Origin: a virus
Strand: one strand, 5' to 3'
DNA: 64,000 bases
IMG/VR virus record: IMGVR_UViG_3300046665_000384
Coordinates: 1 to 64,000 of that record
Position 1 is the first letter of the stretch. Every line of letters starts with the position of its first letter. The position numbers and the translations under genes were made by a program. Positions 1 to 64,000 of this stretch are shown here, in pieces. Under the pieces are notes generated by a model. That model made no database searches. It was not told the origin of the DNA and was given only the letters and a program-made list of their open reading frames with translations.

Positions 1-583
1 CCGCCGCGTTGGCTTCGGCGATCTGCCCGACGAGGGCGACGACTTCGCCCGCGATTGCCAACTCGGCCAGCGGATCCGCATTCTCGCCCAGTGCGAGCAG
101 CGCCGCGCGGCGCTCGATCAGGCGGCCTTCCAGCTGCGCGACGAGCAATGGATTGGCTGAATCGAGCACAGCTTCCGCGCCGGGCAGCAGCGGGGCGAGG
201 GTGTCGTCCAGCACGGAGTCGAACACGCCTTCGCCCTCCGGCAGCTGCGCGACCACGCGCTCCGATTCGATATTGTCGACCACTGCGTACAGCGTGACGC
301 CTTCTTTCGGCTGCGGCGACATCGGGAACGCGAGAGAGTATTTCACCTTGGACGCGGTGAACGTGGCCGCCACGACGATGCCGGCGACGTAGATAGGTTC
401 GCCGTCCGGGCCGTACAGCACGAGCCACACATGCCCAGCCAGCGCCTGTGCGCTGGGCAGGCTGGCGCTGGCGGCCTCGTCGACTGTGGCCTGATCCACG
501 ATTTTGAAGCCGAGCCACGACTGCGGCCACCACGGCCGGGAACTGGCTTCCGGCGCTGGCTGGGTATCCGAAATTTCCGACAT
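1..583 (-). CDS. N-terminus of a probable capsid-internal protein, running off the window (possibly DarB-like)
   Basis: ATG at 583, 2 nt after the stop of 586..1251; open to the window edge (MSEISDTQPAPE...); contains FDS/LDS motifs like its neighbours. Not in the ORF track because it is truncated; identity is positional only. Confidence 0.55.
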   Translation of the reverse strand, partial: MSEISDTQPAPEASSRPWWPQSWLGFKIVDQATVDEAASASLPSAQALAGHVWLVLYGPDGEPIYVAGIVVAATFTASKVKYSLAFPMSPQPKEGVTLYAVVDNIESERVVAQLPEGEGVFDSVLDDTLAPLLPGAEAVLDSANPLLVAQLEGRLIERRAALLALGENADPLAELAIAGEVVALVGQIAEANAA

Positions 584-585
584 GC

Positions 586-1251
586 TTATCCTTTGTTGAG
601 CACTTCGTCGGCCCTTGCGAGTGCGTAGGTCGAATACGCCTTCACGGCCGACTTGAACAAAGCCAGCATATCCGCGTCATCCTTGTGCTCGCCGTGGATT
701 TTTCCCAGTTCGGCCGCCACGCTCGGCGCGGACAGGTCGGTGCTGCCCTCGATCACGGATTGCATGTAGGCGCGGGCGGTCTCGCGCGGGTCCGGCGTGG
801 CCGGCGCATCGTCGCCCAAGGCGGTGATAATTTCGCGCAGGCGGCCGAGGTCGCCGAAGAACGTCTCGGCGTTCTCGTCCAGCCGTTGCAGGATTTGCGC
901 GCCTTCCCCGATCAGCTGGAAAGTCTCGGCCGTGCCCACCGCGTCCAGTACCATCGTCGTGCCCATATCGTTGTTTTCTTCCTTCAGGTCGTCCACGGTC
1001 GGGAGGACGGTGATTTCGTATTTTTCGGACTGGCAAAAGCCGTACAGGTCCACCGGCTCCAGCGAATCGAACTGGATCAGCGCGCCGCCGCGTCCTGACA
1101 CGGAATTGAGGTCGAGGAACGCCTTGAAGTAGGCAATGGCGTCCGGACTGCCGGTGTATTCGACGCGGCTGTCCTCGTCCTCGCCCCAGTTGGCCGAGAA
1201 CGCCCCGAAGGGCGTCAGGGCGTTGTAGGTCGTCGTGTAAGTCGTCGTCAT
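586..1251 (-). CDS. Dar-operon protein, probably capsid-internal
   Basis: Coupled to the DdrB-like gene; shares a motif of about 38 aa with the DdrB-like N-terminus and a C-terminal helical domain with the DarA-like protein. Confidence 0.6.
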   Translation of the reverse strand: MTTTYTTTYNALTPFGAFSANWGEDEDSRVEYTGSPDAIAYFKAFLDLNSVSGRGGALIQFDSLEPVDLYGFCQSEKYEITVLPTVDDLKEENNDMGTTMVLDAVGTAETFQLIGEGAQILQRLDENAETFFGDLGRLREIITALGDDAPATPDPRETARAYMQSVIEGSTDLSAPSVAAELGKIHGEHKDDADMLALFKSAVKAYSTYALARADEVLNKG

Positions 1252-3197
1252 TGCAGGTTCTCCGTTCCAACGCGCGCGATGAGCCGTTTCTTGGCGTTGC
1301 CGACATGATTGTCATTGAAGTACCGCCATGCCGAGGTCAGGTCATTTCCTTCCAAGTTGGCCACTGCGATCAGGGCGCGAACTTTATCAAGGTCGCTGTG
1401 CAAGATCATCGAGTCCGGGATGACTTTGCGCCAGCCGCCAGTGCTGGCACGGTCCGCGTTTTCCGTCGACAGCGCATCGACGATCAGGAAGCCCTTCGCG
1501 TTGCGCTTGGTCGCCCAGTTGTGGAACACGCCGGAGAAGACCTTGTAGCGGCCGTGCCCACCAACGTATTGCGCGACGCCCTTGCGGCTCTTGGTCAGCA
1601 CGTACCTCGTCAACATCTCGTAGAACTCGCCATCCCGGTCGAGCGTGTTGGGCCAGTCGTCGTTCACGAGCGCGGCCTGCGACGAGAGGAATTCGATGGC
1701 GCGCTCGTACTGAGCCTCCACCTCTTGCCGCTCGTCCAGCATTTGTCCGATGACTCCCTTGTGCATGTTCAGCTTCGCGTGCATGGCCGGCGTGACGGGC
1801 ATGCTCAGGTAGCCGGTGATGAGGGCGAACATTTCCGGGTCTTGCGCCGCGAAGATGGCGGCGTCCTTGGGATTGGCGAGGTATTGCACGCCCATCGAGA
1901 ACACTTCGGTGACGCCATCCTTGTAGACCTTGCCGACATAGGCGTCGGTAAAGTGGTCCTTGTAGGCGATTTCGCTCTTGTCGTAGCCCTTGTTCTTCGT
2001 CAGATCGCGCAGGCGGTACACGCCTTCGCCCTCGCGGCGCTTGAGCAGGAAGCCGTTCGATGCGCCCTTGGCAATCGGATCGTTCTCCAGATGGTGCGCC
2101 AGCTCGTGAAAGAGCACCGTCTTGTTGAAGCGCGAGCCCAGATTGATGACCTTTTCGCCGAGACGGTCGGTGATGCCTACCGCGTTCGCACGCTTGCCGC
2201 CATCAATGCCGATCCGGATCGCAGACGCCTTGCCGCCAGTGAGGCGGTAGAACTCGGCCATATCTCGCACCACGTCCTCGGGCTTGTAGCCCAGCTTCTT
2301 GAGCTTGGCCTTGGCGTTGGCGTCGATAATCTGCTCGGCGGCCCATGCCTGTGCCTGCTCGGGCGTGATGGGCGACGCCGCGACCACCGCGTCGATGATC
2401 TTCTGGCCGTTCTCCTCGAACAGCGCGCGATACGTGCTGGCGCGGGTCTCGTTGAACTGGGCGCTTGTTGCCTTGACGCGCTCCCATGCTTCGGTCTGCG
2501 CGCCGTGGGTGTCGTTGTACAGGTCGTCCAGCTGGCGCGCCAGCACCTCGCGCGCGTCGCGCAGCGGGGCAATCTCGGCCTCGTCGCGGCCATCGCGTAC
2601 CGCGTCGCGGATTTCTTCCGTGGCGGCCGCCACTCGGTCGCTCAGCTCGCGAATGGCCTTCGTGCGCTCGGCGCTCAGCTGGTCGTAGTGCGCACGCGCA
2701 GCGGCGTATTCCGGGTCGTCGGCCATCTTCTGCGCCAGCAGCTCCTGCGAATCGGTCAGCGCCTTTTCGAGCGCGGCCTGCTCGATGCCATGCTTGACGC
2801 CGCGCGCGGCGATGTTGCCGAACACGGCCAGCTTCGCCTCGGCGTCGCGCGGATCGTACTTGCCGGCGGCGACGAATTCCCACGCCGCCTCGGAAACCGT
2901 GTTGTTGCCGATCAGGTGCGCCAGATCGCCCACGGTCTGCGCCTCGAACGCCGCCAGCTCGGGCGGCAGTATCCGGATGCCGTTGGCGACGTAATCGAAC
3001 AGCACCTTGGCCGAGCGCTCCTTGTCCGCCAGCGCGAAGTCCAGCGGCGCGCCCGCCGACGCGACCCCGATCATGGCGAGGATTTCGCGCAGTCGGTTGA
3101 GGTCGTCGAAGAACCCGGACGATCCCTCGTCCAGATTCTTCAGCAGGGCCGCGCCTTCGCCGATGATGGCAAAGAATTCATCCTGCCCCATCTTCAT
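1248..3197 (-). CDS. ddrB: DdrB-like protein with zincin (HExxH) metallopeptidase domain
   Basis: VLFHELAHHLE...YVGKVY...TEVFSMG resembles P1 DdrB as recalled; lies directly downstream of the darA-like gene. Confidence 0.65.
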   Translation of the reverse strand: MKMGQDEFFAIIGEGAALLKNLDEGSSGFFDDLNRLREILAMIGVASAGAPLDFALADKERSAKVLFDYVANGIRILPPELAAFEAQTVGDLAHLIGNNTVSEAAWEFVAAGKYDPRDAEAKLAVFGNIAARGVKHGIEQAALEKALTDSQELLAQKMADDPEYAAARAHYDQLSAERTKAIRELSDRVAAATEEIRDAVRDGRDEAEIAPLRDAREVLARQLDDLYNDTHGAQTEAWERVKATSAQFNETRASTYRALFEENGQKIIDAVVAASPITPEQAQAWAAEQIIDANAKAKLKKLGYKPEDVVRDMAEFYRLTGGKASAIRIGIDGGKRANAVGITDRLGEKVINLGSRFNKTVLFHELAHHLENDPIAKGASNGFLLKRREGEGVYRLRDLTKNKGYDKSEIAYKDHFTDAYVGKVYKDGVTEVFSMGVQYLANPKDAAIFAAQDPEMFALITGYLSMPVTPAMHAKLNMHKGVIGQMLDERQEVEAQYERAIEFLSSQAALVNDDWPNTLDRDGEFYEMLTRYVLTKSRKGVAQYVGGHGRYKVFSGVFHNWATKRNAKGFLIVDALSTENADRASTGGWRKVIPDSMILHSDLDKVRALIAVANLEGNDLTSAWRYFNDNHVGNAKKRLIARVGTENLQ

Positions 3198-5854
3198 CAG
3201 GCCACCTTCTTTTGAAATTCAGCGATGAAGAAATTCTTGGCCGCGACCTTGGCGCGCTGGATCATGTCGAGGTACGCGCCTTCCGGATCGGTGTACTTCT
3301 GCGCCAGCGCGGCGAGACGGTCCGTCACGGCCTTATCGTAGAAATCGACCTTGCCCTCCGCCGCCAGCGCGAGGAAGTCACCATCGGCCGCCTCTTGGTC
3401 TTCTGCCGCCTGTTTCGCCGCTGCCTCGGCCTGCGCTGCTTCCTCGGCTTCGCGCGCCGCCTGCGCCGCAGCTTCAGCCTGCCGGGCCTCCTCGGCTTCG
3501 CGCTCGGCCTGCGCGGCCGCCTCCGCCGCTTTTGCGGCCTCTTCCTGCGCGCGGGCCTCGGCATCCGGGTCCGCCTGCGGTTCCGGCTCCGGATCGGCGG
3601 CCGGGACGGTCGGCATGCCCTTGGCGGCCAGCTCCTTCAGCTCGCCATAGGTGCGGCCGTTGAGCTTGGTGATGAAGCCGCTGATGGCGCTACCGCGCTC
3701 GTCCTCGTCCATCTCCATGTACGCCGGCAGGTAACGCGGGCTGATCGTGTTGAGCGCCATCGCCATCTGCGTTGCCTCGTCGGCCACGAATACCACGCTG
3801 GCGTCCAGCTTCAGGTCTTCGCTCAGGTAGGCTTCGGCCATGTCGTCAGCCGGGTCGATGGCGGCGTAGTAGCGGCCCGACAGGAATTCGCCGTTGGACA
3901 TGGTTTCCGTGCCCAGCAGCGGGCGCGGGGCGTTCAGGATGACCCAGTTCGCACCCACGGCAACGCCTGGCATCGGGTTGGTCGAGGTGACGACGGCCTT
4001 GATGCCGTCCACGTTCAGCTGTGGGACTGCTGCGCGGGCATCTTCCAAGCGCTTGAGCGCGGCCTCGATGTCGTCCGGGTGATTCTGGTCAATGGCGTCC
4101 ACCAGATCAGCGCCCCACTTGCGGTCGGCGTTGCGCACGTCGAGGAAGCCGGCGACCTTGCGCTGATCCGCCTCGGAAAGCTGCTCGATGCGAGCGCGCA
4201 ATTCATCATGGCGGCGCTGGAGGTCGGCTTGCTCATCCTCGGTCAGCAGCGTGCGGGCCGGGGGCGGGTCGTTCTCCCGCTCCACGCGCGCCACCTCGAT
4301 CTGGCGGGTCAGGTCGGCGAGCGTCGCTTCCTTGGTTTCCAGCTCGGTTTTCAGGTCGGCGATCACCTGCAACTTGGCGGCGCGCGTCGTGTTGGCCTTG
4401 GCGAAGCGCTCGCTGTTCTTCTCGGCCAGCTTCATGATGCGCGCAGCAACGGTACGCACGTCCAGATCGCGTCCGCGCTCCGGGGCGACGGCGACCGTGA
4501 TGTCTTTCTTGTTCAGCATCCACTTCCACGACACCAGCTCGTCGCCCTGCGCGATCTTCTTCGGCGTCACGTCCGGATTGTGGAAGAAGATGGAGACGGT
4601 CTGGCCATCCGTCAGCTCATAGACCACGGCCACGTTCGTGCTGCCGCGCTGCGTGAAGGGCTCGGACACCTGCATCGCCGCGACCTTGACGGTACCGCTG
4701 GCGCGGTCCAGCACCTTTTGCAACAGCGTCATGCGCTGCTGGAGGCGTGCGAACGGCAGCACCAGCGCATCGAACGTCAGCACGCCGTCCGCGTCAGCGA
4801 TGATGTCCTGTACGGTCAGGGAGTCGAACAGCAGGCCGTCCGCGCTGTCGTGCTTGCGCAGGGCGTACAGCACCTGCTCCAGATTCGCATGCAGGGGCAT
4901 GTTCGTGCTGTCCCACAGTACCTTTTCCATTTCGTTTTTTCCTTCAGCCGGGAATTGATTTTGCTCGATGGGCAGCGCCTTGTTCCCGTTGGCGATCCAC
5001 CATTTAAGTTGCTTCAGGGTGCAGGGCACGCAGTCGCGCATGCCCTGCCAGCCCTCCTCATAGCCGCTCAAGTAGCCCGCCTCAGCTTCGCTCTGGTTCG
5101 CGAAGCCGAACATGATCTTGTGCTCATCGAATACGCCGTCGATGAACTGGTTCACGACATAGGCCAGCTCGGCATTGAGCGGTGCAGGCCCTATTGTGCA
5201 GTCCAGTTCATCGCCGTCATTGCCGAGTGTTCCTTCGATGTAGCCGTAGGCGAACGACATCACGTGACTGCCGCGAGTACCGTCCGCCGCCTTCCAGTGG
5301 CGCACGGTGCCGCGCGGTGACTCGATTGCGATGCGCAGGCCGTACAGGGCGTATCGATCCTTCGGGTAGTCGCCGGACTCTGCCTGCTCCTCCGTGATGG
5401 GCTTCAGGCCCGGAACGATCAACGGATCGTCCGCGCTCCAAACCGGCATGCCATATGAATCGATTGGATTTGAAACGGCCGGCGCAATCGGAATGGCCGG
5501 GGTATCAAGCGCGGCCGTGACGATGCTCGAGACTCCATCAGGCCCATAAGCCTGAAGGCGCACCGTGTAGCTCCTTTCGGGGAGCTTCCCAACGATGTCG
5601 TAGCTCAGGGCGTTGCCAACGTCGATCCAGTATGGCGTCCCCATGTCGCAGCTGATGGAGTAGCCGCTGACGTTGCCCGTGGCCGCCTGCCACGCCGCAT
5701 GCGCCCCGAAAGGGGTGATGGACGACAGGGATACGCCCCCGACAAACACGGGGGGATTGGGCACGACTGGGGCCGGCTGCTGACTCTGCGCAGGAGGATT
5801 GGTAGGGGCCAGATAGGTGAGGCCATTGATGGTGGCCGGGTGCAAGTAGATCAT
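3197..5854 (-). CDS. darA: DarA-like polyvalent protein: FN3 + inorganic-pyrophosphatase-like (InPase) + DarA N-terminal domain + coiled coil
   Basis: LTDGQTVSIFFHNPD...WMLNKKDITVAVAPE...IMKLAEKNSERF (DarA_N); IAIESPRG...YGYIEGTLGNDGDELD...FDEHKIMFGF (InPase). Confidence 0.8.
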   Translation of the reverse strand: MIYLHPATINGLTYLAPTNPPAQSQQPAPVVPNPPVFVGGVSLSSITPFGAHAAWQAATGNVSGYSISCDMGTPYWIDVGNALSYDIVGKLPERSYTVRLQAYGPDGVSSIVTAALDTPAIPIAPAVSNPIDSYGMPVWSADDPLIVPGLKPITEEQAESGDYPKDRYALYGLRIAIESPRGTVRHWKAADGTRGSHVMSFAYGYIEGTLGNDGDELDCTIGPAPLNAELAYVVNQFIDGVFDEHKIMFGFANQSEAEAGYLSGYEEGWQGMRDCVPCTLKQLKWWIANGNKALPIEQNQFPAEGKNEMEKVLWDSTNMPLHANLEQVLYALRKHDSADGLLFDSLTVQDIIADADGVLTFDALVLPFARLQQRMTLLQKVLDRASGTVKVAAMQVSEPFTQRGSTNVAVVYELTDGQTVSIFFHNPDVTPKKIAQGDELVSWKWMLNKKDITVAVAPERGRDLDVRTVAARIMKLAEKNSERFAKANTTRAAKLQVIADLKTELETKEATLADLTRQIEVARVERENDPPPARTLLTEDEQADLQRRHDELRARIEQLSEADQRKVAGFLDVRNADRKWGADLVDAIDQNHPDDIEAALKRLEDARAAVPQLNVDGIKAVVTSTNPMPGVAVGANWVILNAPRPLLGTETMSNGEFLSGRYYAAIDPADDMAEAYLSEDLKLDASVVFVADEATQMAMALNTISPRYLPAYMEMDEDERGSAISGFITKLNGRTYGELKELAAKGMPTVPAADPEPEPQADPDAEARAQEEAAKAAEAAAQAEREAEEARQAEAAAQAAREAEEAAQAEAAAKQAAEDQEAADGDFLALAAEGKVDFYDKAVTDRLAALAQKYTDPEGAYLDMIQRAKVAAKNFFIAEFQKKVA

Positions 5855-5857
5855 GGC

Positions 5858-8332
5858 TTACCCCACAGTAGCGGTCACGTCGAAGTTGCGGCCGTCCGCG
5901 AGCTGCACGGACACCCCGCAATTCGCGCCGACTGCCAACGTTGATTGCATCGTGAACGTCAGAACGCCACTGGCATTTGTCGTCTGCGCCGCCGATTTGT
6001 ACTGCGGGGCAGCACGCAGGTCTGGCGTAGGCTGATCGAATGCCGCCACCTTAATGCCGGCAAGGTTCGCCAGCGGCCCAGACGCATCACCCAATGTCAG
6101 CGTGACGGTGCGCGCAGTCGTGGTTCCAGTCGATGCCAGCGCAGAGCGAATAGCATTGGCGGCAAGCGGCGCAATGTGCGTAATGTTCTCGACCCCGTAC
6201 GGATGCAACGAATCACTTGCATTGGCAGTCGTGAACCAACCGGCAGTGTTTACGTAGGTGACACGGCTCGGCGCTGTGCAGGCCGCAATCGCGTTTTGCA
6301 GCTGAGTTGCGTGCACCGTACCGTTGCCGGATGCCACCCCGTCAAACGGACGCAGGACGACAATTTTTGTTGTCCCCGGCGTTGCGGCCAGCAGCCCGTT
6401 TAATACGGTTGTCGCGGCGGCCGTAATGTCGCCGGGCTCGTTCGTGCCTTCCATCAGCACGATGAAATCCGGGGCTGGGGTAAATGAACGGGCCACTCCA
6501 GAGTAAAGGTAGTTGTAGCTGGACGTGAGGCCCGGCACGCCACCCGATCCGGACTTGCTGAAGCCAGTTGCGCCGAAACCAACGTTCCCGATTTCTGCGC
6601 CGAGAATACGCGCGACTTCCAGAGACCAGCCTTGACCTGCATCGTTCCGGTCGGTGTCGTACGTGGCGGTCATGTTGACCGTACGGACGCCTTCCGTAAT
6701 GCTGTCACCGTAGAAGATGGCCTTCAGCGGCAACGATGGTGGCGCGCTGATCGTCTTGCCGGCATCGAGAACGATGCCAGTAAGCTTTACGGCGGTCGAC
6801 TGGGTGCTCCAACGCGCCTGCGTCTCGGTAGTGCTCTTTACCAGAACTTCCAGAAGGTGCCCGCCCTTGTTTGCGTAGTCGGCGGTGTCGGACGGAATCG
6901 TGATCGCGACTGAGGCTGCAATGGGGGTGCTGATCCACGGCCCGAAACGGTCCACCCGGTACGAAATTTGAGGCAACGGCGAAGCGATGCCGGTCATGTC
7001 GAAATTGAGCGTACAGGACGTGCCGCCAAAGACCGCCTTGAAATAGGCCCCGGCGTTGATCGTTTTGGCACTGGAGGCTTGAATGTCCCAGTTGTATGGC
7101 GAGAACAGGACGCTACCCGTGCCATTCGTCAGTACGTTGTTCGCGGCTGCAAGCGTACTGACAGTCGTGGAGATTGCTGCTGCTCGATTACCTGCGGCAT
7201 CGTATGCGCGCACCTGCGGCGTGTAGGCGGTATTCGCAGCCAACCCGCTGACAGCCGTGGTCAGGACATTGCCAACATCGGTCCAGCTCGTGCCGCCATT
7301 GGTACTGTATTCGTAACCAGCGACAGCAACGTTATCCGATGCGGCCGACCATGTGAGCGTGAAGCCGGAAGTGGTGGCAGCACTGGCTGCAAGCGAGCCA
7401 TTCATCGTAGGTGCCGCCCCATCCGAAGAGGTGGCGGTAGTCACGTCAAGAGACAGCGGAGCCGACTTGTTCAGGGCAGCGTCGTAGGCGCGCACCTGCG
7501 TGTGGTACAGCGTGTTCTGTGCAAGTCCGGTGATCGCCTTGGTCAGAACGTTGCCGGCATCGGTCCACGAGGTTCCGTTGTTGGTGCTGTACTCATACCC
7601 GGTGACCGCCACGTTGTCGGATGCAGCAGTCCACGACAGGGTAAATCCGGAAGCGGTGATGCTACTGGACGAAAGCGAGCCGACAGCCATCGTTGGCGCA
7701 ACGGTATCGCTTGAGGTAGCGCCATCGTCAACACTCACATCATCAATGCCGGTCGTCGCGGAACCTGCGCCAGAGCGGTACAGACCAACATAACCACTTG
7801 CGTACGTCGCATCGGTGAAGGTTGCCGTAGGCGTGGAAGGACGAGTACCACCTGTCGTGCTGTTCCAGATGCGCAGCTCGTGCGTGCTACCACTGGAAAT
7901 GCACTCGACTTCCATCACGTCGCCAGCGGCGAAGGTAGCGGTGCTCGCACCAGCCGTGTAAAGGCTTGTGAAACTCCCGCTTGCACGCCTGAAAAACTTT
8001 GGCGTGACTTTATTGGCATTGATAGAGAAATCCAGAATCCACAGGTAGCCGTTGAGATACCCGGAGTCCATGCGGATATGTGGCGAATAGTGCCCGGCAT
8101 TACTGGTGGGGCTTGGGACTTTCTGGCTGTACCTGAATTTTGTATACGATTGCGCTGCTATGCCCGTATAGAGAGCAGTATGACCATCAACGGTAGTCGA
8201 TGACCCGAAACTTTGCGTGCCAGAAATGGGATTATTGGCTCCAACAACCCACGTACCAGTTTTTGCTGTCCATCCAGATGCAATCTGGCCAGAGGTTTCG
8301 CTATCAAAATTACTTAAGTAGAGAATTGTCAT
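5858..8332 (-). CDS. Lectin-like + 2x FN3 + SGNH/GDSL hydrolase protein, probably virion-associated
   Basis: FYGDSITEG, GTN and DSLHP SGNH blocks; two FN3 repeats (LSWTAASDNVAVTGYEY...VRAYDAA); visibly lower GC than the flanks. Confidence 0.8.
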   Translation of the reverse strand: MTILYLSNFDSETSGQIASGWTAKTGTWVVGANNPISGTQSFGSSTTVDGHTALYTGIAAQSYTKFRYSQKVPSPTSNAGHYSPHIRMDSGYLNGYLWILDFSINANKVTPKFFRRASGSFTSLYTAGASTATFAAGDVMEVECISSGSTHELRIWNSTTGGTRPSTPTATFTDATYASGYVGLYRSGAGSATTGIDDVSVDDGATSSDTVAPTMAVGSLSSSSITASGFTLSWTAASDNVAVTGYEYSTNNGTSWTDAGNVLTKAITGLAQNTLYHTQVRAYDAALNKSAPLSLDVTTATSSDGAAPTMNGSLAASAATTSGFTLTWSAASDNVAVAGYEYSTNGGTSWTDVGNVLTTAVSGLAANTAYTPQVRAYDAAGNRAAAISTTVSTLAAANNVLTNGTGSVLFSPYNWDIQASSAKTINAGAYFKAVFGGTSCTLNFDMTGIASPLPQISYRVDRFGPWISTPIAASVAITIPSDTADYANKGGHLLEVLVKSTTETQARWSTQSTAVKLTGIVLDAGKTISAPPSLPLKAIFYGDSITEGVRTVNMTATYDTDRNDAGQGWSLEVARILGAEIGNVGFGATGFSKSGSGGVPGLTSSYNYLYSGVARSFTPAPDFIVLMEGTNEPGDITAAATTVLNGLLAATPGTTKIVVLRPFDGVASGNGTVHATQLQNAIAACTAPSRVTYVNTAGWFTTANASDSLHPYGVENITHIAPLAANAIRSALASTGTTTARTVTLTLGDASGPLANLAGIKVAAFDQPTPDLRAAPQYKSAAQTTNASGVLTFTMQSTLAVGANCGVSVQLADGRNFDVTATVG

Positions 8333-8610
8333 ATCATTTTCTGTATTATTTGGTGCCCATTACAACAGTGAAAAAACCATGAACCAATCAGCCGCTTACA
8401 AACTTGGATATGACGCATACCTCGGACCAATGAAAGGAAAGCGCAACCCGTATGCAGAAGGGACGCCAGAGCATGCCGAATGGTGGAGCGGATTTAATGC
8501 CGCCCAAGCCGACTATTCGATATGACGTAACACCTTCTTTAGTTCGCATGGGGCCGCGCGCCCTCGGCATGTGAATCATGGAATAGCTCGCCGCACTACC
8601 CCTGTGCGAC

Positions 8611-8652
8611 ATTCTGGCTCGCTGCTGAAGGTGCTCCCCGGCCGATTTTCCT
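8611..8652 (-). promoter_or_regulatory. Late-type promoter A (AGGAAAA-N29-CAGAAT)
   Basis: One of 7 copies with the same 29-nt spacing; faces the SGNH/dar operon. Confidence 0.75.
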
Positions 8653-8660
8653 GCCACGTG

Positions 8661-8689
8661 TTGACATTCATTTTGTGAGCGCATACAAT
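8661..8689 (+). promoter_or_regulatory. Sigma70 promoter TTGACA-N17-TACAAT containing operator TTTTGTGAGCGCATAC
   Basis: Near-consensus -35/-10; the operator recurs 7 times in the window. Confidence 0.85.
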
Positions 8690-8716
8690 CTGCTCATCGA
8701 CAAATGAGGAGGACAT

Positions 8717-9637
8717 ATGGCTGCGGAATATTTCGGAACTTGCCAAATTTGCGGGCGCGAACAGAAGGCCCACCCGCACGCCATCGCGAAGCACGGCTAC
8801 ACGATCCGCAACGGCTGGCAAGAGGGCGCGTGCTACGGCTCGGGCGGCAAGCCGTACGAGGTGTCGTGCGATCTGATCGAGGGTGCCATTGAGAAGGCCA
8901 AGGACTACATTGCCCGAACCGAGGAAGAAATCGCCAGCCTGAAGAAAAACCCGCTGGATGAAAATGGCAAGTGCACCATGCTCCGCCGTGAACAAACCCG
9001 CAATGGCCAGCTGGTCTACCCTGCGGACGTAACGGTCGTCATGGGTGAGGCCGGCACTCCGAAGGCCATCGCCAACGACGGCAAGACCGTCAAGACGTGG
9101 CCATACTACGGCGACGTGAAAACCGTCGACGCTGCCGTCAAGGAACTGGCCAAGGAATGGACGAAGGTACTGCGCGGCTACATCCGGCAGGCGCAGCAGA
9201 GCCTCGACTACATGGCCGAGCGCCTGAAGAACTGGAAGCCGGCCGAGCTGCGCCCGGTGACGCCTGCCGACCGCGCTGCGACTGGCCCGAAGGTGCACTT
9301 CGCCGCCATCAAGTTCGGCCGCAAGACCGGCGTATGCGTTGCCTCGGCTTCCGGTGCGCAGTCGTACAAGATCACCACCGATGACCGCTCGAAAGTCACC
9401 TGCGCGGCCTGCCTGAAGGAACTGGCCCGACTGGACGACGCACCGCGCCAGAAAGCCGAGGCGGCCGAGAAGGAGCGTCAGCGCCAGATCAAGAGCCTGA
9501 GCAGCACGATCCGGGACTTCCAGAAGATGATCAAGAAGGAAACCCGCCCGGAAGTCGTGCTGAGCTACACCGAGGAGATGAACCAATACGTGGCTGAACT
9601 CGAAGCCCTGCAAGCCCAAGCGCCCGCCGCCCAGTAA
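8717..9637 (+). CDS. Hypothetical protein with Cys/His zinc-binding motifs
   Basis: Strong RBS GAGGAGG; CQICG...H...C and CAAC motifs. Confidence 0.75.
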   Translation: MAAEYFGTCQICGREQKAHPHAIAKHGYTIRNGWQEGACYGSGGKPYEVSCDLIEGAIEKAKDYIARTEEEIASLKKNPLDENGKCTMLRREQTRNGQLVYPADVTVVMGEAGTPKAIANDGKTVKTWPYYGDVKTVDAAVKELAKEWTKVLRGYIRQAQQSLDYMAERLKNWKPAELRPVTPADRAATGPKVHFAAIKFGRKTGVCVASASGAQSYKITTDDRSKVTCAACLKELARLDDAPRQKAEAAEKERQRQIKSLSSTIRDFQKMIKKETRPEVVLSYTEEMNQYVAELEALQAQAPAAQ

Positions 9638-9680
9638 TCGAAACCGCCCGGCGCAGGCCGGGCAACTCTCGAGGATCGCC

Positions 9681-10601
9681 ATGCAGCTCTACCAGATCAA
9701 CAACAACGGCAATCACTACTGCGGCCCGGCCGTCATCTCCGCCGTCGCCGGCATCGGCACCAAGGAAGCGGCCGCCCTGATTCGCCAGCGCACGGGCCGC
9801 GCGCGGGTGACGGGCACGCACTGGCATGAGCTTCAGGGCGTGCTGTCGGCGCTGGGCTACGGCATGGATGGCGTGCGCATACCGCTCAATTCCGCCGCCG
9901 CGTACAAGACCGTGAACATGCGCACATGGGGCGCGGCCGTCGCCAAGGGAAAGGCGGTCTACCTGCTCCATGTGGGGCCGAAGAAGGGCGGGCACTGGGT
10001 TCTGGTGCAGGGCCGCCATGCGATATGCAGCAGGACCGGGAACCTCGTGGCGCTGGACGACCATCCGAATGCGCGTTCGTTCGTACAGGGCGCGCGCCTC
10101 ATCACCAAAGTGCGCACGGTGGACCCTGCCGCCGTGGTGCCGAAAAAGCTGGCCAGCGCGACTCCCGCGCGCCGCAAGGCGAAGTTGCTCGCGCAGGCCA
10201 ATAACATCGGTTTGAACCGCCTGAACTCGCGCGACCCGTTCCCGCTGGAGGTCTGGCCATACGGGGGGCTTGCGGACACGGCTGGCGATCCATACAACGG
10301 CGATCACTACGCCTATTCGTGGGCCGAAGCGCTGGAGCGCGTGGAGAAATACGCTGCGATCCGGGCGAAGTCTCCGGATGCTGACCCGCTTTCCACGGCG
10401 CTGGCGCTGGCCACGCAGCACGGCATCACCATTGAGCGCGAAGACGCCGAAAATCGCACGATCTGGGTCTACCCTCCGGAGTCGATCAGCGAGGACGATG
10501 ACCCGCACGGCGACTCTCACCACGTCGCCACATGGCCGGAAGCATTGGCCCGCGTGCGCGAATATGTCGCGCTGTTGACCGGGGCGGCCGAAACCGCTTG
10601 A
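9681..10601 (+). CDS. Papain/C39-like cysteine-peptidase-fold protein with two C-terminal repeats
   Basis: YCGPAVI...GHWVLV; repeat motif DPxxxxHxxxxWxEALxRVxxY occurs twice. Confidence 0.55.
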   Translation: MQLYQINNNGNHYCGPAVISAVAGIGTKEAAALIRQRTGRARVTGTHWHELQGVLSALGYGMDGVRIPLNSAAAYKTVNMRTWGAAVAKGKAVYLLHVGPKKGGHWVLVQGRHAICSRTGNLVALDDHPNARSFVQGARLITKVRTVDPAAVVPKKLASATPARRKAKLLAQANNIGLNRLNSRDPFPLEVWPYGGLADTAGDPYNGDHYAYSWAEALERVEKYAAIRAKSPDADPLSTALALATQHGITIEREDAENRTIWVYPPESISEDDDPHGDSHHVATWPEALARVREYVALLTGAAETA

Positions 10602-10626
10602 CGCTTTTTGCGTACGCGCATACACT
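10598..10626 (+). promoter_or_regulatory. Sigma70 promoter TTGACG-N17-TACACT with variant operator (TGCGTACGCGCATAC)
   Basis: Same architecture as 8661-8689. Confidence 0.7.
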
Positions 10627-10653
10627 TTGCACATATCAACGCTGGAGCCCGCC

Positions 10654-11202
10654 ATGGAACTGAAGTCGAACGCGCCTGAAATCAAGTGGATCATCGCCAA
10701 CGCGGCGACGAACGACTTCGCGTTTTCGCTCGACCGCCAGCTGCTGTCGAAAGGCTACCTGAGCGACGCGCAGGTGGCTGCCGTCGCGCGCAAGCTGGTT
10801 CCGGTGCCCGGCGCAGTGGCGGTTGCTGGCGCTGGCGTGCAGGCCGTGCAAACCGCCTTTGCGACGGCCAGCGCCAACGGCCTGAAGCGCCCCAAGCTGC
10901 GCCTCGGCGGCTACGTCCTGAGCTTGGCCCCGGCGACCGGCCGCAATGCCGGCGCGATCTACGTCAAGTCGACCAGCGAAGAATACCTCGGCAAGATCAC
11001 CGATGGCCAGTTTCAGCCTACCCGCGAATGCACCGACGAGCAGCGCGCGGAAATCGTCAAGCTGTGCGCAAACCCGGTCGAGTCGGCCGTCGCGTACGGC
11101 AAGCAGACCGGCATCTGCGCCTGCTGCGGTCGCGAGCTGTCCGACCCGGAATCCATCGAGCGTGGCATCGGCCCGATTTGCGCCGGTAAATTTGGCTTTT
11201 GA
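10654..11202 (+). CDS. DUF6011-like zinc-finger protein
   Basis: C-terminal CACCGRELSDPESIERGIGPIC; GGAG RBS before ATG 10654. Confidence 0.8.
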   Translation: MELKSNAPEIKWIIANAATNDFAFSLDRQLLSKGYLSDAQVAAVARKLVPVPGAVAVAGAGVQAVQTAFATASANGLKRPKLRLGGYVLSLAPATGRNAGAIYVKSTSEEYLGKITDGQFQPTRECTDEQRAEIVKLCANPVESAVAYGKQTGICACCGRELSDPESIERGIGPICAGKFGF

Positions 11203-11209
11203 GGGCCCC

Positions 11210-11581
11210 ATGAAGACCCCCGACACCACCGAAAAACACCCCCCGCTGTTCCGCGAAGACGGCAAGCTCCTGCGGTCGCTCGCGTTTGTCCCGCGTGCCA
11301 ATGCGAAACCAGCGTCGATCCGCGTCACACTCCAGAGTGCGAGCAAGCCGCTCAATCGCAAGGCCAAGGAAACCATGTTCACGCTCGAAAATAAGAGCTT
11401 CCACGAACAATACCACCGCGCAGTAGCGGCCTTGGCTGACTTTCGCGGCATCCCGGCCGACGATCCGGTGCGCCTCAAGATGGAAGCGACCGCCGACGAA
11501 TTCCTGCGCTACTTCGGCCTGAAAACCAGAACCGTCACGAAAATCTACGAGGAAGTGACTTTCGAGCAAACATCCCGCTAA
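11210..11581 (+). CDS. Hypothetical protein
   Basis: RBS and operon packing. Confidence 0.65.
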   Translation: MKTPDTTEKHPPLFREDGKLLRSLAFVPRANAKPASIRVTLQSASKPLNRKAKETMFTLENKSFHEQYHRAVAALADFRGIPADDPVRLKMEATADEFLRYFGLKTRTVTKIYEEVTFEQTSR

Positions 11582-11591
11582 GGATAGCCAC

Positions 11592-11870
11592 ATGACAATC
11601 GAGAAATACGACCGCTACACCTACGAGCACAAGTCCAACATGGGCGCAAACCCGGTTTGCGTCTACGGCTGGGGCACCTACACCAGCGGCGTGCTGGAAG
11701 GCCAGCCGATGAAGTGCTTCATCGACGCCTACCCGGACGCGGAAGAGGCCCTGAAGGCGTACCCGCAGGCCCAGCCGAGCAACCGCTTCAGCGAGCCGCG
11801 CGTGAACCTCAACCACCTGCCGGGCGAAGATGATGCGGTTCCCGGCGGGATGTACCCGGACGACTACTGA
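11592..11870 (+). CDS. Hypothetical phage protein
   Basis: RBS AAGGA; operon packing. Confidence 0.7.
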   Translation: MTIEKYDRYTYEHKSNMGANPVCVYGWGTYTSGVLEGQPMKCFIDAYPDAEEALKAYPQAQPSNRFSEPRVNLNHLPGEDDAVPGGMYPDDY

Positions 11871-11871
11871 G

Positions 11872-12264
11872 ATGGACGCACCTTTCAAGGCGATCACGGG
11901 CATTCTTCAGGCCCTCTACGAGCAGGAGCAGGATGAGGCCAGCATGGCGAACTTCCTGACCCTGCTGTCGCGCCTGAGCGGCGAGATTCGCGACCTCCAG
12001 CGCGCGGCCAAGCTCACGGAGTTCGGCCGGCAGTTCACGCCGGCCGGCGAGCCGGTCGAGGACAGCACCGCGCCGCGCCAGTACCAGCCCGGCCAGCAGG
12101 TCTACACCCACGAGGGCTATCTCGGCTACATCGCGGGCTACAACAGCGATGGGAAGGCTGTCGTGAACGTCGTGTTCGAGGGGGCAGAATATCCGGAAGC
12201 AAAATTGAGCGCTATCCCCGGCGCGGAAGTCCTGCTGTCGATGATGGCAGGGGATAACGAGTGA
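11872..12264 (+). CDS. Hypothetical protein
   Basis: ATG 1 nt after the upstream stop. Confidence 0.65.
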   Translation: MDAPFKAITGILQALYEQEQDEASMANFLTLLSRLSGEIRDLQRAAKLTEFGRQFTPAGEPVEDSTAPRQYQPGQQVYTHEGYLGYIAGYNSDGKAVVNVVFEGAEYPEAKLSAIPGAEVLLSMMAGDNE

Positions 12265-12785
12265 GAAACAGAATGGAACAATCGAAGATGACCAATACCC
12301 GTTACGGCCTGAAGGTGTTTGCGGGGCTCGAATCCGCGCGAGGAGCGAAACAGGCGCGCGTACTCGTCGCCGCCACCTCTCAGCAGGCGGCGGCCGAAGC
12401 GCTGCGCGCCTGCGGCTTGCACACCACGCGCCGCACCATTGGCCAATACTGGTCAGTCACAGGAAACAGGCGGGAATGCGAACTGGCGATGTCCATGCCC
12501 GGCGCAGTATTCGCCAGCAGTGGGATTGACGAGGATGACTTCGTGCAACTGCCCGTGATTCCACCAGAGCAGCGCCAGCCGAAAGTGCCCATGGACCCCG
12601 TGCAGCGCCGCCAGAAATCGGATGCGGAGAAAATCGCGCGCGGAGAGGTGCGCTTGAACTCGTGGATTCCACCGGAGGCCGCCGCCGCACTCGCAAAGAT
12701 CACGAGCGGCAGCGAGGAGCGCGGCATCGTACGGGATGCGCTGACGCGCGCACTGATCAGCTTCGCGGCACAGATTCCGGGCTGA
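12261..12785 (+). CDS. Hypothetical protein with possible C-terminal ribbon-helix-helix DNA-binding domain
   Basis: RRQKSDAEKIARGEVRLNSWIPPEAAAALAKI...VRDALTRAL; last gene of the operon. Confidence 0.5.
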   Translation: MRNRMEQSKMTNTRYGLKVFAGLESARGAKQARVLVAATSQQAAAEALRACGLHTTRRTIGQYWSVTGNRRECELAMSMPGAVFASSGIDEDDFVQLPVIPPEQRQPKVPMDPVQRRQKSDAEKIARGEVRLNSWIPPEAAAALAKITSGSEERGIVRDALTRALISFAAQIPG

Positions 12786-12834
12786 TCCGGAAAATCACAC
12801 CGATTGGTACCGAATCACACCATTCGGTACCACA

Positions 12835-13044
12835 TCAAGCGCGCGCGGCCTCGCCTTCCCGGATCGCCTTTTCGATGCGTTCGGCGCGCTTGTCCGCCTT
12901 GTAGCCGTTCACAACGAGAATCGCGTGGATGACGCCCGGAATCCACCCCAGCAGCGTCAGGAAGAAGTTGAAAAAGGCTTGCACGGGCTTGCCGCACAGT
13001 AGGACGGCCAGCGGCGGGAAGATGATGGCGAGGAGGTAGCGCAC
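12835..13044 (-). CDS. YqaE/Pmp3 family small membrane proteolipid
   Basis: LLAIIFPPLAVLL...LTLLGWIPGVIHAILVV; GTG start at 13044 with AAGGGG RBS. Confidence 0.9.
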   Translation of the reverse strand: MRYLLAIIFPPLAVLLCGKPVQAFFNFFLTLLGWIPGVIHAILVVNGYKADKRAERIEKAIREGEAARA

Positions 13045-13129
13045 GGTTGCCCCTTGTTGTCTTGTGGAAATGGCGTCAACGGTAACAAATGCCGGGCAGA
13101 ATGTCAAAAAGTCATGCCCGGCTGTTGCA

Positions 13130-13648
13130 CTATGTCCCGCTCCACGGTTCGAGGTCGTGCAGCTCGTCGCGCGGCGAGATGACCCACTTGGACACGTAGG
13201 GGTAGATCGAGACGCCGCTGACCTGCCCGACGATTTCAAAGCCGATCAGCACGCCGCCGCCGGGCATCATGCCCACCAGATCGCCTTTCTGCGGCTCGGG
13301 GCCGGGCTGCTGTACGCCGTCGACCACCTCATCCACGCACACGATCTGCGCCTCCTGCTGGGCCTCCTCGGGCACGACGGCATCGCCCCGGTCCGTGAGG
13401 GCCGCGCCGCCCTCGTAGCGGCCCGTGATGAGGATTTTCCCGGTACCGATCCTGACGTACTCGTAATCGGGCTCGTCCTCGCTCTTGAGCACGCCCAGCC
13501 CGCCGAGGGTCGGCAGGCCGCCCAGCGTCTCGTCGGCCGTGCGCAGCACCTGCTTGCGGAACAGTACGCAATCCACCGAATTCGGATGCTTGAGGGTGAC
13601 GGTGCGCGCCGCCTCCATGATCTTGATGGGCACTTGGGTGATCGTCAT
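13130..13648 (-). CDS. Putative virion morphogenesis protein
   Basis: Coupled to the gp25-like gene in a late operon. Confidence 0.55.
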   Translation of the reverse strand: MTITQVPIKIMEAARTVTLKHPNSVDCVLFRKQVLRTADETLGGLPTLGGLGVLKSEDEPDYEYVRIGTGKILITGRYEGGAALTDRGDAVVPEEAQQEAQIVCVDEVVDGVQQPGPEPQKGDLVGMMPGGGVLIGFEIVGQVSGVSIYPYVSKWVISPRDELHDLEPWSGT

Positions 13649-14679
13649 TTCTTCGCTGCTGCCTTTACGATTTGGTCAAACTGGGCTTGCGTGATCGCGC
13701 CGAGCTGGAGCAGGGACCGGGCGTGCCGCTCCACCTGCCGCATGGACGCCGTGGGCTTGGCTGCGTCGACGGCCGCCTTCTTCATGTCGCGCTTGGCCTT
13801 GGCGCGCGCGGCGGTTTCCTTTTTCTCCGCGCTCGTGCGCAGGTTGGTGCTGGACGTGCGTTTGCTGGACTGCGCATCGGCCATCTGGCGCAGCTCGGCG
13901 ACCTTCGTTTTCTCCGCCTTGATCTGGGAGCGGTCGAGCGTGTCGCGCGCCTTGAGCACTGCCTGCGCGATCTTCGCCTGCACCGCGGCGTCCTTCAGGA
14001 CGACGTGCATCGTGCGCAGGACGTGCTTGCACGCGACGCCGTACAGCTTCGGGTTCCTGATCTTCGGATAGCCCGTCTCGTTGCGGCCCTCGTTGTACTT
14101 GCCGATGGTCGCCATGTAGCGGTACCAGAACGTGTGCCGGCCGCAGTCGCAGTCGAACAGCAGGCGGCCGGCCGTCACCAGCTTGGCGAGTTTCTTCGGG
14201 TCGTTCGGCGACGCGCCTACGGCCGCATCGAAGTCCAGAAAGCGGACGTGCACATGGTGGCGCGCGACGTCCGAATCCGGGCCGGCGTTGGTGATGAAGT
14301 GCACCTTGCCGCCTTGAATGCTGGCCGGTACCGCCATGCGAATCTGCTTGTTCGCGCGCTCGCGGTCGGCCGGCAGCGACAGGTCGATGACCGACTGCGC
14401 CGTGATGCCGCCCTTGAATTTCTTCTTCAGGCGCGTGACGTTCTGCTGGAACGCCCGGATGTCGTCAATCGTGAGCTGGCGGATTTCGCCGCGCAGGCTC
14501 GTCGTCAGCAGGCGGCCGGCGTCGTACTCGCCCGAAACCTCGTTCGGGTTGAGGATCGTCGTGGCGGCCATGCGGCGCGCCAGATCGAACTGGGCGGCCT
14601 CCTGCGCCTCGCGCTTGACCGACCCGAGCCGGGCGGTCGCCGTGCGCAGCAGGTCCTTAACTGAGGGCTTCGTAGGCAC
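13645..14679 (-). CDS. P1 gp25-like tail protein with SWIM-type zinc finger
   Basis: FDCDCGRHTFWYRYMAT...YPKIRNPKLYGVACKHV. Confidence 0.65.
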   Translation of the reverse strand: MPTKPSVKDLLRTATARLGSVKREAQEAAQFDLARRMAATTILNPNEVSGEYDAGRLLTTSLRGEIRQLTIDDIRAFQQNVTRLKKKFKGGITAQSVIDLSLPADRERANKQIRMAVPASIQGGKVHFITNAGPDSDVARHHVHVRFLDFDAAVGASPNDPKKLAKLVTAGRLLFDCDCGRHTFWYRYMATIGKYNEGRNETGYPKIRNPKLYGVACKHVLRTMHVVLKDAAVQAKIAQAVLKARDTLDRSQIKAEKTKVAELRQMADAQSSKRTSSTNLRTSAEKKETAARAKAKRDMKKAAVDAAKPTASMRQVERHARSLLQLGAITQAQFDQIVKAAAKK

Positions 14680-14974
14680 GCTGTTCTTCCGTGGTCAGGT
14701 AGCCGGTCTGGCGCTTGATGATGGCGAGCTGTGCGGCCGTGGGCAGCACCAGCTGCTGCTCGGGCACGATCTGCTCGACCGTATCGAGGCCGGCGGCGGC
14801 GAAGATCGCCATGAACTCGCTACGCGAGCCGTAGACCCGCTGCGCGATGAGGGTGATGTCGTCGCGCTCGTCGGGCTTCGTGAAATAGCGGATCGCCTCG
14901 GCCCAGCCCGGCGTCTTCAGGGAGAACGCGCGGACGGCCTTGACGAATGCTGCGGTGGATGCCGGGGTGTGCAT
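14657..14974 (-). CDS. Baseplate wedge protein (P1 gp26 / LysM-like)
   Basis: DITLIAQRVYGSRSEFMAIFAAAG...LVLPT. Confidence 0.65.
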   Translation of the reverse strand: MHTPASTAAFVKAVRAFSLKTPGWAEAIRYFTKPDERDDITLIAQRVYGSRSEFMAIFAAAGLDTVEQIVPEQQLVLPTAAQLAIIKRQTGYLTTEEQRAYEALS

Positions 14975-14983
14975 TCGGCACCT

Positions 14984-17401
14984 TTACGGACGGGTATGGC
15001 GCTGCTTTTCCAGCCAGCCCGCCGACGTGTACACGAGGTCCGACGAGATCGCCTTGGTCGATCCGTTCCCCACGTTCGGGGGCGAGTTATTGAGCCAGAT
15101 CGCAGCCCCGGCGGCGAATGCGACCGCATAGCCGCTGCCGCACAGCGTAAGCGGCTGTCCGTAGCGGGCGCCAGCTGCCAAAGTGGCCCCGGTTCGATCC
15201 GCGCCGTTCCCGCTCAGCATCATCGTCTGTGCCAAGATCGGCACCTGCACAGCATTTGCCGTGACGTTGTACGCTTGGTAGGTGCCCGGACCCGGCCCGT
15301 ACCAGTGCGCCATCGTAAAGCACCATTTGCCATTGAGGAACATGAAAACAGCCACATCGCAGGCCGCCATATTGCCGTTCACGAGCTGGCCCTGCTGACC
15401 AATCGGCAGAGTGGCCCCCGCCTGTCCGAAGTCGGCAGTCCCGCCCTGAACCAGCTCAATTGGCCAGCTGTTGTTCTTCAGGACGAAGACCTGCCCCTCT
15501 TTTGCGCCTGCGGTAGACAGCGTGATCCCGGTGCGGGCGGTAGTGCCGCCGTGGACGTATAGCCCGGCAGTCTTCGTGCTGATGACCTGATTGTCGCCCG
15601 TCAGCGCCACCGCGTTGATCAGGTCGTCGAAACGGAAGGCCGCAATGCCATTGCTACTCGCGACGAAGGCCGGCAGTGGCCCGCCATTGGCATCGCAGAT
15701 CGCATTGGAAGCGTCCGAATTGTGGCCATCGACCGTCAGTAGCGCATACGAAGCCCCGGAAGACTTGAAGTCGGCGGCAAACCGCTCGAAGTAGTTGCAG
15801 ACCGCATTCAGGCCGCCGTTGAAGTAGACGCCAGTGCCCACGCCGCCCGTGTAGGGGCGCGCGCCGGAATTGGCCCCGGAGAACGACTGAATCAGGTTGT
15901 GGGCCATGGTGTTGCCGCCACCGTTGACCAATGACACGGGCTGATCGCCCACGATGCCGTTACTCAAAATGCGTGTCGCGTTGATGCCGCCCGTGGTCCC
16001 GGCCGTCAGGATGCCGTACTCGAACTGGCGCACGCCCTGCGTGGTGACGGCGATCAGGTTGCCGGGGCCGATGGTATGCGTGTAGCTGCCGGCCTTGAAC
16101 GTGCCGAGATAATCCCGGTCGTCCAGCAGGATGCCGATGCCGCTGGACGTGTCGCGCGGCGCAAGGTTGACGTTGTGCGGGTTGAACCGCGCGGCTCCCT
16201 GCACGGCGATGCCTACCGCCTTGGCCGGCACTGGCGCGTAGAAGTTGGCGCATTCGCAGTCGCTCGCGCGCACCGAAATGACCGCGTACACTTCCCAGCG
16301 CGCGGCCGCCCAGTCGGCGCTGAACGTCGCCCCGGACAGGTGCGCGGTCTTGCAGAAATAGGGCAGGCCGTCCGGCGTGCGCACGAGGTCATTGACTGCA
16401 TAGTTGACGCCGACCGCCCAGTTGCCACGGTCCACCACCGTCATCTGCAACTTGATGTAGGTCTCGTGCAGGCTCACGCCGCACAGCCGGGTCTGGCGCT
16501 TCGACAGCACCAGCGGGCGCGACGTGATGAACAGCTTGCGCTTGAGGTTGATGGTGCCGCCGACATCGAGTGTCGCCTGCAATTCGTCGGTGTCATCGGC
16601 CACGCCGTCGCCAATGGCTTGGAACCACTCGGGGTTCACTCCGCCCTCATAGACGCGATCCCAGACCGCCGCGCCCACGATGCGGGTGCCGCCGTTGTCG
16701 ACCGCTGATGCCGGATCCAGATCGTCGCGGCGGATGAACATCCCCGCGATGCCGACCGGGACGGCGGTTCCGACCATACCCGTCACGTCCACGCGCTTCG
16801 CTGGCCCGGTATAGGTGCGCAGCGCCGCGTAATCGCTGACGAAACCGCTCGCGTTGGCCGAGGTGGCTTCCGCCATCGCCCGCGCCACGGCGGCCTGCTC
16901 ACTGGCCACGGAAGCCTGATTCAGCGCGGTTTGCGCGGCCTCCTGCGCGTAGCTGGACTGGAGGGCGATGTCGGCCGACTGGGCGTCGTTGTTGACCGTG
17001 ATCGAACCGGGCGGCAGCACCGAGAAGTCCAGCACATACGTCACCGGGATAGGAATGTCGGGCGACTTGTAGAACAGGTAGGCCGCCGCGTGCGAGAGCA
17101 CGGCAAACAGCGTGTTCCCGGAATAAAAGCCGATTTCGCCGATCCACTTATCGTTGGCCGAGCGGTTGTCGGGCGCGGAATTCGTCAGCAGCACCCCGAC
17201 CTGAATCGAGCTGGGCGAAATGGTCGTGCCGCCATCGACGGGATAGCGCACGAATTCCTGCTTTAGAGCGGACTCGAAGCCGCTCGGGTCGTACTTCTGG
17301 CCACCGAACGCAATATGCGTGATGGCGACATTGAAGCCCGGTTGCTGCCCGGTGAACAGGGCGAGGCCATCGGAAGTGAGCGTAGGATTCAGGTTAATCA
17401 T
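14984..17401 (-). CDS. Tail spike: shared baseplate-anchor domain + beta-helix (pectate-lyase-like) with CBM5/12-like insert
   Basis: VNPEWFQAIGDGVADDTDELQ; WAVGVNYAVNDLVR...YFCKTAH; N-terminal ~140 aa paralogous to three neighbours. Confidence 0.8.
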   Translation of the reverse strand: MINLNPTLTSDGLALFTGQQPGFNVAITHIAFGGQKYDPSGFESALKQEFVRYPVDGGTTISPSSIQVGVLLTNSAPDNRSANDKWIGEIGFYSGNTLFAVLSHAAAYLFYKSPDIPIPVTYVLDFSVLPPGSITVNNDAQSADIALQSSYAQEAAQTALNQASVASEQAAVARAMAEATSANASGFVSDYAALRTYTGPAKRVDVTGMVGTAVPVGIAGMFIRRDDLDPASAVDNGGTRIVGAAVWDRVYEGGVNPEWFQAIGDGVADDTDELQATLDVGGTINLKRKLFITSRPLVLSKRQTRLCGVSLHETYIKLQMTVVDRGNWAVGVNYAVNDLVRTPDGLPYFCKTAHLSGATFSADWAAARWEVYAVISVRASDCECANFYAPVPAKAVGIAVQGAARFNPHNVNLAPRDTSSGIGILLDDRDYLGTFKAGSYTHTIGPGNLIAVTTQGVRQFEYGILTAGTTGGINATRILSNGIVGDQPVSLVNGGGNTMAHNLIQSFSGANSGARPYTGGVGTGVYFNGGLNAVCNYFERFAADFKSSGASYALLTVDGHNSDASNAICDANGGPLPAFVASSNGIAAFRFDDLINAVALTGDNQVISTKTAGLYVHGGTTARTGITLSTAGAKEGQVFVLKNNSWPIELVQGGTADFGQAGATLPIGQQGQLVNGNMAACDVAVFMFLNGKWCFTMAHWYGPGPGTYQAYNVTANAVQVPILAQTMMLSGNGADRTGATLAAGARYGQPLTLCGSGYAVAFAAGAAIWLNNSPPNVGNGSTKAISSDLVYTSAGWLEKQRHTRP

Positions 17402-17430
17402 GGGGGCGCATCAAGAGAATTGATGCGCCC

Positions 17431-17472
17431 ATTCTGTGGCGCACGAGCAGGCCGCCGCCCGGCGCTTTTCCT
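17431..17472 (-). promoter_or_regulatory. Late-type promoter B (AGGAAAA-N29-CAGAAT)
   Basis: Conserved motif and spacing. Confidence 0.8.
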
Positions 17473-17485
17473 ATGCCCCCATAGG

Positions 17486-19183
17486 TTACGGCTCGATCCA
17501 CCCCTTGATGTGCAATTTGCCTGCGCTGCGGAGGCCAGCCATGCTCCCGTCGTTGTAGTAATTGAATTTCTGGTAATACAGGAACGGGATTTGAATGTTG
17601 GTGAAGTAATAAGGCTCCGTCGTGGTGGCGTTTTTCCTCATGTACCCCGTGTGCACGATGTGGTTGCTGCCATCCGGGTCGAAATACTCGGCATAGTCGC
17701 CCTGCGTCGCCGTCGAAAATGCGCCGCCGGATTCGAGGATTGCCGCCGTGGCCAGAGGGCTGATATAGCCGGCGCACTGCAATACCGCACCGGGCACCGT
17801 AAAGCGGCCGGCGGAAACGTCCGGCGACTGCAATTCGTTCATCTTGCAGCGCACGACCGTCCCGCTGTCGTAGATGTTGCGCACGGCGTCGTCGTCCATG
17901 TAGAACGACGAGATGTAGACGTAGTTCTGCGCGTTCGGGGGCGCGGGCAGAAGGAAGTCGCCGAACGCCAGACCGCCGGGCACATCGAGCGTGACGGTGG
18001 AGGCGCTGTTGGCGGTAATCTTGGCGATACGGCCGGACCAGCCCGAGCCCTCACTGATGATCAGGCAATCTACGCCCGCGAGATTGTTCGCGGTCTTCCA
18101 CGCGTACGTCTGCACGAGCTGGGCGTGCACCATCTCCCCAGCCATGTTCAGCGTGACCACGTTCCCGGCGACGGAGGAGACCCGCAGGAATGGCATGGTG
18201 ACGATTTTCGCGCTCGTGTCGCCGGGGTTGGAAATGGCGAACGCTGCATACCAGTTGTCCGAGCGGAACGTGCTTTCTGCACCGAGCCCTTCCGGCGCGC
18301 ACGAGGCGATATTGTCGAGGAGCGGCAGCATCGGACCGCGCGCTTTTGTGTAATGGCCACGGTAGCGGAAGCCGCCCATGGTGGCAAAGCGCCGCGAAAT
18401 CGTGACCGACAGCGCGTTGTGGTACAGCAGCGCGTCGCGCGGGCTTGCCACGACCGGCACAAGGGCCAGCGCATCGGCCACGCTGCCGGTTCCGTATCCG
18501 ATCTGCGTTGCGCCGCCGGGAGCGGCAAAGGCTGAGGCTTCGACGTTCGGGATGTACCAAACGGCCCCGTTCCACGTCTTTTCCGCGCCCGCGATGATGT
18601 CGAAATAGCGGTCGCCCTTCTGGCTGGCCGTGCCATCGGGGCGCGCAGTCGGCGCTACCGCCAGCGGCCCGTAATAGGTCGAGCGGACTTGGGTTGCGGC
18701 GACAGCTGCCGCCGCCGCGTTCGCCTGTGCGGTTTGCGCGGCAAGCCGCAAGTCGTCCGAAACCGTGGGCGTATTGACCGTCAGGGCATTCGGCGGCAGC
18801 GTCGAAAAGTCCAGCACGTAGCTGATCGGAACATCGAGCCCCGGCGACTTGTAGAACAGCGCCCCTTGGGCTTGGCTGAGCACCGCGAGCAGCGTTGTCC
18901 CGACGTAAAAGCCGACCTCACCGATGAATTTGTTGTTGGGCGTGCGCCCCTGCGCATCCGCGTCCTTCAGGAGGGCGCCAATCTCGATCTGGCTGGGCGA
19001 GATGTTCGCGCCGGACGACACCGGGAACCGGGCGAACTCGGCATGCAAGGCGACCTCGGCCCCGGTCGGGTCATAGAAGGCGCTGCCAACTGCAATATCC
19101 GTGACGGAAACGGAAAAGCCGGGGGCCTGATTGGTGAACAGGGCAAGCCCGGCCGTCGTAATTCTTGGGTTTCGAGTAAGCAT
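17486..19183 (-). CDS. Tail fibre / receptor-binding protein
   Basis: Shared anchor domain; YYGPLAVAPTARPDG...GDRYFD...WNG fibre motif. Confidence 0.75.
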   Translation of the reverse strand: MLTRNPRITTAGLALFTNQAPGFSVSVTDIAVGSAFYDPTGAEVALHAEFARFPVSSGANISPSQIEIGALLKDADAQGRTPNNKFIGEVGFYVGTTLLAVLSQAQGALFYKSPGLDVPISYVLDFSTLPPNALTVNTPTVSDDLRLAAQTAQANAAAAAVAATQVRSTYYGPLAVAPTARPDGTASQKGDRYFDIIAGAEKTWNGAVWYIPNVEASAFAAPGGATQIGYGTGSVADALALVPVVASPRDALLYHNALSVTISRRFATMGGFRYRGHYTKARGPMLPLLDNIASCAPEGLGAESTFRSDNWYAAFAISNPGDTSAKIVTMPFLRVSSVAGNVVTLNMAGEMVHAQLVQTYAWKTANNLAGVDCLIISEGSGWSGRIAKITANSASTVTLDVPGGLAFGDFLLPAPPNAQNYVYISSFYMDDDAVRNIYDSGTVVRCKMNELQSPDVSAGRFTVPGAVLQCAGYISPLATAAILESGGAFSTATQGDYAEYFDPDGSNHIVHTGYMRKNATTTEPYYFTNIQIPFLYYQKFNYYNDGSMAGLRSAGKLHIKGWIEP

Positions 19184-19198
19184 AGGGGTAGCTATCGT

Positions 19199-19846
19199 TT
19201 AAACGGCGGTGCCGGATGCGTCGGTCCAGATGGCGCTGTTCCACCAGATCGGCTTGTTGAGCGTCGTATCGAAGAAATACATTCCGTTGTAGCGGGTGCT
19301 CGGGCGCTGGGCGGTCGTGCCGCGCAGGTTCAGGCTGTTCGCCTGCGCGGCAAGCAGGCCCGCATGCGCGCCGCTGTCGGCCTGATGCGCGGCCAGCAGC
19401 GCCACCAGCGCGGCCGGGTCGGCGGTCGAATTGACCGTGACCGAGCCCGCCGGCAGCACGGAAATGTCCAGCGTGTAGGCGACCGGGATGTCGACATCCT
19501 GCGATTTATAGAAAAACGCCGGCTCGGGCTTGCTCAGGATCGCGAACAGGGTCGTGCCCGCGTAAAAGCCGATTTCCCCGACCCACTGGCTGCTGGTGGA
19601 CCGGTTCTGCGCATCGGTGTTGGTGATGGTGAACCCGATGTTCACCTGCGAGCCATTGATGGATGTCCCGCCTGCGACTGGGAAGCGCGCGATTTCGAGC
19701 TTCAGCGCGCGCTCGTTACCGGTGGGGCTGTAGGACTGCGACCCGATTGCGACAGCGGTAATCGCTACGCTCGTGCCGGGCGTTCGGGCCGCCTCGCGCG
19801 CCAGCGCAAGGCCCGCCGTCGTGATCTTGGGGCTGAGATTGAGCAT
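19199..19846 (-). CDS. Short tail-fibre paralogue or adaptor
   Basis: Shared anchor domain plus GTTAQRP...YFFDTTLNKPIWW...W tail motif. Confidence 0.7.
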   Translation of the reverse strand: MLNLSPKITTAGLALAREAARTPGTSVAITAVAIGSQSYSPTGNERALKLEIARFPVAGGTSINGSQVNIGFTITNTDAQNRSTSSQWVGEIGFYAGTTLFAILSKPEPAFFYKSQDVDIPVAYTLDISVLPAGSVTVNSTADPAALVALLAAHQADSGAHAGLLAAQANSLNLRGTTAQRPSTRYNGMYFFDTTLNKPIWWNSAIWTDASGTAV

Positions 19847-19872
19847 TGCATCCTCGAATGGTAGATGCGTCC

Positions 19873-19914
19873 ATTCTCAGACTGGCGGGGAGGGGCGCGC
19901 TCCCCGGTTTTCCT
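19873..19914 (-). promoter_or_regulatory. Late-type promoter C (AGGAAAA-N29-GAGAAT)
   Basis: Conserved motif and spacing. Confidence 0.8.
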
Positions 19915-20197
19915 ATACCCCTTCGGATCGCTTGCAGTGGTCCTTGTCCAGCCAATCAAGGATGCGGCACAGGATGCACCAGCCGCGCACGCCCTCGGCG
20001 CGCCCCCGGTTCGCACGGCTGCTGATGCTCTCCTTGTCGTCGCCGCCCGTCGCCGCGTTGCCGAGGCGGTCGTAGGCGAGCAGGATGCGCTTGCCCCGGT
20101 CACTGCCGGTGATGATGTAGCCGACCATGCGCACGGATGCGACGACGTGCGCGATCTGCGCCACGATCCACAGGACCGCCATCGCCCAGCGCTTCAT
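19913..20197 (-). CDS. Small phage protein of a type often found next to tail fibre genes
   Basis: DRLGNAATGGD..ESISSR...LCRILDWLDKDHC. Confidence 0.7.
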   Translation of the reverse strand: MKRWAMAVLWIVAQIAHVVASVRMVGYIITGSDRGKRILLAYDRLGNAATGGDDKESISSRANRGRAEGVRGWCILCRILDWLDKDHCKRSEGV

Positions 20198-21021
20198 GCA
20201 GCACCTCCGTTTTCGTCGACAGGCTGGGGCTCCGCAGTCTCGTCGCCGGCCGCCGGCTCAGGCTCGGGATCAGGTTCCGGCGCAGGATCAGGGTCGGCAT
20301 CCGGGGCGGGTTCAGGATCAGGCGCGTGCTCGGGCCACGTCACGGCTTGCACGGCCGTGATCGCATCCTCTGCCGGATCGATGCGCGATGCCGCATCAAT
20401 GGCGTCCTCGCAGCGCTGGCGCAGGCCGATGATTTGGCCGGACATCACCGCGAACAGGTCCGCCTTCTGGATCACCTTTTGCGCCAGCGCGGCCAGATCG
20501 ACCCCGCGCGCTGCGGAGAGGGCGGCGAGCAGCGGCGTGGGCGCGGCTGCATCGGCCGCGTAGGCGCGCGCCTCGGCCTCCTGCTTGGACCACGACTGCA
20601 CCTCACCCTCGGGGTAGCCTGCCTTCACCGCACGCAGCTCCAGCTCGCACCGGGCATTGATTGCGGCGAGTGCGGCGGCCCGGACGCGCAGCAGCGTTAC
20701 CGAGGCTGGTTCCGGCTCGGGCTCCGGCGTGGGGTCCGGGTCGGGCTCGGGTGCTGGAGCCTCAGGGTCCGGATCGGGGGCCGGGGCGGGCTCGGGCTCG
20801 GCCGGAGTCACGTCCTCATACGTCCATGCTTCATCGACGAAGCGGCGCAGCTTCCCTTCCACTGGCGGGGGCGGCGCGTCCAGTACGCACAGGTAGGGAA
20901 CGTGGTAGACGCCTTCCTCCAGCGGCGACAGGTCGGCGACTGTATCGCCCACGTAGTAGCCGTGGGCGTCGAGCTGATACGCCGGGATGGTGGGCGAAAA
21001 GATGTCGTTTTGCGTGTCCAT
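20194..21021 (-). CDS. Tail fibre assembly chaperone-like protein with Pro/Asp/Glu linkers
   Basis: YQLDAHGYYVG...ADLSPLEEGVY; YPEGEVQSWSKQEAEARAY...TPLLAALSAARG. Confidence 0.75.
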   Translation of the reverse strand: MDTQNDIFSPTIPAYQLDAHGYYVGDTVADLSPLEEGVYHVPYLCVLDAPPPPVEGKLRRFVDEAWTYEDVTPAEPEPAPAPDPDPEAPAPEPDPDPTPEPEPEPASVTLLRVRAAALAAINARCELELRAVKAGYPEGEVQSWSKQEAEARAYAADAAAPTPLLAALSAARGVDLAALAQKVIQKADLFAVMSGQIIGLRQRCEDAIDAASRIDPAEDAITAVQAVTWPEHAPDPEPAPDADPDPAPEPDPEPEPAAGDETAEPQPVDENGGAA

Positions 21022-21032
21022 AATCGTCCGTT

Positions 21033-22376
21033 TTAATACTTGATGCAGGCCAGCATGGCAATATTGCGCACCCGGTTTTCCGTGATACCCGTCGAGTTCA
21101 CGGTGACGCTGTGGCTGTGCGAGCCGTTCGCGTCCGACGTGAACGTGTGGTTGTGGGTGCCGGCAGGGTCGGATGTGAACGAGTGCGCGTGCGCATTCGC
21201 CGGATCCGACGTGAACGTGTGGTTGTGCGAGCCGGCCGGCCCCGTGTTGACGTTCGCGTAGGTCTGGGTACCGCCACCATCGCCGAATGCTGCCGTGGTG
21301 CCATCGCGCGCCGTAACGGTCGTCGGGTGCGTGTGGTTTCCGATGGTCGACGTGGTACCGGTGTGCGAGTGGGCTGCAACGGTGCCGGTCGTACCCGTGT
21401 GCGAGTGGTCAAGCACGCTTGCGGTCGTACCCGTGTGCGAGTGCGCCAGCGCGGTGTCGGAATAACCCGTGTGGCTGTGCGCCATGATCGCCGCATCTTG
21501 CAGCGTGCCGATGGCTCGCCCGCTGTCCACACCCTTGCCGTCATCGAGCGCGCGGATATGGCTCGCCCGGTAGTCCGGAATGCGGAACGTGGTAGCGCCG
21601 TCGCCGGGGGAGAACTGGCCGGGCAACCACGCGCCATCGTTGGCGGCCATGTTGCCGCTCGCCTGCGCGAACGCCCACAGGTCGGCATAGGCCGTACGGC
21701 TCAGGAGCGCACCGTTGCCCTTCACATAGCCGGCAGGCGCAAAAATCGACGGGAAGAAGTGCAGGGAGCCGACCGCGCCCGACACCTGTTCGACATCCCG
21801 CGTCGCTGCGCTTTTCAGCCCGAGATTCGTCCGCGCCTGCGGCACGTTCGTGAGGTCGGACAGGTTCTTGGACCTCGTGGCGTACTGCGGGTGCGGGTCG
21901 GCGCGGTTCTCGTGCTGGAAGATCACTGACGCCAAGCTTGCGGCGGCCATGTCTACCGTGACGGTCACGGAATTCTTCGGAAGGCGCGACACGTCGATCC
22001 GGTAAGCCACCGGGATATCGAAGTCGGACGTTTTGTAGAACAGGGCCTTGTCGGCGCGGCTCCACACGGCAAACAGGGTGGGGCCGGCGAAGAAGCCGAT
22101 TTCTCCGATCCACTGATCGTTCGCTGAGCGGCCGTAGATGTCCGTGTCGGTGAAGTTCGCGCCGATCTGCACCTGATTGGGGATGTCCGACATGATGCCG
22201 CCCGCGATGATCGGGAAGCGCGCCACCTCGGCCTTGAGCGCCCCTTCGGCACCGGTCGGCTCGTACTTCGCTGTACCGATGGCGATATGCGTCAGCGTGA
22301 CCTGAAAGCCGGGCGCGGTCGGATTGGGGAACAGCGCAAGGCCATTGTTCGTGATCGTGGGATTAAGCGGAACCAT
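21033..22376 (-). CDS. Tail fibre with collar domain and HxH metal-binding needle
   Basis: Anchor domain; collar (APAGYVKGNGALLSRTAYADLW...GDGATTFRIPD); nine HxH motifs; ends ENRVRNIAMLACIKY. Confidence 0.9.
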   Translation of the reverse strand: MVPLNPTITNNGLALFPNPTAPGFQVTLTHIAIGTAKYEPTGAEGALKAEVARFPIIAGGIMSDIPNQVQIGANFTDTDIYGRSANDQWIGEIGFFAGPTLFAVWSRADKALFYKTSDFDIPVAYRIDVSRLPKNSVTVTVDMAAASLASVIFQHENRADPHPQYATRSKNLSDLTNVPQARTNLGLKSAATRDVEQVSGAVGSLHFFPSIFAPAGYVKGNGALLSRTAYADLWAFAQASGNMAANDGAWLPGQFSPGDGATTFRIPDYRASHIRALDDGKGVDSGRAIGTLQDAAIMAHSHTGYSDTALAHSHTGTTASVLDHSHTGTTGTVAAHSHTGTTSTIGNHTHPTTVTARDGTTAAFGDGGGTQTYANVNTGPAGSHNHTFTSDPANAHAHSFTSDPAGTHNHTFTSDANGSHSHSVTVNSTGITENRVRNIAMLACIKY

Positions 22377-22403
22377 TGAATGCCTCGGATGACTGGTTCC
22401 GCC

Positions 22404-22445
22404 ATTTTCTGGCCCGCCGCGCGGCGAGCCGGCCGTGCTTTTCCT
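22404..22445 (-). promoter_or_regulatory. Late-type promoter D (AGGAAAA-N29-GAAAAT)
   Basis: Conserved motif and spacing. Confidence 0.8.
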
Positions 22446-22905
22446 ATATCGTCACGAAAAACTCCGCCAGCTCGTCGGAGAAATCCGTTACCTCCTGCGC
22501 GAGATACGCGCGGTGCGCCGATTCCAGCATGGCCAGCACGGCGGCATTGCCGTTTGTGAAATCAGGGTTCAGGCGGTACCGCGAGCCTCGTTCTTCGATG
22601 CCCTGCACCTCGATGAAGTGATCGGGGTCGTGCTTGGTCAGGGCCGACATGATTTCGATGGTGCCGTTGGCCTTCGCGCGGAAGAAAAGCCGGATCGCGT
22701 CTTGCAGCTTCTCCTCGGTGAACAGAGAATCGCGATCCCCGGACCGGGGGTCGTTCGTCACCACCGTGGCACCCTCGAACACTTGGCCGGGCGGCATCTC
22801 GCGCGCCACCACCAGCAGGCCCGTATCGGTGTCGAGCGCGCCGAGCAGGTTGGCGGCCTTGCCCTTGTAGCCCGTCGCGACGGACTGAATGCGTATGGTT
22901 GCCAT
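22444..22905 (-). CDS. Hypothetical late protein
   Basis: Probable start MATIRIQ at 22905, 2 nt after the upstream stop. Confidence 0.65.
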   Translation of the reverse strand: MATIRIQSVATGYKGKAANLLGALDTDTGLLVVAREMPPGQVFEGATVVTNDPRSGDRDSLFTEEKLQDAIRLFFRAKANGTIEIMSALTKHDPDHFIEVQGIEERGSRYRLNPDFTNGNAAVLAMLESAHRAYLAQEVTDFSDELAEFFVTI

Positions 22906-22907
22906 CG

Positions 22908-23654
22908 TTACACCTTCCAGATTGAGCCGTTGGTATTGAGGCCGTTCACCTCGATCACGACCGGGTAGCCGGCTGGCGCTGCCTTGCCGTCGTTCGGCTC
23001 GTCGGCTTTCGGCGCTTGGAACAGCGGGATCGTCGCGCGGATCGTCAGGTCCACGATGAGGATCGTCAGATTGGTCTGCTCGGCCTTGGCGTCGATGGCA
23101 CCGAGGTCGATCTGCTCCAGCACGGCGGGGAAATCGTGCAGCTGCCCCGCGTGCTCGTGCCAGTGCTTGAAGCGCCGGCCGCCCGGACCGTTCGCCCACA
23201 GGTTGAACTGCATGGCCAGACTGTGTGCGGTATGCCCCTCGGGCGCGATGATGACTACCTGCGCGCGGTAGTCGTTCATGGACGTGCGCACCTTGAACAT
23301 GCGCTGTTCCGGGTCGTCTGGGTTCATGACGTCCATCGCGCTACCGACAGGCAGGCCCCAGTCGGGCGGCGCGGGGTTGAAGTCCTTCGCCATCCCCACC
23401 AGCATCACCGGCAGGAACGAGGTCAGGCCCGGCGCGCCGCCCGGCTTGCCGTTGGTGCGCTCGTTGTCGTTCTTGCGCCACTCGTCGAGCATCGCTTTCA
23501 CGTCGTCGACCATCCGGCCCGGTACCCATGCGATGGACTTGGCCAGCCCGCGCGAGACGTATTCAGTCATGGCCGGGGTGTCGGCCACCAGCTGGGCGTA
23601 GAAGTCGCCCATGTACTTGCCGAAGCCGATTTCGAGCGGCGTGCGGAAGCTCAT
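22908..23654 (-). CDS. Putative tail/baseplate protein (P1 gp24-like)
   Basis: Position in late operon, size and predicted beta-rich content. Confidence 0.5.
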   Translation of the reverse strand: MSFRTPLEIGFGKYMGDFYAQLVADTPAMTEYVSRGLAKSIAWVPGRMVDDVKAMLDEWRKNDNERTNGKPGGAPGLTSFLPVMLVGMAKDFNPAPPDWGLPVGSAMDVMNPDDPEQRMFKVRTSMNDYRAQVVIIAPEGHTAHSLAMQFNLWANGPGGRRFKHWHEHAGQLHDFPAVLEQIDLGAIDAKAEQTNLTILIVDLTIRATIPLFQAPKADEPNDGKAAPAGYPVVIEVNGLNTNGSIWKV

Positions 23655-24511
23655 CGCGGCACCCGGTAGTGCTGGTGCACGCGGTCAAGAATCATCTCGT
23701 TGGCGCGCGAATCCTCGGCCGGCTCGTCCTTCAGCTTGTCCAGCGGGGTGAGCGTGGCGCTCTTGAAGCTGGCGGCCGTCGCCGCGAGCTTGTCCGCGCC
23801 GCCCCGGCCCAGCAGCAGCGGGCGCACGCCCGGCGTGGCGCTGTCGAACACGGCCCCGGCCTTGCCGCTCGCGATCATGGACAGCAGCTCCTCGTTCTCC
23901 TCTTGCAGCTTCTGCAAGGTCTGGAGCGCCAGCATGTGATCGCCCTGCAGGCTGTCGTACAGCGCCGTCATGGCGGCGTTGCCCCGGTTGAAGTCCTGCA
24001 TCACGAAGTCGAAGATCACGTTGTCGTCGAACTCGCCCACGCCGTCGAACACGTAGCCGCGATTGGTCGTGTAGTTCGGCTCCAGCACGTAGTCGAAGCC
24101 CGCAAACAGCGTCGGAACGTGCATATTCCCCATCGGGCGCGCGTCGATGGCGCTGGAAAAGCCCCCGGTGCGGCTGTTGTGCAGGCGCTCGGCGATCTTG
24201 CCGGCGGCCGTATCGAGGAATTCGGTCGTGTGCTCGATGTTGCCGTTCTCGTCGGCCGTCAGCTTGGTCGTGACGATGGCCGGCTCGATGTTGACGATCT
24301 TGCCCTGCACGGCTGCGTTCTCCGGCGGGATGAGGCCGAACTTGGCGCGGACCCAGTGACCGTAATAGCCCACCATGTCCCGGTTGCGCACGCGCTCCTG
24401 CGTCTCCGGCGAATTCACCAGCGCAGCGAGGCGGCGCAGGTCGAAGTTGCGGTCTTGGCCGCGATGGGTGCGCCCGCGCTGGGCGACGTTATAGCGGATA
24501 GATTCAGGCAT
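23651..24511 (-). CDS. pro: Prohead processing protease (P1 Pro-like)
   Basis: GYYGH...HTTEFLDTAAGKI...GGFSSA...GFDYVLEPNY. Confidence 0.8.
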   Translation of the reverse strand: MPESIRYNVAQRGRTHRGQDRNFDLRRLAALVNSPETQERVRNRDMVGYYGHWVRAKFGLIPPENAAVQGKIVNIEPAIVTTKLTADENGNIEHTTEFLDTAAGKIAERLHNSRTGGFSSAIDARPMGNMHVPTLFAGFDYVLEPNYTTNRGYVFDGVGEFDDNVIFDFVMQDFNRGNAAMTALYDSLQGDHMLALQTLQKLQEENEELLSMIASGKAGAVFDSATPGVRPLLLGRGGADKLAATAASFKSATLTPLDKLKDEPAEDSRANEMILDRVHQHYRVPR

Positions 24512-24521
24512 GTTGTCCTCT

Positions 24522-25421
24522 TTACAATCTCAGTTTGCCGACGATGTACACCGGCATGGATGCGTCCGTGCCGTTTGCGATGGTTATTCCGTTCTGTGCT
24601 GCCGGGTCGCCCTGCGGGCGCTGGAGCGAGCCGATCAGGTTCACGGGCATGTCGATGCCGGCGGCGTCGTTGATGCTCACGCCGTTCCTGTACGCCTGCG
24701 GCATGCGCAGCGATCCGACGTAGGCGACCGGCATCCGGATCACGGCCCCTTGCAGGATCGGCAGCGGCGTCGTCACGACGTCGCAGGCGAGCAGCTTGCC
24801 CTCAGTGTACAGCGGCGCATTGCCGGCCGCGCCGTTGGACAGCCCGAGGCCCTTCGTGCCCGTGTTCGCCATCTCGACGTTCAGCACCAGCTCCAGCACC
24901 AGCCGGGCCGCCAGCGTCGAGCGCAGCGCCTTCTGCATGGCCACCAGCCCGGTACCGTCGTCCGCCTCGACCGTGACGCCCACGCGCACGCGGCTCGTCA
25001 AAAAGTGGGTTTGCGGATCGCCGTTCGGCGTCTTGTGCGCCGGGTATTCGAGCGCTGTCGCAATCGGGTGCCAGAACTGATCGATGCTCCATTCGTTCGG
25101 CCACAGCGTTTGCAGGTACTTGCGCAGGAACAGCATGCCGCGCCGTGGATTGCGCGCGCGCCATGCCTTGAGCAGAAACCGCATGCGCTCGGCGTCCCGG
25201 CGGATCACCGCAAGGCCGTCCGTCTGGAGGTTGCGCCCGACCAGCTCCTCGTCGCCGAGGTGCGCCATGCCGTACAGGTTCAGCGAGCGCTCCCGCTCGC
25301 GCACCAGCCGCTCGAACACGGCCACGAAGATTTTCTTCAGGTCGGCTTCGAGCTGGTTTTCCTCGTAGCTCCCGACCAGCGGGACGAGGCTGGGCGGGTC
25401 AATCGGGGTCAGGTCAGCCAT
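24522..25421 (-). CDS. Baseplate protein (P1 gp16 / P2 gpI-like position)
   Basis: Follows the baseplate-J-like gene; RGMLFLRKYLQTLW. Confidence 0.6.
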   Translation of the reverse strand: MADLTPIDPPSLVPLVGSYEENQLEADLKKIFVAVFERLVRERERSLNLYGMAHLGDEELVGRNLQTDGLAVIRRDAERMRFLLKAWRARNPRRGMLFLRKYLQTLWPNEWSIDQFWHPIATALEYPAHKTPNGDPQTHFLTSRVRVGVTVEADDGTGLVAMQKALRSTLAARLVLELVLNVEMANTGTKGLGLSNGAAGNAPLYTEGKLLACDVVTTPLPILQGAVIRMPVAYVGSLRMPQAYRNGVSINDAAGIDMPVNLIGSLQRPQGDPAAQNGITIANGTDASMPVYIVGKLRL

Positions 25422-25424
25422 CGG

Positions 25425-26858
25425 TCAATGGCTCCACAGGCCGTCGTTGTACGTCGATTGGGTCACGTTGACCGTAATGGACGATTCGGACAGGTACCGG
25501 AAGTGCTCGGGCTTGATCGTGCCGGCCGGCGTGGGCAGCGACAGCTGGAAGTCCGACCCCGTGTCCTGTAGCGCGGTCACGCTCGCGCGGATCGCGTCGT
25601 ACATGCGCTTGTGGCTCAGGGCCAGCATGCCGCGCGAGGCTGCGGCCGAATCGCGCCCGTACAGCGCCAGCAATGCGCCCTTGACCTTGTTCGCGATGTC
25701 AGCGGGGTCGTGCACGACCGACACCTGCGCATTGACCACGACCGGCAGCTCCACCTCGACCGGCGTGACGAACGTGAGGTAGTAGGAATCGTCGGCGGCC
25801 TGCACGACCTTGCTGATTTCCGCCTGCACCCACTCGGGCGTGGCGCTGTCCATGAGCGCAGCGATGAACAGGCGGTTGATGTTCTGGACGGACGGCGGGC
25901 GCACCGATTCCTCGATCTTCTCGTTCCAGACCGACAGGAAGCGCAGCGGCTGGACGTTCCGGCGCACCAGAAAGTCGAAGTTGCCGAGGTAGACCGCCGA
26001 GGCGTCATAGGTGCTCGGGTACTGCGCCAGCTCGCGCAGCGTGTCGACGTCCACCGGGTCCGCGCCGGGGAACGACACCGCACTCAGGGTGATCTTGGCC
26101 AGCTGGTCCGCCGCCGCCGTGTTCGTCTCGAACGTAAAAGGGGCGTTTGCGGACAGGGTGGACAGGCCGCCCGTCTCCTCGATCACGAAGTCGATCACGG
26201 TACCGTTCGCCGGCTGCACGCCGAACGTGTCCTGCCAGCCGAATTTCGCATACAGGGCGCGGGATTCGTCGGTCTCCAGCGTGAAGCCGACTTCGCCCGG
26301 CGCGAGGTTGGAGAATTCCGGCGTGTAGGGGTAGGGCACGCCCGCGATGGACACCGACACGCCGCTGATGAACAGGTCCGCATCGGTCGATGCCGGCACT
26401 TGCACCGCGTAGAACGGCGTCGAGTTGGCGACGGTGTGCGAGTAGGGGCGCGCGGTCATCTGCTTGGCGCTGATGGTGGCGCTGGTGCCCGGCGCGATGG
26501 TGGCGGCCGTCTCGGCGACGTAGACGCGGCTCTGCGGGCCGATCATGCGCCGGCCGATGGTGATGGTCAGCGGCGTGTCCGCGTCGTTCTGGACGGCCAG
26601 CGTGACGCGCGCCGGCCGCGCAAACGGCAGGATGCCGCGCATGGTGGCGTCGGCCAGCACCGTCGTGTCGCGGGCCTTGGTGAAGGGCTCCATGCTCTCC
26701 ACGTCCAGCTGCTGCGAAATCATCGTGAGCATGGTCGCCATGGCGTTCAGCGGCGCGAGGATGCGCGGATCGCCGGCCTGATACAGCTGGGCGGCGGTCG
26801 GGTAGTTCGAGACCTCCGCAGCGATGGCGGCCATGAAGTCGTCACGGGTCAGAGACAT
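25425..26858 (-). CDS. Baseplate J-like protein (P1 BplA-like)
   Basis: EPFTKARDTTVLADATMRG...KFG...FGVQP...GADP...LRE...VYLGNFDFLVRR. Confidence 0.75.
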   Translation of the reverse strand: MSLTRDDFMAAIAAEVSNYPTAAQLYQAGDPRILAPLNAMATMLTMISQQLDVESMEPFTKARDTTVLADATMRGILPFARPARVTLAVQNDADTPLTITIGRRMIGPQSRVYVAETAATIAPGTSATISAKQMTARPYSHTVANSTPFYAVQVPASTDADLFISGVSVSIAGVPYPYTPEFSNLAPGEVGFTLETDESRALYAKFGWQDTFGVQPANGTVIDFVIEETGGLSTLSANAPFTFETNTAAADQLAKITLSAVSFPGADPVDVDTLRELAQYPSTYDASAVYLGNFDFLVRRNVQPLRFLSVWNEKIEESVRPPSVQNINRLFIAALMDSATPEWVQAEISKVVQAADDSYYLTFVTPVEVELPVVVNAQVSVVHDPADIANKVKGALLALYGRDSAAASRGMLALSHKRMYDAIRASVTALQDTGSDFQLSLPTPAGTIKPEHFRYLSESSITVNVTQSTYNDGLWSH

Positions 26859-27152
26859 TTATTGGGTGCTCCCGATCAGGACGGGCTCGCCCGCCACGTC
26901 GATAAAAATGGTGCGCTTGTCCGGGCCTTCGTCGACCGCGTAGACGTTGATCGCGGACGCGGGCAGGGCCGCCACGAGCGGAATGTCCACGCGCATCTTC
27001 GCCAGAAAGCTGTCGGCGATGCCGGTGCGCATGGGGGACTGGAGCATGGCCTTGACGTCCGCGCCGTAGCCGCTACCCAAGTAGCCACCCGTGGGGGTGT
27101 TCAGCCAGTGCCGGATCATGTCAATCAGGTCATTTTTCGTGATGTTCTCCAT
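26859..27152 (-). CDS. gpW/gp25-like baseplate protein (P1 PmgA-like)
   Basis: HWLNTPTGGYLGSGYG; ATG at 27152. Confidence 0.7.
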   Translation of the reverse strand: MENITKNDLIDMIRHWLNTPTGGYLGSGYGADVKAMLQSPMRTGIADSFLAKMRVDIPLVAALPASAINVYAVDEGPDKRTIFIDVAGEPVLIGSTQ

Positions 27153-27158
27153 GCGCCG

Positions 27159-27200
27159 ATGGTACGGGCCGGGGCTGCTCGCGGAGGCTGCGTTTTTCCT
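27159..27200 (-). promoter_or_regulatory. Late-type promoter E (AGGAAAA-N29-TACCAT), predicted leaderless transcript
   Basis: Conserved motif; predicted +1 falls on the A of ATG 27152. Confidence 0.8.
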
Positions 27201-27210
27201 ACACTGCGGC

Positions 27211-27260
27211 AAAAAAATATAGATATCCCTATTGCCTGCTATGCCTCGTTACATTAGCAT
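27211..27260 (+). promoter_or_regulatory. Sigma70 promoter TTGCCT-N17-TAGCAT with A-tract and ATAG-N6-CTAT operator
   Basis: Same layout as 58383-58432. Confidence 0.7.
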
Positions 27261-27317
27261 ACCTATATTTTCCACGCTGAAACATCAGCATTCGATTAAT
27301 TCAACCGGAGAACCTGA

Positions 27318-27647
27318 ATGGCAACTGTCCAAGCTACCGAGAACACCCCCATCGCCGAAGGGCAGTGGATTTGCCGGACCCCGACGATCATGCATGCGCT
27401 CTGCTCCGCGCCGTACCAAGTCACCCGCGTTGCCGGCAAGCGCATCCATTTCCGTGACGGCGAAGCCGATAGCTGGCTGCTGTCGAAGTCGGTTCTGTTC
27501 GTGTGCGACACGAAAGAAGAGGCCGCAGCGGTGTACGCGGTCAGCTGCCAGCGCGCCGAGGCGATGATCGCCGCGATTCACGAAATCGACAGCAAGCACC
27601 TCGCGCTGATCGATGGCCTGATCGAATCCCCTGCGGTGGCGGCATGA
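27318..27647 (+). CDS. Hypothetical protein
   Basis: GGAG RBS; first gene after the promoter. Confidence 0.7.
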   Translation: MATVQATENTPIAEGQWICRTPTIMHALCSAPYQVTRVAGKRIHFRDGEADSWLLSKSVLFVCDTKEEAAAVYAVSCQRAEAMIAAIHEIDSKHLALIDGLIESPAVAA

Positions 27648-28246
27648 CGCGCGCGCGTAAGGCTCCGACGCTGGCCGAGCTGGAGCGCCAATGCGAGGCG
27701 TTCAACGCGCGCTGTGCGCTGGGCGGCCGGGTCGCAGTGAAACTTGACTTCGTGGATACGCCGAAGATCACCACCACGCGCACGCCCGCGACCGTTCTCA
27801 GCGGCCATTCGGCCGTCGTATGGTTGGATGGCGTGAGCGGCTGCTATGACCTCGGCTGCGTGACGCCGCTACCTGACCTGTCCGGACGCGAGTTCTACGT
27901 CGTAAGCCTCGCGCACACGAACCGCGAGCACGCGTATATCAGCGTCTGGCGGCCTGACAACGCCGGCTACGCGTGGCCGCTGTCGTGGGCAGGCAAGTAC
28001 ACGGCCGAACAGATCGAAGCCAATCTCGACTACTACCACCGGGGCGACAGCACCATCGCCGTGCCCTGCGAGGTTCTGGACGCGATTTCGGTACCGCCGA
28101 CGAAGGGCACCATCGACAACGATGCCGGCCCGATTGTCCCGAACACGAAGGGCAGCTGGTACGACATCCTTTTTGCACCGATCTGGCCTCTGGCGCACGA
28201 GCCGAAGCCGCAATACAAGGGCGCGCGCCGCGCGAAGGCAGCATGA
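27644..28246 (+). CDS. Hypothetical two-domain phage protein
   Basis: ATGA coupling; WRPDNAGYAWPLSWAGKY motif. Confidence 0.7.
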   Translation: MTRARKAPTLAELERQCEAFNARCALGGRVAVKLDFVDTPKITTTRTPATVLSGHSAVVWLDGVSGCYDLGCVTPLPDLSGREFYVVSLAHTNREHAYISVWRPDNAGYAWPLSWAGKYTAEQIEANLDYYHRGDSTIAVPCEVLDAISVPPTKGTIDNDAGPIVPNTKGSWYDILFAPIWPLAHEPKPQYKGARRAKAA

Positions 28247-28464
28247 TGAATACGATCCTGCGCCTGCTCTGCATCACCGCGATCCTTGCGGCCGTCATGT
28301 GCGGCCTGCTGCATGTCGCCGTGTATTTCGATCAGATGAACTACGTCACCGGGCTCGCATCCGGAGTGTTCCTGACCCTGCTCGCGGCCCTGCTCCTCAA
28401 GGTCGACCGCCAGACCCTCATCACCGCCGCCGAGGTGGCGGGAGCCATCAACCTTATCGACTGA
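28243..28464 (+). CDS. Small two-TM membrane protein
   Basis: ATGA coupling; two hydrophobic segments. Confidence 0.6.
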   Translation: MMNTILRLLCITAILAAVMCGLLHVAVYFDQMNYVTGLASGVFLTLLAALLLKVDRQTLITAAEVAGAINLID

Positions 28465-28659
28465 AAGATCATCAATCAATGGACCAAATCATGTTTGGCG
28501 ACACCGTAATCCCGGACGGCTCTATCGCGCGCCGCGCGGTACCGCTGCCCGAGCCGAAGCCCGCGCGGGAAGGCGTTATCACCCCGTCGCTCGGCGATCT
28601 GCTGATGCCAAGGAACAGCGCGAGCGCGTGCTCCAGAAGGCCCGACGCGAGGCCGGTCA

Positions 28660-28884
28660 GTGAACGCGCGCCAGCGACGCAAGTACCGCCGTGCGCTGCC
28701 GGCCGTCGTTGACCCAATCGACCCGGATGCCGATCTGCCGGACGGCCTCTGGCGCGATGCCACGGGCACGCTCACGTACACCTGCCGCCACTGCGACAGC
28801 ACGCGCGAATGGTACGGCGAGCCCGAAGAATTCGACATGTTCAACCACTTCGAGTGCGGCGGATCGCCGTACTGCATGCCGTGA
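28660..28884 (+). CDS. Small Cys-rich protein
   Basis: CRHC...CGGSPYCMP. Confidence 0.6.
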   Translation: MNARQRRKYRRALPAVVDPIDPDADLPDGLWRDATGTLTYTCRHCDSTREWYGEPEEFDMFNHFECGGSPYCMP

Positions 28885-28897
28885 GAGGTAGAGGCAC

Positions 28898-29146
28898 ATG
28901 AACAAGTACACCCGCGTTTTCGTAGCCAGCTGCCCCAATAATGGCGAAGCGATTATCTACACGCTCACTATCGAAGTAGTTGGTCGCATGATCCCGGTAG
29001 AGCACATCGTAACCGCTACAGCTCTGATCAAACGCGGATACCACGAAGCGATTGCCGATGACCTTTTCCAACGGTTCGGAGGGCATCAGATTTTGCGTGC
29101 ACATCATCATGGCGTGGACATTGAAACGGTACGGAGTGTCGTGTGA
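28898..29146 (+). CDS. Minimal QueF-like (T-fold) protein
   Basis: SCP...Y.L.I...VE...YHE.IAD.L pattern recalls QueF (CP...VE...FHE). Confidence 0.55.
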   Translation: MNKYTRVFVASCPNNGEAIIYTLTIEVVGRMIPVEHIVTATALIKRGYHEAIADDLFQRFGGHQILRAHHHGVDIETVRSVV

Positions 29147-29850
29147 CGCTGCATTACCACGGGACGCCGATCACTCCACGCAAGGTGCTGGCAGAACTGA
29201 CCGGCCGATGCTTTTGCGTCTCGTTCTGGCGGCCGGACGACGTGGAATGGCGCCATCAGTACGGGCAAAGCGTCATGCTGGACAACGGGGCTTTCAGCGC
29301 ATGGCAGGAGGCGATTCGGCGCGGCGCTACGCCAGATATCGACTGGACGGCTTTTTATGCGTGGTGCGACCAGTGGCTCGCCTTTCGCACGACGTGGGCT
29401 GCAATCCCTGACGTGATCATGGGCGATGCAGTTGCCAATGACGCGCTGATCCAGCAATGGCCGCACGGCCAGCGTGGCGCTCCTGTATGGCACATGCACG
29501 AGCCCATCGAGCGCTTGATGCGCCTGTGCGATGAGTGGGAGCGGGTCTGCATAGGCTCGTCAGCCCAATACAGCGTCGTCGGCTCGGCCGAATGGCATCA
29601 CCGCATGACAGAAGCGATGAACGCGATCTGCCGAACTGGTCGAGCGCCGACATGGCTACACATGTTGCGCGGGATGAATGCAGCGCGATGGGGCTACCCG
29701 TTCGCCAGCGTAGATAGCACCGACATCGCTCGCAACCATAACAGAAAGAACAACCCTCGCGAGATGGCCGACGCTTGGGACGCAATTCAGTGCCCGGCCA
29801 CATGGAAAAGAAAATATTTGCAAGCTGACCTATTGGAGAACGCAGCATGA
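29143..29850 (+). CDS. TGT/DpdA-like transglycosylase-fold protein
   Basis: MLDNGAFSAW, IPDVI, PVWH, VCIGSS, LHMLRG, SVDST. Confidence 0.7.
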   Translation: MTLHYHGTPITPRKVLAELTGRCFCVSFWRPDDVEWRHQYGQSVMLDNGAFSAWQEAIRRGATPDIDWTAFYAWCDQWLAFRTTWAAIPDVIMGDAVANDALIQQWPHGQRGAPVWHMHEPIERLMRLCDEWERVCIGSSAQYSVVGSAEWHHRMTEAMNAICRTGRAPTWLHMLRGMNAARWGYPFASVDSTDIARNHNRKNNPREMADAWDAIQCPATWKRKYLQADLLENAA

Positions 29851-30908
29851 CCAGCACGATCAAACGACATGAACTGAAGACCGACCCGGCCGCATTCGAT
29901 GCGGTGCGCCACGGCACCAAGACCCACGAAATCCGCTTCAACGACCGCGAGTTTGCAGTCGGCGACGAACTACTGCTGCGCCAGACCGTGTTCGCTGCGG
30001 CCGACCTGAAGCCGGGCCAGACGAACAGCTACACCGGGGCCGAGCTGCTGCGCCGCGTGACGCACATTCAGGAGGGCTACGGCCTCGCGCCGGGCTGGGT
30101 CATCCTGTCTTTTGACAGCGAGCCAGCCATCCTCAAGGGCATCGGCAGGATCGATGGCGACGGCTGGAAGGACATCACAAAAAGAGGCGAAGTCGTGTTT
30201 GTTTGGAACACTGAAATGCCTCGTCCGCACAAGGCAGGGCAGTACCCGCGCGTCGGCAACCAATGCGAGTGGACTGCCAGCACCGATCAATACGACTTCG
30301 CTCCTGCTACGCCGAATGAGGCCCGCGAAGTAATTGGCGGCATGATTTCCTCCGACCGCGACACAATCTCAGCGCTACAGAAGAACTACGACGACATGCG
30401 CGGCAGGCTTGAAGCCGCTCTCGAACAGCGCGGCAAAGACCTTACCCAAACCACTGCCGACTACGAGGAAATCTTGGCCGGCCATCGCCGCTTGGTGCGC
30501 GAGCTGGACGTGCTGCTGAACGGCGAAGCCGGCGCAGCGCGACAAGCCAGCCTTGCGGACATCGTAGCGCAGGTGCGGCGCGAGGGCATTGCAGCGCTGC
30601 CGCAGTCGGCACGCGACGTGATCGCCGAACGACGCGCTCAGGTGACGCGCGAAGGCTATGACCACGAGAACGACGACGCGCATGTGCAGGGTGAGCTGGG
30701 TGCTTATGCTGCCTACTACGCTATGCCGCCGGGCGCGCGCGAGTGGCCGGCCGCCGAAACCGGCTATGGCGAGACGTGGGGCGAGGCGATCATCCCCGAG
30801 GGCTGGACTCCGCCGAAGCCGGGCGACCGCCGCCGCGAACTGGTGAAGGCTGGCGCTCTGGTGCTGGCCGAAATCGAACGCATCGACCGCACGGGAGAAG
30901 GGGCATGA
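29847..30908 (+). CDS. DUF3850/ASCH domain fused to an Ead/Ea22-like C-terminal domain
   Basis: HELK...FDAV..G.KTHEIRFNDREFAVGDELLL; DVIAERRAQ...RRRELVKAGALVLAEIERIDR. Confidence 0.75.
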   Translation: MTSTIKRHELKTDPAAFDAVRHGTKTHEIRFNDREFAVGDELLLRQTVFAAADLKPGQTNSYTGAELLRRVTHIQEGYGLAPGWVILSFDSEPAILKGIGRIDGDGWKDITKRGEVVFVWNTEMPRPHKAGQYPRVGNQCEWTASTDQYDFAPATPNEAREVIGGMISSDRDTISALQKNYDDMRGRLEAALEQRGKDLTQTTADYEEILAGHRRLVRELDVLLNGEAGAARQASLADIVAQVRREGIAALPQSARDVIAERRAQVTREGYDHENDDAHVQGELGAYAAYYAMPPGAREWPAAETGYGETWGEAIIPEGWTPPKPGDRRRELVKAGALVLAEIERIDRTGEGA

Positions 30909-31564
30909 GCAACGTCATCAACCTGCCGGGTGCCGAGCGCGCCAACACGCTTTCCGACAGCGCCGCGCTGGCGCAGATCGCCGAGCTGCTGACGTTCAAC
31001 GGCAAGACCCCGGCCGACGCGATGGAAATCGTCAAGCTGGTGGCCTCATTCGTCCGCGTGACCAAGGAACACGGCCGCATCATCCACGACATGACGGTCG
31101 CCAATCAGGCCGCATGGATCGAGTGGAAGCACGGCGGCGGCGCGGATGCCGCAATGGAGTGGGTCGAGAACGGCCTCGAAGGCCCCGGCCTGCTGCCCGG
31201 CAGCTGCGAGGACGACATCGACGAAGCCGACCCGATCCTAAAGAACCCGCAGGGCTACTACGACCGCTATTCGAGCTGGAACGGCGGCAAAACCGGCAAC
31301 GCGGACCGCATCATCGGCGCGATGAACGACCGCGAACTGCTGGACTTCATGGAGGCCAATCTGGTGACGGTCAAGTGCGTGAACATTCCGACGCCGGGCG
31401 GCGATGACGCAGACACGGCTTTCGAGGTGATTCAATACCACATGGCCGCACCTCGCGAGCGCACCATCGGATACGCCAGCACCGCACGCGAAGCGATCCG
31501 CGCGGCGATCCGCGCCACGGACCCGCAGGGCGATCTGTTCGCGCAGGAAGGAGCCCCAGCATGA
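30905..31564 (+). CDS. Hypothetical protein
   Basis: ATGA coupling. Confidence 0.65.
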   Translation: MSNVINLPGAERANTLSDSAALAQIAELLTFNGKTPADAMEIVKLVASFVRVTKEHGRIIHDMTVANQAAWIEWKHGGGADAAMEWVENGLEGPGLLPGSCEDDIDEADPILKNPQGYYDRYSSWNGGKTGNADRIIGAMNDRELLDFMEANLVTVKCVNIPTPGGDDADTAFEVIQYHMAAPRERTIGYASTAREAIRAAIRATDPQGDLFAQEGAPA

Positions 31565-31845
31565 CGTCCACGCACACGACCACCAACGACGGCATCACCA
31601 TCACTACCAACGTAAAGATCGTGGCCACGATTGAACTGACCGAGGGCGACCTGCGCGCGCTCGAAGCGCTGGCCGGCTACGGTGACGACGCTTTCCTCAA
31701 GGCGTTCTACGTCAAGCTGGGCATGCACTACATGAAGCCGTTCGAGCGCGACTTGCGCGGCCTGTTCGCGCGCATCCGCAGCACCGTGCCGAAGGCATTG
31801 CAGGCCGTTCTGGCTGCGCGCGAGGCGCTGGGAGGCAAGAAGTAA
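31561..31845 (+). CDS. Hypothetical protein
   Basis: RBS and coupling. Confidence 0.65.
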   Translation: MTSTHTTTNDGITITTNVKIVATIELTEGDLRALEALAGYGDDAFLKAFYVKLGMHYMKPFERDLRGLFARIRSTVPKALQAVLAAREALGGKK

Positions 31846-32277
31846 ATGCCAGCAGCTCCGCAGGCCGAGCACGAAATGACGACAGGGCAGCGCATCGTCG
31901 CGCTGCTGCCCGCCACATCTCGGCAACTACTCAGGAAAATCCGTATCTCGACGTCTACCCTGCATAAGTGGCTCACCCGCCTACGCGACGACGACGAAAT
32001 ACACATTGGGGACTGGAACCGTTCGGTAGGCAATCTGGTGGCGGTTTGGACGGCCGGGTCGGGTCCAGACGCGCCTCGCCTACCCCCGCTGACCGGCGCA
32101 AAGGTCACTGCGAACTACCGCAAGCGCAAGCGTGCCGAGGCACGGCAGCTCGCGAGGGAAAAGGCTGCGGCGCTAAAGAAGGCCGAGAAAGCACGCTTCA
32201 CCAATGATCCGCTGATGGCGGCGCTATATGGGAAACCTAAGCGGAAAACGGCATCCAAACTATCGAAATCGCTATAA
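31846..32277 (+). CDS. Basic winged-helix-like protein
   Basis: TSRQLLRKIRISTSTLHKWLTRL...IHIGDW. Confidence 0.55.
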   Translation: MPAAPQAEHEMTTGQRIVALLPATSRQLLRKIRISTSTLHKWLTRLRDDDEIHIGDWNRSVGNLVAVWTAGSGPDAPRLPPLTGAKVTANYRKRKRAEARQLAREKAAALKKAEKARFTNDPLMAALYGKPKRKTASKLSKSL

Positions 32278-32290
32278 AGGGATTTGAATC

Positions 32291-32713
32291 ATGAGCCAGA
32301 CCCATCTACAGCAGAAAATCGCCCGGCTTGAACAGGCGAACGCGCTCATCACCGTGATTTCGACGTACGGCCGGCGCTTCTTTTACGACGCCAAGCAGAA
32401 CCGCGTGGCCCGGATCGAAATCGGGAAGGGCGGCCACCTCTACCTGATCGACGACTACACCGGGCATCCGGTCTATATCGCCTACAACGGCGAATGGTCG
32501 GGCTTCTCGCACGGCGGCACGCTGCGCGATCTGGTCAAGCGGCTGGCCGAATACGTGCGCACCGGGAAGCAACTGCACCCGCATTGGATCGGTCCAAAGC
32601 GCCACAGCGATGACTCGAACATCTGGGGCTATGCGGCCGATGAGATGGAGAAGTGCAGGGCGGCCGCGCTGGCAACCGGCGTGATCGCACAAGAGGCGGA
32701 TGTTACCGCCTAG
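32291..32713 (+). CDS. Hypothetical phage protein
   Basis: GRRFF...DDY...WSGFSHGGTLRDLV...WGY. Confidence 0.7.
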   Translation: MSQTHLQQKIARLEQANALITVISTYGRRFFYDAKQNRVARIEIGKGGHLYLIDDYTGHPVYIAYNGEWSGFSHGGTLRDLVKRLAEYVRTGKQLHPHWIGPKRHSDDSNIWGYAADEMEKCRAAALATGVIAQEADVTA

Positions 32714-32766
32714 TACCAGTTCAATACCGGGCCGAAATCGATCCTTTCCGGACGCCTATATTTTGC

Positions 32767-32796
32767 TTGACTGCGTATTTTGTGAGCGCATACAAT
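32767..32796 (+). promoter_or_regulatory. Sigma70 promoter TTGACT-N18-TACAAT with operator TTTTGTGAGCGCATAC
   Basis: Exact operator copy. Confidence 0.85.
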
Positions 32797-32840
32797 ATGC
32801 TTCATTAGAGCGGCGTGCTGGGCGCATCGAAAACTGGAGA

Positions 32841-33086
32841 ATGAAAATGCGAGCAAGATTTCCAATTGGCTTTGAATTTGAGAAAAAACGTGTCCCGAAG
32901 GAAAAGTTTTTTACCTCCTACCGGATTGATGACGTCTTGGTGACGCGTAGCGTCGCTACGGACGAAATCGTGCGCATTGAATACCGCGTGTCACATGTTT
33001 TCCTAGGCCAACGCATCCCAGAACTCATGGTTGACACCACCATTGCGCGCTCTTTGAGCAACGAAAAGTTAGCTGAATTCGCCTAA
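32841..33086 (+). CDS. Hypothetical protein (lower GC)
   Basis: GGAG RBS after the promoter. Confidence 0.6.
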   Translation: MKMRARFPIGFEFEKKRVPKEKFFTSYRIDDVLVTRSVATDEIVRIEYRVSHVFLGQRIPELMVDTTIARSLSNEKLAEFA

Positions 33087-33195
33087 CACCACCCCGCGCC
33101 CGCTTCGGCGGGCACTTCGCCAACAGCCCGCCACGAGCGGGCTTTCCCACTGAAAGCGGCGCACTGGGCGCGGCGATTACCGGAAGGGCAGAATT

Positions 33196-33321
33196 ATGGA
33201 ATTGCAGGGCACGACGGAACTCTTCGTTCAATACCTTGAATACGTGGCAGCGACTCAACGCAACGGCGTGTTCCCTCCGTACGGTTACGCGACGTGGATT
33301 CGCTGCCGCACGCAGTTCTAA
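33196..33321 (+). CDS. 41-aa peptide (MELQGTTELFVQYLEY...)
   Basis: Below the ORF-track cutoff; bounded by a repeated leader and a repeated hairpin. Confidence 0.55.
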   Translation: MELQGTTELFVQYLEYVAATQRNGVFPPYGYATWIRCRTQF

Positions 33322-33368
33322 GCCCCGACCCGCGCCCACTTCGGTGGGCCAACCTTAAGGAGAAAATA

Positions 33369-33710
33369 ATGAAGAGCATTCGCGAGCTGGTTGCGAAACT
33401 GGGTTTGACGCAACAGGAATTGGTAAGCCGGATCGTCGACGAGAACCCGCTTGCCGCTGGCGAATTGAACGCGGCTGAATTCGACACGCTGATCGCGCTC
33501 ATCGAGCACGGCCCACTGGAGGATGGCCACGTGCCCAGCAAGTCCGGGCGTGACGGCCTGATTCAGCGCGGCTACGCAATGCGCGTTCAAGCCATCGACT
33601 ACTGGCGCACGGCCGCGACGCCCGCCGGCATCGCCGCGTACAAAGCGATGTTCGGCCCGGCCGAGACGCTGCGCGAGGCGCAGGCCAATCGCAAGGCGGC
33701 GAAGTCGTGA
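33369..33710 (+). CDS. Hypothetical protein
   Basis: TAAGGAG RBS. Confidence 0.7.
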   Translation: MKSIRELVAKLGLTQQELVSRIVDENPLAAGELNAAEFDTLIALIEHGPLEDGHVPSKSGRDGLIQRGYAMRVQAIDYWRTAATPAGIAAYKAMFGPAETLREAQANRKAAKS

Positions 33711-34030
33711 GCACCTTCGACAAAGTGCAGGGTGGCCGCACGTACAGCATGTCCCTGAGCGTGCGCGGCGCGATTGCCGAGCTGAGCAACCAGCCGCCTG
33801 AATACGAATCGTGGTTCGGCGAAAAGAGCACCGGGCGAACACTGACCAACATCGAAGCGCTGACCGCGTTGACGCTCGACCTCGCGGCCGGGCGCGAAAT
33901 GCTGCCGATGAGCGAGGAGTGCGGCAACCCCTGCGGCCACGCCGACAAGGGCTGCGCCGGCTTTAACTACGGGAAGGGCGGGGGATGCCCCGGCTACCCG
34001 ACATCACAGGAACAAGGAAGTAAGGCATGA
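33707..34030 (+). CDS. Hypothetical Cys-rich protein
   Basis: GTGA coupling. Confidence 0.65.
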   Translation: MSTFDKVQGGRTYSMSLSVRGAIAELSNQPPEYESWFGEKSTGRTLTNIEALTALTLDLAAGREMLPMSEECGNPCGHADKGCAGFNYGKGGGCPGYPTSQEQGSKA

Positions 34031-34275
34031 GCAATTCGACTATCGCTCGCTGCATCGGCAGCAGCTACGACGGCCGCACGAACAAGTGGCGCGTGACGTG
34101 CCCGGCATGTATGTATGCATTTGAACCGCAAACAACCCGGCTCGCAACTCAGTATCTGCAATGCCCGAAGTCTAAGTGCAACGCCGAGATGGTTGCTAAC
34201 TACAACGCTGAGCCGCCGACCGTAACGCTTCTCCCCGGCAAAGAAAGCGCACAGGAGAATAGGAGCGAAGCGTGA
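34027..34275 (+). CDS. Small zinc-ribbon protein
   Basis: CPAC...CPKSKC. Confidence 0.65.
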   Translation: MSNSTIARCIGSSYDGRTNKWRVTCPACMYAFEPQTTRLATQYLQCPKSKCNAEMVANYNAEPPTVTLLPGKESAQENRSEA

Positions 34276-34652
34276 GCGATCTGTTCTACCTTCAGGACAG
34301 CCGCACCTACGTCGGCAACGACATGATGTTCTGGGCCAAGGACGGGAAGGGCTACACGACGGACATGCGGCTGGCGGAGGTTTACACGAAGGATGAAGCC
34401 CAGCGACGACACAACCACCGCGCATCGGACATCCCGTGGCCGAAGGACTACATCGATGCACGCACGCGCCCGGCCGTGGACATGCAGCACGTCAACCGCG
34501 CGGCGGCGCTGGCCGGTACGGGGATCGAGCTGGCCAAGCCCCGCCCGAAGACGCCCGACACGATCAACTGCACCGGGTGCGGCCGCTTTATGGGCGGCAC
34601 CCAGCGATACCTGCAAGATTGCGAGCACTGCGGCACCAACAACCGACCATGA
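34272..34652 (+). CDS. Hypothetical phage protein with C-terminal zinc ribbon
   Basis: FYLQDSRTYVGNDMMFWAKDGKGYTTD; CTGC...CEHC. Confidence 0.7.
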   Translation: MSDLFYLQDSRTYVGNDMMFWAKDGKGYTTDMRLAEVYTKDEAQRRHNHRASDIPWPKDYIDARTRPAVDMQHVNRAAALAGTGIELAKPRPKTPDTINCTGCGRFMGGTQRYLQDCEHCGTNNRP

Positions 34653-35371
34653 AAGAGACCTCGATGAAAGCCAACGAATCCACGCCCCCGATGCTGAAGT
34701 GGGCACTGCGCGAATTGCTGGGCACGCTGCCCGAGCGACGCGACTGGTTCAACCCGGACGCCGAGAAGATCATGCGCGAGTACGTGAACGCGCCGGCAAC
34801 TCCAGCAGCGCCCGCTGCACTCCAAGCCGCGATTGATGAAGTGGCCGGCTGCTTCCGCGCGGCAGAAGTCGAGGGGCTTTCTACCGCGCTCGCTGAAACG
34901 TCCGATGAACGCCTCAAGGATTTGATCGAACGACGCCTGATGCACGCGCTCTATGCGGTACAAGGCGCAGCCAGCGCAGCAGCACCCGCTGCGCCCTCGG
35001 AATTGCCCGCGATCCTGTTCGATGGGAAGGCGGTCTATGACGAGGTGCAGGCGCACGCGGCATGCAAGACGAAGACCAGCGCAGAGAACGTTTCCGACGT
35101 CTTGGATGCAGTCGTGCGCCTGATGCGTAAGGAAGGAGCCGCACCCGCTGCGGAACAGGCGCAGGACGAGGTGCGCGACCGCGTGCGCAATGCCGTGGCG
35201 CAGGCGCTGACGTGCGTGTACTTCTGCGGCCGCAGCTGGAGCGCATGGAGCCACGGTACGATGCACGAGGATGATTTCACGCCCGCCGGCGAGGTCGACG
35301 AAGTGCTCGATGAAATCGTTGACGCGGCGCTCGGCGCGATGAAGCGCCCGGCCACCGGAGGCGCAGCATGA
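34649..35371 (+). CDS. Mosaic hypothetical protein
   Basis: Coupled; Ala/Pro linkers. Confidence 0.6.
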   Translation: MKETSMKANESTPPMLKWALRELLGTLPERRDWFNPDAEKIMREYVNAPATPAAPAALQAAIDEVAGCFRAAEVEGLSTALAETSDERLKDLIERRLMHALYAVQGAASAAAPAAPSELPAILFDGKAVYDEVQAHAACKTKTSAENVSDVLDAVVRLMRKEGAAPAAEQAQDEVRDRVRNAVAQALTCVYFCGRSWSAWSHGTMHEDDFTPAGEVDEVLDEIVDAALGAMKRPATGGAA

Positions 35372-35679
35372 ACGCAATATTCATCGTAGAAGCCGGCGTG
35401 CACTATCAAGGCTCGCGCCTACTCCGCGCGTTTGGCAGCAGGCCAGAAGCCGAAACGTTCGCCGAGCGGTGTCGCGAATACCATAAGACGCGCCCCGACT
35501 GGCCGGGCGGCGACGCCACCGAGGCCGATCTGGAAGCGTGGCGCGTTGCGGACAATGCGTGGGAAGCAGGGCACCCCGGCGGCGACGTCGGATCGCCGGA
35601 CTACTTCGACGTGACTGAGGTGCCGTTCGGCCCTGTGGCGGCCAGCGGCGAAAGCGGGGTGCGCGATGCCGATGCGTGA
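35368..35679 (+). CDS. Hypothetical protein
   Basis: RBS and coupling. Confidence 0.6.
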   Translation: MNAIFIVEAGVHYQGSRLLRAFGSRPEAETFAERCREYHKTRPDWPGGDATEADLEAWRVADNAWEAGHPGGDVGSPDYFDVTEVPFGPVAASGESGVRDADA

Positions 35680-35881
35680 GCCGACGAAGCAGGAAATCGC
35701 CAAGTTCAAGCGCGCATGCAAGGCGCTCGACGAGCTGGGCAAAGCAGGTTTTCACATCTACTTGGCGAACGACACCATGCATATGATGGTAGAAGACTCC
35801 CACACCTATGCCCTGCGGCCAAATCGGCACGCGATCCGCGAATCCGTGCACATCTGCGGCGCAGGCGGCGGCGACTGGTAA
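35666..35881 (+). CDS. Hypothetical protein
   Basis: Operon packing; ends GGGDW. Confidence 0.6.
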   Translation: MPMREPTKQEIAKFKRACKALDELGKAGFHIYLANDTMHMMVEDSHTYALRPNRHAIRESVHICGAGGGDW

Positions 35882-35893
35882 CGAAAGGACATC

Positions 35894-37537
35894 ATGGAAA
35901 CGAAGAACAACACCGCCAGCATCGATCTGGCCCAGCTGGAAGCACTGGCGCGAGCGGCCGATCCGAACGGCGCGTATCATCTTGTTACCCACTATCGCCA
36001 CGGCGCAGACGTGAAGGCCGAGGAGGCATGGCGGCAAGCCGCGACCCCGGCCGCCGTGCGCCAGCTGATCGACCTCGTGCGCCGCGCCCAGCCGCGCGTA
36101 ACCGAGCAGGCGGACGAACGGGCGAAGTTATCGCAAGATGAGGTGATTGAGCTTCTTCGCGCAGCAGGCATCCCAGATAACCAGCTTCGCCTACTGTATG
36201 GCGGACATGGTCTGACCTTGTACCTTGAGCACTTGACCACTTTCGCCAACACGACCCGCGCCGCGCTCACCCAGCAAGCCGCGCCCGAAGCACCTACCGA
36301 GAACGCCGAACTCACCACGTTGCTAGAAAAACTCCATGAGCACTGGGGCGACTGCTTGTGGATAGACGCCAGCGAATTGATGGCATTAGAGAAAGTGATT
36401 ACGTCCGCACCGGCCGCACAGCAGGCAGGAGCGGCTGTCGATGACGGCTACCGCTGGCGCGACTGCGAGGATTGCGGCGGCAGCGGTCGCATCAGCCCGA
36501 ACGAACTGTGCGCGCGCTGTGAGAAAAGCGGCATTCTTCCTGCGGCCACCACGGCAAGCGCGAGCTATGAGATGCCGGAAGGCGTCAAGAACCAGATCGA
36601 AACGCTGGGATGGAAGCTGCGCAACCACGAGCGGGCCTTAGAAATGCGCAAGCTGCACGACAAGGGCGACGTCTGGTACTGGCAGGGCGATGGCGGCGAC
36701 AACTTGGAATCGATGAGCATGGGCATGGTCGTTGTGATCTGCGCTGACGACTTCCGCGCAGCCCTCGCCCGCGCCCAAGCACCCAGCCGGGATGCTGCGC
36801 CGCTGGAAGCCATCCGGACATTACGCATCGCTCTCATCAATGCTGCCGTGAAACCTCAATGGGCCGAAAGCATCGCCCAGCGCGCACTGGAGGCGACAAA
36901 ACAATTTGCAGGCGCTGATCTCGCCCAGCAGGGCGCATCCCATGCACCGCTGACCGGTGATGCCGCCGAGTTGGACGCGTGCGCTGCAATGCGCGCTCAA
37001 TGCGGGCACTGCGGCGGCACGGGCGACGTACATCGTGGCGATGGCGAATACATCGGCGAATGCTGGTGCAAGGCCAGTGGGAACGACGGGCTGACCGCTG
37101 CCGAGCGCACCTTCGTAGAAGTGGTGCGCCAGCGCCCCGGCCACAAGCTGAATTCCGGCGAAGCGTGGGGCCCCGAGGGCCAAGCGCTATGGGAAGCCCC
37201 GGAAAATCTGGGCCTGATCCGATGCGTGGGCAGCTTCAAATGGGTCGTGCCGGGCGCGCAGGCGCAGAACCCGGTGGCCGATGCTGTGCGCGCCGCGATC
37301 TGGAGCGCTGACGCGCCGACCGAGCAGCGCTGGTACTGGCACTGGAGCGGCAACCCGGACGATGCTCCGTTCCCGCTGTCGGTGCTGTGGAGCGGCACCG
37401 CGAAGAAGTGCTTCGTGTCGATGAACCAGACCGAGAGCGGCACCGCTGAATGGTGCGACGAATACGGCGGTTATTGGACGCCCATCGTGGAGCCGCGCAT
37501 TCCTGAAACCCTGCCGAAGAAGGGGAAGGCCCGATGA
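35894..37537 (+). CDS. Ead/Ea22-like mosaic protein with DnaJ-like CxxCxGxG motifs
   Basis: IDLAQLEALARAA...AATPAAVRQLI; CEDCGGSG, CGHCGGTG. Confidence 0.6.
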   Translation: METKNNTASIDLAQLEALARAADPNGAYHLVTHYRHGADVKAEEAWRQAATPAAVRQLIDLVRRAQPRVTEQADERAKLSQDEVIELLRAAGIPDNQLRLLYGGHGLTLYLEHLTTFANTTRAALTQQAAPEAPTENAELTTLLEKLHEHWGDCLWIDASELMALEKVITSAPAAQQAGAAVDDGYRWRDCEDCGGSGRISPNELCARCEKSGILPAATTASASYEMPEGVKNQIETLGWKLRNHERALEMRKLHDKGDVWYWQGDGGDNLESMSMGMVVVICADDFRAALARAQAPSRDAAPLEAIRTLRIALINAAVKPQWAESIAQRALEATKQFAGADLAQQGASHAPLTGDAAELDACAAMRAQCGHCGGTGDVHRGDGEYIGECWCKASGNDGLTAAERTFVEVVRQRPGHKLNSGEAWGPEGQALWEAPENLGLIRCVGSFKWVVPGAQAQNPVADAVRAAIWSADAPTEQRWYWHWSGNPDDAPFPLSVLWSGTAKKCFVSMNQTESGTAEWCDEYGGYWTPIVEPRIPETLPKKGKAR

Positions 37538-37890
37538 GCGCCGAGTGGAAGCTCAAACGCACCGCGCAGTGCGCGAAATGCCCTTGGCGTAAGGACGTGG
37601 ACCCGCACGACATCCCGAACGGCTACTGTGAGACGAAGCATCAGGGCCTCGCCAAGACCATCGCCAAAGGCGACCCGCTGGAGCAGCTGCGCGGCAGCGT
37701 GCAGCACGTCATGGCATGCCACGAGATGGACGATGCCCATTGCGTCGGCTGGCTGGCCAACCAGCTCGGGCCGGGCAACAACATCGTCCTGCGCCTGCAA
37801 ATGCGCACCTGCACGAACGCCAACAAGCTGCGCCTCGTCGGGGAGCAGCACGAGCGGTTCGAGGACACGCTGCCGGCCACTGAATCATGA
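37534..37890 (+). CDS. DUF6283-like Cys-rich protein
   Basis: CAKCPWRKD...MACHE...CVGWL. Confidence 0.65.
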   Translation: MSAEWKLKRTAQCAKCPWRKDVDPHDIPNGYCETKHQGLAKTIAKGDPLEQLRGSVQHVMACHEMDDAHCVGWLANQLGPGNNIVLRLQMRTCTNANKLRLVGEQHERFEDTLPATES

Positions 37891-38054
37891 GCCTCGTCGA
37901 CTACCTCTACAAGAATCGGACCCAGATGGAACTGGCAAAAGAACTGGCGGCCAAAGCGCATGAGAACGCCGCCCTGAAGAACCGCGTGCACGAGCTGGAG
38001 CACGAGCTGTTCTGGATGCGCGTGGCCGAGCGCCAGCATGGAGAAGGCATATGA
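37887..38054 (+). CDS. 55-aa coiled-coil peptide
   Basis: ATGA-coupled at both ends. Confidence 0.6.
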   Translation: MSLVDYLYKNRTQMELAKELAAKAHENAALKNRVHELEHELFWMRVAERQHGEGI

Positions 38055-38443
38055 TTCACACCCCCGAGCGCATCCGGCAGCGCCGCGTCCAGATGCTCGT
38101 GCACTCGTACCTGTACTACCAGCTCGATGCGCCTATCGTGTCGGACGACACATGGCAGCGCTGGGCCGATGAGCTGAGCGCGCTCCAGCGCGAGCACCCG
38201 GCCCGCATCCGGTTCTACGATGCCGAGTTCGCCGACTGGGACGGGTCTACTGGGATGCACCTGCCGCGCGACGAATGGGTGCGCCAGAACGCGCTACGGC
38301 TGCGCGCAATCCACGAGCGCGGACATGCACGCCCCGAGCCGGAGAAAACGCCGCCAGCGCCCGATACGCGCCCGCCAGCCCTATTCGACGCGCCGCCGAA
38401 GAAAGCACCAGCGGCCCCGCCGCCGCAAATGTCGCTGTTCTGA
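38051..38443 (+). CDS. Stand-alone LigA domain-Ia-like protein
   Basis: HSYLYYQLDAPIVSDDTW...ELSALQREHP; no KxDG adenylation motif. Confidence 0.7.
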   Translation: MIHTPERIRQRRVQMLVHSYLYYQLDAPIVSDDTWQRWADELSALQREHPARIRFYDAEFADWDGSTGMHLPRDEWVRQNALRLRAIHERGHARPEPEKTPPAPDTRPPALFDAPPKKAPAAPPPQMSLF

Positions 38444-38453
38444 CCGCAGGACG

Positions 38454-38487
38454 AAAAAAAGCCCCGACTCACGGGGCTTTTTGTTTT
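38454..38487. terminator. Bidirectional intrinsic terminator
   Basis: A7-GCCCCG-loop-CGGGGC-T5 between convergent genes. Confidence 0.85.
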
Positions 38488-38497
38488 GCCGGGGGCG

Positions 38498-38893
38498 TCA
38501 GTTCCAGCCGACCGGGCAGGAAATGCTCAGGGTCTCGGGACACAATCGCTCGTGCGCATTGGAGACGGGGACGTGCGAAGCGCTCATCAGGGCCGCGTAG
38601 CCCGGCAGGGCGATCACCGAGGCCATCAACATCACCGCGACAGGACTTCGTTCGATGGGCACGGCGGGCTTGACCATGCCGGCGGCCAGCTGGGCGCGCT
38701 CGACTGCCGCGACGGCCACGACCGGGGCGGTGACAATCGCATCATTGGCGACGACCGAGACGGCGGCCTGCTCGATGCGCGGCGGGCTGGTACCGGGCGA
38801 AGCCGGGACGACCTGTGCGCACACGCTGGCGGCGAAGCCCATCAGTGCGACGGCGGCCAGCGTGACGAGCATGCGGGATCGGGATTTCAGCAT
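38498..38893 (-). CDS. Putative exported protein
   Basis: Signal-peptide-like N-terminus; AAGGAG RBS. Confidence 0.55.
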   Translation of the reverse strand: MLKSRSRMLVTLAAVALMGFAASVCAQVVPASPGTSPPRIEQAAVSVVANDAIVTAPVVAVAAVERAQLAAGMVKPAVPIERSPVAVMLMASVIALPGYAALMSASHVPVSNAHERLCPETLSISCPVGWN

Positions 38894-38929
38894 CTTGACT
38901 CCTTGGGTTGAGGTTGGACTACGAAGGGA

Positions 38930-39220
38930 TTACGCGGTCACACGGACGGCGTGGGTTGCCGAGCAGCTGATCGACGAGGTGCTGATGACCGGCGAATCAG
39001 CCGGGCCGGACCAGCTCAGGTAGCCGCTGCACGACACGGAAACGTTCTTGGTGTCGTCGTCCGCCAACAGGTCGACGACGGCATTGACGTTGGCCAGCAC
39101 GGCGTCGCGGTCGCGCGCATGCATCGGCTGGTGCGCGAGGACGATTTCATCGAATTTGGCGGCGGCGGCCGCTTTGACTCCGGCCTTATCTGCTGCTGCG
39201 ACGGTGAACGAAAAGCTCAT
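38930..39220 (-). CDS. Hypothetical protein
   Basis: GAAGGA RBS. Confidence 0.65.
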   Translation of the reverse strand: MSFSFTVAAADKAGVKAAAAAKFDEIVLAHQPMHARDRDAVLANVNAVVDLLADDDTKNVSVSCSGYLSWSGPADSPVISTSSISCSATHAVRVTA

Positions 39221-39258
39221 GGGGTTCCTTCAGGTGGGTTGAACTGCGGAGAAGCCGG

Positions 39259-39405
39259 TTACGAGTGGAGCGACAGCCAAAGCCAGAGAAATCGGCACAG
39301 GGCGTCCGAGAAGGCCCAGCCGATGGGCAGCGCGCACGCGACGAGGAGGGCGAGCCCGGCGGCGCTGATGCGTTGTCCGCCTGCACGGCGAAGTCGCATC
39401 TTCAT
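39259..39405 (-). CDS. 48-aa membrane peptide
   Basis: GAGGGA RBS; basic N-terminus plus hydrophobic segment. Confidence 0.4.
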   Translation of the reverse strand: MKMRLRRAGGQRISAAGLALLVACALPIGWAFSDALCRFLWLWLSLHS

Positions 39406-39412
39406 TCCCTCA

Positions 39413-39428
39413 TTTCGTGAGCGCATAC
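39413..39428 (+). promoter_or_regulatory. Promoter-less operator copy TTTCGTGAGCGCATAC next to the dif-like site
   Basis: 15/16 match to the operator; no TTGAC at the expected -35 position. Confidence 0.75.
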
Positions 39429-39429
39429 G

Positions 39430-39457
39430 ATTTGACATAAGATAGATTATGCGAATC
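39430..39457 (-). other. dif-like XerC/XerD recombination site GATTCGCATAA-TCTATC-TTATGTCAAAT
   Basis: 11-6-11 layout; XerD arm 10/11 and XerC arm 8/11 identical to E. coli dif. Confidence 0.85.
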
Positions 39458-39473
39458 TAAGTCATTGATTTTA
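39458..39473 (-). promoter_or_regulatory. IHF consensus site (AATCAATGACTTA)
   Basis: Matches WATCAANNNNTTR with an AT-rich flank; directly adjoins the XerC arm. Confidence 0.65.
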
Positions 39474-39624
39474 AAGGACTTTTAATCGACAATACATTTT
39501 CTATTGTCGAGTCCGGTTGTTGCGCGAATCCGGCCCGAGAACGTCCCGGAAAACGGTCCCAGAGTGCCTAGCGGTGATCTGCCCAGCTTCGCGCCCGGTA
39601 TGGTCGCCACACACTACGGGGATG

Positions 39625-39666
39625 ACTGTACGGCTGGCCCCGGCACGCGCCCGGCGGCGTTTTCCT
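39625..39666 (-). promoter_or_regulatory. Late-type promoter F (AGGAAAA-N29-TACAGT)
   Basis: Conserved motif and spacing; points through the dif-like site. Confidence 0.7.
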
Positions 39667-39685
39667 AACCGCGCGGCGCTTTCTC

Positions 39686-39715
39686 TTGACAGTTAGTTTC
39701 GTGATCGCATACATT
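39686..39715 (+). promoter_or_regulatory. Sigma70 promoter TTGACA-N18-TACATT with operator TTTCGTGATCGCATAC
   Basis: Operator family member. Confidence 0.8.
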
Positions 39716-39758
39716 ATGCGCAGTTAAGCGCGAGACGCGGCATTACACGGAGAATTTG

Positions 39759-39968
39759 ATGGACAAGAGCAGGATCAGGGTCGCGAGAAACACCTACGGC
39801 AATTACGTGGGCTTCATCGGCTCGAAGGCGGCCGAGCAGTTCGGCGAGGACGAGTTCCGCGCAACGCAATGGCTGAGCGACCGTCTCAACGAGGGCGGAT
39901 TCGTCCTGTCGGCGAAAAGCGATGTGACCATGCGCGATGTCGAGCGCCACCGCGCGAACGTCGCATGA
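39759..39968 (+). CDS. Hypothetical protein
   Basis: GGAG RBS. Confidence 0.65.
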   Translation: MDKSRIRVARNTYGNYVGFIGSKAAEQFGEDEFRATQWLSDRLNEGGFVLSAKSDVTMRDVERHRANVA

Positions 39969-40276
39969 CGAAGGCCCCTAGCACCATGCTGCTGAACCTC
40001 AGTTCCCTCATGCTCCGCCTGCTGGCGCAGCACGCACCCCTCGGCAGCTTGCTTGCGAAGATCGGCATGCAGCTGCGCCACCGCCACGACGCCGCCAGCG
40101 GGGTCCAGATCATGGCCGACGACAGCGACGCCGCGTGCATCGCCCGGTGCGCGCTGGATCGGTTCGAGGCACTGGGCCACGCCATTGCCGCCGCCGAGAC
40201 TGACGCGGACAAGGAACCGCTGTTCATCGAGTACCACGCGTGGCGCGCGCTCGTGCGCCAGCTGCCGCCGGCTTGA
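39965..40276 (+). CDS. Hypothetical protein
   Basis: ATGA coupling. Confidence 0.55.
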   Translation: MTKAPSTMLLNLSSLMLRLLAQHAPLGSLLAKIGMQLRHRHDAASGVQIMADDSDAACIARCALDRFEALGHAIAAAETDADKEPLFIEYHAWRALVRQLPPA

Positions 40277-40308
40277 GCGCCCGCCGGGTCCGTGCTAAAG
40301 TACCCGGC

Positions 40309-40634
40309 AACCACACGGCTGGCATCTACCGAGGAGCGAGAACACACACAGGTAATGCTGGTGCAGTGCGCGGGCGGATAGGTGGGGTAGTCGCCAGCCG
40401 TGTGGTGATCCACGAAGAAGCGGGAGAAAGACGGCCCTTGAATCCCTCGACAAACAATAGCAGCAGTAAGTGGGCCTAGCCGGGGTGGGACCGGCAAGTA
40501 ATAAGCCACTTCGCATGAAGGCTGAGCAGGCTACGAGTTAGCGCTTGCTGTCGGTAGTGGCCGGTTCGATCCCGGCAGCCGCGAAGATTGGAAACCGTCC
40601 GTAAGCCCCGGCCCCGCGCCGGGGCTTTTGTTTT
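40309..40634 (+). ncRNA. Candidate structured ncRNA with tRNA-like T-arm
   Basis: Promoter TTGAGC-N17-TAAAGT (40273-40301); 14-bp closing stem; GCCGG-TTCGATC-CCGGC; terminator at 40603-40634; no credible ORF. Confidence 0.6.
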
Positions 40635-40763
40635 CGTCCTGCGAATTCCACAGGGCGGCCGAAATCGACCGCTTGCGGCCGCCCTCGCCGGCCATGTCCA
40701 AAACCATGCCTTTCCAGTTTTGGATGCGCCCCAACTTTCGCACACCGATATTGCACAAATTGC

Positions 40764-40792
40764 TTGACAGCAGTTTTGTGAGCGCATACATT
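40764..40792 (+). promoter_or_regulatory. Sigma70 promoter TTGACA-N17-TACATT with operator TTTTGTGAGCGCATAC
   Basis: Exact operator copy. Confidence 0.85.
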
Positions 40793-40840
40793 TATACCTA
40801 TACGGCGCAAAGGCGTCGCAACTTTTGGAGAACAGATCAA

Positions 40841-41104
40841 ATGGCCGCGAATACCGAACTGACGAAATCGCAACAGGCTGTGATCGATGCCATGAACGAT
40901 GGCGCAAGGCTTGCCGTTGATCCGATTACGGGCGCACACCTGATCCGCTCATCCGAGCTGGCTAAAAAGCATGGCGTAGCACCAATGGAGCGGGTAAGCA
41001 TCAAGACGTTCGACGCCTTGCGCAGCAAGCGTGCCATCAAGCGCCCGATCAAAGGCGGCACGGAGTTCACTTTCAACGGCTACGGAGATTTCATCGTCGC
41101 CTGA
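40841..41104 (+). CDS. Hypothetical protein
   Basis: GGAG RBS. Confidence 0.65.
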   Translation: MAANTELTKSQQAVIDAMNDGARLAVDPITGAHLIRSSELAKKHGVAPMERVSIKTFDALRSKRAIKRPIKGGTEFTFNGYGDFIVA

Positions 41105-41194
41105 ACATTAGCCCACCAAGTACCAGTCCACGGCCGCCACGAGCGGCCTTTGCCAGTAGAAGCGGCGCGCAGCGCTGCACAACGGAGAAACCCG

Positions 41195-41374
41195 ATGGCT
41201 ACCCCAGAATCACAACTGATTGCCGCGCTAGAGCGCATCCGCGCCGGCCGCGTTGCACCGAACATGACTGACCGCCTGAGCGACACCGAAATGGCGCGCA
41301 TTGCACACGAGGCCCTGACCGCTGCCGGCGTCGGGGCGAAGATCACCCCAGAAGCCCTGATGATCCTGAAGTGA
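41195..41374 (+). CDS. Small hypothetical protein
   Basis: GGAG RBS. Confidence 0.6.
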   Translation: MATPESQLIAALERIRAGRVAPNMTDRLSDTEMARIAHEALTAAGVGAKITPEALMILK

Positions 41375-41934
41375 TCAATATGAAGTGCGCGATCCTTTTC
41401 CCGCATCACTGCTTGGGCGATCCGCGCGACGCGGAGGGATGCCGCCTGCCGAACAACCACGCCGGGCCGCATGAATTCGTCGCCGCCGATGGCCGCGTGA
41501 TGCAGTGGGAAACCGATTTGGAATGCTCCTGCGAACACTGCATGGAAGGCTACGGCGACTACTGCACCACGTACTGGCCGAAAGTGCGCGTGTTCGCGTT
41601 CTGCCGCTCGATGCCGGGCGAGCCCTCGATGCGCACGCAGCTGGAGGCCATTCAGGCGGCCATCGGTACCGACGTCGACGCCGACTGCATCATTGAAGAC
41701 GGCTCGCCGGCCCTCTCGCCGCCATCCAAGCGCCCGGCGCTGCGCCAGCTGCTGGAGACCGCCGCGCGCGGGGATCGCGTCATCGTCGCGGCGTCCCGGC
41801 TGCTGGCCCTGACCCGCGCGGAGGTGCGCGCCGTCATCAAGCAATTCGACCGCGCAGGCGTTCAGGTGTCGTCGCTGGACGATGGCGACCTGAACGGCCT
41901 ACGCCCCAATGGAGATTTTCAAGGAACCCTATGA
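41371..41934 (+). CDS. Cys/His-rich domain fused to a degenerate serine-recombinase catalytic domain
   Basis: VFAFCRS...RPALRQLLE...GDRVIV...VQVSSL; lacks RVS and LDRLGR. Confidence 0.6.
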   Translation: MINMKCAILFPHHCLGDPRDAEGCRLPNNHAGPHEFVAADGRVMQWETDLECSCEHCMEGYGDYCTTYWPKVRVFAFCRSMPGEPSMRTQLEAIQAAIGTDVDADCIIEDGSPALSPPSKRPALRQLLETAARGDRVIVAASRLLALTRAEVRAVIKQFDRAGVQVSSLDDGDLNGLRPNGDFQGTL

Positions 41935-42425
41935 CGACCAAGTCGAAGAACCTCACCGACGATAATCAACCAGAAACCGCGCAAGACGCACAGCGCGACC
42001 TGACGCACATCGCCGCCTACCTGCGCGAGACCAGCGCACCTCAAACGCTGGTCAACCGCCTGATGGCCGTGAGCCAGTTCATCAAGACAAACAGCACTGC
42101 GCCCGCGTCGACAGCCGAGCTGGCCGCCGCCCAGCGCCACACCTACGCCAGCATCGCGAACAGCATGACCGGCAAGCACCGCGACGAAAAGCACACCGAA
42201 TACGTCACGCTGGCGGATGCCGAGGCGGCCGTGCGCGCGGCCTCGGATCGAAAATCCGTGCTGCTGAAGGCCGCCTATGACCTGCTGGCGAAGCAACGCG
42301 ACTCCGGGTACGTGCTGAACCTGCTGCAAGAAACGGCCTTCTACGATGATGCGGACTGCGATGGCTACTGCCTCATGGAAGAAATCGCGGACGAGCTGGG
42401 CATCGACACGGATGCGCAAGCATGA
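41931..42425 (+). CDS. Hypothetical protein
   Basis: RBS and coupling. Confidence 0.65.
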   Translation: MTTKSKNLTDDNQPETAQDAQRDLTHIAAYLRETSAPQTLVNRLMAVSQFIKTNSTAPASTAELAAAQRHTYASIANSMTGKHRDEKHTEYVTLADAEAAVRAASDRKSVLLKAAYDLLAKQRDSGYVLNLLQETAFYDDADCDGYCLMEEIADELGIDTDAQA

Positions 42426-42970
42426 GCGCCGTCAGCGAAGCGCTGATGCGCCGCATCGGCAAGATTAAAGCGCTGGCCGAGCGTGGCGTGGATGGCGAAC
42501 AGGCCGCTGCACAGGCGATGCTGGAAAACATCCTGTCGCGCCACAATCTGACGATGGCCGACATCGAGGACACCGCGCCGGTTCGTAGCTGGGTCGAGGT
42601 GAAGTTTTCAGGCGAGCATGAGCGCACACTCATGGGCCAGATTGTGCGCAAGGTGACACAGCAGAACGACCTCTACATTAAGCGCCAAAAGGGCACGCGA
42701 GCCCGCTACTACGTCGAGCTGTCGCCGGCCGAGCATGTCGAGGTCGAATTCTTGTTCGAGGTGATGCGCCGCGCGCTTGCCGATGAATTCGACAAAGTGC
42801 TGTCCGCCTTCATCTACCGCAATGACCTCTTTGGCCCCAGTGCCGAGAGCGACGAAGACGAGGAGCACCCGGCCGCGCGGACGCCTGAGCAGGTCGCCCG
42901 CTCGCGCCAGATTGCGGCGATGGCGATGCACATGAGCCCTGTCAACGTACGGAAAGCAATCGAATCATGA
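42422..42970 (+). CDS. DUF2786-like protein
   Basis: [34 protein letters not shown]. Confidence 0.65.
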
Positions 42971-43182
42971 GCATCGTCTATTCCGCCGATGTGTTCTGCG
43001 ACGGCGAATGCGCCGGCCTCTGGACGCACGGGGCCACCGGATCGGCGGCCCCGACGAAGACCGAAGCACGCGCGAACGCCGCCCACTCGGGCTATGTCCA
43101 CCACAAAGGCAAGGACTACTGCCCGGCATGCTGGAAAGCGCTCGCCGCCAAACAAAACGAACCCGAGGAGGCCCACCAGTGA
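42967..43182 (+). CDS. Small zinc-finger protein
   Basis: CDGEC...DYCPAC. Confidence 0.65.
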
Positions 43183-43772
43183 GCCGTGTTTTTGCCTACT
43201 GCCGCGTGTCGACGACGGACCAGACCACCGACAACCAGCGCGCGGAAATCGTCACCGCTGGGTACGCCATCGAGCCCCAGCGCGTCATCACGGAGACGAT
43301 CAGCGGCTCCGTTGCGGCGAAGTCGCGCCCCGGCTTCAAAAAGCTGCTGGACCGGCTGGAGCGCGACGACGTGCTGATCGTGACGAAGCTGGACCGCCTC
43401 GGGCGCAACGCGTTCGACGTGCGCGGGACAGTGGAACACCTCGCCAGCATCGGCGTGCGCGTGCACTGCCTCGCGCTGGGCGGCATCGACCTCACCAGTG
43501 CGGCCGGCAGGATGACCATGCAAGTGATCGCCGCCGTCGCCGAGTTCGAGCGCGACCTGCTCATCGAGCGCACGAATGCTGGCCTACGCACGGCGGTCGC
43601 GAAAGGAAAGCGCCTCGGCAGGCCACCCGCCCTGAACGAAGAAGACCGGGAACAGGCCCTCGCGCTGCTGGCGGTTGGCGTGCCCGTGTCCGAGGTGGCG
43701 CGCGACCTCGGCACCTCCCGCGCGACCATCATCCGCGTGCGCGACGCCGCACAGGAAGCAGCCCCGGCGTGA
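43179..43772 (+). CDS. Small serine recombinase (resolvase/invertase, Pin-like) with C-terminal HTH
   Basis: YCRVSTTDQ...RPG...[13 protein letters not shown]...[12 protein letters not shown]...GRP; GTG start with GAGGAGG RBS. Confidence 0.95.
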
Positions 43773-43796
43773 TTGCCGGCGCAGCACCAGACCGAG

Positions 43797-43819
43797 GCCC
43801 GGCACGTCCGGGCTTTTTT
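43797..43819 (+). terminator. Intrinsic terminator
   Basis: GCCCGG-loop-CCGGGC-T6. Confidence 0.8.
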
Positions 43820-43847
43820 CGTGTCACGTCACAGAAATAAAAGATTC

Positions 43848-43877
43848 TTGACAGCTCTATTTGTGATCGCATACATT
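43848..43877 (+). promoter_or_regulatory. Sigma70 promoter TTGACA-N18-TACATT with operator ATTTGTGATCGCATAC
   Basis: Operator family member. Confidence 0.8.
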
Positions 43878-43927
43878 AATGCACATTGCGGCGCACTGGG
43901 CGCGGCGAATACTGAAAGGGCAGGATC

Positions 43928-44050
43928 ATGAGCAAAAAGCAGTTCGCAAAACTGGCTGCAAAATTCGGAGGCTGGATGGAGGGCGACGTAGCGCGCTTCC
44001 CGACTGTATGGGCAAAGCAGGAATTTGAGAAGGCACTTGCTGCCGCCTAA
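43928..44050 (+). CDS. 40-aa peptide (MSKKQFAKLAAKFGGW...)
   Basis: First ORF after the promoter; repeated leader and trailer. Confidence 0.6.
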   Translation: MSKKQFAKLAAKFGGWMEGDVARFPTVWAKQEFEKALAAA

Positions 44051-44097
44051 ACACCAACCCGCGCCCGCTTCGGTGGGCGCGCTTTTAGGAGCCGAGA

Positions 44098-44337
44098 ATG
44101 CCCCTCCTCAATGCCCTCGATGTCCGCCTTACGCGCGACCGCTTCGACGATCCGCTCGTCATCATCGACACTCCCCTCGGGAATGGCATGGCCGCCTCGC
44201 CGGCCCAGTTGCGCGAACTGGCGCGTACGTTCCTGCTGGTGGCGACCGCCGCCGAGGCGTACCCGACGAAGACGAAGCACTTCACCGATGCGCCGCGCAC
44301 GTTCCCAATGAACATGTACCCGGACGCGCGGAAGTAG
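44098..44337 (+). CDS. Hypothetical protein
   Basis: AGGAG RBS. Confidence 0.65.
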   Translation: MPLLNALDVRLTRDRFDDPLVIIDTPLGNGMAASPAQLRELARTFLLVATAAEAYPTKTKHFTDAPRTFPMNMYPDARK

Positions 44338-44432
44338 ACCCGCTCGCCCAGCAGCGCCCATGCCCGCCACGAGCGGGCTTTGTCCATAGAAGGCTGCGCA
44401 CCGGGCGCGGCCACGATTTGAAGGAGCCCCAC

Positions 44433-44705
44433 ATGAGCACCACCCCCGCGCGCGAGGCCAACGCGTGCGTCCTGCACGAGCGCCCCGGAGTGCAGACCGT
44501 GTGGCTGGTCGAAGTGCCCATTACGTCCGCTGCAACGAAGATGTATCAGGCGACGACCTACCCGCATAGCGCGCTGATCTTCCTGCAAGGCGAGCGTGGG
44601 CGCACGATCCCGCCCGGCGTTGCAACGCGGCTGCTGCCCACGGTGCGCGCCGCCATCGAGCGCGCCAAAGACAACCACACAACCGAAGAAAGCAAGCCCA
44701 GATGA
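44433..44705 (+). CDS. Hypothetical protein
   Basis: AAGGAG RBS. Confidence 0.65.
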   Translation: MSTTPAREANACVLHERPGVQTVWLVEVPITSAATKMYQATTYPHSALIFLQGERGRTIPPGVATRLLPTVRAAIERAKDNHTTEESKPR

Positions 44706-44965
44706 GAGTCGATGAGAAGTTCAATAAGCGCACGGCCAATCAGGTCGAGGTCGTCGCGCCGGTCGTTCAACATGGCCCGAAGTACGATCTAGGCGTTCGT
44801 GTCACCCTTTACGCGACCCACGACAGCGATAAAGGCCAGCTCGGAATCAACATGACGGCCTACGAGGCGCTGGAATGGGCGCAGAAACTGACGGGCGCGG
44901 CCATCCAGCAACTGAAGTACGAAGCCGAGCGCGCGGAAGCCCTGCGCACGCGCCCCGCTGCATAA
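44702..44965 (+). CDS. Hypothetical protein
   Basis: ATGA coupling. Confidence 0.65.
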   Translation: MRVDEKFNKRTANQVEVVAPVVQHGPKYDLGVRVTLYATHDSDKGQLGINMTAYEALEWAQKLTGAAIQQLKYEAERAEALRTRPAA

Positions 44966-44985
44966 CCCAACACTGGAGAACCACA

Positions 44986-45306
44986 ATGCCACGACATCAA
45001 GCAAGCGAAGAAAGTTTGAAACAGGGTATCGCCGAAATACGCAAGCTGGCCGAAGCGCACGAGTCCCGCGTAGCGAAGGCGGCCAAGCTGGAGCAGCTGG
45101 CCCCGCTGGGGTTCCGGGACGCCGAGGATGGGGAAGCACCGGACGCCCTCTGGCACCCGGTGCTCGGCCCAATCAACCACGGCAGCGTCAGACTGGAGAA
45201 CGTGCTGGACCTCGTGTACGCCGCCGGCATGAAGCGCGGCGCGGACGACCTGCGAGCCCATCTCCGCGCTCTGCTCGACGTTCCGCAAGCGCCCCGGCCG
45301 GAGTGA
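44986..45306 (+). CDS. Hypothetical protein
   Basis: GGAG RBS; followed by a terminator. Confidence 0.65.
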   Translation: MPRHQASEESLKQGIAEIRKLAEAHESRVAKAAKLEQLAPLGFRDAEDGEAPDALWHPVLGPINHGSVRLENVLDLVYAAGMKRGADDLRAHLRALLDVPQAPRPE

Positions 45307-45326
45307 CCTTCCTCCAGCGCACGAGA

Positions 45327-45349
45327 GCCCGCCCAGCGGGCTTTTTTTT
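45327..45349 (+). terminator. Intrinsic terminator
   Basis: GCCCGC-CCA-GCGGGC-T8. Confidence 0.85.
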
Positions 45350-46068
45350 CGTCTACCCCAAAAGCAAAAAGCCCGACTATCTCTCGACAATCAGGCTTTC
45401 AACCGGCCGCACGGGACGACCTCACGGGCTACGCCCAAGCGAATTACACCGCCCTGCGCGCATTGCGCGAGCGTGCCGGGCCTTGCGGCTGACCGGTAAG
45501 CACGCGCGGCGCTGCCGGTGGCACTGGGATGCGCTGGAACTGGCGCACATCGTACCCGGCAAGACTGAGCCCGTCGCGCTCAAACCGGGCAACGTCGGCG
45601 GGATGCACCAGCAGCACTGGCAAACTCGTTTTCTCCATCATTTCTCCTGTTTTTTCGTCCAAAATCATTGTGCGGAATCATTCCCCTGTACGAAAGTCGT
45701 TTCACTAGGTTCTGGACAGCCTGTCGGGCAGATGTCCGCAAGCGAACGATTCCGGTCGCGCTACCGCCCGCGCTTGGTCCGCAGCTCGCGCGCACGCCGG
45801 CCGCTGCGCTGGGCACCCTGAACCGGCCAACTTGACCGTTTTGGCAAGTTCGCGACGTACGCACGCACCGGGTCAGGCCAGCGCTCCACGCGCGGCAGTG
45901 GGTCCAGACGAAACAAGCGCTCCGCATCGGCCAGCAGAGCCTCGAAATCGGGCGCAGGAGGCGCGATCTGCGTCGCGGACGAATCAAGAGCCACGGACAC
46001 GCCAAGACCGCCCAAAACGCGCGCCAGCGCTTCCCCGAGGCCAGCGCCGCCACACACCAGCACGACCC

Positions 46069-46356
46069 TCATGCCGCGCACCCACCGGCCCGCCGGTAGG
46101 TCATTGGCTTAGCGGCGTACGCCTCGCGCATCCGACGCAACACGGCATCACGATTGCGCCAGAAATAGATGGCGGCCCTCATGCGCAACTCTAGACGATA
46201 GCGCTCGCGATACGTGGCCGTGTACTGCCTCACCTTGTCCGGGTTGTCACGCTTATACTGCGCCGACTTGGCCTTCAGCATGGCCTTGTTCGCTTGGTAA
46301 TACCGGCGCTTACGCTCGCGCTCCGCCTCGGTCGTTTTCAGCTCCCGGCGCATCAT
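46069..46356 (-). CDS. Basic helical protein resembling the N-terminal arm of HNH endonucleases
   Basis: RRYYQANK...YKRDNPDKVRQY; coupled to the upstream gene. Confidence 0.5.
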   Translation of the reverse strand: MMRRELKTTEAERERKRRYYQANKAMLKAKSAQYKRDNPDKVRQYTATYRERYRLELRMRAAIYFWRNRDAVLRRMREAYAAKPMTYRRAGGCAA

Positions 46357-46697
46357 GCTGCCGCCTCCACGGCCGCCAGAAACTCGCGCGCATCGGCCCG
46401 CCGGTATTCCCACAGGTGGGCGTGCTGCGGGTACCGCACGACGAACACGCGGGCCAGATCGGGCACCCAGTTCCCGTTCACCTTGAACGAGCACGCGCCG
46501 GCCTCGCGCAGCCGCGTGTAATGGCGAATCTCCTCCACGATGGTGCGGGCCGAGAAATGCCGGCGGCCGGCCGCGATCAGCTCCAGCGTCTGCCGCTCGA
46601 ACTGGCGGTAGATCGGCTCGTTCATCGCCAGCCACGGCAGGAAGCCGGGCCGGAAATACTCGTTGAATTGCACCAGATCGGCGCAGGTCGATTCCAT
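46353..46697 (-). CDS. Hypothetical phage protein
   Basis: AAGGAG RBS; FSARTIVEEIRH...FKVNGNW..DLAR. Confidence 0.7.
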   Translation of the reverse strand: MESTCADLVQFNEYFRPGFLPWLAMNEPIYRQFERQTLELIAAGRRHFSARTIVEEIRHYTRLREAGACSFKVNGNWVPDLARVFVVRYPQHAHLWEYRRADAREFLAAVEAAA

Positions 46698-46714
46698 GGC
46701 TGTTTCTCCTTTCG

Positions 46715-48244
46715 TTATGCCGCGTCTTGCATGCCCAGTTCGGCCAGAAGTCGTTTCTTGGCCTCGTCCTTGGCGTTGTCGTCGTTGGCGGCCACCTCGC
46801 CGCTCAGGTTGTAGTAGGCGTCTTCGAGGAAGCCGAACGCGAGCGAGTCAAACGCGTCAGGCGACGGGATGCCTTCCTTGCGCATGTCCTCTTTCTTGGC
46901 GATGTAGCGGCGGGCCTTCTCGTCGAAGTGGTACGGGATGCGCGAGCCCTCGCGGATGATCTGCTTGACGACGGCCGGGTCGATGCCCTCGTCTATGCCG
47001 AAGCGGCCCTCTTGGATCGCGCGCGCCAGCCCGCAAATAGCCTGCGCGCGCTGGTTCACATAGCGGTCCTTGTATTCCTTCTTGAAGTTCGGCGAGCCCC
47101 AGAGAACTTTCTTGAAGGCGTGGAAATCGGCCTTCTCCAGCGCCTTGCACACCGCGAGGCCGATGCCGCCCGCGTCGATCATGGTCATGGAGTTCGGCAG
47201 CTGACCGGCCTCGGTGACGATGCGCCCCGGCAGGTCCGACACGTCCTGATCGTTCGCGCACACCGGCACGCGCACGAGCTGCATGCGGCGCGCGTCGTCG
47301 CCGAACTCGCCATAGCCGGCCACCTTGACCGCGAACAGCGTCGTCTTGTCGCGGTACCCGCCGCCGCCCACGTCCGAGAGCTGGAGCCAGCCGTAATCCT
47401 CGCCCGGCAAGATGACCTGCCGGCCCACGCACGCCTGAATGGCCTTCGGGCCGAGCAGGTATTTGCTGGACTGCTCCGAAAACAGGCCCAGCACCTTGAT
47501 ATCGAATTCCTCGGGCGTGTACTGGAGCTTCTTCTCGGCGATGAACTCCTCGGACACGATGGGCGAATCGGCCGAGCTGAACGTCAGGTTGTTCCACGCG
47601 CCGCCCTCGCCCTTGGACAGCGTGTGGTGCGTGTCGTAGAAGAAGCCCGAGGCGCGGGTCGGCTGCGACGCGATGCACATGCGGTTGCGCTTGTCCGTCA
47701 GCGCGCCCGTGATCACGCCGAAGTTCGCATCAGGCACGCCGGACGCCTCGTCGACGAGGAACAGCAGCCAGTCCCGGTGCGCACCCGCGAGGTTTTCAGG
47801 CGAGCCGCGCGGCGCGGTCTTGGCCACAACCCACCAGTTCAGCTTGTAGCCCTTGATGTACACCCGCTCGGTTTCCACCTCGTAATACTCGTCCACCCAT
47901 CCGTGCGGGCCGGCGGCGATCTTGGCCTTGAGGTCGGCGAATTCCTTCCAGACACCATCTGCAACAGTGGCCTTCTTAGGCGCGGACAGGATCGTGTTCG
48001 AGTTGTAGAAGCAGAGCAGATGCCACAGGGCGATTACGGCAAAGCCGGCAGTCTTGCCGGTACCGTGGCCAGACGCCACCGACGTGCGCGATCCGGGCGG
48101 CGCAACGCTGTCGAACATCTCGACCTGCTGGTGCGTGGGCACCATGCGGCAGACCTCGATGGCGAACCGGGTCAGGTCGAACGAATAGCGCAGCACGAAA
48201 TCGCGGTAGCGCGGGTCTTCCCGGAGCGATTTTGTACGGGCCAC
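46715..48244 (-). CDS. pacB: Terminase large subunit (P1 PacB-like)
   Basis: Walker A SGHGTGKT, Walker B LFLVDEASG, nuclease Asp motifs (SDVGGG, IDAGGIG, SPDAFDS). Confidence 0.9.
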   Translation of the reverse strand: MARTKSLREDPRYRDFVLRYSFDLTRFAIEVCRMVPTHQQVEMFDSVAPPGSRTSVASGHGTGKTAGFAVIALWHLLCFYNSNTILSAPKKATVADGVWKEFADLKAKIAAGPHGWVDEYYEVETERVYIKGYKLNWWVVAKTAPRGSPENLAGAHRDWLLFLVDEASGVPDANFGVITGALTDKRNRMCIASQPTRASGFFYDTHHTLSKGEGGAWNNLTFSSADSPIVSEEFIAEKKLQYTPEEFDIKVLGLFSEQSSKYLLGPKAIQACVGRQVILPGEDYGWLQLSDVGGGGYRDKTTLFAVKVAGYGEFGDDARRMQLVRVPVCANDQDVSDLPGRIVTEAGQLPNSMTMIDAGGIGLAVCKALEKADFHAFKKVLWGSPNFKKEYKDRYVNQRAQAICGLARAIQEGRFGIDEGIDPAVVKQIIREGSRIPYHFDEKARRYIAKKEDMRKEGIPSPDAFDSLAFGFLEDAYYNLSGEVAANDDNAKDEAKKRLLAELGMQDAA

Positions 48245-48247
48245 CCG

Positions 48248-49159
48248 TTACCCCCTGACCACCACGTCGGTGACGGCAGCAGCGGCGGCCTTCTTGCGCG
48301 CGAGCACGCGCTGACGGTTGGCCTCCATCTGGGCCATCGCCTCGGCATACGTGTTGTCCAGCGCATCGTTGTCGATGGGCGTGATGTTGACCTCGGTTTT
48401 CGTCTCGACCTGATCCTTCCAGCCGATCAGGTTCTTCGCGGCCAGTGTGGCGAAGCGACCCTCATAGCAGCCGGACAGCCCGCCCTCGATCAGCAAGGCG
48501 TCCTGAAAATCCTTCGCGCGCGCGTATGCGTAAGCAAATTCCGGGTACTTGGGGGTGCCGTCCGCGTGCGTGATGGTCGCCCACTCGTGCAGCGTCTGCC
48601 GCGTGACCCCGAGTTTCGAGGCGAACCGGGTGATCGTGGGGAATGTGTTGATCACGACGCGCTTGACTGTCCGCAATCCCCCGTTTCCGTCCGGCTCCTC
48701 GCTTTCGACCACCGATTGCACTGGGATGTCGAAGAACCTGATCATCTCGTCGCAATACTCGGCGCGGTATTCCGTGGGGCGGCCGACAGGTCGCTTACCC
48801 GTGAGGAGCTGCCAATCGGTGGCGGAGAGCCTGCCGGACGTACCCAGCGCGGAGGATTCATCGGAGGAGGTGCTGCCCTTGGCCGAAACTTTCGACGGCT
48901 TGTCCTTGCCCGAAACTTTCGCGGGCTTGGATGGGGCCGAAACTTTCGGCTCGGGCTTGGGTTGCGGGGGTGCTTCAGGGGCGGGCTGGGAAGATGCCGG
49001 CGCGGCCCCTCCCCTCACCCATCCGTCTTTCTCGGCCTTCTGGCCTACTGCGGGGCGGCTGCATCCGAAGATGTCGGCGATGTTCTGGAACGTGACCTCG
49101 GGATCACCTTCCCACAACTCGCGGGCCTGCGCCCATTGTTCCTTGGTCAACCGTGCCAT
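48248..49159 (-). CDS. Terminase small subunit (PacA-like)
   Basis: N-terminal HTH, GRPTEYRAEY, PTITRFASKLGVTRQTLHEW...YPEF; directly upstream of the large subunit. Confidence 0.85.
   Translation of the reverse strand: MARLTKEQWAQARELWEGDPEVTFQNIADIFGCSRPAVGQKAEKDGWVRGGAAPASSQPAPEAPPQPKPEPKVSAPSKPAKVSGKDKPSKVSAKGSTSSDESSALGTSGRLSATDWQLLTGKRPVGRPTEYRAEYCDEMIRFFDIPVQSVVESEEPDGNGGLRTVKRVVINTFPTITRFASKLGVTRQTLHEWATITHADGTPKYPEFAYAYARAKDFQDALLIEGGLSGCYEGRFATLAAKNLIGWKDQVETKTEVNITPIDNDALDNTYAEAMAQMEANRQRVLARKKAAAAAVTDVVVRG
48883..48948. repeat. 3x CCGAAACTTTCG at 27-bp period inside terS (candidate pac)
   Basis: Exact 12-mers at 48883, 48910 and 48937; related CGTAACTTTC at 49215 and 49235. Confidence 0.6.
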
Positions 49160-49204
49160 TCGTTCCCTTGTACTGCCCCGAGATAGAGTTACCGCCCAGT
49201 CGCG

Positions 49205-49246
49205 ATTATCGAGGCGTAACTTTCGGGCTCAGGGCGTAACTTTCCT
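49205..49246 (-). promoter_or_regulatory. Late-type promoter G (AGGAAAG-N29-GATAAT)
   Basis: Same spacing; upstream of terS. Confidence 0.7.
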
Positions 49247-49396
49247 ATTTCCAGCGCTCGATGATCACGATGAGGGCAAAGGCCATTCCCCCTACGTACG
49301 CGACCATGAACCAGAACCGGCTGCTGAATGGCTCGGGGTCGACCAAGCCGGCAAGGCCGAGCGCACAGGCGGCCAGCATTCCCCACGCGGCGAGGA

Positions 49397-50110
49397 TCAT
49401 TCGTCGAGCCCCAGCGTGTATTGGCGGTCGTCCACGTACGGCGACAGCGGGCCGGCCTTCCCCTGCGCGATGGCGAGGCAGTGCTGCTCTTGCAGCGCGC
49501 GGCGCTTCAGCGTCTCCTTGATCGGGATGGCGGTCTGCTCCAGACGCTCCACCTTGCTCACGAGTGACGAGCTGCCGCGCATCTCATCGTCGAACGACGG
49601 GTTCAGCTCGCGCAGGCGCTGCAACGAGGCGGACACGGCCTCTGCCGCGCCCACGATGGACTGGAGGTCGATCCGGGCGGCGTTCCTCTCCGCGCCGAAG
49701 CGGACAAAGGCGGTCGTCATCGCGGCGGCCTGCGCTTCCAGCAGGTGCTCGAACCCGCGCAGCATGGCGAAGTTCTCGGCGGCGACAGGATCGCGCTCCG
49801 GGTTCGGGGACAGGCCCAGCAGGTAATCCACGGATACGGAGTACACGCGGCTCATGTTCAGCAGGAACTGCCAGTCGTTCGGCACCTTGCGCCCGCCGTT
49901 CTCGATCTCGCTCAGCTGCGTGCTGTTCTTGTAGCCCAGCCGGGTAGCGGCCTCCACGGCGGTCATCCCGTTCATCACGCGCGCCGAAATCATCCGCTCG
50001 CGCATCATCTCTTTCTGCCGGGGCACGTCCTTATTGCGCACGAAGCGCTTCGCCGGGGCGCTCGGCACGCCGTCCAGCGCAATGATCACGTCGGTGGAGT
50101 CTGTCGTCAT
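49397..50110 (-). CDS. XRE-family HTH protein (candidate late activator)
   Basis: ARVMNGMTAVEAATRLGYKNSTQLSEIENG...VSVDYLLGL; occupies the position of lpa before pacAB in P1. Confidence 0.75.
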   Translation of the reverse strand: MTTDSTDVIIALDGVPSAPAKRFVRNKDVPRQKEMMRERMISARVMNGMTAVEAATRLGYKNSTQLSEIENGGRKVPNDWQFLLNMSRVYSVSVDYLLGLSPNPERDPVAAENFAMLRGFEHLLEAQAAAMTTAFVRFGAERNAARIDLQSIVGAAEAVSASLQRLRELNPSFDDEMRGSSSLVSKVERLEQTAIPIKETLKRRALQEQHCLAIAQGKAGPLSPYVDDRQYTLGLDE

Positions 50111-50568
50111 ACGAATCCCAATATCTGATTTACAACACTGTCCAAATTCGCCCGATTTTGGTACTTGATGAGCACCCCGCGCAGCAGGACGTTCGCGACG
50201 TTGCTGTACAGGCGCTCGAAATCCTCTTGGCTCATGCGCGCGAAGCTGATCGACTTGGCGCGCACGCGGATGTCACCGTTAATGCGGAACGTGACAGTGC
50301 GGAACCCGGCTGCGATGATCACGTCCTCGCGGAACTGGTCGAAATCCTTCTCGACCGGGTAGCCCTTGTACGTCTCCTCGGGCGGGTGGAAGGCGTCGAA
50401 GCCGAGGCGCAGCAGGGCCATGAACTTCCGGTGGAACATCGGGTTGCGGGTCTGCGTCAGCTCGACCTTGACCAGCGCGCCCAGCTTGATCTTCTTGATC
50501 TTCTCGGCCTCGTGCTCGTCGGCCGGCACCAGCGCGCCCTGCGCAACCTTGATGAGATTGATTTCCAT
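50107..50568 (-). CDS. DUF1367-like protein
   Basis: RNPMFHRKFMALLRLGF...AKSISFARMSQEDFERLY. Confidence 0.85.
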   Translation of the reverse strand: MEINLIKVAQGALVPADEHEAEKIKKIKLGALVKVELTQTRNPMFHRKFMALLRLGFDAFHPPEETYKGYPVEKDFDQFREDVIIAAGFRTVTFRINGDIRVRAKSISFARMSQEDFERLYSNVANVLLRGVLIKYQNRANLDSVVNQILGFV

Positions 50569-50570
50569 GC

Positions 50571-50945
50571 TTACGCGGCCCCCGGCTGGTCGGCGAACGG
50601 GAACAGGAGCGCGAGCATGCCCGAGCGGAATGCATGCTCACCGCGCGGCCATTCGTTCGCAGGCACGAAGCGCCGAATCACGGGCAGCTCCGGGTCCACG
50701 CCGATGATTCCGTAGACCGCGCGCCGGCCAACACCGCGTCCGCCCTGCCCATCCTCCAGCACCTCGATGCGGCCGGTCTCGCGCAGGTGCAACAGGAAGC
50801 GCATCACCGTCACCCGAGGCAGCTTGAGGGCGTCGGCCAGCTCCTGCGAATTAGCCGCGCCCCGCGCCTTCAGCTGAACCATGATGGCGTCGATCCGCTC
50901 ACGGGACATCCGGGTTTCCATGTTGTACTGATCGCGGGTCGTCAC
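50571..50945 (-). CDS. Winged-helix protein
   Basis: NSQELADALKLPRVTVMRFLLHLRETGRI. Confidence 0.7.
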   Translation of the reverse strand: MTTRDQYNMETRMSRERIDAIMVQLKARGAANSQELADALKLPRVTVMRFLLHLRETGRIEVLEDGQGGRGVGRRAVYGIIGVDPELPVIRRFVPANEWPRGEHAFRSGMLALLFPFADQPGAA

Positions 50946-51427
50946 TTCTTCCTCGTTTCTCGGATGAGAATGCCGTGCACGGTGCGCATCAGGTGCTTCT
51001 TGATGCGGTAGACCGGCTGCTTACGCGTGATGTCGCTCTTGAAGTCCTCGACCACCAGCACGCCGTCCTCGCGGTAGGTGAAATCAGCGATGTAGCGCAG
51101 GGCTGGCTTCGTGCGGCGGATCACCTTCCCCTTGCGCACCTGCGTCTCGCCGAGGTCGCAGGCCGGGGCCAGCACGAACGGCACGCTGCGCTTCAGGGCC
51201 GTGATCGCGCCGGCTGCTTCCAGCGCCAGCAGCTCGGCGTAACGGTCACGCTCGCCGCCGCTGTCGAACTTCTCGCCCTGCGCGTCCACCACTTTCTTGT
51301 TGCGGTACTTGGGCTTTCCCGGTTTCGCGGGAATGTTCGGCGAGGCACCAGCGCCAGCGGCCGGGATCGAGCCGTGCGAGGCGGCGATCACGTCGGCCAT
51401 GGACCAGCGCTTACCCTTGCCGCGCAT
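50942..51427 (-). CDS. DUF1064-like protein (nuclease fold)
   Basis: KYRNKKV...FDS..E..RY...YIADFTY...VVEDFKS...YRIKKHLM. Confidence 0.85.
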   Translation of the reverse strand: MRGKGKRWSMADVIAASHGSIPAAGAGASPNIPAKPGKPKYRNKKVVDAQGEKFDSGGERDRYAELLALEAAGAITALKRSVPFVLAPACDLGETQVRKGKVIRRTKPALRYIADFTYREDGVLVVEDFKSDITRKQPVYRIKKHLMRTVHGILIRETRKK

Positions 51428-51437
51428 CGCCCGCTCC

Positions 51438-51770
51438 TTACGCCACCAGACCCGACGTCACGCCCATCAGTTCGCGCGACTTATCGATGTCCCAGCCCGT
51501 CACGTCGTAGATGCGCACCAGAATCGCGTCCGTCACCGACAGCTTCTTGTTGCGGAGCTTGCTGACGACCGGCGGCGGCAGCAGGAGGGCACGGGACAGG
51601 GCCGCGTCGTTGCGCTTTTTCTGCGGCAGCTCCATCAGCAGTTCATCGATCAGCGCGTCGAGCAGCTTGGCCGGGTCGTAGTCCGGATTTTCCAGATAGT
51701 TCTGGGTCAGGTGAATGAATTCCGGCCGGGCCTTCTCGGTGGCGATCTTGCCGTCGTTTTGCGCTGTCAT
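51438..51770 (-). CDS. HTH-like DNA-binding protein
   Basis: NDAALSRALLLPPPVVSKLRNKKL; has its own AT-rich upstream region. Confidence 0.7.
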   Translation of the reverse strand: MTAQNDGKIATEKARPEFIHLTQNYLENPDYDPAKLLDALIDELLMELPQKKRNDAALSRALLLPPPVVSKLRNKKLSVTDAILVRIYDVTGWDIDKSRELMGVTSGLVA

Positions 51771-51908
51771 TGGCTTGCTCTCCGTAGATGCAATATAAAG
51801 AAAAATAGGGAAATCGATATATTTCTATCGACTTCCCTATTACTGACAGCAAACTATAGATATGTCAATATTTCTAAACGCAAAAACGCCTTGAAAATTG
51901 CATTTGGA

Positions 51909-52148
51909 CTACTTTCCTGCCTTTCTTGCCGCGTCGTACTCGACCTTGCGCCTGTACTCCGCTGTTACATCTTTCACCAGTTGGTCCGCCACGTCGTGCC
52001 CATCTTCGCGCCGCACCCTGTTGTAGACCTCCTGCCGCCTGCCCTTTGGCATTCCTGCCAGCGCCCGGATTTCACAACATCGCCGCCCTTTCTTCGTCCG
52101 CCCCGAGAACGTCCGGCACCATTCGCAGATCAGGTCAGGCTCGCCCAT
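51909..52148 (-). CDS. Small Cys-containing protein
   Basis: CEWC...CC; operon packing. Confidence 0.5.
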   Translation of the reverse strand: MGEPDLICEWCRTFSGRTKKGRRCCEIRALAGMPKGRRQEVYNRVRREDGHDVADQLVKDVTAEYRRKVEYDAARKAGK

Positions 52149-53314
52149 GCGTCCGGCCATGCGATGTATGCCATCTTGCCCATGAACTCCCACAGCTGGC
52201 GGGCATGGTCGGCCGGGATGACACGCTGCTGGCCGTCGACGGTGACGAGCAGCGAATTGTCCGACAGGAGGCCGGCAACGAACTTGTCGGCGGCGGCCTT
52301 GTCGGCGATGGCGGCGGCTGCTTTTTCCGGGGATGATCGCAAACGCCCGTTTTCGTACACCCCCGGCCGGCTGAAGTCGAGACTGTCAATTCCGGCCTCC
52401 GGTTCCGCTACGACGGGCGCGGCAGCGGTAGGGGCCGCTTCCGCAGGTGCCAGCTCTGGCACTTTCTCCGCGACCGGGATGCAGTCGCCGCACAGCAGCT
52501 TGCGCTCGGCGGCGTCGCGCGGGTCATCGGCGTGCGGTCCGCAGTTCATCGTGCATTGCTTCGTCGCCGGGTCGAACGCGGCCAGTTCGGCGGGGTCGGC
52601 GCGCGGGAAGCTCGGCTGCGTCGGTACTAGTTCGCGCACGGTCACGACCGGCTCGGGCAGATCGACGGCGGCCGGCGCTTTCTCCTGCGGACGCACCAGC
52701 ACCCAGTCACTGCCCACGCGTGCAATCTCGTTGCGCTTGATCGCACCGCGCAGGTAGCTGATCGGGTAGTGGTGCTTCGGCAGCCCCATCGCAACGGACA
52801 GGACAGCCGACGACACCGGGCCGCTGCTTTCGCGCAGGCACTGCATACCCAGCTCCGTACGGCTCGGGCCATCCGCGCGCACCACGCGCTGCAACGGAAC
52901 GCTTTCCTTGCGCGTCACGGGCACGTCGATTTCCTGCGGCTTTTCCGGCTGGGCAGGCACAGGCGCGGCGGCGGTTGCTGCCGGGGCCACATCGCGTGCT
53001 GGTGCTGGTTCTGGCGAGGCGGCCGGCACGACTACCTTCCGTACTGCCGGCGGCAGCGCGCGTACCACACGGGCCGGCAGCGACTCGGGCGCGGGCGTCT
53101 GCACCTCGGCTTTGGGCTGCGCGTCCCGGTAGCGGAACGACAGCACCTCGCGGCCGTTCGGAGCGATGATCGGCTCCTCCACGATCACGAGGGCGCGAAT
53201 CTCGTCCGCGATCAGCGGGCGCACGCGCTCAAGATCGATGTCCAGCTTGTCCGAAATCTCGACGGTGCGGATGTTCGGGTTCGCGCGGATCAGGTCTAGG
53301 ATTTGTTGCTTCAT
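52130..53314 (-). CDS. Multi-wHTH, Pro/Ala-rich protein
   Basis: N-terminal ILDLIRANPNIRTVEISDKL; AGGAG RBS. Confidence 0.65.
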   Translation of the reverse strand: MKQQILDLIRANPNIRTVEISDKLDIDLERVRPLIADEIRALVIVEEPIIAPNGREVLSFRYRDAQPKAEVQTPAPESLPARVVRALPPAVRKVVVPAASPEPAPARDVAPAATAAAPVPAQPEKPQEIDVPVTRKESVPLQRVVRADGPSRTELGMQCLRESSGPVSSAVLSVAMGLPKHHYPISYLRGAIKRNEIARVGSDWVLVRPQEKAPAAVDLPEPVVTVRELVPTQPSFPRADPAELAAFDPATKQCTMNCGPHADDPRDAAERKLLCGDCIPVAEKVPELAPAEAAPTAAAPVVAEPEAGIDSLDFSRPGVYENGRLRSSPEKAAAAIADKAAADKFVAGLLSDNSLLVTVDGQQRVIPADHARQLWEFMGKMAYIAWPDAWASLT

Positions 53315-54159
53315 GGCGACTCCTGTTCGTTTGTCTCGGCGTCGTCGTCGGCGCGCAGCCGGGCCAACGCCTCCTTTGCAAATGCCACCTGCGCGGGCGT
53401 GACCGGCTCGCCGGCAGCATGCCGTTCGAGGATCGTGCGCGCGCGCTTGATCGCCAGTTCACGTGACGGGGCGCGGTCGGCGAGGTCACGCATGGCGGAC
53501 ATCGCACTGGCCTTTGCCTCGGCCGATGTGACAAAGGCACCTTCGGCGTTACGGGCTGGAGCGGCGAGCTGGGGCTGATCCAATACTGGCACGCTCGGGC
53601 ACTCCCCCGACAAGCGCTTGTCCAATAGCCGTTTCCAGCGCTCGGCGGCCTGCCCGTAGCTGGCCTGCCGCAGCTCGAACCGGCCGAAGTCCATGGCCGC
53701 CCAGTACACGGCCGGGACCGGCCAGCTGTCCTCTCCAGTGCGGCGCTTGCGCAGCTCCCGCACGGCGTAGTTGAAGGCATCCTCGTAGTCCAGCTCGGGC
53801 TTGCACAGTGCGACGAACTGCCCCTCCGTTGGCGGCCACGTCGGGAATTCGGTGCGGCACCGCTCGATGCCCTCCAGCGCCATCTGGAACGTGATGCCGC
53901 TGTTGATGAGGGCGCTCGTCCACGCCTTTTTCCAGTCCGCGATCACATCCGGGCTCGTAAAGTGCGAACTCCACTTGTGCATGTACATCGAGGCGAATCG
54001 TGCATAGAGACGGTCGATGGCCGACAGCATCCGGCGGACTTCACGGAAGCCGCCCATGCCATCGGGCTCCTGCCCGATCACCTCACGCGGGGCGTTCCAC
54101 GAATTGAGCGTCGATGGTGTAGGGGTCGACTGCTGGGTAAGCTGGTGCTGCGGGTGCAT
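53311..54159 (-). CDS. Lambda P-like replication protein (helicase-loader position)
   Basis: WKKAW...GIT...GIERCR...WPPTEGQFVALC...W..PAVYWAA. Confidence 0.75.
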   Translation of the reverse strand: MHPQHQLTQQSTPTPSTLNSWNAPREVIGQEPDGMGGFREVRRMLSAIDRLYARFASMYMHKWSSHFTSPDVIADWKKAWTSALINSGITFQMALEGIERCRTEFPTWPPTEGQFVALCKPELDYEDAFNYAVRELRKRRTGEDSWPVPAVYWAAMDFGRFELRQASYGQAAERWKRLLDKRLSGECPSVPVLDQPQLAAPARNAEGAFVTSAEAKASAMSAMRDLADRAPSRELAIKRARTILERHAAGEPVTPAQVAFAKEALARLRADDDAETNEQESP

Positions 54160-55078
54160 AAGCGGCTCCTGAATTCACGTAGGCATTGGGGTCGAACTTG
54201 GCCGGGCGGGATGGCGCGCTGACAGTCGGTGCTTGAGGAGCGGCTTTCAGCTCGAACAGTCCCGTCCACCCGCGCTCCACGCTGGTTTCGATGACGGCCA
54301 CGGGATCATTCCCTTTGGCTCGCAGCTTTGCCAGCGTCTTCAGACACAGAGCGGCCTTGTCGTCATCCAGCGCCGAGCGTTTATCTTTGGCGCGGTGGCG
54401 GACCCACATATCCCACGTTTCTTGAGGAAGCCAGTCAGGCAAAACAACGACCGGCGTAGCCGGACTCGCCTTTGCTTTTGGCGTTTTTGGCTCCGGCGGC
54501 GCAGGTGGCGCAGGTGGCGCAGGTGGCACCGTAGGCGCAGCCGGGTTGGTTTTATCTGAGGTTACATCTGTGGTTATATCTGTACTCTTAGTAGATTTGG
54601 CAGATTTGCCAATTCCATTTGGGGTTTTCGCCAAGCCATTTGGGCTTTTTGCCAAATGGCCTTCACCGCCCTTTTCACCCCCATTTGTGGTTTTTGCCAA
54701 ATGGGGTTTACCGCCGTCTTCGCCCCCATTTGGGCTTTTTGCCAAATGCTCTGGCGGGGGCAAAAACTTGGCCTCGTCGGCGAAGGCGAACCACTTCGTG
54801 CGGTCGCCCGGACGCGAACTGTAGAAGCCCGTAACCAGTACGCCCTTCTTCTCAAGGCTCTCCAGCGTGCGGCGGATTTGGTCAGCCGTCATGTACGGGA
54901 ACAGGATGCCCAGCGCGCGCACGCTGTTGTACAGCCACGTACGGCCGTCGTGCTGGTGCGTGCCGTTGGCACGGTTCCGGACGATCCAGAACTGGAAGTT
55001 GGAGATGATGATCGCCTCGGAAATTCCGTACAGCTTGGCGTGATCGATGTCAAAGGAGTGGTTCATGCGCACCTCCAC
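54083..55078 (-). CDS. Replication initiator (lambda O-like) containing the origin
   Basis: N-terminal wHTH; C-terminal LPDWLPQETWDMWVRHR...S..RGWTGLF; internal iterons. Confidence 0.8.
   Translation of the reverse strand: MEVRMNHSFDIDHAKLYGISEAIIISNFQFWIVRNRANGTHQHDGRTWLYNSVRALGILFPYMTADQIRRTLESLEKKGVLVTGFYSSRPGDRTKWFAFADEAKFLPPPEHLAKSPNGGEDGGKPHLAKTTNGGEKGGEGHLAKSPNGLAKTPNGIGKSAKSTKSTDITTDVTSDKTNPAAPTVPPAPPAPPAPPEPKTPKAKASPATPVVVLPDWLPQETWDMWVRHRAKDKRSALDDDKAALCLKTLAKLRAKGNDPVAVIETSVERGWTGLFELKAAPQAPTVSAPSRPAKFDPNAYVNSGAAYAPAAPAYPAVDPYTIDAQFVERPA
54543..54749. repeat. Replication origin: 4 iterons (CCATTTG...GCCAA) plus an AT-rich tract
   Basis: Iterons start at 54615, 54636, 54681 and 54726; GGTTWYATCTG occurs 3 times in 54548-54582. 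Confidence 0.8.
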
Positions 55079-55210
55079 AGAGCGTGCGCATGGGCCGCCA
55101 CGAGGACGGTATGTGTTTGATGTACCTCATAGGAGGCATGGAGCGCCAAAAACTTGGGCTCGACGCGCGCGATGGCGCGCACCACAGAGTTAATCTGTGG
55201 TACTATTTTC

Positions 55211-55891
55211 TTACTCATTAACTGCCCTATCAGTTGATTCGAGTTGAAGCCGATCCCTGTTGCGAGCAGGTATCGGCTTTTGTTTTTCTACGTGTCCTTT
55301 GTTCGTTGCGACGGTTGCTGCAATCAGACCTTTCACTGCGAGACGGATATGCGTCAGCTCAACAGCGATGTCGAATCGCGCCAGCATCATATCTCGCGTG
55401 AACCCTTCCGGTCGAGGTGCGCGGCCGTCGAAAACCCTGTGGCACGGATCGCAACCATAAGCTGCGTCCGTGTCTTCGGCCTTCATGCCCGCGCCCGCAC
55501 CGTTGCGGTGACACAACACTGTTGTGTCAGTTCGGTAATTGCAACATGGGAATCTTAACGTACATTCCTCATCTTTTGCACTGGCACGAATCGGCGTCAT
55601 CTTCGGCCTCGAGGATTTGAGGCCACGTTTCCGCGCCGGAGCGGCCTTCTCGACCGGTCCCGTCTTCGCAATCTTGGGCTCGGCCGGCGCTTTCATCGAC
55701 GGCGGCTTTGTCTTCAGTGGCAGGCCGCGCGACAGCTGCGACGTGCCCCGACTCATGGGCTTCGTAGTGCGCAGCGACGACGTGCCGCGATTCATCTCCG
55801 TGCGGCGCATCGGGCTCGACGAGCGTGCCAGCTGGCCGCCCTGCGTGAGCCCGGTGCTGCGCTGCATCGGCGTGCGCTGCTTCAGCGTCAT
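55211..55891 (-). CDS. DUF1364-like nuclease-domain protein
   Basis: IRASAKDEECTLRFPCCNYRTDTTVLCH...G..MK..D..AAYGCDPCHRVFDGR. Confidence 0.8.
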   Translation of the reverse strand: MTLKQRTPMQRSTGLTQGGQLARSSSPMRRTEMNRGTSSLRTTKPMSRGTSQLSRGLPLKTKPPSMKAPAEPKIAKTGPVEKAAPARKRGLKSSRPKMTPIRASAKDEECTLRFPCCNYRTDTTVLCHRNGAGAGMKAEDTDAAYGCDPCHRVFDGRAPRPEGFTRDMMLARFDIAVELTHIRLAVKGLIAATVATNKGHVEKQKPIPARNRDRLQLESTDRAVNE

Positions 55892-56070
55892 CGACGGCCC
55901 CCGCTCAGGCGCTGGCCGACATGCCACTCGTTGCAGAACCTGCACAGGTAGGCATGCACCGGCCGATCCTTGCGACGTCCGCGTGCGGCTGCACGCTGGG
56001 CCGTCGCTCGGTCGAGCGGAACCTTACCGCCGCATTGTGCGGCCTGTTTTGATTCCGCCATTTCACTCAT
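55888..56070 (-). CDS. Small zinc-finger protein
   Basis: CGGK...AYLCRFCNEWHVG. Confidence 0.7.
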   Translation of the reverse strand: MSEMAESKQAAQCGGKVPLDRATAQRAAARGRRKDRPVHAYLCRFCNEWHVGQRLSGGRR

Positions 56071-56249
56071 GTATCACGCTCCTTTTCTGGTCTTGTTTTT
56101 GTAGCAATCAGCGCAGCATTCGTACTGCTGAAGCTGCCGTGCCGTCACCTGTTTGCCGCAGGCGCAGCGCTTGCGCTTGAGCTGGCAATTCATGCCCCAG
56201 CCCGGACCGACACCGCCGCCGGCCACCGGTGGCCATGCAACACGTCCCG

Positions 56250-56504
56250 TCATGCGCCGTCTCCGGTCAGGTCCATCCCCGGCGGATACTTGCGGGCGAG
56301 CCAGATTTGCCCTTTGCTGGTCAGCTCCACGGACACGCGCATCTCTTCCGACCCCATGACGCGGAAATAGCCACGGTTCACATAGTCCTGATACGGGCGG
56401 CCGAACTGTTGAAGGATGCCGTCGACCCGCATGCGCAGCACCAGCTGCTGCTCGTTGTGGTTGAGCGTTGCGGCAAAGTGCGCGATGGTGCAGCCGGGCT
56501 TCAT
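56250..56504 (-). CDS. KilAC (antirepressor C-terminal)-like small protein
   Basis: PYQDYVNRGYFRV...LTSKGQIWLARK. Confidence 0.65.
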   Translation of the reverse strand: MKPGCTIAHFAATLNHNEQQLVLRMRVDGILQQFGRPYQDYVNRGYFRVMGSEEMRVSVELTSKGQIWLARKYPPGMDLTGDGA

Positions 56505-57091
56505 GCGGCCTTCCTGTACACATCGGTATCAGCTTGCTGGCGGCGCTGAACTTCCACCACGGCCCAGATGATTTCCGCCTGCGTTGCAACTGCTATCTGT
56601 GCCTCGTGGATGTCGAGCCCGAGGTCGATTGCCTCCACGTCTCCCTTGTTATGCTCGACATCGAGCGACCACTTACCCGTCTCTTCCGCGCGCAGGTAGA
56701 CAGCAAAGGCGGCGTCAAGCGCATGTTGCAGGGCCTGCGCGTGCTCCTCGCCGAGGCCGCGCTCGGTCAGCACGAGCGACATATTCAGGGCCTGCACGAC
56801 ATCGCCGTAGTCGTTGATACTCGCGTTCCCGTCGCACAAGTTCTTGAAACCGATACGGCAGGCAATAGCAATCCCCTTGAGTTGCGTGTCGCTCATCGGC
56901 TCGGCCAGCCCAGCGCGACGCTTGGCCTGCTTGTTCGCCGCACTGATGATCTGGGCCTTGAGACTGTTTTTAATCCGGAGACCAGGCGCATCGAGATTGC
57001 GCTCCATCCGCGCGACCTTTTCGTCGAAGGTCTTGGGCGCTTTATATTTTTTATCGCGCTTGGCCGGGCTGGCGTGCTTACTGCGGCCCAT
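56501..57091 (-). CDS. Hypothetical phage protein
   Basis: Follows the cro-like gene; GGAG RBS. Confidence 0.65.
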   Translation of the reverse strand: MGRSKHASPAKRDKKYKAPKTFDEKVARMERNLDAPGLRIKNSLKAQIISAANKQAKRRAGLAEPMSDTQLKGIAIACRIGFKNLCDGNASINDYGDVVQALNMSLVLTERGLGEEHAQALQHALDAAFAVYLRAEETGKWSLDVEHNKGDVEAIDLGLDIHEAQIAVATQAEIIWAVVEVQRRQQADTDVYRKAA

Positions 57092-57308
57092 GCGCGGCTC
57101 CCTGCGCAAGCGTGGCACTGTGCTTGTCCATCAACCCCCGGATTCCGTCGACGAGCTGCGCCGAGGGGCGCGCCTTCTTCGGTTTGCTGCTCATGTGGTA
57201 GGCGATGTTCGGCTGCGAACATCCGCATTCTGCGGCGATGTCTGTCTGCCGCAGACCAGCCCGCCGCGTCAGCGCTTCGAGCGCTGCCTTTACATCCATG
57301 TCACTCAT
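57078..57308 (-). CDS. Cro-like HTH repressor
   Basis: GLRQTDIAAECGCSQPNIAYH; divergent from the cI-like gene. Confidence 0.8.
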   Translation of the reverse strand: MSDMDVKAALEALTRRAGLRQTDIAAECGCSQPNIAYHMSSKPKKARPSAQLVDGIRGLMDKHSATLAQGAAHGPQ

Positions 57309-57550
57309 GTCGATCCCTATAGAATTTATGTTGCCGGTGCGAAAACCCGCGTCCGATTATAAACATCTCGATAGGCGACGGGCAATACAGAATATTTTTT
57401 TTTATTACATTAAGGAAAATTAATAGACTCTCCTTTATTTCCAGTAACAGATCGTGTATAAATAGCGACATATCAGGTTCTTTATACAAGGTTAAAGAAC
57501 AACTAAACGTAGTTATGAGTTGCCAAAGCGCAACAAATCAAGGGGATCTA

Positions 57551-58207
57551 ATGAATCGAGTAGGTGAGCGCGTTCTTACAGTACGTAAGGAACGGGGGAT
57601 GAACCAAACAGAGTTGGCAACCCTCGCCGGCCTCACGCAGCCGACAATCTCGGCGCTGGAGCGCGGCGGCTCGACGACCAGCGGCAAGCTGGCATCGATA
57701 GCGGATGCCCTGAAGGTCAGTGCACTTTGGCTGGAGACGGGCATGGGCGAGCGCGACCTGCCGACCGTGGCGGACCCGAACGATGCGCAGGTGCATCTGG
57801 TCCCGCTGCTGGACTGTCGCGGCAGCTGCGGCAATGGCCGTGAATACTATGGCGACCCGGAGAATGCTCCCATTGCAGTGCCTGACCGCGTGCTCAAGCG
57901 CTACCACGTCCGACCGGAAAACTTGGTTGGCCTCTACGCTGACGGCGATTCGATGAACAGCTTCATCGTGCACGGCGATATGCTGTTCTTCGACACCACC
58001 GCGTCTGACCTGAAGGACGGCGGGATTTACCTGCTGGACACTCCGGACGGCCTGCGCGTGAAACGCGTGCACCGCCGCGCGGATGGCCGCGTCAGCCTGC
58101 GCAGCGACAACCCGGACAAGACCCGCTACCCGGACGAGGAGTACAGCGCCGAGGCCGCCGCTTTGCTCACGATCCGGGGCCGCTTCGTATTCCGCATGGG
58201 CGGATAA
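57551..58207 (+). CDS. cI: CI/LexA-family repressor (XRE HTH + S24 peptidase)
   Basis: GMNQTELATLAGLTQPTISALERG; SCGNG putative cleavage site, GDSM Ser, RVKR Lys. Confidence 0.9.
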   Translation: MNRVGERVLTVRKERGMNQTELATLAGLTQPTISALERGGSTTSGKLASIADALKVSALWLETGMGERDLPTVADPNDAQVHLVPLLDCRGSCGNGREYYGDPENAPIAVPDRVLKRYHVRPENLVGLYADGDSMNSFIVHGDMLFFDTTASDLKDGGIYLLDTPDGLRVKRVHRRADGRVSLRSDNPDKTRYPDEEYSAEAAALLTIRGRFVFRMGG

Positions 58208-58230
58208 AACTTAGTTTTCCCATCCCCTCT

Positions 58231-58255
58231 AAACCTGCTTCGGCAGGTTTTTTTT
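58231..58255 (+). terminator. Intrinsic terminator
   Basis: AACCTGC-TTCG-GCAGGTT-T tract. Confidence 0.85.
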
Positions 58256-58382
58256 CGTCTATACGGGGCGAATTCTCACCAATTCTAACGAACAGACACA
58301 AATTTCACACGAAAGCAATAGCAAAATCGCAATGTGGTGTTTTTGCCGTATGCGCAATTATAGGCGCCGGTTGTCTTTTCAC

Positions 58383-58432
58383 AAAAAAATATAGAAGTAC
58401 CTATTGCACATCAATATTTCCATCTCTATACT
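58383..58432 (+). promoter_or_regulatory. pL-like promoter TTGCAC-N17-TATACT with ATAG-N6-CTAT operator
   Basis: Twin of 27211-27260; drives the recombination operon. Confidence 0.75.
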
Positions 58433-58569
58433 TTAACGCGTTGCAGTCGATAAATTTCATCGGCCAACCGCGAACCTGAACGCGCACAGGTCGACTTGGA
58501 TGTCCGTCAAATTCCACCAGTAACGCCGGGGCTGGCTCTTGAGCCCGGCATGTCCTGACGAGGGATCAC

Positions 58570-58713
58570 ATGCTTTCCTTTCAAGTCACCGTGCGCACCG
58601 GCAACGGCGAACCGTACCGGTTCTCGGCCATCGGCGCTACTGCTGGCGCGGTCTATGAAGCCGCCGCCGCCCGCTTCGGCTGGCTGTGCGCCGTTCTGGT
58701 TCGCCCAGCCTGA
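58570..58713 (+). CDS. 47-aa peptide
   Basis: GAGGGA RBS. Confidence 0.55.
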   Translation: MLSFQVTVRTGNGEPYRFSAIGATAGAVYEAAAARFGWLCAVLVRPA

Positions 58714-58716
58714 CCT

Positions 58717-58872
58717 ATGAGCACGACCGTACAGGCCCGCAGCCTCTTCCCGACTGACCGCCGCACGGCAGCAAAGTGGGTTTTGGCCCGTCGCTACCTC
58801 GCGCGCCGCAATCTCGCCCCGTACAAGGGGATGCCGATGGCGGCTCGCATCGTTCAACCGCGCGCCCAATAA
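58717..58872 (+). CDS. 51-aa basic peptide
   Basis: Starts 3 nt after the upstream stop. Confidence 0.5.
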   Translation: MSTTVQARSLFPTDRRTAAKWVLARRYLARRNLAPYKGMPMAARIVQPRAQ

Positions 58873-58894
58873 GCGCGCTCAACTGGAGAAGTCC

Positions 58895-60205
58895 ATGGGT
58901 GACAATTCGCCAGCCGCATTGGCTCAACTCGCCGCCACGCAAGATGCTGCGCTGGTAACGATGGGGTTCGGCAACCTCAAGTCGTTTGAATTCACGTATC
59001 GCACCGCGACGATGTTCTCGCAGTCCACGATGGTCCCGGTGGACTATCAGGCGCAGACCCTGAAGGGCTACGGCCAGAACGCGAACTGGGTCCAGAACCC
59101 GGCCGCCATCTCGAACTGCATGATCGCGCTGGACATGGCGCACCGCATGAACATGCACCCGCTGCTGGTCATGCAAAACCTGCACGTCATCGAGGGCCGG
59201 CCGAGCTGGTCGAGCCCGTTCATCATCGCCGTCATCAACAGCTGCGGAGAATTCTCCAAGCTGCGCTTCGATCTGCAATGGTTCGACGGCGAGGTCGATG
59301 TCGAATACACCGTCTACGAATGGCAGCGCCCGGTCGGCGGCGACCGCGAGCGCACCGCAGTCAAGAAAACGGCGCGCATCCGCAACGCGAAGTGCATTGC
59401 GTGGGCCATTGAAAAAGAAACCGGCGAGCGGGTCGAGTCCGCACCGATCACGCTCGAAATGGCCGTGAAAGAAGGCTGGTACACGAAGAACGGCAGCAAG
59501 TGGCCGACCATGCCCGAGACGATGCTGCGCTACCGCTCGGCCGCGAACTTTGGCAAGGTCTACGTCCCTGAGCTGTTGATGGGCCTCCCCTCGGTCGAGG
59601 AGACGAAGGATGTGATCGACGTGGAGCGCCAGCCGGACGGCACCTACGCGGTGCCGCCGGCAGCGTCAGCCCCGGCCCCGGAGGCCGAGCCGGTGATGCC
59701 GCGCCCGCCGCGCGCTCGTGCTGCTGCGCCAGCTGCGGAGCCGGCCGCGCCGGCAGCTGCTGCGCCGGAACCTGCCCCCGCCGCTGCTGCCGCGCCGGAA
59801 GCGGCAGCGCCCACGCCGGCCGTCATTGAGGTGGCCACGGCCGAGGCCGTAACTGGCGAAGACCCGCCCTCCGATCTGTTCGCCGGCATGGACGGCAGCG
59901 CCGAACCGGCGCAGGCCGAGCAGCCCGCAGCGGAAGCCCCGGCCCCGGAAAAGGTCACGACGCCAGCCGTGACGCCTGAACCAGCCGTCACCGAGGCCGC
60001 CGTCGACAAGAAGAAGTCCAAGCGTAATCCGCTGTCGACGGCAAAGATCAAGTTCGTCAACGACCAGCTGGCCAAGGGGGAAAACGGCCTGACGCTGGCC
60101 CGGTTCGAGGCCGCCTACGGCATCAAGCCCGAGGGGCTGAGCGATGTCCAGTTCAAGAACGTTCTGGCGTGGCTGAAAGACCCGTCCATCGAAGCGGAGA
60201 AGTGA
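58895..60205 (+). CDS. RecT/Red-beta-like single-strand annealing protein
   Basis: NCMIALDMAHRM...MQNLHVIEGRPSW...MA..EGW..KNGSKW.TMPETMLRYRSA. Confidence 0.75.
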   Translation: MGDNSPAALAQLAATQDAALVTMGFGNLKSFEFTYRTATMFSQSTMVPVDYQAQTLKGYGQNANWVQNPAAISNCMIALDMAHRMNMHPLLVMQNLHVIEGRPSWSSPFIIAVINSCGEFSKLRFDLQWFDGEVDVEYTVYEWQRPVGGDRERTAVKKTARIRNAKCIAWAIEKETGERVESAPITLEMAVKEGWYTKNGSKWPTMPETMLRYRSAANFGKVYVPELLMGLPSVEETKDVIDVERQPDGTYAVPPAASAPAPEAEPVMPRPPRARAAAPAAEPAAPAAAAPEPAPAAAAAPEAAAPTPAVIEVATAEAVTGEDPPSDLFAGMDGSAEPAQAEQPAAEAPAPEKVTTPAVTPEPAVTEAAVDKKKSKRNPLSTAKIKFVNDQLAKGENGLTLARFEAAYGIKPEGLSDVQFKNVLAWLKDPSIEAEK

Positions 60206-60783
60206 TGCTTACGTTTGACGAAGCCAAGCACGAGTACCGCTACGACGGCGTAGTGATTCCGGGTGTGACGACGATCCTCAAGCCGCTGATCGACTACTCG
60301 CACGTCCCGGCCGACCGGCTCGCCGCCGCATCCCGGCTGGGCACGATGGTCCACAAGACCACGGAGCTATACGACGAGGGCGTGCTCGACGAGGACGATC
60401 TGGACCCGATCCTCGTGCCATATCTGGAAGGCTGGAAGCGGTTCCGCCGCGAGGTGGAATTCGTGCCCGACACCATCGAGCAGCGCCTGTACCACCCGGA
60501 ACTCCGGTACTGCGGCACCTCCGACCGGACGGGTCGCGTGCGGGGCTACAAGTCCGTCGTGGACATCAAAAAAATGATGACGCTCGGCCCGGTCATCGGC
60601 GTTCAGACCGCCGCATACATGGAAGCGCACAACCGGCACGGCGCGGGCATCGAGAAGCGGTACGCACTGGGCCTGCGCCCGGACGGCACGTACAGGCTTC
60701 AGGAATTCACCGACCCGACCGACTTTCCCTGCTTCGTGTCGCTTCTGACAACGTACAACTGGAGATTGAAACATGGCACGTAA
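60205..60783 (+). CDS. PD-(D/E)xK exonuclease
   Basis: FDEAKHEY...GVTTIL...GTMVH...E..LY...YCGTSDR...VVDIK...QTAAY. Confidence 0.85.
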   Translation: MLTFDEAKHEYRYDGVVIPGVTTILKPLIDYSHVPADRLAAASRLGTMVHKTTELYDEGVLDEDDLDPILVPYLEGWKRFRREVEFVPDTIEQRLYHPELRYCGTSDRTGRVRGYKSVVDIKKMMTLGPVIGVQTAAYMEAHNRHGAGIEKRYALGLRPDGTYRLQEFTDPTDFPCFVSLLTTYNWRLKHGT

Positions 60784-61600
60784 AAAGCCTGCCGAGCAGG
60801 CGCAAGATGCCGGCGCGGTCGCGACCCTGCCAGCGAATGCCCCCAAGGGGGCGGACCTGAACGCCGAGGTAGACGAAGCGCTCGATGCACTGGTCGTCGA
60901 GAACATCGACTGTCCGATGATGTACGAACTGGCGGCCGCCGAACTCATCGACCTGCGCGAGATGTATAAACGATTGGAGGAAAAGCGCTTTGCGATCACC
61001 CGCCCGATGGACGCGGCCAAGCAGCTCGTTCTGGACCTGTTCAAGCCCGCGCTGGCTCGCATTGACGCGAGGGTGCAGACCCTGAAGGCCGGCATGCTGG
61101 GCTACGAACAGTCGGAAAAGCGCAAGGCCGCCGCCAAGCAGGCCCTGCTCGACAAGATCGCGCTCGACCAGCGCGCGGCACTCGCCGCCGAGCAGGCGAA
61201 GCAAGCCGAGGAGGCTCGTTTGCAGAGCGAGCGCGCCGCGCAGCTCATGTCGGCCGGCGGTGACAGCACCGCCATCGCCGAGGCGCTTGACCAAGCCGAA
61301 CAGGCTCAGGAAATGGCGTCCGCGCTCCAGCAGACCACGATGGTTGTCAGCGCCGCCACGGCAGCGACCAACGTGCCAACGGTCGCGGGCGTCGTCTCCG
61401 CCGACGTGTGGAAGGCTCGCGTCACCGACATGGCCGCCCTCCTCCGCTTCATCGCCGACCACCCGGAACACCACGAGTGGATCGACCTCAAGATGTCCGG
61501 CCTGCACGAGCTGGCCAAGTCCCAGCGCACGGCCATGCGCATTCCGGGCGTCGAACCGTACGAAGAACAAACCATCGCCGCGCGCCGCCGGGCCGCATAA
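60773..61600 (+). CDS. Coiled-coil protein of the recombination operon
   Basis: [12 protein letters not shown]...LF; ends IPGVEPYEE. Confidence 0.65.
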
Positions 61601-61647
61601 CCACCCGCGCCGCGAAGGCGGCCACTACTTATAAGAGAGCCAACCCC

Positions 61648-62910
61648 ATGTGGATTAATAACGCGCAGGTCTACCGCCTGCCCAAACGCTACGCCCTGAC
61701 CTCTGCCCAGCTGATCGAAGCGCTCACGCCCCAGACGTTTGCCCCCTGCTCCAGCAACGAAGCCGAGCGCGCCGGCTGGGTACCGCCCCGTCCGGGCGGC
61801 GAACTGGTGCACGTCGTCCACGGCCAGATGATCCTCAAGCTGTGCGTGCAGAAAAAAGTCCTGCCGGGCGCGGTCGTGAACAAGGAGCTGAGGGCACGGT
61901 GCGCTCAGCTGGAAGAACAGCAGGGTTTCCCGCCCGGCAAAAAGGCGACCAAGGAACTGAAGGAGCGCGTCACCGACGAGCTGCTGGCGAAGGCGTTCGC
62001 GAAGGACGATTTCACGATGGTGTGGATTGACTGCACCAACGGCTGGCTGGTGATTGACGCGGCCAGCGCCACCAAGGCCGACGCGGTGATCAAGCTGCTG
62101 CTCAAGGCGGTCGACCGGATGCCGCTCGAATCGCTGCGCGTGCAAAAGTCGCCGGTCGCGGTGATGACGGGCTGGCTGGAGTCCGACGAGGCCCCGCATG
62201 GCTTTACCGTGGATCAGGATGTGACGTTGCGCGCAAGCGGGACGAGCGACGCCACGGTGACGTACAAGCGCCACAGCTTGGACCCCGAAGACATGCGCCG
62301 CCACATCGCCAACGGCAAGCAGTGCGTACGCCTCGCCCTGACGTGGAACAGCCGCGTGTCGTTCGTGCTCGACGAATCGCTGGCCGTCAAGCGCATCCAG
62401 CCGCTGGACGTGATCAAGGAAAACACGGCCGTCACCTACAGCGACGACGAGCGTTACGACAACGACATCATGCTCATGACCGGCGAGATGGCCAAGCTGC
62501 TCGATGGCCTCGTGGAAGCGCTGGGCGGGTTCGCCGTCGACGGCGTGGATGTCGGCCAGCAGTCCGCGCTGCCCTCCTCCGCGCACGAGGCCGCGCGCCA
62601 GCTGCACCAGACCGTTGCGCAGGCCGGCGCTACCGCCACCCTGACCTTCGGAAATCGTTCCGTGACGTTTGGCGCGCAGGACGGTGAGAACGAGCAGGAC
62701 GATGACGCCCTGTATGAGCAGGCTGTCGCCGTGGTGCGCGCCAACCAACGCGCATCCATCTCGCTCGTACAGCGCCACCTGCGCATCGGCTACAACCGCG
62801 CCGCGCGCCTGCTGGAAGAGATGGAGCGCAAGGGCGTCGTGAGCCCGATGGAGAGCAACGGCAACCGCACCCTGCTCCAGACCACCAATGACCAATCGGA
62901 GGCCGCATAA
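61648..62910 (+). CDS. rdgC: RdgC fused to a C-terminal FtsK gamma domain
   Basis: RdgC motifs ([28 protein letters not shown]...SFVL); [29 protein letters not shown]...NGNR. Confidence 0.9.
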
Positions 62911-63878
62911 TGACCCCGCCGAAATATGCCTCCCTGAAGGTAGCTGCCGAGAGCAAGATCGAGGGCGTGAAGAAGGAGACCATTTTTCAGGTCGACCCGT
63001 TTATCGTCGAAGTTGAGCCGGGCTTCAATCGCCCCCTCAGCCGTGACCACATCGAATCGATCAAGATGTCGTTGCGTAGCGGCGCGGAACTGGACCCGAT
63101 CTGGGTCCGCGTTCACCGGACCGCCGATACCAGCCGCATCGTCATGGTGGACGGTGAACATCGGCTCTGGGCAGTCCGCGAACTGGTCGAAGATTTCCGT
63201 GCCGGACGGGAAGGCGGGCGCGAAATCCCGCTCATGTCGGCCAAAGAGTTCAAGGGCAGCGACGCCGACCGGATCGCGCACCTGCTGACCAGCGCGCAGG
63301 GCCTGTCCATCGCCCCGCTCGACCTCGGCATCCAGTACAAGCGTCTGCTGAGCCTGCACTGGACTCGCCAGCAGATTGCGGAACGCGTGGGCAAGTCGAT
63401 CACGCACGTCGACGAGTGCATCATGCTGGCTGAGGCGAATACTGACGTGCAGCAGGCTGTGCGTAAGGACGAGGTGTCCGCGTCCCTTGCTGCGGAGATT
63501 CTTCGCGAGCATGGGGACGATGCCGGCAAGGTGATCCAGCAGGAACTGGTGAAGGCCAAGAGCAGTGGCAAGAGCAAGGTTACGCGCGCTGGCATGAAGG
63601 GCCGTGCCATGCCCCGCAAATTAACCGAACGCGTCACGGAATCTTTTGGCGTGTTCGCGGAGCGGATCACCCTGCCGCCATCGCTGCCCGATCTGTCGAA
63701 TCTGCCACCGGAGACCGAGGTAGAGGTGCAGGTCAAAATCCCGGCATCCATGCTGGCGGAGCTGAAGGCGGCGCATGAGGAATTGCTCAAGCACCGTGCG
63801 AAGGCCGCCGCACAGCAGGAACGGAATGAGCCCGCCCCTGAAGCTGGCAATGCCGACGATAACAAGGCCGGCGAGTAA
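62910..63878 (+). CDS. ParB/Srx-like protein with HTH
   Basis: GFNR...MVDGEHRLWA...WTRQQIAERVGKS. Confidence 0.8.
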   Translation: MTPPKYASLKVAAESKIEGVKKETIFQVDPFIVEVEPGFNRPLSRDHIESIKMSLRSGAELDPIWVRVHRTADTSRIVMVDGEHRLWAVRELVEDFRAGREGGREIPLMSAKEFKGSDADRIAHLLTSAQGLSIAPLDLGIQYKRLLSLHWTRQQIAERVGKSITHVDECIMLAEANTDVQQAVRKDEVSASLAAEILREHGDDAGKVIQQELVKAKSSGKSKVTRAGMKGRAMPRKLTERVTESFGVFAERITLPPSLPDLSNLPPETEVEVQVKIPASMLAELKAAHEELLKHRAKAAAQQERNEPAPEAGNADDNKAGE

Positions 63879-63896
63879 CGGCCCTTGGGGACGCTC

Positions 63897-64000
63897 ATGC
63901 AACTGTCCTTCTTTGACGAGCCCGACCAACCGCCCGTGCCGCCGGCTACGGGGACCGCCCCAACGATTGTAGCCACGCCTTATGGTCGCTGTTCGGCATG
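63897..64000 (+). CDS. Start of a CDS truncated by the window edge
   Basis: MQLSFFDEPD..., open to the end of the window. Confidence 0.4.
   Translation, partial: MQLSFFDEPDQPPVPPATGTAPTIVATPYGRCSA

Follow-up and report, generated by a model that had tools for sequence, protein, structure and literature searches.

A chromosome-type dif site on a P1-like phage-plasmid without Cre, probably serving dimer resolution by host XerCD

The phage genome G000, an IMG/VR record of 92,973 bp, carries at positions 39430-39457 a sequence that is, as far as its letters can tell, a genuine chromosome-type dif (XerCD) site. The element is a P1-like phage-plasmid without Cre, and the site is probably the dimer-resolution site of its plasmid prophage, worked by host XerCD and FtsK in place of Cre/lox. 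The window referred to below is the whole stretch of DNA that was analysed, namely the first 64 kb of the record, and positions are those of the window unless given as genome positions. A sequence-only reading of this DNA had described a dif-like Xer site accompanied by an operator copy, an IHF box and a palindrome. All of these, the two arms and the spacer included, were found where that reading had put them. The features in and around the site are the following.

39259-39405, minus strand: leftward gene for a small membrane protein of 48 aa, with the dif site in its leader
39413-39428, plus strand: orphan operator copy TTTCGTGAGCGCATAC, with 1 bp between it and the XerD arm, directly upstream of the leftward gene's ribosome-binding site
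39430-39440: arm ATTTGACATAA (reverse complement TTATGTCAAAT) predicted to bind XerD; genome G008 has an identical XerD arm in its chromosome-2 dif
39441-39446: central region of 6 bp, GATAGA (TCTATC in XerC-to-XerD orientation)
39447-39457: predicted XerC-binding arm TTATGCGAATC (reverse complement GATTCGCATAA)
39446-39475, minus strand: predicted leftward sigma-70-type promoter, TTTAAA-N18-CATAAT (-35 at 39475-70, -10 at 39451-46)
39458-39470, minus strand: exact match to the IHF consensus AATCAATGACTTA (WATCAANNNNTTR), abutting the XerC arm
39486-39510: palindrome TCGACAATA-N7-TATTGTCGA, one copy per genome
39522-39599: on the XerC side, inverted blocks GCGCGAATCCGG and GCTTCGCGCCCGGT (GCGCGAA/TTCGCGC), about 65 nt apart
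39625-39666, minus strand: late-type promoter AGGAAAA-N29-TACAGT, which would transcribe leftward through the site
39686-39715, plus strand: rightward promoter with operator, TTGACA-N18-TACATT, for the gene at 39759-39968
39759-39968, plus strand: rightward gene

The core has the 11-6-11 layout of dif, with an inner CATAA/TTATG dyad and a consensus XerD arm, and reads GATTCGCATAA-TCTATC-TTATGTCAAAT on the other strand. It is the sole site found by a host-neutral dif scan of the 93-kb genome, and the exact 28-mer has a count of one, where dinucleotide shuffles expect 0. A search of viral contigs did not return this 28-mer. In about 20 small viral contigs (4-12 kb; L063-L092) these arms recur around spacers that are canonical or nearly so (TATACA, TATAAA), in many cases close to the end of the contig, and such contigs look like dif-integrated elements.

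Comparison with host chromosomal dif sites was carried out by scanning 185,579 species genomes for the 26-mer. All 26 of 26 positions, spacer included, match chromosome 2 of G008, a genome of the candidate host genus titled Ralstonia pickettii RAL3 (G008:C2:416853-78). The GC skew changes sign at this position and GGGNAGGG motifs pass from 5:0 to 0:5 in the flanking 20 kb, and the matched site is therefore identified as the dif of G008 chromosome 2. The scan also hit a Lachnospira MAG, but within coding sequence in an AT-rich genome, and this match was discarded as chance. G008 possesses four replicons with a different dif spacer on each, and encodes XerD as well as a XerC-like gene. Replicon-specific dif spacers have been tabulated for Burkholderiales replicons (PMC2731167). 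GATAGA is the chromosome-2 dif spacer in G008, G038, G058, G025 and G031, all of the candidate host genus. The spacer TCTATC, which had been remarked upon as differing from that of E. coli, is thus not arbitrary, being the chromosome-2 dif spacer of several candidate-host species. Beginning 4 bases past its chromosome-2 dif, G008 has a pair of neighbouring genes that resemble tyrosine recombinases (441 and 531 aa, weak PF00589; L094 882-3742), and this gene pair may be a mobile element lodged at dif.

The nature of the element is indicated by the following features, some of which lie past the end of the window.

43128-43772, plus strand: serine recombinase (Resolvase + HTH_7), best PHROG match 'DNA invertase', found in all relatives
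46715-48145, minus strand: PacB-type large terminase of 476 aa, placing the element among P1-like phage-plasmids
61477-62910, plus strand: RdgC fused to an FtsK gamma domain (Pfam RdgC 3.8e-104, FtsK_gamma 3.2e-25)
62910-63878, plus strand: ParB-like partition protein, followed past the window end by repeats and ParA
Genome positions about 64050-64430: centromere-like GGTTTGGT repeats between ParB and ParA
Genome positions 64508-65146, past the window end: small Walker-type ParA

The genome of 64% G+C has an estimated completeness of 100%. Its PacB homologue shows 33% identity to P1 PacB and 37% to D6 PacB, and matched 797 plasmid records, mostly P1-like E. coli plasmids. The genome further encodes a baseplate protein, several tail fibres, a CI/LexA-type repressor and a lambda-P-like helicase loader, together with an ORF of 2,286 aa that is P1 DarB-like on size alone. 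Degenerate GTGYGGTTTGGT repeats are clustered in both orientations at about 64050-64430, between ParB and ParA, and are likely to form a centromere or iteron array. No tyrosine recombinase (PF00589) was found in G000 or in six relatives. The ends of the record adjoin each other in the collinear genome G001 (87 kb, closed by terminal repeats), so G000 is a circular permutation without host DNA. The features by which phage-plasmids are recognized are present, namely packaging and structural genes together with partition genes, absence of an integrase, circular permutation and a relative that is a finished plasmid, and G000 is a phage-plasmid of the P1 type that lacks Cre; that G000 itself exists as a plasmid we infer. 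Four tail-fibre-like genes lie in the same orientation at 14984-22376 on the minus strand, and their diverged N-terminal segments form direct repeats (families D1, D3 and D4), which suggests several alternative fibres and not an invertible cassette.

DNA searches around the site in phages and plasmids gave no close relatives, and a search with the neighbouring 547-aa protein found none; relatives were found via the promoter motif and by alignment of the neighbouring Nlig-Ia protein. The set of close relatives comprises seven genomes or fragments, G000 itself among them (G000, G001, G002, G441, G442, G443 and G444). Each possesses a single site at the same spot, some 1 kb beyond the Nlig-Ia gene. 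In sequence the arms are ATTT[G/A/T]ACATAA and TTATGC..., every position of the XerD arm but base 5 being invariant, while the XerC arm has an invariant inner TTATGC and variable outer bases, as true dif sites do. The spacer is GATAGA in five members, GAAAGA in one and TGCTAA in one. The arms are more constrained than the neighbouring DNA, the intergenic surroundings being heavily diverged, and between G000 and G001 the site is an island of identity amid several kb that are not alignable as DNA. The site is therefore kept in relatives, as the sequence-only reading would require; the adjacency of an operator, which it would require as well, is confined to G000 and G002.

Among plasmids the best match was pBVIE05 from Burkholderia vietnamiensis G4, a circular plasmid of 88,096 bp from a finished genome. 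Its PacB is 65.6% identical, and its gene content includes RdgC, a CI-like repressor, the serine recombinase Bcep1808_7691 and operator-promoters of the G000 type. It has ParB-like and ParA genes with a RepB initiator beside ParAB, and no tyrosine recombinase. Its single dif-like site, at 7611-7638 of the plasmid record, reads CTGTTCGATAA-TTGTAT-TTATGTCAAAT (spacer ATACAA on the other strand) and possesses a perfect XerD arm and an inner XerC arm of TCGATAA, and the latter is the type of Burkholderia chromosomal dif sites (PMC2731167). Among 401 family genomes the TCGATAA type occurs in 39, none of them from the G008 genus, where TTATGCGAA (GCATAA) is used. The Burkholderia-type arm in pBVIE05 means that the phage-plasmid site changes with the host's own dif, and such a switch would be hard to explain unless host Xer proteins use the site.

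Presence of the site is complementary to possession of an own tyrosine recombinase. The host-neutral scan gives one site in each of seven genomes without PF00589 (G000, G001, G442, G444, G003, G004 and pBVIE05) and no site in two relatives that have a tyrosine recombinase of their own, pKF715C and the prophage of G036. G003 and G004 belong to an unrelated lineage of phage genomes of about 100 kb, which are closed by terminal repeats and lack a tyrosine recombinase. Their sites (at 41093 in G003 and 67420 in G004) have the same arms with the spacer TCAACA (TGTTGA on the other strand) and lie 2 kb from the ParA gene. pKF715C, a P1-like phage-plasmid of P. putida, has its own site-specific integrase (L256 324-1562) and no dif-like site; it also carries a Tn3-family mercury-resistance transposon. 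The G036 prophage, a distant relative about 100 kb long with 54% identity in PacB, lies integrated next to thrS-pheST (G036:C1, about 1.44-1.545 Mb) and encodes an integrase of 336 aa; it has no dif-like site, and the G000 proteins gave no ParA or ParB match in it.

The GGGNAGGG motifs, which resemble the KOPS motifs that orient FtsK, point toward the site from both sides and diverge at ParB/ParA in six complete genomes, including G003 and G004. Over whole genomes and using a fitted origin, concordance is 93 of 101 motifs, compared with 61% among 41 composition-matched control motifs; here the origin was fitted post hoc, and the four genomes of the G000 lineage share ancestry and are not independent. 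Within 15 kb of the site, where no origin has to be fitted, concordance is 35 of 38 against 68% for controls (p about 4e-4). In G003 and G004 10 of 12 KOPS-like motifs are concordant with controls near 50%, and in pBVIE05 12 of 13, with the divergence at ParAB/RepB. General G-rich motifs also flip at the site in the G000 lineage (controls 61-89% concordant), and the polarity test is in part confounded by general strand asymmetry. Site and presumed origin do not face each other across the circle, the arcs between them being about 25 and 68 kb. GC skew peaks at kb 40 in G000 and is inconsistent in G001, G003 and G004, and is therefore not evidence of a terminus on its own.

These observations are best accounted for by dimer resolution. 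During lysogeny, homologous recombination between sister copies would produce dimers of the low-copy plasmid. Host XerD would bind ATTTGACATAA and host XerC TTATGCGAATC; the GGGNAGGG motifs would steer septal FtsK to the site, where it would activate XerD, and XerC and XerD would then exchange strands across the 6-bp spacer, returning the dimer to monomers. Binding, catalysis and FtsK dependence at the site are what we infer. Use of host XerCD instead of Cre/lox against dimers had been proposed beforehand, and it is the best reading because the element has no tyrosine recombinase, yet is P1-like by its PacB homologue and carries ParA and ParB.

The site lies in an AT-rich divergent intergenic region (39406-39758) together with several sequences that could control transcription. 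The window contains 8 matches to the operator motif where 0.62 would be expected; the motif constitutes the spacer and -10 portion of a repeated promoter, TTGACA-N5-TTTYGTGAGCGCATAC-AAT. For the other six copies in the window, a TTGAC(A) -35 ends 5 nt ahead of the motif, which itself overlaps a TACAAT/TACATT -10, and the copy at 39413 is the only one without a -35 box. It had been described as the sole copy outside a promoter, which is right in respect of the -35 box, but it lies downstream of the predicted leftward and late-type promoters. An operator beside dif is found only in G000 and its closest relative G002, and is missing from five close relatives and pBVIE05; the close relatives without it read TTTCG-CGATTT at this point, which fits a 10-bp insertion in the G000/G002 line. 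The proposal that the operator-binding protein and IHF gate recombination is accordingly weakened in its first part: operator gating does not belong to the core mechanism, and the copy is a recent addition in two genomes, which may simply repress the leftward promoter overlapping the site.

The IHF part of that proposal fares better, as the box is present in seven of seven close relatives, with the N4 positions alone varying and at most 3 bp from the XerC arm, though the site of pBVIE05 is without it. The IHF consensus occurs twice in the 93 kb, and 2-3 times per 90-kb genome. The palindrome is found, slightly changed, in six of the seven close relatives, G001 being without it; the GCGCGAATCCGG and GCTTCGCGCCCGGT blocks are conserved in most relatives, and the TTTTCCTAAC block of the late-type promoter is invariant in seven. 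The accessory blocks of the XerC side are largely missing in pBVIE05. The IHF box and palindrome are lineage-specific additions; their role is either that of accessory sequences shaping the synapse or control of the leftward promoter overlapping the core. Structured RNA was also considered for the conserved XerC-side DNA and was dropped, as RNAalifold gave no covariation support in the leader; Rfam had no match on 38800-40300.

The overlap of the predicted leftward promoter with the IHF box and XerC arm (CATAAT in the arm, -35 in the IHF box), the late promoter that reads across the site and the operator in the leader of G000 and G002 would all suit a purely regulatory region, in which promoter, leader, IHF box and operator serve the leftward operon and the likeness to dif is incidental. 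Relatives retain both promoter hexamers, which is explained by their overlap with the IHF box and the dif core. Since the core overlaps the leftward promoter and lies inside the late-transcript leader, some of the conservation could be regulatory, and with these two promoters at the site it may be transcription, and not recombination, that IHF, the palindrome's binding protein and the operator of G000/G002 regulate. As an account of the whole site a purely regulatory role is highly improbable. A promoter does not need 26/26 identity with a host dif, and the Burkholderia-type XerC arm of pBVIE05, the convergence of GGGNAGGG motifs, also in an unrelated lineage with a differently surrounded site, and the lack of the site in recombinase-bearing relatives are left unexplained. 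The serine recombinase conserved in every relative raises another question, as it could be the real multimer resolvase, leaving the dif-like site for FtsK stopping, decatenation or septal positioning. An invertible tail-fibre segment and a res-like repeat were both looked for and not found; without the former an invertase has no visible role, and without the latter a resolvase has no visible site. From the KOPS-like polarity a relationship with FtsK is evident, but not what comes of it. DNA invertases are nevertheless the best family match (phrog_125, 1.1e-60), the complementarity between dif site and tyrosine recombinase fits one replacing the other, and in pKF715C a gene of this recombinase family occurs only within the Tn3-type insertion, its own tyrosine recombinase still being there. 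We regard resolution by the serine recombinase as quite unlikely, and host XerCD at the dif site as the probable resolution system.

Dimer resolution would not require that the spacer match chromosome-2 dif exactly, and this hints at something more, which leaves room for reversible docking into chromosome 2. The related proposal, made in the sequence-only reading alongside resolution, is that the site is an attP of the IMEX type, by which an integrase-less phage inserts via host XerCD at the dif of the secondary chromosome, either as a prophage or switching between plasmid and integrated states. G000 does lack a tyrosine recombinase, its arms and spacer equal the chromosome-2 dif of G008, GATAGA is common to four more species, and five of seven diverged relatives retain it. 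The RdgC-FtsK-gamma fusion, moreover, could act as XafT does for TLC-phi. Its gamma domain is 65-68% identical to that of host FtsK, and it is offered as a lead only, a candidate phage-borne XerD activator; it is present in G000, G442 and G444 (three of four complete genomes) and missing in G001 and pBVIE05, and is therefore optional. Against insertion, eight of eight genomes or fragments have the site internally, flanked on either side by phage DNA, as the earlier reading had noted for G000, and four assemblies close as circles. ParA, ParB and centromere-like repeats favour plasmid maintenance, and pBVIE05 is a plasmid in a finished genome. No relative adjoins dif in 78 genomes of the G008 genus, and the only related prophage has its own integrase at pheST; a PacB query found no integrated copy with dif or hybrid flanks in these 78 or in 396 family genomes. 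The spacers GAAAGA, TGCTAA, TGTTGA (G003/G004) and ATACAA (pBVIE05) are unseen on the sampled host replicons, and FtsK-XerCD would excise a prophage lying between two perfect dif sites. With no integrated copy seen and all contigs circular or permuted, integration finds no support in these data, and an attP function is distinctly unlikely. A broader scheme, speculative and rather unlikely, would treat the phage-plasmids as miniature chromosomes that copy the dif of a secondary chromosome together with its spacer, for both reversible docking and dimer resolution; the fusion would be a portable XerD activator independent of septal FtsK, like XafT, and IHF, the palindrome binder and the G000 repressor would set the timing.

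That plasmids and secondary chromosomes can carry host Xer sites is well established; IMEX phages, which insert at dif, are of small size, and P1 is the textbook plasmid prophage with Cre/lox as the textbook solution for dimers. In the literature searched no tailed phage-plasmid relying on a host-type dif was found, and a large survey of phage-plasmids deals with element-encoded recombinases only and leaves Xer unmentioned (PMC7969092). The present data indicate a whole Burkholderiaceae branch of P1-like phage-plasmids with no Cre-like recombinase and one host-type dif each, with the arm of the host clade and converging motifs, and the same arrangement recurs in a second, unrelated 100-kb phage lineage. 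If dimer resolution by host XerCD is confirmed, the dif arm type would be a host-range marker for uncultured phage-plasmids, selection for FtsK polarity would be seen to act on phage genomes, and pBVIE05 in B. vietnamiensis G4 would provide a cultured test system.

Four known systems can be compared with the present one. IMEX elements (CTX-phi, VGJ-phi, TLC-phi and the gonococcal genetic island) include integrase-less phages with a dif-like site, and their trait of a central region homologous to the target dif is present here (GATAGA, in G008 and four more species). TLC-phi reportedly brings its own XerD activator, XafT, to which the RdgC-FtsK-gamma fusion is a parallel. Unlike IMEX elements, the present one is a large tailed phage with partition genes, a fully consensus site where those of IMEX are crippled, and a free-plasmid relative, and no integrated copies were found. 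The cer site of ColE1 and psi of pSC101 are likewise plasmid sites for host XerCD with conserved DNA on the XerC side. In this type about 180 bp of accessory DNA on the XerC side is bound by ArgR, PepA or ArcA, and the core is degenerate. Here both arms are consensus, the spacer is of 6 bp (8 bp in cer), and an IHF box and palindrome take the place of ArgR, PepA and ArcA sites, none of which were identified; cer and psi are independent of FtsK, whereas the KOPS-like polarity suggests FtsK dependence here. P1 with Cre/loxP is similar in its PacB (33% identity to the homologue here), its DarB-like giant protein, its size of about 90 kb and its low-copy plasmid prophage that has to be kept monomeric, but the present element has neither Cre nor another tyrosine recombinase and carries a site of the host dif type instead of the 34-bp lox. 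Finally, chromosome II of V. cholerae with its dif2 and the secondary chromosomes of Burkholderiales (PMC2533119; PMC2731167) differ in that the replicon here is a 93-kb tailed phage with very unequal arcs, known from sequence alone, whose site lies in a transcribed leader beside an IHF box and palindrome. They share with it a plasmid-type ParAB replicon that possesses its own 28-bp dif, with consensus arms, a replicon-specific spacer and FtsK-orienting motifs that converge at the site.

Follow-up and report, generated by a model that had tools for sequence, protein, structure and literature searches.

RdgC proteins form ring-shaped dimers that encircle duplex DNA and restrain or inhibit RecA. 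The gamma domain of FtsK is the switch that licenses recombination by XerCD, and it also reads the polarity of the chromosome; KOPS, the guide motif of FtsK, is read by its residues N1296, R1300 and E1303. In E. coli, gamma contacts XerD through Q1288, R1289, R1292, I1293, G1294 and N1296 (PMC5052618, Table 1). The crystal structure of E. coli XerD-gamma showed that a stretch of nine residues is enough for activation and that KOPS is bound by the same face (PMC5052618). In E. coli, gamma on its own, without the motor, is able to activate XerD; the products are catenated, and the resolution of chromosome dimers still needs FtsK (PMC3130261).

Elements that rely on Xer recombination or carry gamma-like genes have also been described. 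XafT of TLC-phi has no homology to FtsK according to its authors (PMC6744903, PMC9226527). For large plasmids whose Xer sites are bare 28-bp sequences, recombination has been described as FtsK-dependent, and P1 has a KOPS bias that runs from ori to loxP (PMC11724359). The role of the gamma-like genes of phages has been called unknown (PMC8190038).

Here we analyze a phage gene, P0001, that joins an RdgC protein to an FtsK gamma domain. Both domains are well known; their fusion is without a paper that we could find in a literature search combining RdgC, FtsK and 'gamma domain', and databases name the fusion protein simply RdgC. The window analyzed, 64,000 nt, comprises the first 64 kb of a viral record of 92,973 bp that is complete by CheckV. 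The features discussed below are listed in Table 1.

Table 1. Features of the phage genome around the fusion gene and the dif-like site.
Feature	Position	Strand	Basis or remark
dif-like XerC/XerD site	39430-39457	-	reads GATTCGCATAA TCTATC TTATGTCAAAT
Resolvase-like gene	41371-41934		serine recombinase
Small DNA invertase	43008-43772		serine recombinase
Lambda-P-like replication gene	53311-54159	-	
CI/LexA-type repressor	57515-58207	+	HTH_3 + Peptidase_S24; upstream of recombination operon
Terminator-like hairpin	58231-58250		between repressor and recombination operon
Promoter-like site	58405-58432		before recombination operon
RecT-like single-strand annealing protein	58895-60205	+	phrog_561, E 9.6e-64; weak PF03837; same operon as fusion
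Exonuclease	60169-60783	+	phrog_298, E 2.8e-27
Second exonuclease-like gene	60773-61600	+	phrog_10477, E 1.3e-16
RdgC-FtsK-gamma fusion gene P0001	61648-62910	+	420 aa; Pfam, NCBIfam and PHROG matches
RdgC domain, aa 1-294	61648-62529	+	PF04381; PDB 2OWL/2OWY; AlphaFold2
Linker, aa 295-350 (~56 aa)	62530-62697	+	AlphaFold2 model
FtsK gamma winged helix, aa 351-410	62698-62877	+	PF09397; PDB 2VE8, 2J5O, 5DCF, 2J5P
ParB-like gene	62910-63878	+	phrog_1033, E 1.8e-50; PF17762
ParA-like gene	64472-65146		beyond the window, downstream of ParB-like gene
Virion genes			large terminase, baseplate, tail fibre
Anti-restriction genes			DarA_N protein; 2286-aa methylase-helicase

Domain architecture of the fusion protein

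The translated reading frame is intact from the ATG at 61648 to the TAA at 62908-62910, and an AGAGAG stretch lies 5' of the ATG. In the alignment, the N-terminus of the protein lines up with residue 1 of the RdgC structures and of all relatives. The Pfam profile PF04381 matched the N-terminal domain over profile positions 1-297 of 298 (E 2.6e-104; 349 bits against a cut-off of 25), and the NCBIfam model of the RdgC subfamily, NF001463, scored 407.6 bits against a cut-off of 324. The structures 2OWL (E 4.5e-54) and 2OWY (E 2.1e-43) gave full-length RdgC alignments, covering about residues 1-297. By analogy with its family, the RdgC part would form a ring-shaped dimer on duplex DNA and modulate RecA.

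The C-terminal domain matched the gamma profile PF09397 (E 2.8e-25; 88 bits against a cut-off of 30.6). The Pfam scan found no FtsK_SpoIIIE motor domain in the protein, and the match to the FtsK model NF007615 of NCBIfam was limited to its last ~70 positions. Because no alpha/beta motor domain lies upstream of gamma, the fusion protein is not an FtsK. Apart from a sub-threshold EAP30 match, no further Pfam domain was found in P0001 at E up to 0.1. The architecture proposed in the first-pass annotation, a full-length RdgC followed by a linker of about 50 residues and a conserved gamma winged helix without a motor, is thus confirmed, with a linker slightly longer than estimated.

An AlphaFold2 model was built on 27 family members. 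It shows an RdgC fold for residues 1-295 (pLDDT ~90) and a three-helix winged helix for residues 352-410 (pLDDT 81-89), with helices at 352-366, 371-378 and 382-394 plus the wing. The linker is modeled as disordered at 300-310 and 343-350, and these segments flank a helix (312-325) and a beta-hairpin (330-341) of moderate confidence; in the alignment, only some family members conserve this helix-hairpin stretch. Both domains are present in all of the 120 best homologues, and the fusion is therefore not an assembly artefact.

Origin of the two halves and the contact residues of gamma

Many Massilia and Telluria species have a chromosomal RdgC of a single domain, with which the RdgC part shares 67-70% identity. 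For the gamma part, identity to the FtsK gamma of Janthinobacterium, Massilia, Telluria, Collimonas and Duganella is 76-81%, and the 22 residues of its KOPS/XerD face are the same as in the FtsK of those Oxalobacteraceae. Judging from sequence identity, both halves are derived from this host family.

The stretch QRHLRIGYN at residues 375-383 keeps every XerD contact of E. coli gamma, and within residues 375-390 the equivalents of Q1288, R1289, R1292, I1293, G1294, N1296, R1300 and E1303 are all present. Since the face is identical to that of host FtsK, binding of both XerD and KOPS by the fusion is plausible. The tail should recognize whatever the gamma domain of host FtsK recognizes, and the fusion could in principle activate XerD. 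The residues that contact XerD and KOPS overlap (PMC5052618); therefore, conservation cannot tell which of the two partners matters. All 27 family members share Q375, R376 and N383; variation is seen at R379 (equivalent to the XerD contact R1292) and at R387 (equivalent to R1300, which reads KOPS). This pattern appears to fit neither XerD nor KOPS cleanly.

The first-pass annotation had suggested that the RdgC ring delivers gamma to the dif-like site of the phage, where XerCD would then recombine without septal FtsK. Such a private activator could serve in dimer resolution, in circularization after infection or in integration at host dif. The retention of all XerD contacts on a face equal to that of host FtsK gamma (PMC5052618) and the activation of XerD by isolated gamma in E. 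coli (PMC3130261) speak for it, and an XerD activator encoded by an element is already known from TLC-phi in the form of XafT (PMC6744903). However, the products made with motor-less gamma are catenanes, and it cannot sustain the resolution of chromosome dimers (PMC3130261). Together with the evidence from the KOPS motifs and from the distribution of the fusion described below, we consider this reading unlikely.

Recombination operon and neighboring genes

The genes preceding P0001 encode the components of a recombination module, and an annealing protein and an exonuclease are constant neighbors of the fusion across unrelated phages. Janthinobacterium and Duganella proviruses have a YqaJ-type exonuclease and a distant RecT beside the fusion; YqaJ-type exonuclease genes lie upstream of it in two proviruses (L025 and L035), and an ERF and an exonuclease take this place in plasmid pBVIE05.

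This association can be explained in another manner. If phage recombination raises the number of crossovers between circular replicons, with the dif of either the host chromosome or the phage-plasmid at hand, RdgC might limit the crossovers made by RecA, and gamma might stimulate XerCD at any dif to resolve the dimers that remain. Such a clean-up of crossovers explains the fixed link to annealing-protein/exonuclease modules as well as the occurrence of the fusion in elements that lack a dif-like site of their own. However, motor-less gamma cannot support the resolution of chromosome dimers in E. coli without FtsK (PMC3130261), and we regard this explanation as improbable.

On the downstream side, the ATG of the ParB-like gene overlaps the TAA of the fusion gene by one base (TAATG), with a GGAGG 8 nt upstream. 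This translational coupling to a ParB-like gene, with the ParA-like gene downstream, speaks for the private-activator reading. A ParB-like gene, 41-43% identical, adjoins the fusion in L018 and L019 too, and the L018 record has an integrase. As proof of a partition function, the ParB-like gene is weak when taken alone, because it is also found at this integrase-bearing locus.

The dif-like site and the replicon

The site in Table 1, which the first-pass annotation had placed at 39430, is real. The window contains no other match; this one has a single mismatch, and 100 shuffled sequences gave no match at all. The dif of Janthinobacterium and Duganella reads TTCGCATAA TTTATA TTATGT(C/A)AAA(T/C), and that of Massilia and Telluria reads NNCGCATAA TCTATA TTATGTTAAAT. 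The arms of the phage site are those of the Janthinobacterium/Duganella dif. Its central region, TCTATC, is common to this phage and two of its relatives (G004 and G005), and it departs from the TCTATA or TTTATA of the hosts at the base adjoining the XerD arm. By inference, this mismatch next to the XerD arm favors exchange between phage sites over exchange between phage and chromosome. The same base would disfavor an XerD-first exchange with host dif, a point against the private activator. Conservation across all four phages of the lineage covers the site and ~110 bp flanking its XerC arm, including a palindrome (CTCGACAATA...TATTGTCGAG) located 45-75 bp from the XerC arm.

No tyrosine recombinase (PF00589) was found across the 92,973-bp record, which is a point for the private activator. 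The two recombinase genes listed are of the serine type. The 2286-aa methylase-helicase presumably resembles DarB of P1. Three relatives of 85-91 kb (G003, G004 and G005) share the synteny around the fusion; an integrase is absent from all three, and direct terminal repeats are present in two. More distantly related is pBVIE05 (CP000621.1), a circular plasmid of 88,096 bp from the cultured strain Burkholderia vietnamiensis G4, in which an XRE regulator, the repressor, the annealing protein, the exonuclease and RdgC-gamma follow one another, with RepB a few kb on. The lack of an integrase, the ParA/ParB-like genes, the syntenic relatives and the circular pBVIE05 together suggest that a plasmid-prophage lifestyle is the likeliest for this 93-kb phage. 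No close annotated relative was found among GenBank phages by megablast with positions 39500-64000, which gave two short patches of ~80% identity to Burkholderia and Ralstonia phages. The species-representative genomes likewise yielded no close relative, the best RdgC match being 60% identical.

With a dif-like site as putative attP and no integrase of its own, the phage shows two traits of an IMEX (integrative element exploiting Xer). The site shares traits of the FtsK-dependent Xer sites of large plasmids, namely a length of 28 bp, consensus-type arms and convergence of KOPS, with a conserved palindrome nearby and with a KOPS signal that is weak for this genome alone. It is best read as a putative site of the chromosomal type, at which multimers of the plasmid-prophage would be resolved by host XerCD and the KOPS-guided motor of host FtsK.

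KOPS polarity

Near the dif of Massilia haematophila, GGGNAGGG occurs 33 times on the plus and 4 times on the minus strand in the 200 kb to the left, and 3 and 36 times, respectively, in the 200 kb to the right. It is the commonest and most skewed among eight motifs of similar composition in this genome, and it behaves as the host KOPS.

In this phage, all 14 KOPS point towards the dif-like site (p 0.010), and the count exceeds the 7.3 ± 2.7 expected. The same orientation is seen for 16 of the 17 motifs in G004 (p 0.0015), 24 of the 25 in G005 (p 0.0001) and 18 of the 20 in G003 (p 0.0028); these p values come from strand permutations with the dif position fixed beforehand, and the four genomes are related and not independent replicates. 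In the three relatives, KOPS is also about two to three times commoner than the motif read backwards. The polarity switches beside the fusion/ParB/ParA region. The claim rests on the pre-fixed position and on the relatives: with a random dif position, p was 0.07-0.22 per genome, and with both switch points free, it was 0.14 for this genome alone and 0.08 for pBVIE05, neither of which is significant.

For KOPS polarity to matter, a directional motor is needed, and the motor-bearing FtsK of the host is therefore the likely activator of the site. The convergence of KOPS points to resolution driven by host FtsK, for which a private activator is not needed, and it counts against that role of the fusion.

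Distribution of the fusion and of dif-like sites

Viral records with a relative of the RdgC part (83 records) were scanned over their whole length for TTCGCATAA-N6-TTATGTTAAAT with up to 3 mismatches. Among them, a dif-like site was found only in G003, G004 and G005. The fusion is present at 42 viral loci, and no dif-like site was found in the 22 fusion-bearing records that are at least 90% complete and lie outside the 90-kb lineage. A tyrosine integrase was present in 21 of the 28 records tested, usually at the end of the record as in integrated prophages. Janthinobacterium, Duganella and one unclassified MAG with the fusion had only one chromosomal dif, on another contig. The plasmid pBVIE05 carries the fusion and has no site within 3 mismatches. 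A relaxed scan of this plasmid gave a candidate Xer site at ~7636 with 5 mismatches, which is at chance level (~2 such sites are expected by our own estimate).

The reverse comparison gave the same picture. An exact-pattern scan found >118 viral stretches with a dif-like site, and PF09397 was detected in none of the 50 unrelated records that were tested for gamma. The fusion and a dif-like site occur together only in four syntenic, integrase-less phages of 85-93 kb, which form one lineage. The functional pairing of the two features proposed in the first-pass annotation is thus not supported: outside this lineage they are independent of each other in both directions, and a lack of co-occurrence was the comparative outcome that the annotation itself had named as refuting.

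Because the fusion occurs irrespective of a dif-like site, a role as dedicated activator of the phage site is improbable. The presence of the fusion in four of the four phages that have such a site favors a private activator; however, these four are a single lineage, the fusion is common in near-complete prophages and in pBVIE05 without the site, and the other viral records with the site do without gamma. Since all four site-bearing phages carry the fusion near the ParB/ParA-like genes and the divergence of KOPS, cooperation of the fusion with the site within this lineage is possible.

The occurrence of the fusion in integrative prophages without dif-like sites also fits a role directed at the host. 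As the first-pass annotation had also suggested, the gamma tail might interfere by competing with the FtsK of the host for KOPS or XerD. While the phage develops, this would dampen translocation by FtsK or recombination by Xer, and so might protect concatemers for headful packaging or disturb chromosome segregation. The identical KOPS/XerD face makes such competition biochemically plausible, and the gene belongs to an early operon with its own promoter-like site after the repressor terminator. However, isolated gamma activates XerD and does not block it (PMC3130261), and interference alone would leave without reason the frequent fusion of gamma to a full, conserved RdgC in recombination modules. 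We give this alternative little probability, about as little as the private activator.

Gamma tails are not confined to RdgC. At one locus (L078), gamma ends a different, unrelated protein, and PHROGs contains at least 8 other gamma-bearing phage families, several of them of unknown function. In the RdgC tree, the fusion-bearing genes fall into several well-supported separate clades, and the 90-kb clade and L018/L019 sit among single-domain RdgC genes. These three observations suggest that gamma is a movable targeting tail, and the RdgC-gamma union appears to have been made or kept repeatedly.

Discussion

The gene described here is a chimera of two host genes, found in Burkholderiales phages of the temperate kind and in phage-plasmids. 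Its body belongs to the RdgC family and is presumably a DNA ring, and its tail is a flexibly tethered gamma. It lies in a Red-like operon of the phage, made up of the annealing protein, the exonucleases and RdgC-gamma, and the tail would aim the ring at KOPS-bearing DNA (GGGNAGGG) and/or at XerD-bound DNA. The label "targeting tail" is drawn from the identity of this domain, whose residues suggest binding of KOPS or XerD. The reading that we prefer, with roughly an even chance of being correct, is that the fusion is an accessory factor of the recombination module, whose ring is directed by a host-mimicking tail to KOPS DNA and/or XerD.

A wider proposal can be made, although we think it rather unlikely. 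Phages and phage-plasmids of Burkholderiales may repeatedly have tethered a captured gamma to RdgC, creating a motor-less regulator of XerD/KOPS that acts in trans and couples recombination to Xer resolution; in the 85-93-kb lineage, it would work with the dif-like site of the phage itself. If this is true, RdgC-gamma represents a second class of element-encoded factors that control Xer, unrelated to XafT. The repeated capture of gamma by phages, on a ring that modulates RecA, suggests that they manipulate or borrow the Xer switch.

The dif/KOPS layout of the phage-plasmid lineage is a more solid by-product of this analysis than the function of the fusion. It extends the chromosome-like layout for dimer resolution from large plasmids to phage-plasmids of ~90 kb. 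The lineage consists of tailed phages of P1 size, in which Cre/loxP has apparently been replaced by a host-type dif with KOPS polarity.

Comparison with known systems

The P1 phage resembles the present one as a replicon of ~90 kb with DarA/DarB-like and ParA/ParB-like genes, no integrase and KOPS directed towards the resolution site. However, P1 uses Cre/loxP, whereas this phage has a host-type dif-like site. In the plasmid pBVIE05, the repressor, annealing protein, exonuclease and RdgC-gamma genes are arranged as in this phage, but a convincing dif-like site is lacking.

XafT of TLC-phi (DUF3653; PMC6744903, PMC9226527) is comparable as a protein of a mobile element that may act on XerD without FtsK. 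Its sequence is unrelated, and no DUF3653 was found in P0001 by Pfam. Furthermore, XafT genes cluster beside dif, whereas the RdgC-gamma fusion does not track dif-like sites. The Bacillus phages Sam46 and Sam112 (PMC8190038) also have a host-derived gamma joined to a DNA-handling protein of the phage, the small terminase. They differ in the partner (Terminase_2), the N-terminal position of gamma, the host phylum and the module concerned.

Compared with the gamma domains of FtsK (2VE8/2VE9, 2J5O and 2J5P, and the XerD-gamma fusion 5DCF), the tail retains the same winged helix, the KOPS residues and the QRxxRIGYN stretch. In contrast to FtsK, the fusion protein has neither the alpha/beta motor nor a membrane or septal anchor, and gamma is tethered to a presumed dimeric ring instead of a hexameric pump. 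The likeness to chromosomal RdgC (2OWL from E. coli and 2OWY from P. aeruginosa) extends over a full-length alignment, with both curated cut-offs passed. Unlike these proteins, the fusion is borne by phages and plasmids, lies in a recombination operon and carries a C-terminal extension of ~125 residues that contains gamma.

KOPS polarity and the dif-like site

The layout of G000, the complete 92,973-bp phage record, is chromosome-like, combining KOPS polarity with a dif-like site. The host-type KOPS motif converges on this predicted XerC/XerD site (window 39430–39457, minus strand) and diverges near the ParB/ParA region. The same arrangement is observed in three syntenic, integrase-less relatives (G003, G004, and G005), with the dif-like site as the point of KOPS convergence and the ParB/ParA region close to the point of divergence. 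Raw counts of GCTGGTGG, the E. coli Chi octamer, which may not be that of the host, are 5 on the plus strand and 12 on the minus strand of the whole G000.

Features of the phage genome (window or G000 coordinates)
Feature	Position	Strand	Remarks
Host-type KOPS GGGNAGGG	window 19887, 26329, 26961, 32423, 33971, 34344	+	motif positions
Host-type KOPS GGGNAGGG	window 49007, 50743	-	motif positions
Host-type KOPS GGGNAGGG	G000 66771-91004	+	range holding further motifs, past window end
Serine DNA invertase	window 43008-43772	+	phrog_125, E 2e-60
Shorter second gene with resolvase domain	window 41371-41934	+	
885-aa protein	window 3197-5854	-	DarA_N and InPase domains
2286-aa protein	G000 83544-90404 (L003:544-7404)	-	N6-methylase and SNF2 helicase
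822-aa protein	G000 90498-92966 (L003:7498-9966)	-	LPD3 polyvalent protein

Approximately 110 bp on the XerC-arm side of the dif-like site (window 39458–39570) are kept in all four phages compared (G000 and the related loci L091, L092, and L093). This flank, which might serve the site as an accessory or regulatory element, contains an A/T-rich stretch, TTTAAAATCAA, and a palindrome, CTCGACAATA...TATTGTCGAG, that lies 45–75 bp from the XerC arm. The invertase and resolvase-domain genes are located 2–4 kb from the dif-like site, and either could provide an alternative system for multimer resolution or inversion.

In pBVIE05 (CP000621.1), a Burkholderia vietnamiensis plasmid carrying the fusion, KOPS diverge at 37.4–38.2 kb, directly before RepB, and converge somewhere in the 68.3 to 11.6 kb interval. 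An intergenic gap inside the convergence interval contains a weak Xer-like candidate, GTTCGATAA TTGTAT TTATGTCAAAT (~7616–7641, minus strand). The KOPS polarity and this candidate are both at or near chance level.

Gamma domains outside the fusion and the linker

In the related-phage locus L078, an FtsK gamma domain forms the C-terminus of a 374-aa protein (13756–14880, plus strand) whose family is unassigned and is not RdgC; therefore, gamma acts as a movable C-terminal module. The RdgC of this phage is tail-less, and its gene lies 3.7 kb upstream of the gamma-ending gene. Another gamma domain is found within a 3544-aa open frame of a Janthinobacterium genome (G046:C27:8162–8344, minus strand), and it is distinct from both the FtsK and the RdgC-gamma prophage gene of that genome. 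The linker of the fusion was modeled with moderate confidence as a helix and a β-hairpin at residues 311–342 (window 62578–62673), a stretch whose conserved sequence, AAR.LH....GA..TLT.G..SV.FG, is shared by only some members of the family.

Comparison with P1

The 885-, 2286-, and 822-aa proteins of G000 constitute an anti-restriction set of the P1 type, in which the methylase-helicase resembles P1 DarB. The ori-to-loxP polarity of P1 also resembles the KOPS polarity of G000; however, P1 uses Cre/loxP, whereas G000 has a host Xer site instead.
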